Source: Nemertoderma westbladi
Taxonomy: Eukaryota > Animalia > Xenacoelomorpha
NCBI GenBank assembly: GCA_032718475.1
Contig: JAUCBJ010008846.1
Location: 1 to 64,000 of the forward strand
Direction: 5' to 3'
DNA: 64,000 nucleotides
Shown here in pieces: positions 1 through 64,000 of the stretch. The notes beneath the pieces are model-generated. The model saw only the letters and a list, made by a program, of their open reading frames with translations. It ran no database searches and had not been told where the DNA came from. Position 1 is the first letter of the stretch; every line of letters starts with the position of its first letter. The position numbers were made by a program, and so were the translations under genes.

Positions 1-3000
1 CAACTCCCTACTCCAATACTACAGCCAATCGGATTGCAGTATTATTTTGTAAAGGCCTTGTTGCAGCTTACTAATGTTGTGATGTCTTGGTATGGAAGCC
101 TTGGGGATAGGTCCCATTTTATTCAACCAATGGGGATCGAGAATTCCCTTGTGATGTTCCCTGCTTGTAGTATTATCTTTTATAAACATATACTTTTATA
201 AGTTTATAAAATAATATCAAATATTTGTAGATCATGTAGATTTTGGTTTTAGGGGTTTAGATTTCTGGGCTGTATGTTTTCGTACGTAAATGGATAGTGG
301 GACATTCTCGGAGGATGTACTGCTGGGGGAAGATGGATCTGAAGAGAAATCGGAATGTGGAAGTTCTAGTTGGGTTGGGGTTAAAGAAGAAGGGCCAGAG
401 GGAACAATCGGTACTGAGGAAGGTAACTGATGGACGTTTGGGACACTGGGATATGAATGCTCACCGTAAAGGTCTCTGTTGCCGGGAGGGAAGCTGGTCC
501 ATGCTACCTGTGGCGGTGGCAGGGACACGGATGCGGGCAGCGGTGCCTCCAGCTGAATGTAATCAGTCGCCACAAATGTGGCACGATCACTTCCAACAGC
601 CACAGGCACAGCTACCACCGGGTCCTCCATAAACACAGCGTCCCAGACCGAACGCAAGTCGAAGGACATCGCTAAGTGCAGGGCCAGTCAGCTGGGGTGG
701 TTGGGCCACATCAGCTAGCCCAGTTAATTGTGGCGTTTCAGCCACAATGTCCTGGCCCACTGATTGTGGCTTGGCCACCACCTTAGCCCTCGGCTTCCGC
801 AGTTTCGCTTGTCCAGATCGATCTGGGACGTCAGTAAATGACAGGGGCTGGATGGGATCGGTGATAGTCATGTATCGAATCTGTGCCGAGACCCGAGTGG
901 TCTCCCAACGGATAAGGGGAATAACTGAACTAATAAAGAAAAACAACTCCCTAATACAAAATTATTCGATTAGGTAAACCTCCTACATTCCGGTAACAAT
1001 CCTGCTATCGGTACCGGTACCTACCATCAAACTAATTAAGTTTATTAAACTCACTGATTTCACCGAGATTTTCTCTGCTTTAACAACCGACGTCAGATAA
1101 TACACTGTATAATGTCACCCAATATAACCAACAACCATCCAAACCAACCAGCCAACGGTTTGGTAAATTACATTTCGAGTTTAATTTCTTCGATAGATTC
1201 GTCGTCCTCGCCTCGGCCTCGTAGGATTACGTATAAATTGTACATAATGCGATTAGAATGAACGGCAAACACGTTTGGAGTAACAGGTAAGGAGATGCGG
1301 ACCGAAAAAGTCAACAAAAATACGAAGGAACCACACACAAGCAATGTCATGAAGCTGTTTTGTTCAATAGCACAATCCGCCAGTCTGCAGTATGGCAGCC
1401 AGTAACAATTTAAATTTCCAACCAAATGTGTTGCTACGTTGCCACAAATCAACAAGTATATGCCTCCCATAGAAAGCATTGGTACACATTCCCATTGAAT
1501 ACATTGGTACACTTTTTTAAGGAGACGTTTCATCCTTAGAATACATTATTGTGGAGCGTTCCAATTTAATCGAGAAACGTTTCTATTGAAGAATTAGGAA
1601 TCGTTCCAATTTAATTTTACGGCGAAGTTGATGGGACAAACAGCGCGAAGGCTGGGGCTAGATCTTCGCCCCCCCGGGGGCTAAAGGGGCAAGAAAAAGG
1701 CCGAAAAAACGGAACGATTCTCAGCGGTGGGTAAGAAACGGACGCGGATTGGTCGGGAGTGGGCTAAATGTAGCTTATAACTGATTCCCCGTTGGAGGTT
1801 TTGCCGACGTTGACCCTATCTGGTACACTTTTTGTCGTTTCTCATTAAGCTCAGCTTATAAAACGCGAGTGTAGTTCTTATTAGTTGTTTAGCCTCGGCT
1901 CTAGCACCTTGACGTCTTCTGATTAGTTGTTTGTCCCACCCTCGCGAAAACGAAGTAATAGTAAATTAATTGAATTGGAACGGTTTAAAAAAAATTATGC
2001 ATATGAAAAAAATATTATTGAAATAAGTACATCTTTTGTCATCATTTATTTGTTATTAGAAATAAATTAAAATTGCATACATCCAATGTTTCTCAGATAT
2101 CTTATTTCTTAACTTCTCTATATTTGTTATATTTAATAATTCAATTATTGCATACCTTTTTTACGCTATACCAATGGTGTTAAATTACTCGTCGAATGCA
2201 TAACAGATTAAGAAAAGTAACAGGGAATCCCCTCATGTTATTATTTATGACGCGTCCAGCATAGTACAACTCCCTACTCCAATACTACAGCCAATCGGAT
2301 TGCAGTATTATTTTGTAAAGGCCTTGTTGCAGCTTACTAATGTTGTGATGTCTTGGTATGGAAGCCTTGGGGATAGGTCCCATTTTATTCAACCAATGGG
2401 GATCGAGAATTCCCTTGTGTTGTTCCCTGCTTGTAGTATTATCTTTTATAAACATATACTTTTATAAGTTTATAAAATAATATCAAATATTTGTAGATCA
2501 TGTAGATTTTGGTTTTAGGGGTTTAGATTTCTGGGCTGTATGTTTTCGTACGTAAATGGATAGTGGGACATTCTCGGAGGATGTACTGCTGGGGGAAGAT
2601 GGATCTGAAGAGAAATCGGAATGTGGAAGTTCTAGTTGGGTTGGGGTTAAAGAAGAAGGGCCAGAGGGAACAATCGGTACTGAGGAAGGTAACTGATGGA
2701 CGTTTGGGACACTGGGATATGAATGCTCACCGTAAAGGTCTCTGTTGCCGGGAGGGAAGCTGGTCCATGCTACCTGTGGCGGTGGCAGGGACACGGATGC
2801 GGGCAGCGGTGCCTCCAGCTGAATGTAATCAGTCGCCACAAATGTGGCACGATCACTTCCAACAGCCACAGGCACAGCTACCACCGGGTCCTCCATAAAC
2901 ACAGCGTCCCAGACCGAACGCAAGTTGAAGGACATCGCTAAGTGCAGGGCCAGTCAGCTGGGGTGGTTGGGCCACATCAGCTAGCCCAGTTAATTGTGGC

Positions 3001-6000
3001 GTTTCAGCCACAATGTCCTGGCCCACTGATTGTGGCTTGGCCACCACCTTAGCCCTCGGCTTCCGCAGTTTCGCTTGTCCAGATCGATCTGGGACGTCAG
3101 TAAATGACAGGGGCTGGATGGGATCGGTGATAGTCATGTATCGAATCTGTGCCGAGACCCGAGTGGTCTCCCAACGGATAAGGGGAATAACTGAACTAAT
3201 AAAGAAAAACAACTCCCTAATACAAAATTATTCGATTAGGTAAACCTCCTACATTCCGGTAACAATCCTGCTATCGGTACCGGTACCTACCATCAAACTA
3301 ATTAAGTTTATTAAACTCACTGATTTCACCGAGATTTTCTCTGCTTTAACAACCGACGTCAGATAATACACTGTATAATGTCACCCAATATAACCAACAA
3401 CCATCCAAACCAACCAGCCAACGGTTTGGTAAATTACATTTCGAGTTTAATTTCTTCGATAGATTCGTCGTCCTCGCCTCGGCCTCGTAGGATTACGTAT
3501 AAATTGTACATAATGCGATTAGAATGAACGGCAAACACGTTTGGAGTAACAGGTAAGGAGATGCGGACCGAAAAAGTCAACAAAAATACGAAGGAACCAC
3601 ACACAAGCAATGTCATGAAGCTGTTTTGTTCAATAGCACAATCCGCCAGTCTGCAGTATGGCAGCCAGTAACAATTTAAATTTCCAACCAAATGTGTTGC
3701 TACGTTGCCACAAATCAACAAGTATATGCCTCCCATAGAAAGCATTGGTACACATTCCCATTGAATACATTGGTACACTTTTTTAAGGAGACGTTTCATC
3801 CTTAGAATACATTATTGTGGAGCGTTCCAATTTAATCGAGAAACGTTTCTATTGAAGAATTAGGAATCGTTCCAATTTAATTTTACGGCGAAGTTGATGG
3901 GACAAACAGCGCGAAGGCTGGGGCTAGATCTTCGCCCCCCCCGGGGGCTAAAGGGGCAAGAAAAAGGCCGAAAAAACGGAACGATTCTCAGCGGTGGGTA
4001 AGAAACGGACGCGGATTGGTCGGGAGTGGGCTAAATGTAGCTTATAACTGATTCCCCGTTGGAGGTTTTGCCGACGTTGACCCTATCTGGTACACTTTTT
4101 GTCGTTTCTCATTAAGCTCAGCTTATAAAACGCGAGTGTAGTTCTTATTAGTTGTTTAGCCTCGGCTCTAGCACCTTGACGTCTTCTGATTAGTTGTTTG
4201 TCCCACCCTCGCGAAAACGAAGTAATAGTAAATTAATTGAATTGGAACGGTTTAAAAAAAATTATGCATATGAAAAAAATATTATTGAAATAAGTACATC
4301 TTTTGTCATCATTTATTTGTTATTAGAAATAAATTAAAATTGCATACATCCAATGTTTCTCAGATATCTTATTTCTTAACTTCTCTATATTTGTTATATT
4401 TAATAATTCAATTATTGCATACCTTTTTTACGCTATACCAATGGTGTTAAATTACTCGTCGAATGCATAACAGATTAAGAAAAGTAACAGGGAATCCCCT
4501 CATGTTATTATTTATGACGCGTCCAGCATAGTACAACTCCCTACTCCAATACTACAGCCAATCGGATTGCAGTATTATTTTGTAAAGGCCTTGTTGCAGC
4601 TTACTAATGTTGTGATGTCTTGGTATGGAAGCCTTGGGGATAGGTCCCATTTTATTCAACCAATGGGGATCGAGAATTCCCTTGTGTTGTTCCCTGCTTG
4701 TAGTATTATCTTTTATAAACATATACTTTTATAAGTTTATAAAATAATATCAAATATTTGTAGATCATGTAGATTTTGGTTTTAGGGGTTTAGATTTCTG
4801 GGCTGTATGTTTTCGTACGTAAATGGATAGTGGGACATTCTCGGAGGATGTACTGCTGGGGGAAGATGGATCTGAAGAGAAATCGGAATGTGGAAGTTCT
4901 AGTTGGGTTGGGGTTAAAGAAGAAGGGCCAGAGGGAACAATCGGTACTGAGGAAGGTAACTGATGGACGTTTGGGACACTGGGATATGAATGCTCACCGT
5001 AAAGGTCTCTGTTGCCGGGAGGGAAGCTGGTCCATGCTACCTGTGGCGGTGGCAGGGACACGGATGCGGGCAGCGGTGCCTCCAGCTGAATGTAATCAGT
5101 CGCCACAAATGTGGCACGATCACTTCCAACAGCCACAGGCACAGCTACCACCGGGTCCTCCATAAACACAGCGTCCCAGACCGAACGCAAGTCGAAGGAC
5201 ATCGCTAAGTGCAGGGCCAGTCAGCTGGGGTGGTTGGGCCACATCAGCTAGCCCAGTTAATTGTGGCGTTTCAGCCACAATGTCCTGGCCCACTGATTGT
5301 GGCTTGGCCACCACCTTAGCCCTCGGCTTCCGCAGTTTCGCTTGTCCAGATCGATCTGGGACGTCAGTAAATGACAGGGGCTGGATGGGATCGGTGATAG
5401 TCATGTATCGAATCTGTGCCGAGACCCGAGTGGTCTCCCAACGGATAAGGGGAATAACTGAACTAATAAAGAAAAACAACTCCCTAATACAAAATTATTC
5501 GATTAGGTAAACCTCCTACATTCCGGTAACAATCCTGCTATCGGTACCGGTACCTACCATCAAACTAATTAAGTTTATTAAACTCACTGATTTCACCGAG
5601 ATTTTCTCTGCTTTAACAACCGACGTCAGATAATACACTGTATAATGTCACCCAATATAACCAACAACCATCCAAACCAACCAGCCAACGGTTTGGTAAA
5701 TTACATTTCGAGTTTAATTTCTTCGATAGATTCGTCGTCCTCGCCTCGGCCTCGTAGGATTACGTATAAATTGTACATAATGCGATTAGAATGAACGGCA
5801 AACACGTTTGGAGTAACAGGTAAGGAGATGCGGACCGAAAAAGTCAACAAAAATACGAAGGAACCACACACAAGCAATGTCATGAAGCTGTTTTGTTCAA
5901 TAGCACAATCCGCCAGTCTGCAGTATGGCAGCCAGTAACAATTTAAATTTCCAACCAAATGTGTTGCTACGTTGCCACAAATCAACAAGTATATGCCTCC

Positions 6001-8449
6001 CATAGAAAGCATTGGTACACATTCCCATTGAATACATTGGTACACTTTTTTAAGGAGACGTTTCATCCTTAGAATACATTATTGTGGAGCGTTCCAATTT
6101 AATCGAGAAACGTTTCTATTGAAGAATTAGGAATCGTTCCAATTTAATTTTACGGCGAAGTTGATGGGACAAACAGCGCGAAGGCTGGGGCTAGATCTTC
6201 GCCCCCCCGGGGGCTAAAGGGGCAAGAAAAAGGCCGAAAAAACGGAACGATTCTCAGCGGTGGGTAAGAAACGGACGCGGATTGGTCGGGAGTGGGCTAA
6301 ATGTAGCTTATAACTGATTCCCCGTTGGAGGTTTTGCCGACGTTGACCCTATCTGGTACACTTTTTGTCGTTTCTCATTAAGCTCAGCTTATAAAACGCG
6401 AGTGTAGTTCTTATTAGTTGTTTAGCCTCGGCTCTAGCACCTTGACGTCTTCTGATTAGTTGTTTGTCCCACCCTCGCGAAAACGAAGTAATAGTAAATT
6501 AATTGAATTGGAACGGTTTAAAAAAAATTATGCATATGAAAAAAATATTATTGAAATAAGTACATCTTTTGTCATCATTTATTTGTTATTAGAAATAAAT
6601 TAAAATTGCATACATCCAATGTTTCTCAGATATCTTATTTCTTAACTTCTCTATATTTGTTATATTTAATAATTCAATTATTGCATACCTTTTTTACGCT
6701 ATACCAATGGTGTTAAATTACTCGTCGAATGCATAACAGATTAAGAAAAGTAACAGGGAATCCCCTCATGTTATTATTTATGACGCGTCCAGCATAGTAC
6801 AACTCCCTACTCCAATACTACAGCCAATCGGATTGCAGTATTATTTTGTAAAGGCCTTGTTGCAGCTTACTAATGTTGTGATGTCTTGGTATGGAAGCCT
6901 TGGGGATAGGTCCCATTTTATTCAACCAATGGGGATCGAGAATTCCCTTGTGTTGTTCCCTGCTTGTAGTATTATCTTTTATAAACATATACTTTTATAA
7001 GTTTATAAAATAATATCAAATATTTGTAGATCATGTAGATTTTGGTTTTAGGGGTTTAGATTTCTGGGCTGTATGTTTTCGTACGTAAATGGATAGTGGG
7101 ACATTCTCGGAGGATGTACTGCTGGGGGAAGATGGATCTGAAGAGAAATCGGAATGTGGAAGTTCTAGTTGGGTTGGGGTTAAAGAAGAAGGGCCAGAGG
7201 GAACAATCGGTACTGAGGAAGGTAACTGATGGACGTTTGGGACACTGGGATATGAATGCTCACCGTAAAGGTCTCTGTTGCCGGGAGGGAAGCTGGTCCA
7301 TGCTACCTGTGGCGGTGGCAGGGACACGGATGCGGGCAGCGGTGCCTCCAGCTGAATGTAATCAGTCGCCACAAATGTGGCACGATCACTTCCAACAGCC
7401 ACAGGCACAGCTACCACCGGGTCCTCCATAAACACAGCGTCCCAGACCGAACGCAAGTCGAAGGACATCGCTAAGTGCAGGGCCAGTCAGCTGGGGTGGT
7501 TGGGCCACATCAGCTAGCCCAGTTAATTGTGGCGTTTCAGCCACAATGTCCTGGCCCACTGATTGTGGCTTGGCCACCACCTTAGCCCTCGGCTTCCGCA
7601 GTTTCGCTTGTCCAGATCGATCTGGGACGTCAGTAAATGACAGGGGCTGGATGGGATCGGTGATAGTCATGTATCGAATCTGTGCCGAGACCCGAGTGGT
7701 CTCCCAACGGATAAGGGGAATAACTGAACTAATAAAGAAAAACAACTCCCTAATACAAAATTATTCGATTAGGTAAACCTCCTACATTCCGGTAACAATC
7801 CTGCTATCGGTACCGGTACCTACCATCAAACTAATTAAGTTTATTAAACTCACTGATTTCACCGAGATTTTCTCTGCTTTAACAACCGACGTCAGATAAT
7901 ACACTGTATAATGTCACCCAATATAACCAACAACCATCCAAACCAACCAGCCAACGGTTTGGTAAATTACATTTCGAGTTTAATTTCTTCGATAGATTCG
8001 TCGTCCTCGCCTCGGCCTCGTAGGATTACGTATAAATTGTACATAATGCGATTAGAATGAACGGCAAACACGTTTGGAGTAACAGGTAAGGAGATGCGGA
8101 CCGAAAAAGTCAACAAAAATACGAAGGAACCACACACAAGCAATGTCATGAAGCTGTTTTGTTCAATAGCACAATCCGCCAGTCTGCAGTATGGCAGCCA
8201 GTAACAATTTAAATTTCCAACCAAATGTGTTGCTACGTTGCCACAAATCAACAAGTATATGCCTCCCATAGAAAGCATTGGTACACATTCCCATTGAATA
8301 CATTGGTACACTTTTTTAAGGAGACGTTTCATCCTTAGAATACATTATTGTGGAGCGTTCCAATTTAATCGAGAAACGTTTCTATTGAAGAATTAGGAAT
8401 CGTTCCAATTTAATTTTACGGCGAAGTTGATGGGACAAACAGCGCGAAG
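1..8449. repeat. Tandem macrosatellite, unit 2266-2267 bp, about 3.7 near-identical copies (array runs off the left edge)
   Basis: Identical ORF sets recur at 232, 2498, 4765 and 7031 (periods 2266, 2267, 2266). I saw only isolated differences, e.g. C>T at 2926 and an extra C in the C-run near 3940. The last copy breaks off at ...AACAGCGCGAAG (8449). Confidence 0.98.
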
Positions 8450-8671
8450 ACGCTTGGTACTATACTGTACATTTAACAGGCCAAGACGCTTGGTACTATA
8501 CTGTACATTTAACAGGCCAAGACGCTTGGTACTATACTGTACATTTAACAGGCCAAGACGCTTGGTACTATACTGTACATTTAACAGGCCAAGACGCTTG
8601 GTACTATACTGTACATTTAACAGGCCAAGACGCTTGGTACTATACTGTACTATACTGCTTGGTACATTTAA
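8447..8671. repeat. 36-bp minisatellite (AAGACGCTTGGTACTATACTGTACATTTAACAGGCC), about 6 copies
   Basis: Copies start at 8447, 8483, 8519, 8555, 8591 and 8627. It abuts the macrosatellite end with AAG overlap. Confidence 0.97.
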
Positions 8672-8872
8672 AAGTAAACATATCGCTAGACATGGTTATG
8701 GCCTACATTCATTGAATTATTATAGGCCTGATATGTTAATTTTTTAATTAAATAGCTTAATTATTCAAAATTAAACTTATATTTAAAAAAATGGCTTTAT
8801 AAGAAATAATTATTACACCATGGTTATGTGAGTATAGTTTACATTGTTTACAAACAATAATTTTATTTTCAG

Positions 8873-9098
8873 ACTTCCACTGTGCCACTCTATAAACAAA
8901 TGTGGGACTACATGTCAACACATAAAGACGAGGTATTTGTGAAAAATTTGGATGAAGGCATTGCGAAGGTAACCAAAGGGGATTATGCATATCTCGGCGA
9001 ATCGTCTATGTTGGACTACCCTCTAAGCACAAACTGCGAACTCACAACTATTGGAACGCCGCTGGATCAGAAATTTTATGGATTTGCTTTACAAAAAC
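8873..9098 (+). CDS. Ionotropic glutamate receptor (non-NMDA, kainate/AMPA-like), exon encoding part of the S2 ligand-binding domain
   Basis: Acceptor ttttattttcAG (8871-72) and donor C|GTGAGA (9099). Translation TSTVPLYKQMWDYMS...VFVKNLDEGIAKVTKGDYAYLGESSMLDY...NCELTTIGTPLDQKFYGFALQK matches the iGluR S2 pattern (Y.KMW.FM, EGI.RV, YAFLMES, C.LT.IG..D.KGYG). Confidence 0.95.
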
Positions 9099-9360
9099 GT
9101 GAGAAAGCGTTTTTTTATTTAGCGATTTGTTTAAAATTTATTTGGATTTGAATGCATGCCTGTGTCGGTGTACAACAAAATTGGTTATTTATGGCAATGC
9201 AATCTCTACATGGGTTATTAGTATTACAACTGATGACGACTCCAGATCTCTCGATAGACCTGTATATGGGGCGCCGTGGGCTTTAAAATTTTGAAAATGT
9301 CGACGACTGGTTTAGATTCTCGGCTTAAATTTCGGCCAAGCTTACGGCTTAGATATCTAC

Positions 9361-9437
9361 AAGCAGAAATCTAGGCCGAAATCTAGGCCGAAATCTAGGC
9401 CGAAATCTAAGCCGAAATCTAAGCAGAAATTAAGGCC
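9361..9437. repeat. 12-bp subterminal tandem repeat (GCCGAAATCTAG) of the TIR element
   Basis: About 6 tandem copies are visible. Confidence 0.9.
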
Positions 9438-9438
9438 A

Positions 9439-9690
9439 TAGGGTGAGTGAGGGAGACTTGAACCCCTAAAGTTATAATCGCTCTAAAGAACAGATAAATG
9501 AATTTTTCAACGCCGTTTTAACTTTTTCACATTAGATTTATGATTGCAATCATTATGTGAGAGTTTGAGAATTTCAACTCTTAAACTTTTTTAATTAAAC
9601 CAATTATTCGTATTTTCGAAAAAGCGCCAAGTCTCCCTCAATGGGGGGAGACTTGACACCTAGGGTGGGAGACTTGAATGAACCCCACCT
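9439..9690. mobile_element. Possible end fragment of a second DNA transposon (repeated GGGAGACTTGA motifs)
   Basis: The GGGAGACTTG motif occurs three times forward (about 9450, 9645, 9668) and once inverted (CAAGTCTCCC, about 9628), a pattern typical of subterminal transposase-binding sites. The other end was not found. Confidence 0.4.
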
Positions 9691-9819
9691 TCTTGTAAAT
9701 TCGTTCAAAAATGCATAAGAAGTGTAATAATTACATGTTCAACATGTCTATTTTCTAGTAGAGCAGAAAAATTTAAAAAAATGCGATTGTTAAATTATTA
9801 TCCAAAATTTTATACAAAT

Positions 9820-10602
9820 TTACGCAAATTTACATGCCGATACTAGTAGTCGTAGTAGTAGTAGTAGAAATAAATTGGCGCAGGCGACGGAAAAGGTGAT
9901 CCATGAACCATTTACAGTGTCTTCCAACTTTATTAATTCGAGTGGTTTCACTGGGTTAATACTTCCATAGGTGCCAACTCTAAAATTGAACCCAAAGTAA
10001 TAAGAGACTTTATTGCTGTAAAAGCAGGTGAGCTCATTCAATTTCTCGCCGAAAGCGAGAACATCCTTGGAGAAAAGTTTAAAGAAACGAGTCTCCTCTT
10101 CCTCGGTCGGAGTCGAGGAGTTCCAGATGAGAAGAAGAATCGAGTTTGCGATACTATGAAAATCGAATAAGCGGTCATCGGAGAAGAAGGAGGTTACGAG
10201 AGTGATTAAACCCAGTAAACGATTTGCGATGTCTTGGTTGATGTTTTCTCGAATAAAATCGACTATACTAGTTGGAATCGTAAACGTCTCGGGCGAAGTA
10301 GTTAGATTGAACGTTATTTTGTTGGCCCTTTTTAAAAGTTTGAAACCGTGGTTGGAGGAATGAAGTTTATTATCGTTGAGGGTTTGATATTGTCCATCGT
10401 GAAGTTCGTAGCAGGCGCGGAAAATAAAGTGCGCGTAGTTTGCCGGAATCGGACTGGGTTGGTTTAAGGTTGTATTTATCGTTAGCGGAAAGAGTTTGTT
10501 TGCCGAATCGAAATAGAGGCCAAACGACTTGTCTAGTAGCATAAACTGATTTTCGCTGCAAACCAATTCGTTGTTTGAATAGCTGATTTCTGAATGTGCC
10601 AT
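9820..10602 (-). CDS. Orphan 260-aa ORF of unknown function, probably mobile-element cargo; C-terminus replaced by the RTE tail
   Basis: ATG start, 783 bp open in AT-rich surroundings, globular-looking composition, no recognisable domain. The terminal LLLLLRLLVS is the antisense (TAG)n tail. Confidence 0.5.
   Translation of the reverse strand: MAHSEISYSNNELVCSENQFMLLDKSFGLYFDSANKLFPLTINTTLNQPSPIPANYAHFIFRACYELHDGQYQTLNDNKLHSSNHGFKLLKRANKITFNLTTSPETFTIPTSIVDFIRENINQDIANRLLGLITLVTSFFSDDRLFDFHSIANSILLLIWNSSTPTEEEETRFFKLFSKDVLAFGEKLNELTCFYSNKVSYYFGFNFRVGTYGSINPVKPLELIKLEDTVNGSWITFSVACANLFLLLLLRLLVSACKFA
9833..9867 (+). mobile_element. Extremely truncated 3' end of the RTE LINE family
   Basis: CATGCCGATACTAGTAGTCGTAGTAGTAGTAGTAG matches the 3' end CATGCCGATCC(TAG)n at 27079-27110 with two mismatches. 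Confidence 0.75.
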
Positions 10603-10648
10603 CGTGAATGTGTACCGGTAACTCGTTTAGGAAAATAAATAAAAATAG

Positions 10649-10713
10649 TAATAATAATAATGCATTTGTATAGCGCCAAATTTACAACAATAGAAGTACG
10701 CTAAGGCGCTTAC
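10649..10713 (-). mobile_element. 3' tail of an L2/CR1-type LINE or partner SINE
   Basis: Minus strand reads GTAAGCGCC...GGCGCTATACAAATGC(ATT)n, the stem-loop plus microsatellite tail typical of L2-clade 3' ends. Confidence 0.55.
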
Positions 10714-11399
10714 GTCACAAGCAATATAACATTAAAACTAGCAGTGCAAGTAGTACAGAAATTAAAAATTATAGTCGTCACTAACGATAAAACGTGCATT
10801 TCAAAATAACTAAAAGTTATTACAATCGTTAAAAAGTGGAACATACAGTACAAATTGATATATATACTCGCCGTAAATGAAACGTACAGTAAAAAATATG
10901 TAATAAAAAAATTAATTAGCATAGTTAAAAAGTGTAGTTGACGGACGTACTGAAACAATAAAAACGAGCAATGGGGTAATAAAATGGACACAAACACTAA
11001 AAAACGTATGAAGAACAAATTGAAAGAAGTTTACAGTTTTTGGAGAGTTGATTGGATATCTAGAGTTGGAATAAAATAATTAGAGAGTTCATGTTTTGGA
11101 GTTTAATTATATGCAATTTCAAAAAGATGTGTTTTGAAATAAATACTTTTAAGAAAATAACTAAAACTTTTCAAGAATACAATGAGACAGAGAATGGGAA
11201 TGTGGGTGAATGGGGGGGGGGGGGGCTATTATAGAGGGGGCTAGAATGGGATAGCCAATCGGGGGATAGGAGGGAGAAACGAATGTAAAATTAAACCAAT
11301 CAGAGAGCAGCTTTGATGACGTCATAGGGCTAAATATAGACATCATGACAAAATGATGTCCTTTAGAAAGTAATACAAACTAATTATTGGTAATTCTAA

Positions 11400-11680
11400 A
11401 AATAGAAAACAATATATAGTAAAAGTAATATAATTAATTAATTTAAAATTAAGTGCAAATAAATAAAGTAAAAGAAACACAAATAATTAATTTAAAATAA
11501 ATACAAATAAATAATTTAAAATTAAATACAAATAAATAAATTAAAATTAAAAACAAATATATAAAGGAAAAGTAATATAATTAATTAATTTAAAATTAAG
11601 AGCAAATAAATAAAGTAAAAATAAATACTAATAAATAAATTAAAATGAAATATAAATAAATAAGTATTAATAAATAAAAG
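11400..11680. repeat. AT-rich degenerate tandem repeats (AAATAAATAA/TTAAAATT)
   Basis: Almost purely A/T with repeated blocks such as AAAAGTAATATAATTAATTAATTTAAAATTAAG (about 11420 and 11568). Confidence 0.8.
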
Positions 11681-12018
11681 AGCCGCGGTGTCACTTATGA
11701 CACCCTTTGGTCCTCTTTGTGACACTTGGAAAACACTGATGACCATTGCGTGTCAGGGCGCTAATCAGTCTGATTAATTAGGATAGTCAATTAAACCCTA
11801 ACTAGGAGTCATAAGACACCTATTAGGGTTTAATTGTACTAATTAATTGATGAAACCTGTCAATTAGGGTCAAATTAGCCTAATTAGGAGGTTCACCCAG
11901 ACAGTCTGGCGCCAATGACACACAATGACACCCTATGGGTGATAATAGGGTGTCATATGACACCCAATGGGTGTCAGTGGGGTCCAACTGTCACAAAGCC
12001 GGCTTATCATCTACTACT
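11681..12018 (-). mobile_element. Palindrome-rich terminal region resembling a Polinton/Maverick terminal inverted repeat
   Basis: Minus strand begins AGTAGTAG at 12018, a Polinton-type terminus. Repeated GGTGTCA..TGACACC palindromes and a central 14-bp inverted repeat CAATTAAACCCTAA/TTAGGGTTTAATTG. No Polinton core gene is present. Confidence 0.4.
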
Positions 12019-12255
12019 CACAGACTGACAAGAAAGCACAAACTGCAACAGTAGGACTTCCCTCCAAACGACTTCCCTCGGCTAAGATTTCGGCTCAGAT
12101 CTCGGCCAAAATCTAAACCAGTCGCCGAGAATCTAAACCAATCACCGACATTTTCATACTTTTGAAGCCCACGGCGCCCCATACCTATATGCACTGTACA
12201 AATTTGCAGTATAAATTATATTTCGGCTGTGTCTTCATAACATTTTGAATTACAG

Positions 12256-12414
12256 TCTCGCCCTACACGGAAATTGTAACAGCGGCGATCCTAAAGATGC
12301 AAGAAGACAATATTATTCTAGGTTGGAAGAATTTTGCGTGGACTTTAAAGGGGTTCCGAAACGGGCCGAGGACGGGAAATACCAATGAGTTATGGAACGA
12401 AAAGATCCCAGAAG
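12256..12414 (+). CDS. iGluR exon: end of S2 and extended S2-M4 linker
   Basis: Acceptor gaattacAG (12254-55) with phase 1 matching the previous exon. Reads (L)SPYTEIVTAAILKMQEDNIILGWKNFAW..., matching the iGluR SPYR..I..AIL.LQE motif. Phase-1 donor G|GTTGGA at 12415; an alternative identical donor lies at 12322, so the 3' boundary is uncertain. Confidence 0.85.
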
Positions 12415-12437
12415 GTTGGAACTCTAACAAATATATA

Positions 12438-12565
12438 GGCGCACCAATAGCTAGGTGCACCACTAGTTAGGCGCACCACTAGCTAGGCGCACCAGTAACT
12501 AGGCGCGCCACTAGCTATGCGCACCACTAGCTAGGCGCGCCACTAGCTATGCGCACCACTAACTA
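12438..12565. repeat. 16-bp minisatellite (GGCGCACCACTAGCTA) x8
   Basis: Eight tandem, slightly varied copies starting about 24 bp downstream of the exon donor. Confidence 0.95.
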
Positions 12566-13389
12566 GTACTATTTGGCTTTCTCACTCAGGAGTAATTCAT
12601 AATGTAAATGCAAGTAATACACATCTGTGGGTTCTTCGCTCATAAATAAGTGTAATGAGCCTTTGTGTAGCTGTACAATTAGTAGAAGTCTGTCTGTGTG
12701 TAGAATTTCTAGCATTTGATAGACTACTATGAGTGTACCAAGTTTGGTTTCATTTCATCCATGATTGACGGACTTATTAGCGTTCAATTCAAACTGTCTC
12801 TAGGACCAAAGACAGTACAGAAATTATACCGCTACGTAGCCTACTGTAGTTAATAGACTACTGTAGACGCACAATAGACTACTGTAGTTAATATCAAAAC
12901 ATTATACACTGACAATCAAACAACTATTCTTATTCATGACACTTCCTCTGGTGTCTAAGTAAATCGCTTAGATTTAATAAATTTAAAATGAAAATATAAT
13001 TGAATTAATATTTTAGTAAAACAGTTAGCTGTGAGTAAAAACTATATTGGGAAGTAGATTTTTAAAAACGTCAAATAAATAGGATCAATCCAATTAAAAA
13101 AATAGTTATATTACAGTCTATTAGTTCTTAAAATATTAATCAATAAAATAGTTATTAAAATGTAGCGTTTGAGTACGAGGTCAAAATTGTGTAATGAGTT
13201 GATGATAAAAAGTTGTTAGAAACTGTAATTTACCTTTAAACTGTATGACAATAAATTATGCGATGATATGGGTGTCTTATGGGTGTGGTGGGAAATTTAA
13301 ATTTAAATACTATAGTTGTATTATAGTTTATCATTGCGCTACCGGCAACTGGTACTGAGCATCTACAATGTTTGTGCTGAACTGCGCCT

Positions 13390-13780
13390 ATCCCATATAA
13401 TGAAAGTATGCTGAACATACGTGAGCGAGAGACTGGAATCAAAGGCCTTGAAGAAGTCAACAAAGATAACAGCCAGATGCCTGTCTTTCTTTTTTGATAA
13501 CTCTTCAATTATCCTTCTAAGTGCCAAAATGGGTTCCATGGTCCCACGACCTTTACGGAACCCATTCTGATTTCCACGGAGCAGTCTCTCAATGGGATCC
13601 CTGATGCGATTTAATAGAATTCTATTTTATAGCTTTGCAGCAATCGAGATCAATGAGATTCCCCGAAAAGAACCATAGAGTGTTAGGTTGCCCTTCTTGG
13701 GAACTGGCACCAACTTATTTGTTTTCATTTCTTGTGGGACTCTTGTTGTTCGGTACATGTCTACTATGATGGGATAGATG
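13390..13780 (-). mobile_element. Internal RT fragment of the RTE LINE family
   Basis: Reverse complement is nearly identical to about 25625-26014 (IYPIIVDMYRTTRVPQEMK...FSILSLYGI). It has an in-frame stop and a 1-bp insertion and no 3' tail. Confidence 0.95.
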
Positions 13781-14207
13781 TAGGCTGCCGACTGTAGGGG
13801 TCCTTTTTTTACACCCTGAACCAAGTGTGCCTCCTGGGTTAGGGTACCTAACAATGTTAGAGGAGCATCCAGTATAGACAGAGCGGGGCGTGTATCATCT
13901 CTATTGCAGATACGTATCAAGCCTTTGCCTTCAATAGTGCCCGAGGCGCTATAGCGCTCAATGACTTATTTAGTTGACGGGACTAAAACCAACCCACACT
14001 TGATCATCTAAATAATGACTAGGCTATGCTTATCGGGCCTGCCCTACTGGGCTGCCAGCTACAGTTAGTACCACATTACTGCCATAGTGGTAGCAGGATC
14101 TGGGGACCTGACCTGACCTAATAAGTACAGTATAGTAAGTACAGTAATGAAGTACAGTATATAGATGCTCTGTATTTCCTGTACTGATAAATTTGTATTT
14201 CTCTCAG

Positions 14208-14383
14208 GTGAAGATTGTGCAAAAATCAGAGAAGCTGCTGCCGAAAAAACTGATGCCAATAGTCTCACGTGGGAAAATATAGGGGGTATTTTTCTTATAC
14301 TGGCGGCCGGTACCGGATTAGGTGTCGTTGTCGCCATCATTGAGTTTATATGGAAAGCGAGAAAAAATGCAGAAATCGACAAG
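14208..14383 (+). CDS. iGluR exon: conserved Cys, pre-M4 and M4 transmembrane helix
   Basis: Acceptor tatttctctcAG (14206-07, phase 1) and donor AAG|GTATGT (14384). GEDCAK...ANSLTWENIGGIFLILAAGTGLGVVVAIIEFIWKARKNAEIDK matches kainate-type ASAL...NIGGIFIVLAAG...EF.YK..KNA..EK. Confidence 0.95.
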
Positions 14384-14464
14384 GTATGTGTAAACGTATG
14401 TTATTCATTGATTAAGTAAAAGTACATACCGGTAATATACAAACATGGAGGACAGACAAATATG

Positions 14465-14621
14465 GGTTCCCATTGATCCTTGATTCCCATTTATCGACCA
14501 AGGGTTGGGGTAGGCTGCAGCATTTAAAGCACTGTACCCAAACAGTGCTGTCCCATCTAGGGATCGAACCAGGGCTCCCTAATTGGAAGACCAGGAATGT
14601 CAAAACTAGACCAAGCTGCTG
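14465..14621 (-). mobile_element. tRNA-derived SINE-like fragment (possibly tRNA-Gly head)
   Basis: Minus strand has A-box-like TGGTCTAGT, an anticodon-like arm CTGGT-CTTCCAA-TTAG and B-box GGTTCGATCCC, followed by non-tRNA body sequence. It does not form a complete cloverleaf. Confidence 0.5.
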
Positions 14622-14782
14622 TAATAAATACACTAATAATAAAGTCTGACCTCCAATGGACAGGACAGGACTCCGTCAACTGTTTGCAACCTTTTCTGAT
14701 TCTGGAATGACTGGATCTCTAATTCCTTCGAATTAAATACTACGAACCGTTAATTATGAATGAATTAATAGTGGAAACTGAA

Positions 14783-16490
14783 TTGCCCTGCTCACTCCCA
14801 TCCTTCACTGTTCCGTCATGGTGCTGTCCTTGCCCTGTTCACTCCCACCCTTCACTGTTCCTTCCTGGTGCTGTCCTTGCCATACTCACTCCCATCCTTG
14901 ACTGTTCCTTCCTGGTGCTGTCCTTGTCCTGCTCACTCCCACCCTCACTGTTCCGTCCTAGTGATGTCCGTGCCCTGCTCACTCCCACCCTTCACTGTTC
15001 CTTCCTGGTACTGTCCTTGCCCTGTTCACTCCCACCCTTCACTGTTTCGTCCTGGTGCTGTCCTTGCCCAGCTCACTCCCACCCTTCACTGTTCCCTCCT
15101 GGTGCTGTCCTTGCCCTGCTCACTCCCAGCCTCCACTGTTCCGTCCTGGTGCTGTCCTTGCCCTGCTTACTCCCACCCTTCACTGTTCCTTCCTGGTGCT
15201 GTCCTTGCCCTTCTCACTCCCACCCTTCACTCTTCCTTCCTGGTGCTGTCCTTGCCCTGATTACTCCCACCCTTCACTGTTTCGTCCTGGTGCTGTCCTT
15301 GCTCTGTTCACTCCCACCCTTCACTGTTTCGTCCTGGTGCTGTCCTTGCCCAGCTCACTCCCACCCTTCACTGTTCCCTCCTGGTGCTGTCCTTGCCCTG
15401 CTCACTCCCACCCTCCACTGTTCCGTCCTGGTGCTGTCCTTGCCCTGCTTACTCCCACCCTCCACTGTTCCGTCCTGGTGCTGTCCTTGCCCTGCTTACT
15501 CCCACCCTTCACTGTTCCTTCCTGGTGCTGTCCTTGCCCTTCTCACTCCCACCCTTCACTGTTCTTTCCTGGTGCTGTCCTTGCCCTGCTCACTCCCACC
15601 CTTCACTGTTCCACCCTGGTGCTGTCCTTGCCCTTCTCACTCCCATCCTTCACTGTTCCTTCCCTGTGCTGTCCTTGCCCTGCTCACTCCCACCCTTCAC
15701 TGTTCCACCCTGGTGCTGTCCTTGCCCTGCTCACTCCCACCCTTCACTGTTCCTTCCTGGTGCTGTCTTTGCCCTGCTCACTCCCACCCTTCACTGTTCC
15801 TTCCTAGTGCTGTCCTTGCCCTGCTCACTCCCATCCTTCACTTTTCCGTCCTGGTGCTGTCCTTGCCCTGCTCACTCCCACCCTTCACTGTTCCTTCCCG
15901 GTGCTGTCCTTGCCCTGCTCACTCCCACCCTTCACTGTTCCACCCTGGTGCTGTCCTTGCCCTGCTCACTCCCACCCTTCACTGTTCCTTCCTGGTGCTG
16001 TCTTTGCCCTGCTCACTCCCACCCTTAACTGTTCCGTCCTGATGCTGTCCTTGACCTGCTTACTCCCACCATTTACTGTTCCTTCCTGGTGCTGTCCTTG
16101 CCCTGCTCACTCCCACCCTTCACTGTTCGGTCCTGGTGCTTTCCTTGCCCTGCTTACTCCCAGCCTTCACTGTTCCTTCCTGGTGCTGTCCTTGCCTTGC
16201 TCACTCCCATCATTTACTGTTCCATCCTTGTGCTGCCCTTGCCCTGCTCACACCCACCCTTCACTGTTCCTTCCTGGTGCTGTCCTTGCCCTGCTCGCTC
16301 CCATCCTTCACTGCTCCCTCCTGGTGCTGTCCTTGTCCTGTTCACTCCCACCCTTTACTGTTCCCTCATGGTGCTGTCCTTGCCCTGCTCACTCCCACAC
16401 TTCACTGTCCCCTCCTGATGATGTCCTTGCCCTGCTCAATCCCACCCTTTACTGTTCCCTCCTGGTGCTATCCTTGCCCTGCTCACTCCC
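14783..16490. repeat. 47-bp satellite array, left block (about 36 monomers)
   Basis: Consensus CCTGGTGCTGTCCTTGCCCTGCTCACTCCCACCCTTCACTGTTCCTT. It ends at GCTCACTCCC|TGT, the BEL LTR. Confidence 0.99.
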
Positions 16491-17001
16491 TGTGACGGGA
16501 TCCACAAAGGATCCCGGTTTATCCGGTTTTCGATTTACGCGTCGCGTTCCCGCCATGTGTGTGTAAAAGGTGGATGGTTGTTGATTGCTGTATAAAGTCC
16601 TCCGGTATAATAGTATAGATATGGAATAAGATGTCTGCACAGTGGTTACGCAACGGTAATTAAAGTTCCGGTCCTATCCTAGCTAAACCGACCAACACAA
16701 TGAGATAACTGAAATAACTGATTACTGTCAACTGGTTATATTGCACGGGTTGGCCTTGTTACTGTACCTAGCCGGTGCCTCCCTCCCATTGGCTGATATC
16801 CCTGTTGGCGCCCTTTGGAGTGTTTCCCCTCACTCCTGCTATTCTCTCTCGGTCAGGGGTGTGGCCCCTGACCCTTATTGTGTGTTTCTCCTTCCCATTT
16901 TATTGGGGTGGCACGAGATTGGGTAATCAACCTCGTGGCCCCCAATATTGCTTAACGGCTTACTTTATGGGTTTGTGGTAGCGGAATTGAATAAGCTAAC
17001 A
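16491..17001 (-). repeat. 3' LTR of BEL element 1 (511 bp)
   Basis: TGT...ACA termini (minus strand TGTTAGC...CGTCACA), immediately after the PPT and abutting satellite. No second copy is available to confirm the boundaries. Confidence 0.8.
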
Positions 17002-17010
17002 CTCCCCCCA
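17002..17010 (-). promoter_or_regulatory. Polypurine tract of BEL element 1
   Basis: Minus strand TGGGGGGAG directly precedes TGT of the LTR. Confidence 0.8.
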
Positions 17011-17707
17011 TGCTATCTTCCCGGTGAGAAGATAGCATCCTCCTAAAGTGCGCTACAATTCCGCTGGATCCCGATCTAGCATCGGGTGTGGGGTGGAACT
17101 ATTTTCTCTCGGAGCCGGCTTTCCAGGCTGCTCCCTATGGGTATGATAATGCTACCCGGTTCGCCTGGCGTCCCATGTCGGGCCGATCGTGCGCTCCTCT
17201 CACACGACTTTTGTTTCCCCAACACTTTCGCCACTTTAGCCCCACTCTGTTCTCACCCTGACTCTCCTCTACTTCTCCTTCTTTTGCTCTAACTCTCGGA
17301 CTTCCCTGTCCCTCACTCAGTCTCTTATCCTCCCCCCCCCACACTTGAATTGCATCCGCACTTTCTCCGCACTCCGCACTATCACCTTTACTCGACCCCT
17401 CTTTGACTACCCCATCCCTTCTGACGAGTCTCACCCCCCCTCCTGTGCCGTCGCACTCAAGAAGTGTGAAATCGTCTGGTGTCTCGTCCATAGTACCATA
17501 GTCAGTTAGCCCCCCAGTCCCAGTAGCTAATTGAGAAAGGTTGAATGACTATAGTGCTTACTTCGAACGTATATTTCATTACTAAACTACTGATTACTAC
17601 GTACGTACATATAAATTGCACTTATTTGATTATTTAGATTACTTGAATTTGTACTTAATAGTCCGCACGTCTCACGTGGCGCCTTCCAGGCGTACCACAT
17701 CGAAGCC

Positions 17708-20257
17708 TCAGTCTATCCCTCCTGACTTTGGGAACCACCTCAAGTCTTTCCCTTTGCCGTCCTCCTCCCTGGGTCGTTTCCTGGTCACTACCGCTCCCCT
17801 GGGATCCGCTTTCTGTCTTCGGACTCTCGCCGCCACCTCCTTACTGATCCCGGTCGTTGGCTCCTTGGGTGCTGGTGTTATCAGCTCCCGATATCGCTTC
17901 GCGGGTGGCCCCTCCGAGTGGCCCTGTTGTCTCCCCCTGGTGGCGTCCCATAAGATCATCTTCATTGCTCGCGGCACGTGCTCCGCCAAGAAATCCCTAA
18001 ACTCCCCTCGGTTCTGTGGCGTCCACCTGTCCAAATACCTTTGAGTATTCATCACCCCGGCATACGACGCCGCCGTTGCTACCTCTTGATAGGTAAACGG
18101 TAACCTCCGCTTTATGATTTCCAAGTGAGCCTCCTGATTGATAAGGAAGAAACCCCACTTGAACTCCTGGGCCTTCATGCATTGCCGCGTCATGGCCCCG
18201 ACATCGGCCCACTCCTCGAAGATTTTGAACTTTTCTTCATCGTCCATCCAGTCACACTGGCGTCCGTAGTGTCCCCGAAAGTTACACTTCGGACATCGGT
18301 TATGCAACCGTGGACACACCCCATCCTGTGGCTCGACTCGCGGCAGTAGAGACAAAAGGTCCCCTTTTGGAATCGGTACAAACAGCTCCTTTCCTGGTGG
18401 GTCTGTCTCCCACAGTAATCGCAACCGAGTACCAATGTCTCCCGCCCCACGTTGTCTTTCATCCCAAGCGATCTCCGCGGTCTGTGGAGTCGCTGGTAGG
18501 CGAACTTCTGCACGTTAGTGTCCCTGTCTACGTCGATCTCCTCGCCCCTCTCGGGCATTGTCTCCCCGAATACTACCCGTGGTGCCGTCCCCGGTTGCTC
18601 GCCCAACCTGATAGTGCTCCCCGCGAAATCCATCGCAGGCACCTCGTGCACCCAGGCCCGCTTGCCGGGTCTATCCCAGAAGGCCCTCGCCTACTGGCCG
18701 TCACCACCCTCCCGCCAACCCAGTCCGTGTCCGAGTGGCCAATCCTCTCGATGGGCGGCATCTCTCCGAACTCGTCGTTGTCTCCGTCCTCCTCTGGCAG
18801 TGGTTCCAACCCCGGTATCCCGATGGATCCACTATGTCCCTTCCCACCTTGGCTCTCGCCCGTAGCTCTCCATCCCTCTAGCTCCCCTAACTTCCTTAGC
18901 GGTTGGTCGCCTTCGGCGCCCGCTGGTAAGGGCATCGCTTGCAACCCCGACGTCGACTGTTTCGGCGATCCCACCGTCCATCCCAGTTCTCGCCCTAGAG
19001 ACTCCCCCGAACTCCCTGATGAAGTCCAACGAAGTTCGTCTAAGCCTGCCTGTTCCTCGAAGCCGTAACTCTGCGTCCTGGCCTCCTCCTCCCTCTCCTC
19101 TGCTTCTATCCTCTCCCGTCTCGCGACTTCTTCCAGTCGCTTTGCCTCTCGTCTATCCGTCTCTAGCTGCTCCCATCTCTGATACGGCGTATCTATCTCC
19201 CCATCTATCAGATGTCGGCTGTTGTAGTACACCGACTCGCCCTTCAGCCCCGGGTGGTCTACCAGACCGTCGAAGGCCGTCTTAAAGGCTCTCCTGTAGC
19301 TTAGGGGTGATCCCGATAACAGAAATGCCGCTGGTTCCCTCTCGATAACCACGGTCATGAATAAGTTAAGCAAACTTATCATTATCCAATCTTGCTGCAG
19401 GATATATCGCTTCTGATATACCTTTATCGCTCCTCTTCGGAATTGATACACCTCTTGCTTTCCTGGCCTCGCTCCCCACTTCAGCGAGTTCGCCAACTCT
19501 GCTCCGTACTCTTCTCTGAACTTTCCCCAGTCCGTCGGCTTATGACACACGAGCCCCAATAGCTGGCCCATCGCCACCGCTCCGCACTGGCCTGTGTTCT
19601 CCACTACTCCCAACCCGTCCGGTACTGTCATAGCCATGAAGACCACCTGCATGTCCAGAAGGTTGGGGGTGTCCGGACCGATGATTCTCTCCGCGTCGTT
19701 GCGAATCGCCGATCCCACCTTCGTCGTCGACTTCTCTCTTACCAGGACTTGCACCGCTTTCGGCAACCGGTTTAATTTCGGCCCGTCCTTTTTCCCATAC
19801 GTTCCTAGATCGAATAAGAAAATGTCCCCATTTGGCGCGGCCAAATGTAGGAGTATGGTCCTGGCCGACCCCGCTGATCCTCGTCTCGAACCCTCCTCGT
19901 CTTCCACGGTTCCCTCGTCGTCTAGGATCATATATCCTCCCCTGTTGACGGACTCTATAAACCTCTTCCAATCCTTCTTCGGCGACTCCCTCGGGTACTT
20001 CGGAATCCCGAACTTCGCCTCGTCCCCTTTCACCACGTAGTGGAAGTGTTGGAAGATCGCGTTGTCCAGCGACGGCGTCCCGTTCGCTGTTCGTGCATCT
20101 CCCGGAAGTGGTCCTGCAGCGCTCGTGCCGCGTGACCCTTTTCCAACCTCTCGTAGTATCCTCTCGTCTTCTCTTCCGGATGCCTCTTGGTGAAATCCAC
20201 CAATATCTCCTTTCCTCCTTGTTCCGCCTTTCTCTTTCTGATCAGTTTTCCCGCCAT
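17708..20257 (-). pseudogene. Cargo ORF (about 850 aa reconstructed over three -1 frameshifts): DEDDy 3'-5' exonuclease, coiled coil, three CCHC zinc knuckles
   Basis: ExoI ILDDEG; LLHLAAPNGDIFLFDL...LPKAVQVLV; ExoII KVGSAIRNDAERI; LLDMQ; ExoIII-like QKRYILQQDW. E/R-rich helix follows. Knuckles are CDYCGRQTHQERSC, CLYCRESSHRMG/VC (restored by adding one G to the run at about 18320) and CPKCNFRGHYGRQC. Confidence 0.75.
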
Positions 20258-20740
20258 TCCGAACACTCTCACTCGCTCACCTGTAAGGTGGTGCCTTACC
20301 AAGGCGCAATACAGATGAGTGATAAGTTTCTGATGGTCTGCACAGTTCGAGAATGGCCTATTTCCTATCTAACTACGCCTTTTAGCCTAAATTTCTATTA
20401 CCTAATTTTGTAGCTAACAAATGTACCCTATTTGCAATTTCTGTCTGTTGTTTTAATTATGTTCCAGAATAATTTCCCTGCTGTTACCATAATTTGTAAT
20501 TTTTAGCCCTATTTATTCTATTTATTTTTAATTTAACTTAATTCTACTACTTTACTGTTTATGGATTATTCTATTTCATAATCCACATTCTGACCTACTC
20601 TATGGGCCTGTGCAGTACAGCAGTATATGTCGCGTGGCCTACACGATCTATCCAACTGTACTCATATGCCCCCCTCTCGCTACTAACTACTGACTAATAT
20701 CTATACTATATATACCCTTCCACCTCTATCTCTTACTAAT

Positions 20741-21205
20741 CGGTACTATGTACCCTCTTACTAACCTCCAACTAACTAGCGGTACTACGTACCCTCTAAC
20801 TCTTACTCTCTCTCCCTAACTAGCGGTACTATGTACCCTCTAACTCTTACTCTAACTCCACTAACGGTACTATGTACCCTCTTACTACTCTCTAACTCCA
20901 CTAACTATCGGTACTACGTACCCTCTTACTAACTTCCAACTCTACTCTTACTAACCGGTACTACGTACCCTCTTACTAACCTCTAACTCCACTAACCTTC
21001 TCTACTAACCAACGGTACTACGTACCCTCTAACTAACTACTCTAACTCTACTAACCATCGGTACTACGTACCCTCTTACTACTTCTCTAACACCTCTAAC
21101 TAACTGACTCCTAACTCTCGGTGCTACTTACCTCCTAACTAACTAACTAACTAACTCTGGGTACTACGTACCTTCTAACTAACTCCTAACTAACTAACTA
21201 ACTCT
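20741..21205 (-). repeat. Array of about 10 palindromic CGGTACTAYGTACCCTCT repeats with variable CTAAC/CTACT-rich spacers
   Basis: Repeats at 20741, 20780, 20824, 20865, 20909, 20956, 21013, 21059, 21119 (degenerate) and 21159; spacing 39-60 bp. Confidence 0.92.
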
Positions 21206-24200
21206 AATTTTTATTTATTTTATTTTTTATTTTATGTGTGGGAAGGGCGTCTCGCCCTCAATCCCACCCCCCTCAGTCCAAAACTTGGACGACTAAACTA
21301 CACTCTAACTCCACCCTAAGGTGCCCCTTCTAATAGACAGCATTTCCCTACAGCTCTCCTGTAGGTTTTTCTGTCTTTCGCACCTATCTTGCCACCTATC
21401 CGCACTTCTACCGATCGGACTCTTCCGTCCTCATCGGAGTAAGTGCCTACAACTCTCGCCAACCGCCACTGGTTGTTGATGATGGTATCATCCGTAACGA
21501 TTACGAGATCTCCCTCTCTTAACTCCCTATTCGACTTCCTCCACTTGCTTCTTTTGTGAAGCGTGGGTAGGTATTCCTCAACCCACCTTCTCCAGTACTC
21601 TGCGCTTATCGCTTTAGCGACCTTCCAACTCTGGCGGGAGTGTATGTCATCTGGGTCTACACCCCGCATATCGATGGTCGCTGGCCTTTCCATTAGAAAA
21701 TGGCTGGGCGTCAGCACATCTAATGACTCAGGGTCATCATTCTCCGGATATAGCGGTCTGCTATTAATGATACCCTCGCACTTCGCAAGTACTGTTCTCA
21801 AGACGTCCTCCGTGACCATGTGGGTGTTCATTAACTTCGTCATGAGACGCTTCGAACTGCCCACCAGTCTCTCGACGCATCCTAGTGTATGTGGTGCATA
21901 CGGCGTCCTTCTCTCCCACTTTACTTGTCATCGTCTCATGGCCGCCCTGACTTCCTCCCCTTCCAAGATCTCCAAGGCCTCTGCCATCTCGTTCTCTGCT
22001 CCCACAAAGTTGGTTCCGCTGTCGGAGTACATTACTGCGATTGTCCCACCTTTGCGGTCTCTGAACCTTTCTAATGCATTAATAAATGCTGATGCGGTTG
22101 CATCTTGGGCGAGTTCTATCCCTACCGCCCGCGTGTTGTTACATACGAAGATAATACCGTAGCGTTTCTCCGTGTGCCGCATCACCTTGATCTTTATCGG
22201 CCCGAACATGTCCACACCGCAATGTGTAAATGACGGGTCGTGCTGTCTTACTCTACTCGCTGGTAGTGGTGCCATCTCTTGTATGGCTCGCTCCTTCTTC
22301 GCTCGTCGGCAGGTCTGGCACTGCCCCACTACCGCTTTTACCTTCTTCCTCAACTGCTTGACCCAAAAGGTCCTCCGTATCTCCGAAAGGGTTCGGTTGG
22401 TGCCCCCGTGCAATATCGACTTGTGGGAGTCCCAGATAATCTGGTGGATTATTGGCGATCCTGTGGGAATGATGATGGGTTTCGGTGGTATGACTATGCT
22501 GTTGTTGTATCCCACCCTGGAGTTCATTACTAGAATCCCGTCGTCATTAAGTTGTGGTGACAGCGTGATCAACTCGCTGTCTCGTCGGAGATGCTGTTGT
22601 TTACCGACGCGTTCCACCTCGTCGCCATAGCTCTTCCGTTGTTCATAGCGGATTACTGCTTTGGCCGCTTCTTCCAGATCTATTGTTCTCCTGATCTTCT
22701 TGCATTTGCCAACTCCCGCGAGGAAATTCCCGAAGGCTCTCCAGTACGCCACTAGTTTCTTGGTCTTGTACCAACTAGAGCTGTAGCTGAGGAGTTTATC
22801 CGTCGGGTTATCGCACAGTTCTTCTGGCTTAGGTTGCACGTCCCTTATCTCCCTCACCATCTGGGAGTATATCTCTTCTCCCTCTGAATCTCCCTCTTCT
22901 CCTTCTGACACTACCTCTCCTGAGCCCGGGTCCACCTTTCTCATCGGCGGCCAGGCCTCCTTGTCGCTCAGAAACTGCGGCCCGTGTTGCCACAATCCTT
23001 CCTTTTTTAAGAAAGTGTGGCGTGCCACGCCCCTTGATAACAAGTCCGCTGGGTTCTCGTCCGTTGGGCAGTAGTGCCACCTTTCCAATTCTGTGGTCAC
23101 CCTTATCTCGTTCACCCTATTCGCGATGAATATAGGGTATCTCGTCCTTTCGTTATGTAGCCAACCAAGCACTACCATGGAATCCGTCCAGTAGTGTGTC
23201 TCCACTATGTTGGGAATAGTATCCACTAGGTAGGCTGTGGCCCTAACTCCTAGTATGGCAGCTGTCAATTCTAGTTTGGGAACTGATGCTGAATCTGGCG
23301 GCGTTGACTTAGCTTTGCTAAAGGCCAGTCTGGGCTTGTGAGCCCCCTCTCGTTGTACTAAATAGAGTGCCGCTCCGTACGCCTCCAACGACGCATCGGA
23401 GAACATGTGTAAGTCCAGATTCGTCATGTTCCCATCCGGGAAATACACTCGCGGCATGTTGTATGTTCCCATCTTCTCCAAACCTTCTGTCCACTTACAC
23501 CACTGTTTCTTGATCTCCTCTGGTACCTCTACATCCCACTCATCCTTCAGTTTCTATACTCTCTTGAGTATCTGTTTCCCCGTGACTAGTAGTGGGGATG
23601 CTAGACCTAGGGGATCGTATATTCTTGCTATGTATGACACATAGCCTCTCTTTGTGTGGATGTCTGCGCCCTCCTGGCTCAGCTGGTACTTCAGTTCATC
23701 TGTCTCTCTGTTCCGCACGATTCCCAGTGCCTTCTGTTGAGATTCTGTCCTCTTGTTCGCCATGTCCTGCCCTTTGGCCGTTGTGGGATTATCCATAGTC
23801 GATTCTGGTCTCTCGTCCCCTATCGCCTTGATAAATTCCTCCGAACTGGATTGGAATTTGGTCAGGTTAAAGCCGGATCCTTTTAGGATGTCACGAACCT
23901 CGCGCCCTGTGTCCAGTATCTCCTTAACCGTATTTCCAGACTCCATTCCGTCGTCTACGTAGAAGCCGCGTCGAATCATATCGACGGCCCTAGTGCTGTA
24001 TCTATCCTCCTTCCCCTTCACTGTATCTCTTACTGCCATAGTTGTCGTAAATGAAGACGACTTGGCTCCCATGTTCTGTACTACCATCTTGTACGTCAGT
24101 ATTATCGACGGTTCTTCGTCACCGTTGTACCACCACAAGAAGCGTTGACTGTCGCTATCTTCCTCCGTTACACGGACTTGGTTGAACATGCCTTCTATGT

Positions 24201-25582
24201 CACACGTGAAGGCGTGTTTCCCATTTCTAAATCTAAGTAGGACCTCTATCCCTGAGTTGTATATGTTCGGACCTTCTAGTAGATAGTCGTTTAAGCATTT
24301 TCCGTTGGTCTTTGCCGATGCGTCAACTACCATCCGCAGTTTACCTTTCTTCGGGTCTAAAGCCACGTGGAGTGGTAGGTAATACGTCCTATCCGTGTTT
24401 GGTTCGTCGACCGGTAACTCCACGGCCCATCCTTTCTCGACGTACTTCTTAATCGTTCTGTGGATGTACTCATTCTTCTCGGGGCTCCGTTTTAGTGTCT
24501 GCTTCAGCTTGCGGAGCCTCGTGAGTACCATCCCTCTATTATCGGGCAGTGGTAGCTTCGGTAGCTTCCATACCATTCCTATGGTGTACCGCCCCTCGTC
24601 GCATTTCATAGACTCCTCTACGCTCTGCTGAGCCTGTTTGTCTTCCACCGAGGTCCCGACCCCGGTCTCCTTTAATCCTTCAAAATCCTGTCTGAGCAGT
24701 CTTTTAAGCTGCTCCTCTGCTCTCTCATCACTCATTTCCTGCATAGTTCCCGCGAACATGCATCCTGATGTCTCCGACATCCTAAATGGTATCTTGCTCT
24801 TGATTGGGCCACTCAGCGTCCACCCGAATGGTGTCAGTATCGCCACCGGGTCACACTGCTTGTCTTTGCCGAAGACCGTTTGCATTCTTTTGTGGGCCGT
24901 TGGGCAGTCCATTCCTACTATGATGGATACCTTCCTAACGTCCACCTCTGGGATTGAGAAGTCGATATCATCCAGAAATTTATATTGTTTGACCTCGATG
25001 TTGGTTGGCCGTCTGGCATTGATGTTTATTGACTCTATCACTTGGATGGGGTCGATGCTCGCCCCATAGTCGCATCCTGGTGCTATTGCTGCGATGGTGC
25101 ACCGTCCGGTTCTCATCTCCAGGACCTCATCTTTGCTGGAGATGGTTGTCACCGCCATTCTACTTGGCCTCGTTCTCAATCCTATTTCTTCGGCCACCCA
25201 ATCCTCGACTAATGTGAAAGCAGCTCCACTATCAACCAGCATTAGTGTTGTTACTGATCGATTGCCTTCTCCAATCACTCGCACAGGTACTACCCCAAGT
25301 AGCACCGTTCCTCTCTTCTTCGTCCCTACTGTGCTCATTGCCATCGTTTGGCCTTTCCTTTGACCGAACTTGACCGGCGTCTCCTTGCATTGCCTAGCTC
25401 TATGTCCACTCATCACACATCGCGAGCAGATCTCATTCCTCGCCGCATATTCTACCTGATCTTCCCTGGGTAGCGCTTGCCAGTATCTGCAGTTCATGGT
25501 TTGATGAAGCGCATTTGTATGTAGCTGGCATTTGCTCTTTGGGTCGTAGCCCTCCTTATACAGTGCATTGCGTATCGCAGCT

Positions 25583-27110
25583 TAAAATCTTTAAAGTCTT
25601 TAAAATACCTGAGTGTTTAAAGCTCATCTATCCCATCATAGTAGACATGTACCGTACAACAAGAGTCCCACAAGAAATGAAAACAAATAAGTTGGTGCCA
25701 GTTCCCAAGAAGGGCAACCTAACACTCTATGGTTCTTTTCGGGGAATCTCATTGATCTCGATTGCTGCAAAACTATACAATAGAATTCTATTAAATCGCA
25801 TCAGGGATCCCATTGAGAGACTGCTACGTGGAAATCAGAATGGGTTCCGTAAAGGTCGTGGGACCATGGAGCCCATTTTGGCACTTAGAAGGATAATTGA
25901 AGAGTTATCAAAAAAGAAAGACAGGCATCTGGCTGTTATCTTTGTTGACTTCTTCAAGGCCTTTGATTCAGTCTCTCGCTCACGTATGTTCAGCATACTT
26001 TCATTATATGGGATTCCTGATGAAATTATTGCAGCAATCAGATCAGTATACGATGGTTCGACAACATTTGTGTCTACTGTTGACGGTGACACAGAACCAT
26101 TTGAAGTGTTATGGGGCGTCCTCCAAGGAGACACACTTGCACCATTCTTGTTCATTATTGTGGTTGACTATGTTCTACGCATGTCCTTAGATCATCATAA
26201 TGATGATGGGGTGATGATAACTCCACCTACTGGCTCCAGAAGTCGAGGAAATCCTGCCAAGTACCTAACTGATCTAGACTTTGCTGATGACTTAGGAGTA
26301 CTCTCAGAATCATTAGAGGGAGCCCAGCGGCTCCTCAGCTCATTAGAACATGCTGCTTCTAGTGTTGGTCTTTTTATTAACTCCAGAAAGACCAAAATTC
26401 TGACAGTTAACTTTGAAAGTCCTCAGCAAGTCTCTGATCGGATGAGCATAAGCTCAAAGGATGGTATGCTTGAGCATGTGGACGACTTCTGTTACCTGGG
26501 ATCATGGATCCGGAAGTCAGGTGAGGACCTTCGAATACGTAAGGGAAAGGCATGGGCAGCCTTGAATAGGCTTTCCAGGATTTGGAAGTCACCTAGAATT
26601 AATCGGAAACTTAAGGTCCGATTATTTAGAGCAGCAGTAGTTCCAGTACTCCTCTACGGGAGTCCATGCTGGGCTCTAACTGCTGAGGACACCAAATCTC
26701 TGGATGGCACATTCACAAGAATGCTACGCCGGGTACATTGTGTCAAGTACAATGCTCACATCTCCAACCAGACACTATATAACATTGGAGGTGTCTCATT
26801 GGTTCCCCCAAGCTTGACACTAGAACAAAATCGCCTCCGCTTTGCAGGACATTGCTTTCGCCGTGAGGACCAGCCAGTGCATAATCTTGTACTTTGGCAG
26901 CCTCATGGAGTGAATAAGCATGGTGGACAGCCCATGACTTTCTTGAGACGCATCTTAAAGGACACTGGCCTTAAAGATGCGGATGATCTAGCAAATGTCA
27001 TGGGTGATAGGGAGTTGTGGCGGTGCAATTTTGTTGACAAGCCGGCACAGCATTCTTAAAAATGCAGCTGCAATGCAGCATGCCGATCCTAGTAGTAGTA
27101 GTAGTAGTAG
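25583..27110 (+). mobile_element. 5'-truncated RTE-clade LINE inserted in BEL gag, with target-site duplication
   Basis: TSD GTATCGCAGCT at 25572-82 and 27110-20; short 3' UTR and (TAG)7 tail. Confidence 0.95.
25595..27059 (+). CDS. Non-LTR (RTE-like) reverse transcriptase, N-terminally truncated, frame intact
   Basis: PKKG, FRGISLIS, QNGFRKGR, FVDFFKAFDSV, GVLQGDTLAPFLF, LDFADD, FCYLGS, VLLYGS..W and RLRFAGH motifs. Confidence 0.93.
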
Positions 27111-27318
27111 TATCGCAGCTGCGTTTGTACCAAAGTCCCTACTATTCTTATTGTTTGGGTTCGGCCTACTGGACGTACTGGGGTTATATTTATTCGTGTT
27201 GTTATTGTTCCCCTGTCCGTTCCATGGTGTGGTCTTACCTTCGGCTACCTGTGGACTTGCAGTCCCCTGCGTCGCTGCATATGGCAGTGATTGCCTGAGC
27301 TTCGGTAATGCGTTTGAC

Positions 27319-27335
27319 GTCCTTGCCCTGCTCAC
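27319..27335. repeat. 17-bp remnant of the 47-bp satellite between the two BEL elements
   Basis: GTCCTTGCCCTGCTCAC is an exact monomer substring in the same orientation as both arrays. Confidence 0.85.
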
Positions 27336-27610
27336 TGTCGTACATGTATCAACCAATTACTTGGTTGTAATGGAAAATGATCTTTTAATGTAAAACTTTA
27401 CTGTTTTCTTGATAATATAAATGTTAATTAATCTACACAAATCCCGTCACCTCAATACTTCATATATCAAATTAATTATAGTATGAGTCGAACACATGTT
27501 GGCACATAAAGTGGTACTGTAACTTGTATCATATTGTTTGCATAGTAAATCAATTAATGTAAGTGTGAGGTATGATCTCATAAGTGGATAAAATAATATA
27601 TTGCACGACA
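27336..27610 (-). repeat. 3' LTR of BEL element 2 (275 bp)
   Basis: Inverted termini TGTCGT...ACGACA with adjacent PPT. Confidence 0.8.
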
Positions 27611-27887
27611 CTCCTCCCTTGCATATCATGCAAAATCTAAATCAATAAAATAATTACATAACACTACTGTACTGATATGATTTATCCCTCAACACAATAA
27701 ATAAATTCTACAGTACATAATTGTAAATTGAAAGTAATTTTCATTTACAGTACTACATAAGCTTACATACGTTTCCGCTATATAAACAATAATCTTACTT
27801 GTATAATACTAAGTAGAACACAATTATTCACTAAATATATGATAAAGTTACATAATCCAACTCGAATTTGTTCAATACTGTATGTAA

Positions 27888-29930
27888 TTATTTTGCATTG
27901 TAAAATCCTGGTTTTATTTTTCTCTTAGCCAAGCGTGAAAGACGAGAATTGTCAGTTATGATCGCTGTCTCATCGTTTGTTATCTTATTTTCTACTGGAA
28001 GAACTGGCTTGAGATTATCTTTATCTGGTTTAATAGTCGTGTCAGTTGGTTTGTCCGCTGTTATTTCCAATGGAATAACATAACGTATGGAACGAGTAAG
28101 AAGTCTTGCTTCCCGACCTCTTTCAGCAACATTTACTGTTATTGCGCGAATAACTCCATCACGACTTACTATCAACTTGTTAACCATACACAACTTCCAG
28201 AGACATCTTGGAAGTTTTTCATCAAGAAGTAAACACATATCTCCAACCTTAGGGATGATTGTGTTCCTGTTATTGTGATTTTGGGAACGATGGTGTTGCC
28301 GAAGTTCTGCGACGTATTCTTCACGAAATAATTTCCAATATAAATTGGACGCTCTTTCTTGATATTTAAGTCGATTTATAAGATTCGTTCGAGACAAATC
28401 TAGATTAATTGATTTTACGGTAGGGGATGGAAGTGCACAGAGTCTTTTTCCTACCAAGAAATGGCTGGGTGTCAATATCTGGTAATTTTCTTTGCTGTCG
28501 CTATAAATAAAGGTTAGTGGTCTGCTATTAACAACTGCCTCACATGATGTAAGTACAGTACGAATTTCCTCTTCAGTTAAAACTGCTCTCCCTAACGTCT
28601 TGCGAAGAACTCCTTTGGTCACACCGACCAAACGCTCTATAAAGCCATATGCCGCCGGGTAGCGTTCTACATTAAATACCCATTTTGTTAAGAGTTCTCC
28701 AAACTCCTTGCGTACTATGTCACTGTCAAGAAATTTGTTATAGAGTTTGATATCTGCTGCTGATCGTTTGAATGTAGAAGCATTGTCACTAAAAATTAAT
28801 GATGGAACTCCACGTCTTGCTATAAATCGCCGGAATGCACTGATAAATGCTGCAACACTTAAGCTGGTCACGAGTTCCAAGTGCACTGCTCTTACTACGG
28901 CACAAGTGAACAGACATATATAAACCTTAAATGTTGAACCAATCGGATCGGAAAGAGATCTAACTGCCATCACTGGTCCTGCAAAATCTATCCCGACATT
29001 AGTAAAGGGACTTGTGTCGATAGTCATGCGTTCAATGGGCAAAGGACTTGTTTCCTGTTTTGTATAAGGTCTGCCTTGTATTCTTTTACAGGTTACACAG
29101 TTTCGTAAAACATTCTTAATGACTTGACGCGCTCGGGGGATCCAATATCTTTCCCGTATTTGTACCAGCGTGTCTCTTACACGTGAATGCATAACTTTAT
29201 GATGAGCATTTAAAATTACTAGCTTAGTGAAATGATCTTTCGGTGGGAGTAGTATTGGATTTTGAGCCTGCCATGTTAAGTATGGGGTCTGTGCTCTACC
29301 TTTGGAGCGTAATACACCTTGGTGGTCAATAAATAAGTTTAATTGCTTAATAATGTTTGGACATCGACCACGTTTCGGTTGTTGCAAGTATTCTAATTCT
29401 GGTTTATAATGTTCTAATTGTATCATTCGAAGTAGTGTAATTTCCGCTTGAGTCATTTCTTCTGCCGAAGGAACTACACTTAGGGAAAGCGGATGTTTGT
29501 GTATGCTTGCTCGAATGTTGCTCACAAACCTGAGCACCCACGCAAGCTTTCGTATAATTACAGTATGATTGCTATAATTGGAGTATGGGAAACAATTGCT
29601 AATAACTTCATCGGGTGATTTAATGGTCGTAACAGCTACAATGGATGATTTGAATTCCTTTAGACAATCTTGGGATACCTCTATTGGATCTATAACTAAT
29701 TTGTTCGGCCAAGTTTCCTCTTCTGCGCTTAAGAACTTTGGGCCATTGAACCAAGTAGTTGCCTTTATGAGTTGTTCTACTGTCATACCTCTTGTGGGTA
29801 AGTCGGCGGATTTTGTATTCCTGGACAAAACCGCCACTGTCCTTTCAATTGTTGAGTTAATGAACGTATCTCCGGAACCCTGGATTGAACCCACTGTTTG
29901 CAGTTTGAACTAGTCGCTTTTATCCAGTAA
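27888..29930 (-). pseudogene. BEL/Pao RNase H C-terminus plus integrase (truncated; frameshift near 29808)
   Basis: An alternative frame gives LYWIKA...WVQSRV.EIR...WRFCPGIQNP, joining ADLPTRG after a 1-bp deletion. HHKVMH/CVTC zinc finger, GIDFAGP, SDNASTF, ERLVG, NSRPL and LTPSHFL are present. Confidence 0.93.
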
Positions 29931-29936
29931 AGTTAT

Positions 29937-32900
29937 CCATTCTTCAATGTTCCTTCCTGGTGCTGTCCTTGCCCAGCTCACTCCCACCCTTCACTGTTCC
30001 TTCCTGGTGCTGTCCTTGCCCTACTCACTCCCACACTTCACTGTTCCTTCCTGGTGCTGTCCTTGCCCTTTTCCCTCATGGTGCTGTCCTTGCCCAGCTC
30101 ACTCCCATCCTTCACTTTTCCGTCCTGGTGCTGTCCTTGCCCTGCTCACTCCCACCCTTCACTGTTCCACCCTGGTGCTGTCCTTGCCCTGCTCACTCCC
30201 ACCCTTCACTGTTCCACCCTGGTGCTGTCCTTGCCCTGCTCACTCCCACCCTTCACTGTTCCTTCCTGGTGCTGTCCTTGCCCTACTCACTCCCACACTT
30301 CACTGTTCCTTCCTGGTGCTGTCCTTGCCCTACTCACTCCCATTCTCCATTGTTCCCTCATGGTGCTGTCCTTGCCCTGCTCACTCCCACCCTTCACTGT
30401 TCCGTCCTGGTGATGTCCTTGCCCTACTCACTCCCACACTTCACTGTTCCTTCCTGGTGCTGTCCTTGTCCTTTTCCCTCATGGTGCTGTCCTTGCCCTA
30501 CTCACTCCCACACTTCACTGTTCCTTCCTGGTGCTGTCCTTGCCCTTTTCCCTCATGGTGCTGTCCTTGCCCTGCTCACTCCCACCCTTCACTGTTCCGT
30601 CCTGGTGCGGTCCTTGCCCTACTCACTCCCACACTTCACTGTTCCTTCCTGGTGCTGTCCTTGCCCTTTTCCCTCATGGTGCTGTCCTTGCCCAGCTCAC
30701 TCCCACCATTCACTGTTCCTTCCCTGTGCTGTCCTTGCCCTACTCACTCCCATTCTCCATTTTTCCCTCATGGTGCTGTCCTTGCCCTGCTCACTCCCAC
30801 ACTTCACTGTTCCGTCCTGGTGCTGTCCTTGCCCTGCTCACTCCCACCCTTCACTGTTCCTTCCTGGTGCTGTCCTTGCCCTGCTCACCCCCACCCTCCA
30901 CGGTTCCTTCCTGGTGCTGTCCTTGCCCTACTCACTCCCATTCTCCATTGTTCCCTCATGGTGCTGTCCTTGCCCTGCTCACTCCCACCCTTCACTGTTC
31001 CGTCCTGGTGATGTCCTTGCCCTACTCACTCCCACACTTCACTGTTCCTTCCTGGTGCTGTCCTTGCCCTTTTCCCTCATGGTGCTGTCCTTGCCCTACT
31101 CACTCCCACACTTCACTGTTCCTTCCTGGTGCTGTCCTTGCCCTTTTCCCTCATGGTGCTGTCCTTGCCCTGCTCACTCCCACCCTTCACTGTTCCGTCC
31201 TGGTGCTGTCCTTGCCCTGCTCACTCCCACCCTTCACTGTTCCTTCCTGGTGCTGTCCTTGCCCTACTCGCTCCCACACTTCACTGTTCCTTCCTGGTGC
31301 TGTCCTTGCCCTTTTCCCTCATGGTGCTGTCCTTGCCCTACTCACTCCCACACTTCACTGTTCCTTCCTGGTGCTGTCCTTGCCCTTTTCCCTCATGGTG
31401 CTGTCCTTGCCCTGCTCACTCCCACCCTTCACTGTTCCGTCCTGGTGCTGTCCTTGCCCTGCTCACTCCCACCCTTCACTGTTCCTTCCTGGTGCTGTCC
31501 TTGCCCTACTCACTCCCACACTTCACTGTTCCTTCCTGGTGCTGTCCTTGCCCTTTTCCCTCATGGTGCTGTCCTTGCCCTACTCACTCCCACACTTCAC
31601 TGTTCCTTCCTGGTGCTGTCCTTGCCCTTTTCCCTCATGGTGCTGTCCTTGCCCTGCTCACTCCCACCCTTCACTGTTCCGTCCTGGTGCTGCCCTTGCC
31701 CTGCTCACTCCCACCCTTCACTGTTCCTTCCTGGTGCTGTCCTTGCCCTACTCACTCCCACACTTCACTGTTCCTTCCTGGTGCTGTCCTTGCCCTTTTC
31801 CCTCATGGTGCTGTCCTTGCCCAGCTCATTCCCACCATTCACTGTTCCTTCCCTGTGCTGTCCTTGCCCTACTCACTCCCATTCTCCATTTTTCCCTCAT
31901 GGTGCTGTCCTTGCCCTGCTCACTCCCACACTTCACTGTTCCGTCCTGGTGCTGTCCTTGCCCTGCTCACTCCCACACTTCACTGTTCCGCCCTGGTGCT
32001 GTCCTTCCCTGCTCACTCCCATCCTTCACTGTTCCATCCCGGTGCTGTCCTTGCCCTGCTCACTCCCACCCTTCACTGTTCCGTCCTGGTGATGTCCTTG
32101 CCCTGCTCACTCCCATTCTCCATTGTTCCCTCATGGTGCTGTCCTTGCCCTGCTCACTCCCACACTTCACTGTTCCTTCCTGGTGCTGTCCTTGCCCTGC
32201 TCACTCCCACCCTTCACTGTTCCTTCCTGGTGCGGTCCTTGCCCTGCTCACTCCCACCCTCCACGGTTCCTTCCTGGTGATGTCCTTGCCCTGCTCACTC
32301 CCATTCTCCATTGTTCCCTCATGGTGCTGTCCTTGCCCTGCTCACTCCCACCCTTCACTGTTCCGTCCTGGTGATGTCCTTGCCCTGCTCACTCCCACCC
32401 TTCACTGTTCCTTCCTGGTGCTGTCCTTGCCCTGCTCACCCCCACCCTCCACGGTTCCTTCCTGGTGATGTCCTTGCCCTGCTCACTCCCATTCTCCATT
32501 GTTCCCTCATGGTGCTGTCCTTGCCCTGCTCACTCCCACCCTTCACTGTTCCGTCCTGGTGATGTACTTGCCCTGCTCACTCCCATTCTCCATTGTTCCC
32601 TCATGGTGCTGTCCTTGCCCTGCTCACTCCCACACTTCACTGTTCCTTCCTGGTGCTGTCCTTGCCCTGCTCACTCCCACCCTTCACTGTTCCTTCCTGG
32701 TGCTGTCCTTGCCCTGCTCACTCCCATTCTCCATTGTTCCCTCATGGTGCTGTCCTTGCCCTGCTCACTCCCACCCTTCACTGTTCCTTCCTGGTGCTGT
32801 CCATGCCCTGCTCACTCCCACACTTCACGGTTCCTTCCTGGTGATGTCCTTGCCCTGCTCACTCCCATTCTCCATTGTTCCTTCCTGGTGCTGTCCTTGC

Positions 32901-35900
32901 CCTGCTCAATCCCACCCTTCACTGTTCCGTCCTGGTGCTGTCCTGGCCCTGCTTACTCCCACCCTTCACTGTTCCTTCCTGGTGCTGGCCTTGCCCTTCT
33001 CACTCCCACCCTTCACTCTTCCTTCCTGGTGCTGTCCTTGCCCTGCTCACTCCCACCCTTTACTGTTCCCTCATGGTGCTGTCCTTGCCCTGTTCACTCC
33101 CACCCTTTACTGTTCCCTCATGGTGCTGTCCTTGCCCTGCTCACTCCCACACTTCACTGTCCCCTCCTGATGATGTCCTTGCCCTGCTCAATCCCACCCT
33201 TTACTGTTCCCTCCTGGTGCTATCCTTGCCCTGCTCACTCCCACCCTTTACTGTTCCCTCATGGTGCTGTCCTTTCCCTGCTCACTCCCACCCTTCACTG
33301 TTCCCTCCTGGTGATGTCCTTGCCCTGCTCACTCCCACCCTTTACTGTTCCCTCATGGTGCTTTCCTTGCCCTGCTCACTCCCACCCTTCACTGTTCCTT
33401 CCTGGTGCTGTCCTTGCCCTGCTTACTCCCACCCTTCACTATCCCCTCCTGGTGCTGTCCTTGCCCTGCTCGCTCCCACCCTTTACTGTTCCTTCCTGGT
33501 GCTGTCCATGCCCTGCTCACTCCCATCCTTCACTGTTCCGTCCTGGTGCTGTCCTTGCCCTGTTCACTCCCACCCTTCACTGTTCCGTCCTGGTGCTGTC
33601 CTTGCCCTGCTCACCCCCACCCTCCACGGTTCCTTCCTGGTGATGTCCTTGCCCTACTCACTCCCATTCTCCATTGTTCCCTCATGGTACTGTCCTTGCC
33701 CTGCTCACTCCCACTCTTCACTGTGCCTTCCTGGTGCTGTCCTTGCCCTGCTCAATCCCACCCTTCACTGTTCCTTCCCGGTGCTGTCCTTGCCCTGCTC
33801 ACTCCCATCCTTGACTATTCCGTCCTGGTGCTGTCCTTGCCCTGCCCACTCCCACCTTTACCCATCCTTAACTGTTCCGTCCTGGTGCTGTCCTTGCCCT
33901 GCTCACTCCCATCCTTCACTGTTCCGCCCTGATGCTGTCCTTGCCCTGCTCACTCCCATCCTTCACTGTTCCGTCCTGGTGCTGTCATTGCCCTGCACTC
34001 TCCCATCCTTCACTGTTCCGTCCTGGTGCTGTCCTTGCCCTGTTCACTCCCACCCTTCACTGTTTCGTCCTGGTGCTGTCCTTGCCCAGCTCACTCCCAC
34101 CCTTCACTGATCCTTCCTGGTGCTGTCCTTGCCCTACTCACTCCCATTCTCCATTGTTCCCTCATGGTGCTGTCCTTGCCCTGCTCACTCCCACACTTCA
34201 CTGTTCCTTCCTGGTGCTGTCCTTGCCCTGCTCAATCCCACCCTTCACTGTTCCGTCCTGGTGCTGTCCTTGACCTGCTTACTCCCACCCTTCACTGTTC
34301 CTTCCTGGTGCTGGCCTTGCCCTTCTCACTCCCACTCTTCACTCTTCCTTCCCGGTGCTGTCCTTGCCATTTTCCCTCCTGGTGCTGTCCTTGCCCTGCT
34401 CACTCCCACCCTTCACTGTTCCTTCCTGGTGCTGTCCTTGCCCTGCTCACTCCCACCCTTCACTGTTCCTTCCCTGGTGCTGTCCTTGCCCTACTCACTC
34501 CCATTCTCCATTGTTCCCTCATGGTGCTGTCCTTGCCCTGCTCACTCCCACACTTCACTGTTCCTTCCTGGTGCTGTCCTTGCCCTGCTCACTCCCACCC
34601 TTCACTGTTCCGTCCTGGTGCTGTCCTTGCCCTGCTTACTCCCACCCTTCACTGTTCCTTCCTGGTGCTGGCCTTGCCCTTCTCACTCCCACTCTTCACT
34701 CTTCCTTCCCGGTGCTGTCCTTGCTCTGCTAACTCCCATCCTTGACTGTTCCATCCTGGTGCTGTCCTTGCCCTGCTCACTCCCACCCTTCACTGTTCCC
34801 TCCTGGTGCTGTCCTTGCCCTGCTCACTCCCACCCTTCACTGTTCGGTCCTGGTGCTGTCCTTGCCCTGCTTACTCCCACCCTTCACTGTTCCTTCCTGG
34901 TGCTGTCCTTGCCCTGCTCACTCCCACCCTTCACTGTTCCTTCCTGGTGCTATCCTTGCCCTGATTACTCCCACCCTTCACTGTTCCCTCCTGGTGCTGT
35001 CGTTGCCCTCCTCACTTCCATCCTTCACTGTTCCGTCCCGGTGCTGTCTTTGCCCTGCTCGCTCCCACCCTTCACTGTTACTTCCTAGTGCTGTCCTTGC
35101 CCTGCTCACTCCCACCCTTCACTGTTCCTTCCTGGTGCTGTCCTTGCACTGCTCACTCCCACCCTTCACTGTTCCACCCTGGTGATGTCCTTGCCCTGCT
35201 CACTCCCATCCTTCACTGTCCCGTCCCGGTGCTGTCCTTGCCCTGCTCGCTCCCACCCTTCACTGTACCTTCCTCGTGCTGTCATTGCCCTGCTCACTCC
35301 CACCCTTCACTGTACCTTCCTCGTGCTGTCATTGCCCTGCTCACTCCCACCCTTCACTGTTCCTTCCTGGTGCTATCCTTGCACTGATCACTCCCACCCT
35401 TCACTGTTCCCTCCTGGTGCTGTCCTTGCCCTTTTCCCTCCTAGTGCTGTCCTTGCCCTGCTCACTCCCACCCTTCACTGTTCCACCCTGGTGCTGTCCA
35501 TGCCCTGCTCACTCCCATCCTTCACTGTTCCGTCCCGGTGCTGTCCTTGCCCTGCTCGTTCCCACCCTTCACTGTTCCTTCCTGGTGCTGTCCTTGCCCT
35601 GCTCACTCCCAACCCTTCACTGTTCCGTCCCGGTGCTGTCCTTGCCCTGCTCGTTCCCTCCCTTCACTGTTCCTTCCTGGTGCGGTCCTTGCCCTGCTCA
35701 CTCCCATTCTTCACTGTTCCGTCCCGGTGCTGTCCTTGCCCTGCTCGCTCCCACCCTTCCCTGTTCCTTCCTGGTGCTGTCCTTGCCCTGCTCACTCCCA
35801 TCCTTCACTGTTCCTTCCTGGTGCTGTCCGTGCCCTGCTCACTCCCACCCTTCACTGTTCCTTCCTGGTACTGTCCTTGCCCTGCTCACTCCCACCCTTC

Positions 35901-38900
35901 ACTGTTCCTTCCTGGTGCTGTCCTTGCCCTACTCACTCCCATCCTTGACTGTTCCGTCCTGGTGCTGTCCTTGCCCTGCTCACTCCCACCCTTCACTGTT
36001 CCCTCCTGGTGCTGTCCATGCCCTTTTCCCTCCTGGTGCTGTCCTTGCCCTGCTCGCTCCCACCCTTCACTGTTCCTTCCTGGTGCTGTCCTTTCAATGC
36101 TCACTCCCACCCTTCACTGTTCCCTCCTGGTGCTGTCCTTGCCCTTTTCCCTCCTGGTGCTGTCCTTGCCCTGCTCACTCCCACCATTCACTGTTCCACC
36201 CTGGTGCTGTTCTTGCCCTGCTCACTCCCATCCTTTACTGTTCCTTCCCTGTGCTGTCCTTGCCCTGCTCACTCCCACCCTTCACTGTTCCACCCTAGTG
36301 CTGTCCTTGCCCTGCTCACTCCCACTCTTTACCTTTCCTTCCTGGTGCTGTCCTTGCCCTGCTCACTCCCATAATTGACTGTTCCGTCCTGGTGCTGTCC
36401 TTGCCCTTCTCACTCCCATCCTTCACTGTTCCGCCCTGATGCTGTCCTTGCCCTGCTCACTCCCACCCTTCACTGTTCCGTCCTGGTGCTGTCCTGGCCC
36501 TGCTTACTCCCACCCTTCACTGTTCCTTCCTGGTGCTGGCCTTGCCCTTCTCACTCCCACCCTTCACTGTTCCTTCATGGTGCTATCCTTGCCCTGATTA
36601 CTCCCACCCTTCACTGTTCCCTCCTGGTGCTGTCGTTGCCCTCCTCACTTCCATCCTTCACTGTTCCGTCCCGGTGCTGTCTTTGCCCTGCTCGCTCCCA
36701 CCCTTCACTGTTACTTCCTAGTGCTGTCCTTGCCCTGCTCACTCCCACCCTTCACTGTTCCTTCCTGGTGCTGTCCTTGCACTGCTCACTCCCACCCTTC
36801 ACTGTTCCACCCTGGTGATGTCCTTGCCCTGCTCACTCCCATCCTTCACTGTCCCGTCCCGGTGCTGTCCTTGCCCTGCTCGCTCCCACCCTTCACTGTA
36901 CCTTCCTCGTGCTGTCATTGCCCTGCTCACTCCCACCCTTCACTGTACCTTCCTCGTGCTGTCATTGCCCTGCTCACTCCCACCCTTCACTGTTCCTTCC
37001 TGGTGCTATCCTTGCACTGATCACTCCCACCCTTCACTGTTCCCTCCTGGTGCTGTCCTTGCCCTTTTCCCTCCTAGTGCTGTCCTTGCCCTGCTCACTC
37101 CCACCCTTCACTGTTCCACCCTGGTGCTGTCCATGCCCTGCTCACTCCCATCCTTCACTGTTCCGTCCCGGTGCTGTCCTTGCCCTGCTCGTTCCCACCC
37201 TTCACTGTTCCTTCCTGGTGCTGTCCTTGCCCTGCTCACTCCCACCCTTCACTGTTCCATCCCGGTGCTGTCCTTGCCCTGCTCGTTCCCACCCTTCACT
37301 GTTCCTTCCTGGTGCGGTCCTTGCCCTGCTCACTCCCATTCTTCACTGTTCCGTCCCGGTGCTGTCCTTGCCCTGCTCGCTCCCACCCTTCCCTGTTCCT
37401 TCCTGGTGCTGTCCTTGCCCTGCTCACTCCCATCCTTCACTGTTCCTTCCTGGTGCTGTCCGTGCCCTGCTCACTCCCACCCTTCACTGTTCCTTCCTGG
37501 TACTGTCCTTGCCCTGCTCACTCCCACCCTTCACTGTTCCTTCCTGGTGCTGTCCTTGCCCTACTCACTCCCATCCTTGACTGTTCCGTCCTGGTGCTGT
37601 CCTTGCCCTGCTCACTCCCACCCTTCACTGTTCCCTCCTGGTGCTGTCCATGCCCTTTTCCCTCCTGGTGCTGTCCTTGCCCTGCTCGCTCCCACCCTTC
37701 ACTGTTCCTTCCTGGTGCTGTCCTTTCAATGCTCACTCCCACCCTTCACTGTTCCCTCCTGGTGCTGTCCTTGCCCTTTTCCCTCCTGGTGCTGTCCTTG
37801 CCCTGCTCACTCCCACCATTCACTGTTCCACCCTGGTGCTGTTCTTGCCCTGCTCACTCCCATCCTTTACTGTTCCTTCCCTGTGCTGTCCTTGCCCTGC
37901 TCACTCCCACCCTTCACTGTTCCACCCTAGTGCTGTCCTTGCCCTGCTCACTCCCACTCTTTACCTTTCCTTCCTGGTGCTGTCCTTGCCCTGCTCACTC
38001 CCATAATTGACTGTTCCGTCCTGGTGCTGTCCTTGCCCTTCTCACTCCCATCCTTCACTGTTCCGCCCTGATGCTGTCCTTGCCCTGCTCAATCCCACCC
38101 TTCACTGTTCCGTCCTGGTGCTGTCCTGGCCCTGCTTACTCCCACCCTTCACTGTTCCTTCCTGGTGCTGGCCTTGCCCTTCTCACTCCCACCCTTCACT
38201 CTTCCTTCCTGGTGCTGTCCTTGCCCTGCTCACTCCCACCCTTTACTGTTCCCTCATGGTGCTGTCCTTGCCCTGTTCACTCCCACCCTTTACTGTTCCC
38301 TCATGGTGCTGTCCTTGCCCTGCTCACTCCTACACTTCACTGTCCCCTCCTGATGATGTCCTTGCCCTGCTCAATCCCACCCTTTACTGTTCCCTCATGG
38401 TGCTTTCCTTGCCCTGCTCACTCCCACCCTTCACTGTTCCTTCCTGGTGCTGTCCTTGCCCTGCTTACTCCCACCCTTCACTATCCCCTCCTGGTGCTGT
38501 CCTTGCCCTGCTCGCTCCCACCCTTTACTGTTCCTTCCTGGTGCTGTCCATGCCCTGCTCACTCCCATCCTTCACTGTTCCGTCCTGGTGCTGTCCTTGC
38601 CCTGTTCACTCCCACCCTTCACTGTTCCGTCCTGGTGCTGTCCTTGCCCTGCTCACCCCCACCCTCCACGGTTCCTTCCTGGTGATGTCCTTGCCCTACT
38701 CACTCCCATTCTCCATTGTTCCCTCATGGTACTGTCCTTGCCCTGCTCACTCCCACTCTTCACTGTGCCTTCCTGGTGCTGTCCTTGCCCTGCTCAATCC
38801 CACCCTTCACTGTTCCTTCCCGGTGCTGTCCTTGCCCTGCTCACTCCCATCCTTGACTATTCCGTCCTGGTGCTGTCCTTGCCCTGCCCACTCCCACCTT

Positions 38901-41900
38901 TACCAATCCTTAACTGTTCCGTCCTGGTGCTGTCCTTGCCCTGCTCACTCCCACCCTTCACTGTTCCTTCCTGGTGCTGTCCTTGCCCTGCTCACTCCCA
39001 TTCTCCATTGTTCCCTCATGGTGCTGTCCTTGCCCTGCTCACTCCCACCCTTCACTGTTCCTTCCTGGTGCTGTCCATGCCCTGCTCACTCCCACACTTC
39101 ACGGTTCCTTCCTGGTGATGTCCTTGCCCTGCTCACTCCCATTCTCCATTGTTCCTTCCTGGTGCTGTCCTTGCCCTGCTCAATCCCACCCTTCACTGTT
39201 CCGTCCTGGTGCTGTCCTGGCCCTGCTTACTCCCACCCTTCACTGTTCCTTCCTGGTGCTGGCCTTGCCCTTCTCACTCCCACCCTTCACTCTTCCTTCC
39301 TGGTGCTGTCCTTGCCCTGCTCACTCCCACCCTTTACTGTTCCCTCATGGTGCTGTCCTTGCCCTGTTCACTCCCACCCTTTACTGTTCCCTCATGGTGC
39401 TGTCCTTGCCCTGCTCACTCCCACACTTCACTGTCCCCTCCTGATGATGTCCTTGCCCTGCTCAATCCCACCCTTTACTGTTCCCTCCTGGTGCTATCCT
39501 TGCCCTGCTCACTCCCACCCTTTACTGTTCCCTCATGGTGCTGTCCTTTCCCTGCTCACTCCCACCCTTCACTGTTCCCTCCTGGTGATGTCCTTGCCCT
39601 GCTCACTCCCACCCTTTACTGTTCCCTCATGGTGCTTTCCTTGCCCTGCTCACTCCCACCCTTCACTGTTCCTTCCTGGTGCTGTCCTTGCCCTGCTTAC
39701 TCCCACCCTTCACTATCCCCTCCTGGTGCTGTCCTTGCCCTGCTCGCTCCCACCCTTTACTGTTCCTTCCTGGTGCTGTCCATGCCCTGCTCACTCCCAT
39801 CCTTCACTGTTCCGTCCTGGTGCTGTCCTTGCCCTGTTCACTCCCACCCTTCACTGTTCCGTCCTGGTGCTGTCCTTGCCCTGCTCACCCCCACCCTCCA
39901 CGGTTCCTTCCTGGTGATGTCCTTGCCCTACTCACTCCCATTCTCCATTGTTCCCTCATGGTACTGTCCTTGCCCTGCTCACTCCCACTCTTCACTGTGC
40001 CTTCCTGGTGCTGTCCTTGCCCTGCTCAATCCCACCCTTCACTGTTCCTTCCCGGTGCTGTCCTTGCCCTGCTCACTCCCATCCTTGACTATTCCGTCCT
40101 GGTGCTGTCCTTGCCCTGCCCACTCCCACCTTTACCCATCCTTAACTGTTCCGTCCTGGTGCTGTCCTTGCCCTGCTCACTCCCATCCTTCACTGTTCCG
40201 CCCTGATGCTGTCCTTGCCCTGCTCACTCCCATCCTTCACTGTTCCGTCCTGGTGCTGTCATTGCCCTGCACTCTCCCATCCTTCACTGTTCCGTCCTGG
40301 TGCTGTCCTTGCCCTGTTCACTCCCACCCTTCACTGTTTCGTCCTGGTGCTGTCCTTGCCCAGCTCACTCCCACCCTTCACTGATCCTTCCTGGTGCTGT
40401 CCTTGCCCTACTCACTCCCATTCTCCATTGTTCCCTCATGGTGCTGTCCTTGCCCTGCTCACTCCCACACTTCACTGTTCCTTCCTGGTGCTGTCCTTGC
40501 CCTGCTCAATCCCACCCTTCACTGTTCCGTCCTGGTGCTGTCCTTGACCTGCTTACTCCCACCCTTCACTGTTCCTTCCTGGTGCTGGCCTTGCCCTTCT
40601 CACTCCCACTCTTCACTCTTCCTTCCCGGTGCTGTCCTTGCTCTGCTAACTCCCATCATTGACTGTTCCATCCTGGTGCTGTCCTTGCCCTGCTCACTCC
40701 CACCCTTCACTGTTCCTTCCTAGTGCTGTCCTTGCCCTGCTCACTCCCACCCTTCACTGTTCCTTCCCTGTGCTGTCCTTGCCCTGCTCACTCCCACCCT
40801 TTACTGTTCCCTCATGGTGCTGTCCTTGCCCTGCTCACTCCCACCCTTCACTGTTCGGTCCTGGTGCTGTCCTTGCCCTGCTTACTCCCACCCTTCACTG
40901 TTCCTTCCTGGTGCTGTCCTTGCCCTGCTCACTCCCACCCTTCACTGTTCCTTCCTGGTGCTATCCTTGCCCTGATTACTCCCACCCTTCACTGTTCCCT
41001 CCTGGTGCTGTCGTTGCCCTCCTCACTTCCATCCTTCACTGTTCCGTCCCGGTGCTGTCTTTGCCCTGCTCGCTCCCACCTTTCACTGTTACTTCCTAGT
41101 GCTGTCCTTGCCCTGCTCACTCCCACCCTTCACTGTTCCTTCCTGGTGCTGTCCTTGCACTGCTCACTCCCACCCTTCACTGTTCCACCCTGGTGATGTC
41201 CTTGCCCTGCTCACTCCCATCCTTCACTGTCCCGTCCCGGTGCTGTCCTTGCCCTGCTCGCTCCCACCCTTCACTGTACCTTCCTCGTGCTGTCATTGCC
41301 CTGCTCACTCCCACCCTTCACTGTACCTTCCTCGTGCTGTCATTGCCCTGCTCACTCCCACCCTTCACTGTTCCTTCCTGGTGCTATCCTTGCACTGATC
41401 ACTCCCACCCTTCACTGTTCCCTCCTGGTGCTGTCCTTGCCCTTTTCCCTCCTAGTGCTGTCCTTGCCCTGCTCACTCCCACCCTTCACTGTTCCACCCT
41501 GGTGCTGTCCATGCCCTGCTCACTCCCATCCTTCACTGTTCCGTCCCGGTGCTGTCCTTGCCCTGCTCGTTCCCACCCTTCACTGTTCCTTCCTGGTGCT
41601 GTCCTTGCCCTGCTCACTCCCACCCTTCACTGTTCCATCCCGGTGCTGTCCTTGCCCTGCTCGTTCCCACCCTTCACTGTTCCTTCCTGGTGCGGTCCTT
41701 GCCCTGCTCACTCCCATTCTTCACTGTTCCGTCCCGGTGCTGTCCTTGCCCTGCTCGCTCCCACCCTTCCCTGTTCCTTCCTGGTGCTGTCCTTGCCCTG
41801 CTCACTCCCATCCTTCACTGTTCCTTCCTGGTGCTGTCCGTGCCCTGCTCACTCCCACCCTTCACTGTTCCTTCCTGGTACTGTCCTTGCCCTGCTCACT

Positions 41901-44900
41901 CCCACCCTTCACTGTTCCTTCCTGGTGCTGTCCTTGCCCTACTCACTCCCATCCTTGACTGTTCCGTCCTGGTGCTGTCCTTGCCCTGCTCACTCCCACC
42001 CTTCACTGTTCCCTCCTGGTGCTGTCCATGCCCTTTTCCCTCCTGGTGCTGTCCTTGCCCTGCTCGCTCCCACCCTTCACTGTTCCTTCCTGGTGCTGTC
42101 CTTTCAATGCTCACTCCCACCCTTCACTGTTCCCTCCTGGTGCTGTCCTTGCCCTTTTCCCTCCTGGTGCTGTCCTTGCCCTGCTCACTCCCACCATTCA
42201 CTGTTCCTTCCTGGTGCTGTCCTTGCCCTGCTCACTCCCATCCTTTACTGTTCCTTCCCTGTGCTGTCCTTGCCCTGCTCACTCCCACCCTTCACTGTTC
42301 CACCCTAGTGCTGTCCTTGCCCTGCTCACTCCCACTCTTTACCTTTCCTTCCTGGTGCTGTCCTTGCCCTGCTCACTCCCATAATTGACTGTTCCGTCCT
42401 GGTGCTGTCCTTGCCCTTCTCACTCCCATCCTTCACTGTTCCGCCCTGATGCTGTCCTTGCCCTGCTCAATCCCACCCTTCACTGTTCCGTCCTGGTGCT
42501 GTCCTGGCCCTGCTTACTCCCACCCTTCACTGTTCCTTCCTGGTGCTGGCCTTGCCCTTCTCACTCCCACCCTTCACTCTTCCTTCCTGGTGCTGTCCTT
42601 GCCCTGCTCACTCCCACCCTTTACTGTTCCCTCATGGTGCTGTCCTTGCCCTGTTCACTCCCACCCTTTACTGTTCCCTCATGGTGCTGTCCTTGCCCTG
42701 CTCACTCCTACACTTCACTGTCCCCTCCTGATGATGTCCTTGCCCTGCTCAATCCCACCCTTTACTGTTCCCTCCTGGTGCTATCCTTGCCCTGCTCACT
42801 CCCACCCTTTACTGTTCCCTCATGGTGCTGTCCTTTCCCTGCTCACTCCCACCCTTCACTGTTCCCTCCTGGTGATGTCCTTGCCCTGCTCACTCCCACC
42901 CTTTACTGTTCCCTCATGGTGCTTTCCTTGCCCTGCTCACTCCCACCCTTCACTGTTCCTTCCTGGTGCTGTCCTTGCCCTGCTTACTCCCACCCTTCAC
43001 TATCCCCTCCTGGTGCTGTCCTTGCCCTGCTCGCTCCCACCCTTTACTGTTCCTTCCTGGTGCTGTCCATGCCCTGCTCACTCCCATCCTTCACTGTTCC
43101 GTCCTGGTGCTGTCCTTGCCCTGTTCACTCCCACCCTTCACTGTTCCGTCCTGGTGCTGTCCTTGCCCTGCTCACCCCCACCCTCCACGGTTCCTTCCTG
43201 GTGATGTCCTTGCCCTACTCACTCCCATTCTCCATTGTTCCCTCATGGTACTGTCCTTGCCCTGCTCACTCCCACTCTTCACTGTGCCTTCCTGGTGCTG
43301 TCCTTGCCCTGCTCAATCCCACCCTTCACTGTTCCTTCCCGGTGCTGTCCTTGCCCTGCTCACTCCCATCCTTGACTATTCCGTCCTGGTGCTGTCCTTG
43401 CCCTGCCCACTCCCACCTTTACCCATCCTTAACTGTTCCGTCCTGGTGCTGTCCTTGCCCTGCTCACTCCCATCCTTCACTGTTCCGCCCTGATGCTGTC
43501 CTTGCCCTGCTCACTCCCATCCTTCACTGTTCCGTCCTGGTGCTGTCATTGCCCTGCACTCTCCCATCCTTCACTGTTCCGTCCTGGTGCTGTCCTTGCC
43601 CTGTTCACTCCCACCCTTCACTGTTTCGTCCTGGTGCTGTCCTTGCCCAGCTCACTCCCACCCTTCGCTGATCCTTCCTGGTGCTGTCCTTGCCCTGCAC
43701 TCTCCCATCCTTCACTGTTCCGTCCTGGTGCTGTCCTTGCCCTGTTCACTCCCACCCTTCACTGTTTCGTCCTGGTGCTGTCCTTGCCCAGCTCACTCCC
43801 ACCCTTCGCTGATCCTTCCTGGTGCTGTCCTTGCCCTGCTCACTCCCACCCTTCACTGTTTCGTCCTGGTGCTGTCCTTGCCCAGCTCACTCCCACCCTT
43901 CGCTGATCCTTCCTGGTGCTGTCCTTGCCATTTTCCCTCCTGGTGCTGTCCTTGCCCTGATCACTCCCACCCTTCACTGTTCCTTCCCGGTGCTGTCCTT
44001 GCCCTACTCACTCCCACACTTCACTGTTCCTTCCCTGTGCTGTCCTTGCCCTACTCACTCCTATTCTCCATTGTTCCCTCATGGTGCTGTCCTTGCCCTG
44101 CTCAATCCCACCCTTCACTGTTCCGTCCTGGTGCTGTCCTTGACCTGCTTACTCCCACCCTTCACTGTTCCTTCCTGGTGCTGGCCTTGCCCTTCTCACT
44201 CCCACCCTTCACTCTTCCTTCCCGGTGCTGTCCTTGCTCTGCTAACTCCCATCATTGACTGTTCCATCCTGGTGCTGTCCTTGCCCTGCTCACTCCCACC
44301 CTTCACTGTTCCTTCCTAGTGCTGTCCTTGCCCTGCTCACTCCCACCCTTCACTGTTCCTTCCCTGTGCTGTCCTTGCCCTGCTCACTCCCACCCTTTAC
44401 TGTTCCCTCATGGTGCTGTCCTTGCCCTGCTCACTCCCACCCTTCACTGTTCGGTCCTGGTGCTGTCCTTGCCCTGCTTACTCCCACCCTTCACTGTTCC
44501 TTCCTGGTGCTGTCCTTGCCCTGCTCACTCCCACCCTTCACTGTTCCTTCCTGGTGCTATCCTTGCCCTGATTACTCCCACCCTTCACTGTTCCCTCCTG
44601 GTTCTGTCGTTGCCCTCCTCACTTCCATCCTTCACTGTTCCGTCCCGGTGCTGTCTTTGCCCTGCTCGCTCCCACCCTTCACTGTTACTTCCTAGTGCTG
44701 TCCTTGCCCTGCTCACTCCCACCCTTCACTGTTCCTTCCTGGTGCTGTCCTTGCACTGCTCACTCCCACCCTTCACTGTTCCACCCTGGTGATGTCCTTG
44801 CCCTGCTCACTCCCATCCTTCACTGTCCCGTCCCGGTGCTGTCCTTGCCCTGCTCGCTCCCACCCTTCACTGTACCTTCCTCGTGCTGTCATTGCCCTGC

Positions 44901-47900
44901 TCACTCCCACCCTTCACTGTACCTTCCTCGTGCTGTCATTGCCCTGCTCACTCCCACCCTTCACTGTTCCTTCCTGGTGCTATCCTTGCACTGATCACTC
45001 CCACCCTTCACTGTTCCCTCCTGGTGCTGTCCTTGCCCTTTTCCCTCCTAGTGCTGTCCTTGCCCTGCTCACTCCCACCCTTCACTGTTCCACCCTGGTG
45101 CTGTCCATGCCCTGCTCACTCCCATCCTTCACTGTTCCGTCCCGGTGCTGTCCTTGCCCTGCTCGTTCCCACCCTTCACTGTTCCTTCCTGGTGCTGTCC
45201 TTGCCCTGCTCACTCCCAAACCTTCACTGTTCCGTCCCGGTGCTGTCCTTGCCCTGCTCGTTCCCTCCCTTCACTGTTCCTTCCTGGTGCGGTCCTTGCC
45301 CTGCTCACTCCCACCCTTCACTGTTCCTTCCTGGTGCTGTCCTTGCCCTGCTCGCTCCCACCCTTCCCTGTTCCTTCCTGGTGCTGTCCTTGCCCTGCTC
45401 ACTCCCATCCTTCACTGTTCCTTCCTGGTGCTGTCCGTGCCCTGCTCACTCCCACCCTTCACTGTTCCTTCCTGGTACTGTCCTTGCCCTGCTCACTCCC
45501 ACCCTTCACTGTTCCTTCCTGGTGCTGTCCTTGCCCTACTCACTCCCATCCTTGACTGTTCCGTCCTGGTGCTGTCCTTGCCCTGCTCACTCCCACCCTT
45601 CACTGTTCCCTCCTGGTGCTGTCCATGCCCTTTTCCCTCCTGGTGCTGTCCTTGCCCTGCTCGCTCCCACCCTTCACTGTTCCTTCCTGGTGCTGTCCTT
45701 TCAATGCTCACTCCCACCCTTCACTGTTCCCCCCTGGTGCTGTCCTTGCCCTTTTCCCTCCTGGTGCTGTCCTTGCCCTGCTCACTCCCACCATTCACTG
45801 TTCCACCCTGGTGCTGTTCTTGCCCTGCTCACTCCCATCCTTTACTGTTCCTTCCCTGTGCTGTCCTTGCCCTGCTCACTCCCACCCTTCACTGTTCCAC
45901 CCTAGTGCTGTCCTTGCCCTTCTCACTCCCACTCTTTACCTTTCCTTCCTGGTGCTGTCCTTGCCCTGCTCACTCCCATAATTGACTGTTCCGTCCTGGT
46001 GCTGTCCTTGCCCTCCTCACGCCCACCCTTCACTGTTCCTTCCTGATGCTGTCCTTTCCCTGCTCACTCCCATCCTTCACTGTTCCGTCCTGATGCTGTC
46101 CTTGACCTGCTTACTCCCACCCTTCACTGTTCCTTCCTGGTGGGTCATTGCCCTGCTCACTCCCACCCTTCACTGTACCTTCCTCGTGCTGTCATTGCCC
46201 TGCTCACTCCCACCCTTCACTGTTCCTTCCTGGTGCTATCCTTGCACTGATCACTCCCACCCTTCACTGTTCCCTCCTGGTGCTGTCCTTGCCCTTTTCC
46301 CTCCTAGTGCTGTCCTTGCCCTGCTCACTCCCACCCTTCACTGTTCCACCCTGGTGCTGTCCATGCCCTGCTCACTCCCATCCTTCACTGTTCCGTCCCG
46401 GTGCTGTCCTTGCCCTGCTCGTTCCCACCCTTCACTGTTCCTTCCTGGTGCTGTCCTTGCCCTGCTCACTCCCACCCTTCACTGTTCCATCCCGGTGCTG
46501 TCCTTGCCCTGCTCGTTCCCACCCTTCACTGTTCCTTCCTGGTGCGGTCCTTGCCCTGCTCACTCCCATTCTTCACTGTTCCGTCCCGGTGCTGTCCTTG
46601 CCCTGCTCGCTCCCACCCTTCCCTGTTCCTTCCTGGTGCTGTCCTTGCCCTGCTCACTCCCATCCTTCACTGTTCCTTCCTGGTGCTGTCCGTGCCCTGC
46701 TCACTCCCACCCTTCACTGTTCCTTCCTGGTACTGTCCTTGCCCTGCTCACTCCCACCCTTCACTGTTCCTTCCTGGTGCTGTCCTTGCCCTACTCACTC
46801 CCATCCTTGACTGTTCCGTCCTGGTGCTGTCCTTGCCCTGCTCACTCCCACCCTTCACTGTTCCCTCCTGGTGCTGTCCATGCCCTTTTCCCTCCTGGTG
46901 CTGTCCTTGCCCTGCTCGCTCCCACCCTTCACTGTTCCTTCCTGGTGCTGTCCTTTCAATGCTCACTCCCACCCTTCACTGTTCCCTCCTGGTGCTGTCC
47001 TTGCCCTTTTCCCTCCTGGTGCTGTCCTTGCCCTGCTCACTCCCACCATTCACTGTTCCTTCCTGGTGCTGTCCTTGCCCTGCTCACTCCCATCCTTTAC
47101 TGTTCCTTCCCTGTGCTGTCCTTGCCCTGCTCACTCCCACCCTTCACTGTTCCACCCTAGTGCTGTCCTTGCCCTGCTCACTCCCACTCTTTACCTTTCC
47201 TTCCTGGTGCTGTCCTTGCCCTGCTCACTCCCATAATTGACTGTTCCGTCCTGGTGCTGTCCTTGCCCTTCTCACTCCCATCCTTCACTGTTCCGCCCTG
47301 ATGCTGTCCTTGCCCTGCTCAATCCCACCCTTCACTGTTCCGTCCTGGTGCTGTCCTGGCCCTGCTTACTCCCACCCTTCACTGTTCCTTCCTGGTGCTG
47401 GCCTTGCCCTTCTCACTCCCACCCTTCACTCTTCCTTCCTGGTGCTGTCCTTGCCCTGCTCACTCCCACCCTTTACTGTTCCCTCATGGTGCTGTCCTTG
47501 CCCTGTTCACTCCCACCCTTTACTGTTCCCTCATGGTGCTGTCCTTGCCCTGCTCACTCCTACACTTCACTGTCCCCTCCTGATGATGTCCTTGCCCTGC
47601 TCAATCCCACCCTTTACTGTTCCCTCCTGGTGCTATCCTTGCCCTGCTCACTCCCACCCTTTACTGTTCCCTCATGGTGCTGTCCTTTCCCTGCTCACTC
47701 CCACCCTTCACTGTTCCCTCCTGGTGATGTCCTTGCCCTGCTCACTCCCACCCTTTACTGTTCCCTCATGGTGCTTTCCTTGCCCTGCTCACTCCCACCC
47801 TTCACTGTTCCTTCCTGGTGCTGTCCTTGCCCTGCTTACTCCCACCCTTCACTATCCCCTCCTGGTGCTGTCCTTGCCCTGCTCGCTCCCACCCTTTACT

Positions 47901-50900
47901 GTTCCTTCCTGGTGCTGTCCATGCCCTGCTCACTCCCATCCTTCACTGTTCCGTCCTGGTGCTGTCCTTGCCCTGTTCACTCCCACCCTTCACTGTTCCG
48001 TCCTGGTGCTGTCCTTGCCCTGCTCACCCCCACCCTCCACGGTTCCTTCCTGGTGATGTCCTTGCCCTACTCACTCCCATTCTCCATTGTTCCCTCATGG
48101 TACTGTCCTTGCCCTGCTCACTCCCACTCTTCACTGTGCCTTCCTGGTGCTGTCCTTGCCCTGCTCAATCCCACCCTTCACTGTTCCTTCCCGGTGCTGT
48201 CCTTGCCCTGCTCACTCCCATCCTTGACTATTCCGTCCTGGTGCTGTCCTTGCCCTGCCCACTCCCACCTTTACCCATCCTTAACTGTTCCGTCCTGGTG
48301 CTGTCCTTGCCCTGCTCACTCCCATCCTTCACTGTTCCGCCCTGATGCTGTCCTTGCCCTGCTCACTCCCATCCTTCACTGTTCCGTCCTGGTGCTGTCA
48401 TTGCCCTGCACTCTCCCATCCTTCACTGTTCCGTCCTGGTGCTGTCCTTGCCCTGTTCACTCCCACCCTTCACTGTTTCGTCCTGGTGCTGTCCTTGCCC
48501 AGCTCACTCCCACCCTTCGCTGATCCTTCCTGGTGCTGTCCTTGCCCTGCACTCTCCCATCCTTCACTGTTCCGTCCTGGTGCTGTCCTTGCCCTGTTCA
48601 CTCCCACCCTTCACTGTTTCGTCCTGGTGCTGTCCTTGCCCAGCTCACTCCCACCCTTCGCTGATCCTTCCTGGTGCTGTCCTTGCCCTGCTCACTCCCA
48701 CCCTTCACTGTTTCGTCCTGGTGCTGTCCTTGCCCAGCTCACTCCCACCCTTCGCTGATCCTTCCTGGTGCTGTCCTTGCCATTTTCCCTCCTGGTGCTG
48801 TCCTTGCCCTGATCACTCCCACCCTTCACTGTTCCTTCCCGGTGCTGTCCTTGCCCTACTCACTCCCACACTTCACTGTTCCTTCCCTGTGCTGTCCTTG
48901 CCCTACTCACTCCTATTCTCCATTGTTCCCTCATGGTGCTGTCCTTGCCCTGCTCAATCCCACCCTTCACTGTTCCGTCCTGGTGCTGTCCTTGACCTGC
49001 TTACTCCCACCCTTCACTGTTCCTTCCTGGTGCTGGCCTTGCCCTTCTCACTCCCACCCTTCACTCTTCCTTCCCGGTGCTGTCCTTGCTCTGCTAACTC
49101 CCATCATTGACTGTTCCATCCTGGTGCTGTCCTTGCCCTGCTCACTCCCACCCTTCACTGTTCCTTCCTAGTGCTGTCCTTGCCCTGCTCACTCCCACCC
49201 TTCACTGTTCCTTCCCTGTGCTGTCCTTGCCCTGCTCACTCCCACCCTTTACTGTTCCCTCATGGTGCTGTCCTTGCCCTGCTCACTCCCACCCTTCACT
49301 GTTCGGTCCTGGTGCTGTCCTTGCCCTGCTTACTCCCACCCTTCACTGTTCCTTCCTGGTGCTGTCCTTGCCCTGCTCACTCCCACCCTTCACTGTTCCT
49401 TCCTGGTGCTATCCTTGCCCTGATTACTCCCACCCTTCACTGTTCCCTCCTGGTTCTGTCGTTGCCCTCCTCACTTCCATCCTTCACTGTTCCGTCCCGG
49501 TGCTGTCTTTGCCCTGCTCGCTCCCACCCTTCACTGTTACTTCCTAGTGCTGTCCTTGCCCTGCTCACTCCCACCCTTCACTGTTCCTTCCTGGTGCTGT
49601 CCTTGCACTGCTCACTCCCACCCTTCACTGTTCCACCCTGGTGATGTCCTTGCCCTGCTCACTCCCATCCTTCACTGTCCCGTCCCGGTGCTGTCCTTGC
49701 CCTGCTCGCTCCCACCCTTCACTGTACCTTCCTCGTGCTGTCATTGCCCTGCTCACTCCCACCCTTCACTGTACCTTCCTCGTGCTGTCATTGCCCTGCT
49801 CACTCCCACCCTTCACTGTTCCTTCCTGGTGCTATCCTTGCACTGATCACTCCCACCCTTCACTGTTCCCTCCTGGTGCTGTCCTTGCCCTTTTCCCTCC
49901 TAGTGCTGTCCTTGCCCTGCTCACTCCCACCCTTCACTGTTCCACCCTGGTGCTGTCCATGCCCTGCTCACTCCCATCCTTCACTGTTCCGTCCCGGTGC
50001 TGTCCTTGCCCTGCTCGTTCCCACCCTTCACTGTTCCTTCCTGGTGCTGTCCTTGCCCTGCTCACTCCCAAACCTTCACTGTTCCGTCCCGGTGCTGTCC
50101 TTGCCCTGCTCGTTCCCTCCCTTCACTGTTCCTTCCTGGTGCGGTCCTTGCCCTGCTCACTCCCACCCTTCACTGTTCCTTCCTGGTGCTGTCCTTGCCC
50201 TGCTCGCTCCCACCCTTCCCTGTTCCTTCCTGGTGCTGTCCTTGCCCTGCTCACTCCCATCCTTCACTGTTCCTTCCTGGTGCTGTCCGTGCCCTGCTCA
50301 CTCCCACCCTTCACTGTTCCTTCCTGGTACTGTCCTTGCCCTGCTCACTCCCACCCTTCACTGTTCCTTCCTGGTGCTGTCCTTGCCCTACTCACTCCCA
50401 TCCTTGACTGTTCCGTCCTGGTGCTGTCCTTGCCCTGCTCACTCCCACCCTTCACTGTTCCCTCCTGGTGCTGTCCATGCCCTTTTCCCTCCTGGTGCTG
50501 TCCTTGCCCTGCTCGCTCCCACCCTTCACTGTTCCTTCCTGGTGCTGTCCTTTCAATGCTCACTCCCACCCTTCACTGTTCCCCCCTGGTGCTGTCCTTG
50601 CCCTTTTCCCTCCTGGTGCTGTCCTTGCCCTGCTCACTCCCACCATTCACTGTTCCACCCTGGTGCTGTTCTTGCCCTGCTCACTCCCATCCTTTACTGT
50701 TCCTTCCCTGTGCTGTCCTTGCCCTGCTCACTCCCACCCTTCACTGTTCCACCCTAGTGCTGTCCTTGCCCTTCTCACTCCCACTCTTTACCTTTCCTTC
50801 CTGGTGCTGTCCTTGCCCTGCTCACTCCCATAATTGACTGTTCCGTCCTGGTGCTGTCCTTGCCCTCCTCACGCCCACCCTTCACTGTTCCTTCCTGATG

Positions 50901-53900
50901 CTGTCCTTTCCCTGCTCACTCCCATCCTTCACTGTTCCGTCCTGATGCTGTCCTTGACCTGCTTACTCCCACCCTTCACTGTTCCTTCCTGGTGGGTCAT
51001 TGCCCTGCTCACTCCCATCCTTCACTGTTCCTTCCTAGTGATGTCCGTGCCCTGCTCACTCCCACCCTTCACTGTTCCTTCCTGGTACTGTACTTGCCCT
51101 GCTCACTCCCACCATTCACTGTTCCACCCTGGTGCTGTCCTTGCCCTGTTCACTCCAACCCTTCACTGTTCCTTCCTGATGCTGTCCTTTCCCTGCTCAC
51201 TCCCATCCTTCACTGTTCCGTCCTGATGCTAGCCTTGACCTGCTTACTCCCACCCTTCACTGTTCCTTCCTGGTGCTGTCCTTGCCCTGCTCACTCCCAT
51301 CCTTCACTGTTCCTTCCTGGTGCTGTCCTTGTCCTGCTCACTCCCACCCTTCACTGTTCCGTCCTAGTGATGTCCGTGCCCTGCTCACTCCCACCCTTCA
51401 CTGTTCCTTCCTGGTACTGTCCTTGCCCTGCTCACTCCCACCCTTCACTGTTCCTTCCTGGTGCTGTCCTTGCCCTACTCACTCCCATCCTTGACTGTTC
51501 CGTCTTGGTGCTGTCCTTGCCCTGCTCACTCCCACCCTTCACTGTTCCCTCCTGGTGCTGTCCTTGCCCTTTTCCCTCCTGGTGCTGTCCTTGCCATGCT
51601 CGCTCCCACCCTTCACTGTTCCTTCCTGGTGCTGTCCTTTCACTGTTCACTCCCGCCCTTCACTGTTCCCTCCTGGTGCTGTCCTTGCCCTTTTCCCTCC
51701 TGGTGCTGTCCTTGCCCTGCTCACTCCCACCATTCACTGTTCCACCCTGGTGCTGTCCTTGCCCTGCTCACTCCCACCCTTCACTGTTCCTTCCTGGTGC
51801 TGTCCTTGCCCTGCTCACTCCCACCCTTCACTGTTCCTTCCTGGTGCGGTCCTTGCCCTGCTCACTCCCATTCTTCACTGTTCCGTCCCGGTGCTGTCCT
51901 TGCCCTGCTCGCTCCCACCCTTCACTGTTCCTTCCTGGTGCTGTCCTTGCCCTGCTCACTCCCATCCTTCACTGTTCCTTCCTGGTGCTGTCCGTGCCCT
52001 GTTCACTCCCACCCATCACTGTTCCTTCCTGGTACTGTCCTTGCCCTGCTCACTCCCACCCTTCACTGTTCCTTCCTGGTGCTGTCCTTGCCCTACTCAC
52101 TCCCATTCTTGACTGTTCCGTCCTGGTGCTGTCCTTGCCCTGCTCACTCCCACCCTTCACTGTTCCCTCCTGGTGCTGTCCTTGCCCTTTTCCCTTCTGG
52201 TGCTGTCCTTGCCCTGCTCGCTCCCACCCTTCACTGTTCCTTCCTGGTGCTGTCCTTTCACTGCTCACTCCCACCCTTCACTGTTCCCTCCTGGTGCTGT
52301 CCTTGCCCTGCTTACTACCCTTCACTGTTCCTTCCTGGTGCTGTCCTTGCCCTGCTCACTCCCATCCTTGACTGTTCCGTACTGGTGCTGTCCTTGCCCT
52401 GCTCACTCCCACCCTTCACTGTTCCTTCCTGGTGCTGTCCTTGCCCTGATTACTCCCACCCTTCACTGTTCCCTCCTGGTGCTGTCGTTGCCATACTCAC
52501 TTCCATCCTTCACTGTTCCGTCCCGGTGCTGTCCTTGCCCTGCTCGCTCCCACCCTTCACTGTTACTTCCTAGTGCTGTCCTTGCCCTGCTCACTCCCAC
52601 CCTTCACTGTTCCTTCCTGGTGCTGTCCTTGCACTGCTCACTCCCACCCTTCACTGTTCCACCCTGGTGATGTCCTTGCCCTGCTCACTCCCATCCTTCA
52701 CTGTCCCGTCCCGGTTCTGTCCTTGCCCTGCTCGCTCCCACCCTTCACTGTACCTTCCTAGTGCGGTCCTTGCACTGCTCACTCCCATCCTTCACTGTCC
52801 CGTCCCGGTTCTGTCCTTGCCCTGCTCGCTCCCACCCTTCACTGTACCTTCCTAGTGCGGTCCTTGCACTGCTCACTCCCATCCTTCACTGTCCCGTCCC
52901 GGTTCTGTCCTTGCCCTGCTCACTCCCATCCTTCACTGTCCCGTCCCGGTTCTGTCCTTGCCCTGCTCGCTCCCACCCTTCACTGTACCTTCCTGGTGCT
53001 GTCCTTGCACTGCTCACTCCCACCCTTCACTGTTCCACCCTGGTGATGTCCTTGCCCTGCTCACTCCCATCCTTCACTGTCCCGTCCCGGTTCTGTCCTT
53101 GCCCTGCTCACTCCCACCCTTCACTGTTCCTTCCTGGTGCTGTCATTGCCCTGCTCACTCCCACCCTTCACTGTTCCTTCCTGGTGCTTTCCTTGCACTG
53201 ATCACTCCCACCCTTCACTGTTCCCTCCTGGTGCTGTCCTTGCCCTTTTCCCTCCTGGTGCTGTCCTTGCCCTGCTCACTCCCACCCTTCACTGTTCCAC
53301 CCTGGTGCTGTCCATGCCCTGCTCACTCCCATCCTTCACTGTTCCGTCCCGGTGCTGTCCTTGCCCTGCTCGCTCCCACCCTTCACTGTTCCTTCCTGGT
53401 GCTGTCCTTGCCCTGCTCACTCCCATCCTTCACTGTTCCTTCCTGGTGCTGTCCGTGCCCTGCTCACTCCCACCCTTCACTGTTCCTTCCTGGTACTGTC
53501 CTTGCCCTGCTTACTCCCACCCTTCACTGTTCCTTCCTGGTGCTGTCCTTGCCCTACTCACTCCCATCCTTGACTGTTCCGTCCTGGTCCTGTCCTTGCC
53601 CTGCTCACTCCCACCCTTCACTGTTCCCTCCTGGTGCTGTCCTTGCCCTTTTCCCTCCTGGTGCTGTCCTTGCCCTGCTCACTCCCACCATTCACTGTTC
53701 CACCCTGGTGCTGTTCTTGCCCTGCTCACTCCCATCCTTTACTGTTCCTTCCCTGTGCTGTCCTTGCCCTGCTCACTCCCAACCTTCACTGTTCCACCCT
53801 AGTGCTGTCCTTGCCCTGCTCACTCCCATCCTTCACTGTTCCCTCCTGGTGCTGTCCTTGCCCTCCTCACTCCCACCCTTCACTGTTCCTTCCTGATGCT

Positions 53901-56900
53901 GTCCTTTCCCTGCTCACTCCCATCCTTCACTGTTCCGTCCTGATGCTGTCCTTGACCTGCTTACTCCCACCCTTCACTGTTCCTTCCTGATGCGGTCATT
54001 GCCCTGCTCACTCCCATTCTTCACTGTTCCGTCCCGGTGCTGTCCTTGCCCTGCTCGCTCCCACCCTTCACTGTTCCTTCCTGGTGCTGTCCTTGCCCTG
54101 CTCACTCCCATCCTTCACTGTTCCTTCCTGGTGCTGTCCTTGTCCTGCTCACTCCCACCCTCACTGTTCCGTCCTAGTGATGTCCGTGCCCTGCTCACTC
54201 CCACCCTTCACTGTTCCTTCCTGGTACTGTCCTTGCCCTGCTCACTCCCACCCTTCACTGTTCCTTCCTGGTGCTGTCCTTGCCCTACTCACTACCATCC
54301 TGACTGTTCCGTCCTGGTGCTGTCCTTGCCCTGCTCACTCCCACCCTTCACTGTTCCCTCCTGGTGCTGTCCTTGCCCTTTTCCCTCCTGGTGCTGTCCT
54401 TGCCATGCTCGCTCCCACCCTTCACTGTTCCTTCCTGGTGCTGTCCTTTCACTGTTCACTCCCGCCCTTCACTGTTCCCTCCTGGTGCTGTCCTTGCCCT
54501 TTTCCCTCCTGGTGCTGTCCTTGCCCTGCTCACTCCCACCATTCACTGTTCCACCCTGGTGCTGTCCTTGCCCTGCTCACTCCCATCCTTCACTGTTCCT
54601 TCCTGGTGCTGTCCTTGCCCTGCTCACTTCCACCCTTTACTGTTCCTTCCTGGTGCTGTCCTTGCCCTGCTCACTCCCATCCTTCATTGTTCCTTCCTGG
54701 TGCTGTCCTTGCCCTGCTCACTCCCACCCTTCACTGTTCCGTCCTAGTGCTGTCCGTGCCCTGCTCACCCCCACCCTTCACTGTTCCTTCCTGGTTCTGT
54801 GCTTGCCCTGCTCACTCCCACCATTCACTGTTCCTTCCTGGTGCTGTCCTTGCCCTACTCACTCCCATCCTTGACTGTTCCGTCCTGGTGCTGTCATTTC
54901 CCTGCTCACTCCCATCCTTCACTGTTCCGTCCCCGTTCTGTCCTTGCCCTGCTTACTCCCACCCTTCACTGTTCCGTCCTGGTGCTGTCCTTGCCCTGCT
55001 CACTCCCACTCTTTACCTTTCCTTCCTGGTGCTGTCCTTGCCCTGCTCACTCCCATCATTGACTGTTCCGTCCTGGTGCTGTCCTTGCCCTCCTCACTCC
55101 CACCCTTCACTGTTCCTTCCTGATGCTGTCCTTTCCCTGCTCACTCCCATCCTTCACTGTTCCGTCCTGATGCTGTCCTTGACCTGCTTACTCCCACCCT
55201 TCACTGTTCCTTCCTGGTGCTGTCCTTGCCCTGTTCACTCCCATTCTTCAATGTTCCTTCCTGGTGCTGTCCTTGTCCTGCTTACTCCCACCTTTCACTG
55301 TTTCTTCCTGGTTCTGTCCTTGCCCTGCTCACTCCCACCCTTCACTGTTCCTTCCTGGTACTGTGCTTGCCCTGCTCACTCCCACCCTTCACTGTTCCGT
55401 CCTGATGCTGTCCTTGACCTGCTTACTCCCTACTACTACTAGGATCGGCATGCTGCATTGCAGCTGCATTTTTAAGAATGCTGCATTTTTAAGAATGCTG
55501 TGCTTACTCCCACCCTTCACTGTTCCTTCCTGGTGCGGTCATTGCCCTGCTCACTCCCATTCTTCACTGTTCCGTCCCGGTGCTGTCCTTGCCCTGCTCG
55601 CTCCCAACCTTCACTGTTCCTTCCTGGTGCTGTCCTTGCCCTGCTCACTCCCATCCTTCACTGTTCCTTCCTGGTGCTGTCCTTGTCCTGCTCACTCCCA
55701 CCCTCACTGTTCCGTCCTAGTGATGTCCGTGCCCTGCTCACTCCCACCCTTCACTGTTCCTTCCTGGTACTGTCCTTGCCCTGCTCACTCCCACCCTTCA
55801 CTGTTCCTTCCTGGTGCTGTCCTTGCCCTACTCACTCCCATCCTGACTGTTCCATCCTGGTGCTGTCCTTGCCCTGCTCACTCCCACCCTTCACTGTTCC
55901 CTCCTGGTGCTGTCCTTGCCCTTTTCCCTCCTGGTGCTGTCCTTGCCATGCTCGCTCCCACCCTTCACTGTTCCTTCCTGGTGCTGTCCTTTCACTGTTC
56001 ACTCCCGCCCTTCACTGTTCCCTCCTGGTGCTGTCCTTGCCCTTTTCCCTCCTGGTGCTGTCCTTGCCCTGCTCACTCCCACCATTCACTGTTCCACCCT
56101 GGTGCTGTCCTTGCCCTGCTCACTCCCATCCTTCACTGTTCCTTCCTGGTGCTGTCCTTGCCCTGCTCACTTCCACCCTTCACTGTTCCTTCCTGGTGCT
56201 GTCCTTGCCCTGCTCACTCCCATCCTTCACTGTTCCTTCCTGGTGCTGTCCTTGCCCTGCTCACTCCCACCCTTCACTGTTCCGTCCTAGTGCTGTCCGT
56301 GCCCTGCTCACCCCCACCCTTCACTGTTCCTTCCTGGTACTGTGCTTGCCCTGCTCACTCCCACCATTCACTGTTCCTTCCCGGTGCTGTCCTTGCCCTA
56401 CTCACTCCCATCCTTGACTGTTCTGTCCTGGTGCTGTCATTTCCCTGCTCACTCCCATCCTTCACTGTTCCGTCCCCGTTCTGTCCTTGCCCTGCTCACT
56501 CCCACCATTCACTGTTCCACCCTGGTGCTGTCCTTGCCCTGCTCACTCCCATCCTTCACTGTTCCTTCCTGGTGCTGTCCTTGCCCTGCTCACTCCCACC
56601 ATTCACTGTTCCACCCTGGTGCTGTCCTTGCCCTGCTCACTCCCATCCTTCACTGTTCCTTCCTGGTGCTGTCCTTGCCCTGCTCACTTCCACCCTTCAC
56701 TGTTCCTTCCTGGTGCTGTCCTTGCCCTGCTCACTCCCATCCTTCACTGTTCCTTCCTGGTGCTGTCCTTGCCCTGCTCACTCCCACCCTTCACTGTTCC
56801 GTCCTAGTGCTGTCCGTGCCCTGCTCACCCCCACCCTTCACTGTTCCTTCCTGGTACTGTGCTTGCCCTGCTCACTCCCACCATTCACTGTTCCTTCCTG

Positions 56901-59900
56901 GTGCTGTCCTTGCCCCACTCACTCCCATCCTTGACTGTTCTGTCCTGGTGCTGTCATTTCCCTGCTCACCCCCACCCTTCACTGTTCCTTCTTGGTGCTG
57001 TCCTTGCCCTGCTCACTCCCACCCTTCACTGTTCCTTCCCTGTGCTGTCCTTGCCCTGCTCACTCCCACTCTTTACCTTTCCTTCCTGGTGCTGTCCTTG
57101 CCCTGCTCACTCCCACCCTTCACTGTTCCTTCCTGGTGCTGTCCTTGCACTGCTCACTCCCACCCTTCACTGTTCCTTCCTGGTGCTGTCCTTGCCCTGC
57201 TCACTCCCACCATTCACTGTTCCTTCCTGGTGCTGTCCTTGCCCTTCTCACTCCCACCCTTCACTGTTCCTTCCTGGTGCTGTCCTTGCACTGCTCACTC
57301 CCACCCTTCACTGTTCCTTCCTGGTGCTGTCCTTGCCCTGCTCACTCCCACCCTTCACTGTTCCTTCCTGGTGCTGTCCTTGCACTGCTTACTCCCACCC
57401 TTCACTGTTCCCTCCTGGTGCTGTCCTTGCCATTTTCCCTCCTGGTGCTGTCCTTGCCCTGCTCACTCCCACCATTCACTGTTCCACCCTGGTGCTGTCC
57501 TTGCCCTGCTCGCTCCCACCCTTCACTGTTCCTTCCTGGTGCTGTCCTTGCCCTGCTCACTCCCACCATTCACTGTTCCTTCCTGGTGCTGTCCTTGCCC
57601 TGCTTACTCCCACCCTTCACTGTTCCTTCCTGGTGCGGTCCTTGCCCTGCTCACTCCCATTCTTCACTGTTCCGTCCCGGTGCTGTCCTTGCCCTGCTCG
57701 CTCCCACCCTTCACTGTTCCTTCCTAGTGCTGTCCTTGTCCTGCTCACTCCCACCCTTCACTGTTCCTTCCTGGTGCTGTCCTTGCACTACTCACTCCCA
57801 CCCTTCACTGTTCTACCCTGGTGATGTCCTTGCCCTGCTCGCTCCCATCCTTCACTGTTCCGTCCCGGTGCTGTCCTTGCCCTGCTCGCTCCCACCCTTC
57901 ACTGTTCCACCCTGGTGCTGTCCTTGCCCTGCTCACTCCCATCCTTCACTGTTCCTTCCCTGTGCTGTCCTTGCCCTGCTCACTCCCACCCTTCACTGTT
58001 CAACCCTGGTGCTGTCCTTGCCCTGCTCACTCCCACCCTTCACTGTTCCTTCACTGTGCTGTCCTTGCCCTGCTCACTCCCACCCTTCACTGTTCCACCC
58101 TGGTGCTGTCCTTGCCCTGCTCACTACCACCCGTCACTGTTCCTTCCTGGTGCTGTGCTTGCCCTGCTCACTCCCACCCTTCACTGTTCCCTCCTGGTGC
58201 TGTCCTTGCCCTTTCCCTCCTGGTGCTGTGCTTGCCCTGCTCACTCCCATCCTTCACTGTTCCTTCACTGTGCTGTCCTTGCCCTGCTCACTCCCACCAT
58301 TCACTGTTGCACCCTGGTGCTGTCCTTGCCCTGCTCACTCCCATCCTTCACTGTTCCTTCCCTGTGCTGTCCTTGCCCTGCTCACTCCCACCCTTCACTG
58401 TTCCACCCTGGTGCTGTCCTGGCCCTGCTCACCCCACCCTTCACTGTTCCTTCCTGGTGCTGTCCTTGCCCTGCTCACTCCCACCATTCACTGTTCCTTC
58501 CTGGTGCTGTCCTTGCACTGCTTACTCCCACCCTTCACTGTTCCCTCCTGGTGCTGTCCTTGCCATTTTCCCTCCTGGTGCTGTCCTTGCCCTGATCACT
58601 CCCACCATTCACTGTTCCACCCTGGTGCTGTCCTTGCCCTGCTAACTCCCATCCTTCACTGTTCCGTCCCGGTGCTGTCCTTGCCCTGCTCGCTCCCACC
58701 CTTCACTGTTCCTTCCTGGTGCTGTCCTTGCCCTGCTCACTCCCACCCTTCACTGTTCCTTCCTGGTGCGGTCCTTGCCCTGCTCACTCCCATTCTTCAC
58801 TGTTCCGTCCCGGTGCTGTCCTTGCCCTGCTCGCTCCCACCCTTCACTGTTCCTTCCTAGTGCTGTCCTTGTCCTGCTCGCTCCCACCCTTCACTGTTCC
58901 TTCCTGGTGCTGTCCTTGCACTACTCACTCCCACCCTTCACTGTTCTACCCTGTTGATGTCCTTGCCCTGCTCGCTCCCATCCTTCACTGTTCCGTCCCG
59001 GTGCTGTCCTTGCCCTGCTCGCTCCCACCCTTCACTGTTCCACCCTGGTGCTGTCCTTGCCCTGCTCACTCCCAACCTTCACTGTTCCTTCCCTGTGCTG
59101 TCCTTGCCCTGCTCACTCCCACCCTTCACTGTTCCACCCTGGTGCTGTCCTTGCCCTGCTCACTCCCACCCGTCACTGTTCCTTCCTGGTGCTGTCCTTG
59201 CCCTGCTCACTCCCACCCTTCACTGTTCCCTCCTGGTGCTGTCCTTCCCTTTTCCCTCCTGGTGCTGTCCTTGCCCTGCTCACTCCCATCCTTCACTGTT
59301 CCTTCACTGTGCTGTCCTTGCCCTGCTCACTCCCATCCTTCACTGTTCCTTCACTGTGCTGTCCTTGCCCTGCTCACTCCCACCCGTCACTGTTCCTTCC
59401 TGGTGCTGTCCTTGCCCTGCTCACTCCCACCCTTCACTGTTCCCTCCTGGTGCTGTCCTTCCCTTTTCCCTCCTGGTGCTGTCCTTGCCCTGCTCACTCC
59501 CATCCTTCACTGTTCCTTCACTGTGCTGTCCTTGCCCTGCTCACTCCCACCATTCACTGTTGCACCCTGGTGCTGTCCTTGCCCTGCTCACTCCCACCAT
59601 TCACTGTTGCACCCTGGTGCTGTCCTTGCCCTGCTCACTCCCATCCTTTACTGTTCCTTCCCTGTGCTGTCCTTGCCCTGCTCACTCCCACCCTTCACTG
59701 TTCCACCCTGTTGCTGTCCTGGCCCTGCTCACCCCACCCTTCACTGTTCCTTCCTGGTGCTGTCCTTGCCCTGCTCACTCCCACCATCCACTGTTCCTTC
59801 CTGGTGCTGTCCTTGCACTGCTTACTCCCACCCTTCACTGTTCCCTCCTGGTGCTGTCCTTGCCATTTTCCCTCCTGGTGCTGTCCTTGCCCTGATCACT

Positions 59901-62900
59901 CCCACCATTCACTGTTCCACCCTGGTGCTGTCCTTGCCCTGCTCACTCCCATCCTTCACTGTTCCTTCCCTGTGCTGTCCTTGCCCTGCTAACTCCCATC
60001 CTTCACTGTTCCGTCCCGGTGCTGTCCTTGCCCTGCTCGCTCCCACCCTTCACTGTTCCTTCCTGGTGCTGTCCTTGCCCTGCTCACTCCCATCCTTCAC
60101 TGTTCCTTCCCTGTGCTGTCCTTGCCCTGCTAACTCCCATCCTTCACTGTTCCGTCCCGGTGCTGTCCTTGCCCTGCTCACTCCAACCCTTCACTGTTCC
60201 TTCCTGGTGCTGTCCTTGCCCTGCTCGCTCCCACCCTTCACTGTTCCTTCCTGGTGCTGTCCTTGCCCTGCTCACTCCCACCCTTCACTGTTCCTTCCTG
60301 GTGCTGTCCTTGCCCTGCTTACTCCCACCCTTCACTATCCCCTCCTGGTGCTGTCCTTGCCCTGCTCGCTCCCACCCTTCACTGTTCCTTCCTGGTGCTA
60401 TCCTTGCCCTGCTCACTCCCATCCTTCACTGTTCCTTCCCTGTGCTGTCCTTGCCCTGCTAACTCCCATCCTTCACTGTTCCGTCCCGGTGCTGTCCTTG
60501 CCCTGCTTACTCCCACCCTTCACTATCCCCTCCTGGTGCTGTCCTTGCCCTGCTCGCTCCCACCCTTCACTATCCCCTCCTGGTGCTGTCCTTGCCCTGC
60601 TCACTCCCATCCTTCACTGTTCCTTCCCTGTGCTGTCCTTGCCCTGCTAACTCCCATCCTTCACTGTTCCGTCCCGGTGCTGTCCTTGCCCTGCTCGCTC
60701 CCACCCTTCACTGTTACTTCCTGGTGCTGTCCTTGCCCTGCTCACTCCCACCCTTCACTGTTCCTTCCTGGTGCTGTCCTTGCCCTGCTTACTCCCACCC
60801 TTCACTGTTCCTTCCTGGTGCGGTCCTTGCCCTGCTCACTCCCATCCTTCACTGTTCCTTCCCTGTGCTGTCCTTGCCCTGCTCACTCCCACCCTTCACT
60901 GTTCCACCCTGGTGCTGTCCTGGCCCTGCTCACCCCACCCTTCACTGTTCCTTCCTGGTGCTGTCCTTGCCCTGCTCACTCCCACCATTCACTGTTCCTT
61001 CCTGGTGCTGTCCTTGCACTGCTTACTCCCACCCTTCACTGTTCCCTCCTGGTGCTGTCCTTGCCATTTTCCCTCCTGGTGCTGTCCTTGCCCTGATCAC
61101 TCCCACCATTCACTGTTCCACCCTGGTGCTGTCCTTGCCCTGCTAACTCCCATCCTTCACTGTTCCGTCCCGGTGCTGTCCTTGCCCTGCTCGCTCCCAC
61201 CCTTCACTGTTCCTTCCTGGTGCTGTCCTTGCCCTGCTCACTCCCACCCTTCACTGTTCCTTCCTGGTGCGGTCCTTGCCCTGCTCACTCCCATTCTTCA
61301 CTGTTCCGTCCCGGTGCTGTCCTTGCCCTGCTCGCTCCCACCCTTCACTGTTCCTTCCTAGTGCTGTCCTTGTCCTGCTCGCTCCCACCCTTCACTGTTC
61401 CTTCCTGGTGCTGTCCTTGCACTACTCACTCCCACCCTTCACTGTTCTACCCTGTTGATGTCCTTGCCCTGCTCGCTCCCATCCTTCACTGTTCCGTCCC
61501 GGTGCTGTCCTTGCCCTGCTCGCTCCCACCCTTCACTGTTCCACCCTGGTGCTGTCCTTGCCCTGCTCACTCCCAACCTTCACTGTTCCTTCCCTGTGCT
61601 GTCCTTGCCCTGCTCACTCCCACCCTTCACTGTTCCACCCTGGTGCTGTCCTTGCCCTGCTCACTCCCACCCGTCACTGTTCCTTCCTGGTGCTGTCCTT
61701 GCCCTGCTCACTCCCACCCTTCACTGTTCCCTCCTGGTGCTGTCCTTCCCTTTTCCCTCCTGGTGCTGTCCTTGCCCTGCTCACTCCCATCCTTCACTGT
61801 TCCTTCACTGTGCTGTCCTTGCCCTGCTCACTCCCATCCTTCACTGTTCCTTCACTGTGCTGTCCTTGCCCTGCTCACTCCCACCCGTCACTGTTCCTTC
61901 CTGGTGCTGTCCTTGCCCTGCTCACTCCCACCCTTCACTGTTCCCTCCTGGTGCTGTCCTTCCCTTTTCCCTCCTGGTGCTGTCCTTGCCCTGCTCACTC
62001 CCATCCTTCACTGTTCCTTCACTGTGCTGTCCTTGCCCTGCTCACTCCCACCATTCACTGTTGCACCCTGGTGCTGTCCTTGCCCTGCTCACTCCCACCA
62101 TTCACTGTTGCACCCTGGTGCTGTCCTTGCCCTGCTCACTCCCATCCTTTACTGTTCCTTCCCTGTGCTGTCCTTGCCCTGCTCACTCCCACCCTTCACT
62201 GTTCCACCCTGTTGCTGTCCTGGCCCTGCTCACCCCACCCTTCACTGTTCCTTCCTGGTGCTGTCCTTGCCCTGCTCACTCCCACCATCCACTGTTCCTT
62301 CCTGGTGCTGTCCTTGCACTGCTTACTCCCACCCTTCACTGTTCCCTCCTGGTGCTGTCCTTGCCATTTTCCCTCCTGGTGCTGTCCTTGCCCTGATCAC
62401 TCCCACCATTCACTGTTCCACCCTGGTGCTGTCCTTGCCCTGCTCACTCCCATCCTTCACTGTTCCTTCCCTGTGCTGTCCTTGCCCTGCTAACTCCCAT
62501 CCTTCACTGTTCCGTCCCGGTGCTGTCCTTGCCCTGCTCGCTCCCACCCTTCACTGTTCCTTCCTGGTGCTGTCCTTGCCCTGCTCACTCCCATCCTTCA
62601 CTGTTCCTTCCCTGTGCTGTCCTTGCCCTGCTAACTCCCATCCTTCACTGTTCCGTCCCGGTGCTGTCCTTGCCCTGCTCACTCCAACCCTTCACTGTTC
62701 CTTCCTGGTGCTGTCCTTGCCCTGCTCGCTCCCACCCTTCACTGTTCCTTCCTGGTGCTGTCCTTGCCCTGCTCACTCCCACCCTTCACTGTTCCTTCCT
62801 GGTGCTGTCCTTGCCCTGCTTACTCCCACCCTTCACTATCCCCTCCTGGTGCTGTCCTTGCCCTGCTCGCTCCCACCCTTCACTGTTCCTTCCTGGTGCT

Positions 62901-64000
62901 ATCCTTGCCCTGCTCACTCCCATCCTTCACTGTTCCTTCCCTGTGCTGTCCTTGCCCTGCTAACTCCCATCCTTCACTGTTCCGTCCCGGTGCTGTCCTT
63001 GCCCTGCTTACTCCCACCCTTCACTATCCCCTCCTGGTGCTGTCCTTGCCCTGCTCGCTCCCACCCTTCACTATCCCCTCCTGGTGCTGTCCTTGCCCTG
63101 CTCACTCCCATCCTTCACTGTTCCTTCCCTGTGCTGTCCTTGCCCTGCTAACTCCCATCCTTCACTGTTCCGTCCCGGTGCTGTCCTTGCCCTGCTCGCT
63201 CCCACCCTTCACTGTTACTTCCTGGTGCTGTCCTTGCCCTGCTCACTCCCACCCTTCACTGTTCCTTCCTGGTGCTGTCCTTGCCCTGCTTACTCCCACC
63301 CTTCACTGTTCCTTCCTGGTGCGGTCCTTGCCCTGCTCACTCCCATCCTTCACTGTTCCATCCCGGTGCTGTCCTTTCCCTGCTCACTCCCATCCTTCAC
63401 TGTTCCTTCCCTGTGCTGTCCTTGCCCTGCTAACTCCCATCCTTCACTGTTCCGTCCCGGTGCTGTCCTTGCCCTGCTCGCTCCCACCCTTCACTGTTCC
63501 TTCCTGGTGCTGTCCTTGCCCTGCTCACTCCCATCCTTCACTGTTCCTTCCCTGTGCTGTCCTTGCCCTGCTCACTCCCACCCTTCACTGTTCCTTCCTG
63601 GTGCTGTCCTTGCCCTGCTTACTCACACCCTTCACTGTTCCTTCCTGGTGCGGTCCTTGCCCTGCTCACTCCCATCCTTCACTGTTCCGTCCCGGTGCTG
63701 TCCTTGCCCTGCTCGCTCCCACCCTTCACTATCCCCTCCTGGTGCTGTCCTTGCCCTGCTCACTCCCATCCTTCACTGTTCCTTCCCTGTGCTGTCCTTG
63801 CCCTGCTAACTCCCATCCTTCACTGTTCCGTCCCGGTGCTGTCCTTGCCCTGCTCGCTCCCACCCTTCACTGTTCCTTCCTGGTGCTGTCCTTGCCCTGC
63901 TCACTCCCACCCTTCACTGTTCCTTCCTGGTGCTGTCCTTGCCCTGCTTACTCCCACCCTTCACTATCCTCTCCTGGTGCTGTCCTTGCCCTGCTCGCTC
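29937..64000. repeat. 47-bp satellite array, main block (>34 kb, runs off the right edge), with 27-bp deletion monomers and higher-order duplications
   Basis: Continuous head-to-tail monomers in one orientation. The variant CCTGGTGCTGTCCTTGCCCTTTTCCCT (27 bp) recurs. Identical variant strings repeat at offsets such as 4852, 2501, 6274, 4378 and 1633 bp. Confidence 0.99.
55431..55500 (-). mobile_element. 70-bp 3' end of the RTE LINE inserted in the satellite, with 11-bp TSD
   Basis: Reverse complement of about 27049-27102 with an internal duplication of about 17 bp. Flanked by TGCTTACTCCC at 55420-30 and 55501-11. Confidence 0.93.

Follow-up and report, generated by a model that had tools for sequence, protein, structure and literature searches.

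A BEL/Pao retrotransposon family carries a third gene that likely encodes a DEDDy exonuclease with CCHC zinc knuckles

A BEL/Pao retrotransposon family carries a third gene, here called the cargo, whose product is likely a DEDDy-type 3'-5' exonuclease domain joined to three CCHC zinc knuckles. The exonuclease region of this gene is under purifying selection. The reading that we favor, at a probability of roughly 45%, is that the selected third gene makes a DEDDy exonuclease whose knuckles help it trim single-stranded RNA to the element's advantage. The window, which is the whole 64,000-nucleotide stretch of Nemertoderma westbladi DNA analyzed here, holds one decayed copy. In that copy a BEL/Pao integrase is followed on the same strand by the cargo (ORF3) and then by a polypurine tract and an LTR-like end, so the gene occupies the slot that the original prediction gave it, behind integrase and ahead of the polypurine tract. 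The parts of the element are as follows.

16556..17001, minus strand: LTR-like end, TG...CA, with its ends judged by eye
17002..17012, minus strand: polypurine tract, assigned from sequence
20700..21240, no strand assigned: degenerate tandem repeat with units of 44-104 bp, between integrase and cargo
21316..25590, minus strand: BEL/Pao gag end and pol (protease, reverse transcriptase, Pao RNase H, integrase, DUF5641) in a single phase
27113..27327, minus strand: upstream remnant of the element's gag frame, severed from pol by an inserted LINE

Comparison of pol with Pfam gave four matches over the cut-off: Peptidase_A17 (E 8.6e-27, 94.5 bits), DUF5641 (E 8.5e-26, 90.5 bits), Integrase_H2C2 (E 3.4e-13, 49.9 bits) and Asp_protease_2 (E 1.7e-5, 25.8 bits). 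RVT_1 fell under it (E 0.0029, 17.8 bits). The order protease-RT-RNase H-integrase, together with Peptidase_A17 and DUF5641, is of the Pao type and identifies the element as BEL/Pao. Its pol phase is interrupted by in-frame stops at 23554-23556 and 21928-21930, and the single strict CCHC knuckle of its own gag lies at 25428, upstream of pol. The gag remnant was assigned on the joining of ORF 26988-27356 to ORF 23554-25581 across a duplicated target site, and it runs up to the LTR of a second BEL element. Neither the 5' LTR nor most of gag is present in the 64-kb window, the 5' end having been lost to the nested element and a satellite. The locus as a whole is heavily nested, with a LINE, the second BEL element and satellites. 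The LTR-like end starts with TG at 17001, directly after the purine tract, and closes with CA at 16556, where a PBS-like stretch beginning TGG directly adjoins it. It has no partner copy within the window, and contig depth is raised over 16842-17143, which takes in only its first part. An Rfam search over 16400-21400 gave nothing credible, with one match at E 0.54.

Contigs of four public sequencing runs (X1-X4) supplied the evidence on other copies. Pol, cargo and LTR-like end are covered alike, all 30 bins of 16540-25590 being represented in 4/4 runs. The element belongs to a multi-copy BEL/Pao family. A different origin for the cargo has to be weighed here, namely that the cargo, polypurine tract and LTR-like end come from another element that became attached to the BEL pol via the tandem repeat at 20700-21240 or through nesting. 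The nested locus, the missing 5' LTR, the PBS-like stretch after the LTR-like end and a GC3 of 0.67 in the cargo versus 0.57-0.60 in the element's pol would fit such a junction, and among the contigs listed none spans pol to cargo across the repeat. Against it, contigs almost never run on into unlike sequence (share 0, 0.01 and 0.01 in X1-X3; 0.18 in X4), and no joint skips from integrase to LTR among the 15 of 91 listed. The listed loose ends and joints hold no well-supported boundary between pol and cargo, and the two have depths of similar magnitude, with a crude cargo/pol ratio of 0.68-1.09. Strand skew is unbroken from 17 to 26 kb, and the second BEL element has a very different GC3 of 0.315. 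A junction of two elements is improbable on this evidence.

The cargo reading frame is divided as follows.

20280..20290, minus strand: candidate splice acceptor upstream of the ATG, with its AG near 20281, called on sequence only
17708..20257, minus strand: cargo ORF3 of 850 positions, its three breaks each filled with X, ATG at 20257, frame 20257-17711
20084..20257, minus strand: basic N-terminal piece, 58 aa long, that includes an NLS-like cluster at 20239
19341..20000, minus strand: likely DEDDy-type 3'-5' exonuclease domain, WRN/EXD2-like
19041..19190, minus strand: E/R-rich helix, likely coiled coil, helix 284-329 of the unguided model
18690..19040, minus strand: G/S/P-rich acidic linker, likely disordered by its composition
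18254..18423, minus strand: three tandem CCHC knuckles starting at 18423, 18354 and 18295, the middle one spanning a break
17711..18253, minus strand: C-terminal region of about 180 aa with no family match

The original prediction joined four overlapping minus-strand frames into a single ancestral ORF. These frames are real and run from stop to stop over 20030-20368, 18573-20276, 18190-18690 and 17708-18514. Reading from the ATG at 20257 with an X at each break gives 850 positions without a stop, and other copies show indels at the same three breaks; both results bear out a single ancestral ORF. The positions of the breaks had to be moved away from the ORF ends: indels in other-copy contigs locate them at about 20083, 18689 and 18318. 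Over 17835-18322 a single contig aligns without a gap and with 91 differences. The core of the E/R helix has a pLDDT of 81-95 in the unguided AlphaFold model (residues 284-329). The C-terminal region, which gave one unconvincing match among PDB sequences, closes in basic NLS-like clusters (17899, 17782), and the clusters at both cargo termini are putative nuclear localization signals. An env reading of the cargo was rejected on the absence of an N-glycosylation sequon and of a strong hydrophobic segment; the best 19-residue Kyte-Doolittle mean is 1.44 and falls inside the nuclease helix region.

All of the exonuclease motifs quoted in the original prediction are present in the translated cargo.

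19928-19911, minus strand: ILDDEG
19922 and 19916, minus strand: Exo I D and E, respectively, placement uncertain
19853-19836, minus strand: LLHLAA
19823-19806, minus strand: IFLFDL
19766-19752, minus strand: LPKAV
19721-19692, minus strand: KVGSAIRNDA
19697, minus strand: Exo II D
19415-19386, minus strand: QKRYILQQDW
19406, minus strand: Exo III Y, with the fourth acidic position at 19394 non-acidic in the window copy

The assignment of this region to the DEDDy family rests on language-model, block and profile comparisons. In the ESM Atlas, PF01612 was carried by 30/30 named matches (score 0.92, recognition 3266), and the top clusters were WRN-exo, EXD2 and plant WEX-like proteins. A rotifer cluster with PF01612 in 19% of its members scored 0.91 and was the first match bearing a Pfam family in an unfiltered search. 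Exo II K-V-G-x5-D and Exo III Q-x2-Y-x5-W are in register with the WRN-like proteins, and a MAFFT alignment with them places the Exo II aspartate in an invariant column (D102, with K94 and G96). When the blocks were scored on bacterial WRN-like sequences, Exo II reached 32.1 with a runner-up at 1.8, and Exo III reached 15.3 with a runner-up at 3.7. The ordered block chain reached 50.3 versus a shuffle maximum of 24.4 (0/1000 shuffles), using block widths and spacings chosen after the alignment was known. A glocal profile gave z 4.2, with 0/300 shuffles as high. Exo I is less firmly placed. Its block was outside the top three, MAFFT picked the nearby VEDEEG over ILDDEG, and ILDDEG, which comes after a helix and a strand in the prediction, lies in a stretch that was modeled without alignment rows at a pLDDT under 50.

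The domain is divergent. Its identity to 32 bacterial WRN-like references is 13-22%, and it has insertions relative to WRN-like proteins. A WRN-like HMMER profile gave only 7 bits (1/1000 shuffles as high), the RNase D/PolA-type profile did not recognize the domain and the hhalign probability was 9%. The nuclease region had no match in Pfam, NCBIfam or PHROGs even at E 10, so the Pfam check suggested with the original prediction did not reach the curated PF01612 cut-off. There was no relative among PDB sequences, word-seeded homolog searches returned 0/4676 and 0/124 candidates, 0/5 pattern matches in viral contigs and 0/96 in metagenome contigs were confirmed, and plasmids gave no match. The lone HMMER match among 1.84 billion representatives, an unrelated bacterial repeat protein, was rejected as spurious. 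Two phage matches at E 3-5 were rejected. Structure prediction, the other proposed check, was no more decisive: the unguided single-sequence AlphaFold model had no confident fold (pLDDT 38.6), and it and its Foldseek search were uninformative. A guided model (pLDDT 61.6) superimposed on WRN with Z 8.5 and an rmsd of 3.6 over 142 aligned residues, a circular comparison in that the guiding alignment consisted of WRN-like proteins. Foldseek with the guided model returned nothing at E up to 0.001, the best match being EXD2 at E 0.073.

These negative results are what would be expected of a conserved protein that is not a DEDDy exonuclease and matches the motifs by chance. Two lines of evidence make this very improbable. 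The language-model search and the ordered block test point to the same family, and at two diagnostic sites, one beside Exo II and the other in Exo III, where the window copy departs from the WRN-like pattern, variants in other copies come closer to it, with either the conserved residue or an acidic one. The DEDDy assignment thus stands as a likely fold with its closest signal in WRN/EXD2-like proteins, short of confirmation by a curated HMM or an independent structure. Taken together, it is highly probable that the domain has a DEDDy fold and that the gene is cargo of the family and not a nested element.

Exo III departs from the Y-x3-D pattern in the window copy. The tyrosine, the upstream glutamine and the downstream tryptophan are in register, and the fourth position is glutamine. 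The original prediction took the aspartate of "QD" as the fourth catalytic residue, which is wrong, the true position being four residues after the tyrosine. Because the Exo III acid is missing, the window copy is probably inactive. All contigs that cover this position differ from the window copy and carry an acidic residue that is not the canonical one.

The comparison among copies that the original prediction called for uncovered selection on the cargo. Within the 40 of 86 variant rows listed, 28 variants fall at a third codon position of the main frame, and 4 and 8 in the other two phases. Of the segregating variants in the exonuclease region, 24/30 are silent versus a neutral expectation of 31%, which corresponds to a pN/pS of ~0.11 within the same listed rows; the pol control is 19/24. 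The test was confined to 19330-20100, and the evidence for the knuckle half is at the level of the frame. The exonuclease region of the cargo is under purifying selection, and such selection across a multi-copy family indicates that the gene is retained because of a function and is no mere passenger.

That function need not be catalytic. The cargo may have a DEDDy fold that is catalytically weak or dead and, like EXD1, Maelstrom or Egalitarian, serve as an RNA-binding scaffold that uses its coiled coil and knuckles to package or carry element RNA or to decoy silencing proteins. An Exo III acid that the window copy lacks and that is not the canonical one in the family, the weakly placed Exo I, the insertions relative to WRN-like proteins and the coiled coil are consistent with a scaffold, and inactive DEDD derivatives exist in piRNA pathways (PMC5408684). 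However, other copies retain acidic residues at all four expected positions. The Exo I and Exo II acids show no change among the 40 of 86 variant rows listed, and the Exo I D-D-E also survives in the divergent end of a contig, as judged by eye. We consider a scaffold unlikely.

The three CX2CX4HX4C knuckles of the original prediction are present, two of them intact and the third across a break. Strict knuckles lie at 18423-18382 and 18295-18254, and the middle knuckle (from 18354) straddles the break at ~18318. Two strict knuckles arose in 0/100,000 shuffles of the 325 residues, and in a six-frame scan of the window the sole strict match besides those of the cargo was the element's gag knuckle at 25428. 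Pfam zf-CCHC_4 gave 14.6 bits, under the cut-off. A recent duplication of gag as the source of the knuckles is not supported, the likeness of the cargo and gag knuckles being at motif level only (E 0.69). The weak best PDB matches of the knuckles are the HIV-1 nucleocapsid (E 0.39) and TbRND, the RNase D of Trypanosoma brucei (E 1.6). About 300 residues separate nuclease and knuckles.

In the favored reading, the cargo would be expressed separately from a spliced RNA, and the basic clusters at both ends would direct the protein to the nucleus. The knuckles may hold single-stranded RNA and pass its 3' end into a two-metal active site, by analogy with the four CCHC fingers of TbRND. As substrate, host small-RNA guides or the precursors of these are tentatively favored among several options, and the protein would then act as a silencing suppressor. 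The full version of this idea, that a BEL/Pao lineage encodes an anti-silencing DEDDy and three-knuckle nuclease that captures and destroys host small-RNA guides in a TbRND-like convergent design, is doubtful as a whole. Mature animal piRNAs carry a 2'-O-methylated 3' end, which hinders such exonucleases. The best sequence neighbors, of WRN and EXD2 type, include DNA exonucleases, an observation that weighs against an RNA substrate.

The same protein could instead act on the element's own nucleic acid. The knuckles would be a second nucleocapsid that carries the enzyme into the particle, where it would trim the 3' ends of cDNA, mismatches, or primer and RNA tails, either while reverse transcription proceeds or ahead of integration. 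The WRN/EXD2-like sequence signal and the retroviral nucleocapsids among the knuckle matches agree with this proposal. The first role that Rodriguez et al. mention is processing of element RNAs at the 3' end (PMC5408684), and Kojima and Jurka suggest that the Dada DEDDy domain processes cleaved 3' ends (PMC3706591). On the other side, the trimming step is not essential, because published BEL elements have gag-pol and seldom an env (PMC3118150), and the cargo gene is separate from pol and unfused in an element that has its own gag knuckle. Action on the element's own nucleic acid is somewhat unlikely. With cDNA as the substrate, this would amount to an editing step not known from retroelements. 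If host small RNAs are the substrate, the favored reading would make the cargo a transposon-encoded silencing suppressor, the retrotransposon counterpart of viral RNAi suppressors.

Among known systems, Roo and mosquito BEL elements (Belpaoviridae, with an env-like ORF3) share the arrangement of pol with the element and can hold an additional gene at the same place (PMC3118150, PMC13524379). The cargo, unlike their env-like ORF3, lacks a sequon or strong hydrophobic segment, and the word "exonuclease" occurs in neither paper. The literature, with subscription journals and Repbase reports thinly covered, yielded no report of an exonuclease ORF in BEL/Pao or of its fusion to knuckles, as the original prediction had supposed. 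The WRN-like proteins differ from the cargo in lacking its insertions and non-canonical Exo III acid, and the cargo scores below every curated cut-off. Dada DNA transposons also bear a DEDDy domain, and their transposases have a C-terminal CCHC motif; they differ as DNA transposons in which the domain lies inside the transposase and DEDD is kept (PMC3706591).

TbRND resembles the cargo in having a 3'-5' exonuclease domain followed by tandem CCHC fingers, a combination that its authors describe as very unusual, and these fingers increase RNA binding and cleavage (PMC7797062; PDB 7C42-7C45). The spacing of the histidines is 23, 23 and 18 in TbRND, and the cargo knuckles are spaced at 23 and 20. 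TbRND differs as a non-mobile host mitochondrial enzyme with four fingers and a 28-residue linker versus ~300 residues in the cargo, and the two sequences do not match significantly (E 1.6 across the knuckles). Their resemblance is likely convergence.

A published parallel is in bdelloid rotifers, where Juno and Vesta LTR retrotransposons and Athena/Terminon elements carry a DEDDy-exonuclease ORF3 (PMC5408684, PMC6431247, PMC5718144); the mention of such cargo in the original prediction is thus borne out in print. Like the cargo, the rotifer ORF3s are a separate third ORF behind integrase, in the place of env, and have a DEDDy-like domain with an altered acid pattern (DEED in rotifers). The lineages differ, the rotifer LTR elements being gypsy-like and not BEL/Pao, and the word BEL is absent from PMC5408684. 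The same paper describes no CCHC knuckles for the rotifer ORFs, states that they are without coiled-coil domains and reports tests of variation only for env and GDSL ORFs, which were neutral. The published rotifer DEDDy ORF3s have no shown activity, and the knuckles of the cargo add a candidate RNA-binding module that would suggest a definite mechanism. An anti-silencing role, if true, would belong to a broader traffic of nuclease cargo across LTR superfamilies. The BEL/Pao family described here extends DEDDy ORF3 cargo to a second LTR superfamily.

Pol matched Peptidase_A17 (E = 8.6e-27), DUF5641 (8.5e-26) and Integrase_H2C2 (3.4e-13) in Pfam, together with an aspartic protease and a weak reverse transcriptase. 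Cargo ORF3, the frame that follows the integrase, joins into 850 positions with zero stops when an X is placed at each of its three breaks. The minus-strand feature flagged in the original prediction is real. The element is laid out as follows.

About 25590 to 21316, minus strand: BEL/Pao pol, in a single phase with two in-frame stops
20700-21240: degenerate tandem repeat, downstream of pol on the element strand and before the cargo
Near 20281, minus strand: candidate splice acceptor, between the tandem repeat and the cargo ATG
20257, minus strand: cargo start ATG
C-terminal to the nuclease domain: E/R-rich helix
Between this helix and the knuckles: G/S/P-rich linker
Starts 18423, 18354 and 18295, minus strand: three knuckles, two strict, the middle one crossing a break
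3' of the cargo, minus strand: short ORF, then a purine tract
17001 to about 16556, minus strand: LTR-like stretch, boundaries judged by eye

The window lacks the element's 5' end; gag contains an inserted LINE together with the 3' terminal part of a second BEL, and satellite comes next. The LINE (25590-27112, plus strand; RVT_1, DUF6451) is 5'-truncated, ends in a (TAG)n tail and sits at a duplicated target site; an inverted fragment of it (98% identical) lies at 13390-13780, and its tail is seen again at 55430-55483. The second BEL, AT-rich and nested inside the first element's gag (27328-29909, minus strand), has an integrase, DUF5641, a PPT and an LTR of about 280 bp, and is without a cargo ORF. 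A 47-bp satellite flanks the nest on both sides (14700-16540 and 29905-64000, about 36 kb). At 16500-16556 a TGG-initiated PBS-like stretch abuts the LTR-like end with satellite directly beyond, so the LTR at 16556-17001 may also begin a second tandem element, severed by the satellite. At 16540-16841, in the later portion of the LTR-like stretch, contig depth was below that of pol, and at 16842-17143 it was about 2 to 5 times higher, which may reflect LTR variants. A short G/E-rich ORF between cargo and PPT (17138-17491, minus strand; 118 aa from the first ATG) has no Pfam match, shows gaps in other copies' contigs and may represent a fourth ORF or have arisen by chance. The tandem array at 1-8449 (period about 2266 bp, 99.9% identity between copies) points either to very recent duplication or to an artefact of assembly. 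Two pieces resembling exons of a kainate-type glutamate receptor gene lie on the plus strand at 8861-9151 (E = 2.9e-16) and 14165-14419 (judged by eye). The piece matching kainate receptors shows that the host is an animal, and the nest may sit within an intron of such a gene.

Part of the element stretch was contained in five of the six public sequencing runs listed, under a single organism label. Contigs from four of these (X1 to X4; at most three samples, with one run possibly the window's own source) were compared with 16540-25590, and all 30 bins were covered in every run (28,457, 14,196, 14,918 and 264 contigs). The fraction of contigs continuing into unlike sequence was 0, 0.01, 0.01 and 0.18. 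Other copies' contigs carry indels relative to the window at 18318, 18689 and 20083. These sites coincide with the three breaks, which therefore belong to the window's copy; the frame junctions placed elsewhere by the original prediction were misplaced. One contig over 17835-18322 had 91 differences and zero gaps. Some copies have internal deletions of 534-755 bases within 17698-18454, seen as low-depth joints, that remove the knuckles and the C-terminal part. Block removal of the cargo was seen in none of the 15 listed joints out of 91, and summed cargo/pol depth was 0.68 to 1.09, a ratio that is not copy number and supports only the same order. Linkage of pol and cargo within one LTR pair is what we infer, since no contig among those listed spans from pol to cargo. 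The cargo is very likely a family cargo of the BEL/Pao element, and its being a separate nested element is highly improbable.

Selection was assessed from variants over 19330-20100, the nuclease half only, using the best-supported 40 of 86 rows, each scored singly on the window's codons. Third-position rows numbered 28 of 40 in the main frame, with 4 and 8 in the other two phases, and 29 of 40 were silent, where neutrality predicts 31%. Rows segregating among copies were silent in 24 of 30 cases (pN/pS about 0.11 by a crude, tree-free count), and those nearly fixed against the window in 5 of 10, which fits decay of the window's copy. Pol rows, taken as a control, were silent in 19 of 24 cases.

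The original prediction named Pfam and structure prediction as checks on the frameshift-repaired protein, and for the nuclease region neither supplied a fold: Pfam, NCBIfam and PHROGs gave zero matches, and the unguided AlphaFold model was unusable (pLDDT 38.6). A PDB sequence search also gave zero matches for this region, relatives were absent among 4676 and among 124 candidates, and a single match among 1.84 billion proteins was rejected as spurious.

Indirect tests pointed to the DEDDy exonucleases (PF01612). In the ESM Atlas, PF01612 appeared in 30 of 30 named clusters (score 0.92, recognition 3266) with plant WRN-like exonucleases on top; an unfiltered search returned unnamed basidiomycete clusters (0.93-0.94) and a rotifer cluster (0.91). 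PF01612 rows shared 161-169 features, where same-family matches typically share 170. With 33 bacterial WRN-like domains as references, the core received 7 bits from HMMER, a value equalled in 1 of 1000 shuffles; an RNase D-type HMMER profile did not recognize the core. The hhalign probability was 9%, yet the score exceeded all 150 shuffles, and a glocal profile (z = 4.2) exceeded 300 shuffles and every real-protein control. MAFFT placed K-V-G-x5-D and Q-x2-Y-x5-W in register with the references. Ungapped motif blocks scored 32.1 for Exo II (next best 1.8) and 15.3 for Exo III (next best 3.7). Chained in order, the blocks reached 50.3, where the highest of 1000 shuffles reached 24.4; widths and spacing were picked after viewing the alignment. 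The weakest element of the assignment is Exo I, proposed as ILDDEG: its block fell outside the top three, and MAFFT preferred VEDEEG. A guided model, built on 25 C-terminal reference fragments that left the first 46 residues uncovered, is circular and demonstrates compatibility only. It predicted, at low confidence, a helix then a strand on YMIL immediately ahead of D-D-E, and matched WRN (Z = 8.5, rmsd 3.6, 142 aligned) and DnaQ-like domains in 49 of 50 structure-match rows, judged from titles; the best Foldseek match was EXD2 (E = 0.073).

Other copies' residues at two deviant sites give more independent support for the DEDDy pattern. Next to the Exo II Asp, the reference-conserved residue from which the window departs makes up about 99% of depth in X1 to X3; X4, at low depth (4.7), matches the window. 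Where the Exo III acid is expected, 100% of depth in each of the four runs is unlike the window and is acidic but non-canonical. A DEDDy fold is assigned with high confidence, and a false fold call is very unlikely. The cargo is treated here as a predicted PF01612-like exonuclease, yet is not formally assignable, since it does not reach the PF01612 cut-off and lacks the Exo III motif in its strict form. The window's own copy is probably inactive. That the cargo is a dead RNA-binding scaffold is improbable.

The three predicted knuckles were recovered, two strict and the middle one across a break; two strict knuckles arose in 0 of 100,000 shuffles. Their best PDB matches were weak, to HIV-1 nucleocapsid and Trypanosoma brucei RNase D (TbRND; E = 0.39-3.2), and likeness to the element's own gag knuckle was limited to the motif. 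Basic NLS-like clusters lie at each end of the protein. An env-like identity was rejected, no env-like feature being present.

The cargo would be produced separately from a spliced RNA. Its knuckles would grip single-stranded RNA and pass the 3' end to the nuclease, which would trim small-RNA guides or precursors and help the element against its host. Help against the host is the most plausible benefit because selection maintains the gene across a multi-copy family while BEL elements generally lack it, and a host-directed benefit favors such trimming. This reading, taken jointly with the identity claims, has a probability of roughly 0.45. A less likely alternative is that the nuclease edits cDNA or RNA of the element itself, and a role as a silencing suppressor is rather unlikely.

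Literature searches found no exonuclease cargo in BEL/Pao and no retroelement with an exonuclease-knuckle fusion; either could have appeared in subscription journals, in Repbase reports or in supplementary files. A BEL/Pao survey reports env genes only, as rare, without using the word exonuclease (PMC3118150), and the word is likewise absent from a survey of elements with env published in 2026 (PMC13524379). Dada DNA transposons have a DEDDy domain within their transposase (PMC3706591). Rodriguez, Kenefick and Arkhipova reported ORF3s of the DEDDy type from the rotifer LTR elements Juno and Vesta and from Athena elements (PMC5408684), as restated in reviews (PMC6431247, PMC5718144, PMC6338049). 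The rotifer ORF3s are described there with an altered DEED motif and without demonstrated activity (PMC5408684). In contrast to those of Juno and Vesta, the cargo here sits in a different superfamily, BEL/Pao. It shares its nuclease-plus-knuckle design with TbRND, in which removing the four CCHC fingers sharply reduces RNA binding and cleavage (PMC7797062). Relative to known DEDDy ORF3s, what is new is the superfamily, the TbRND-like design and the measured selection.
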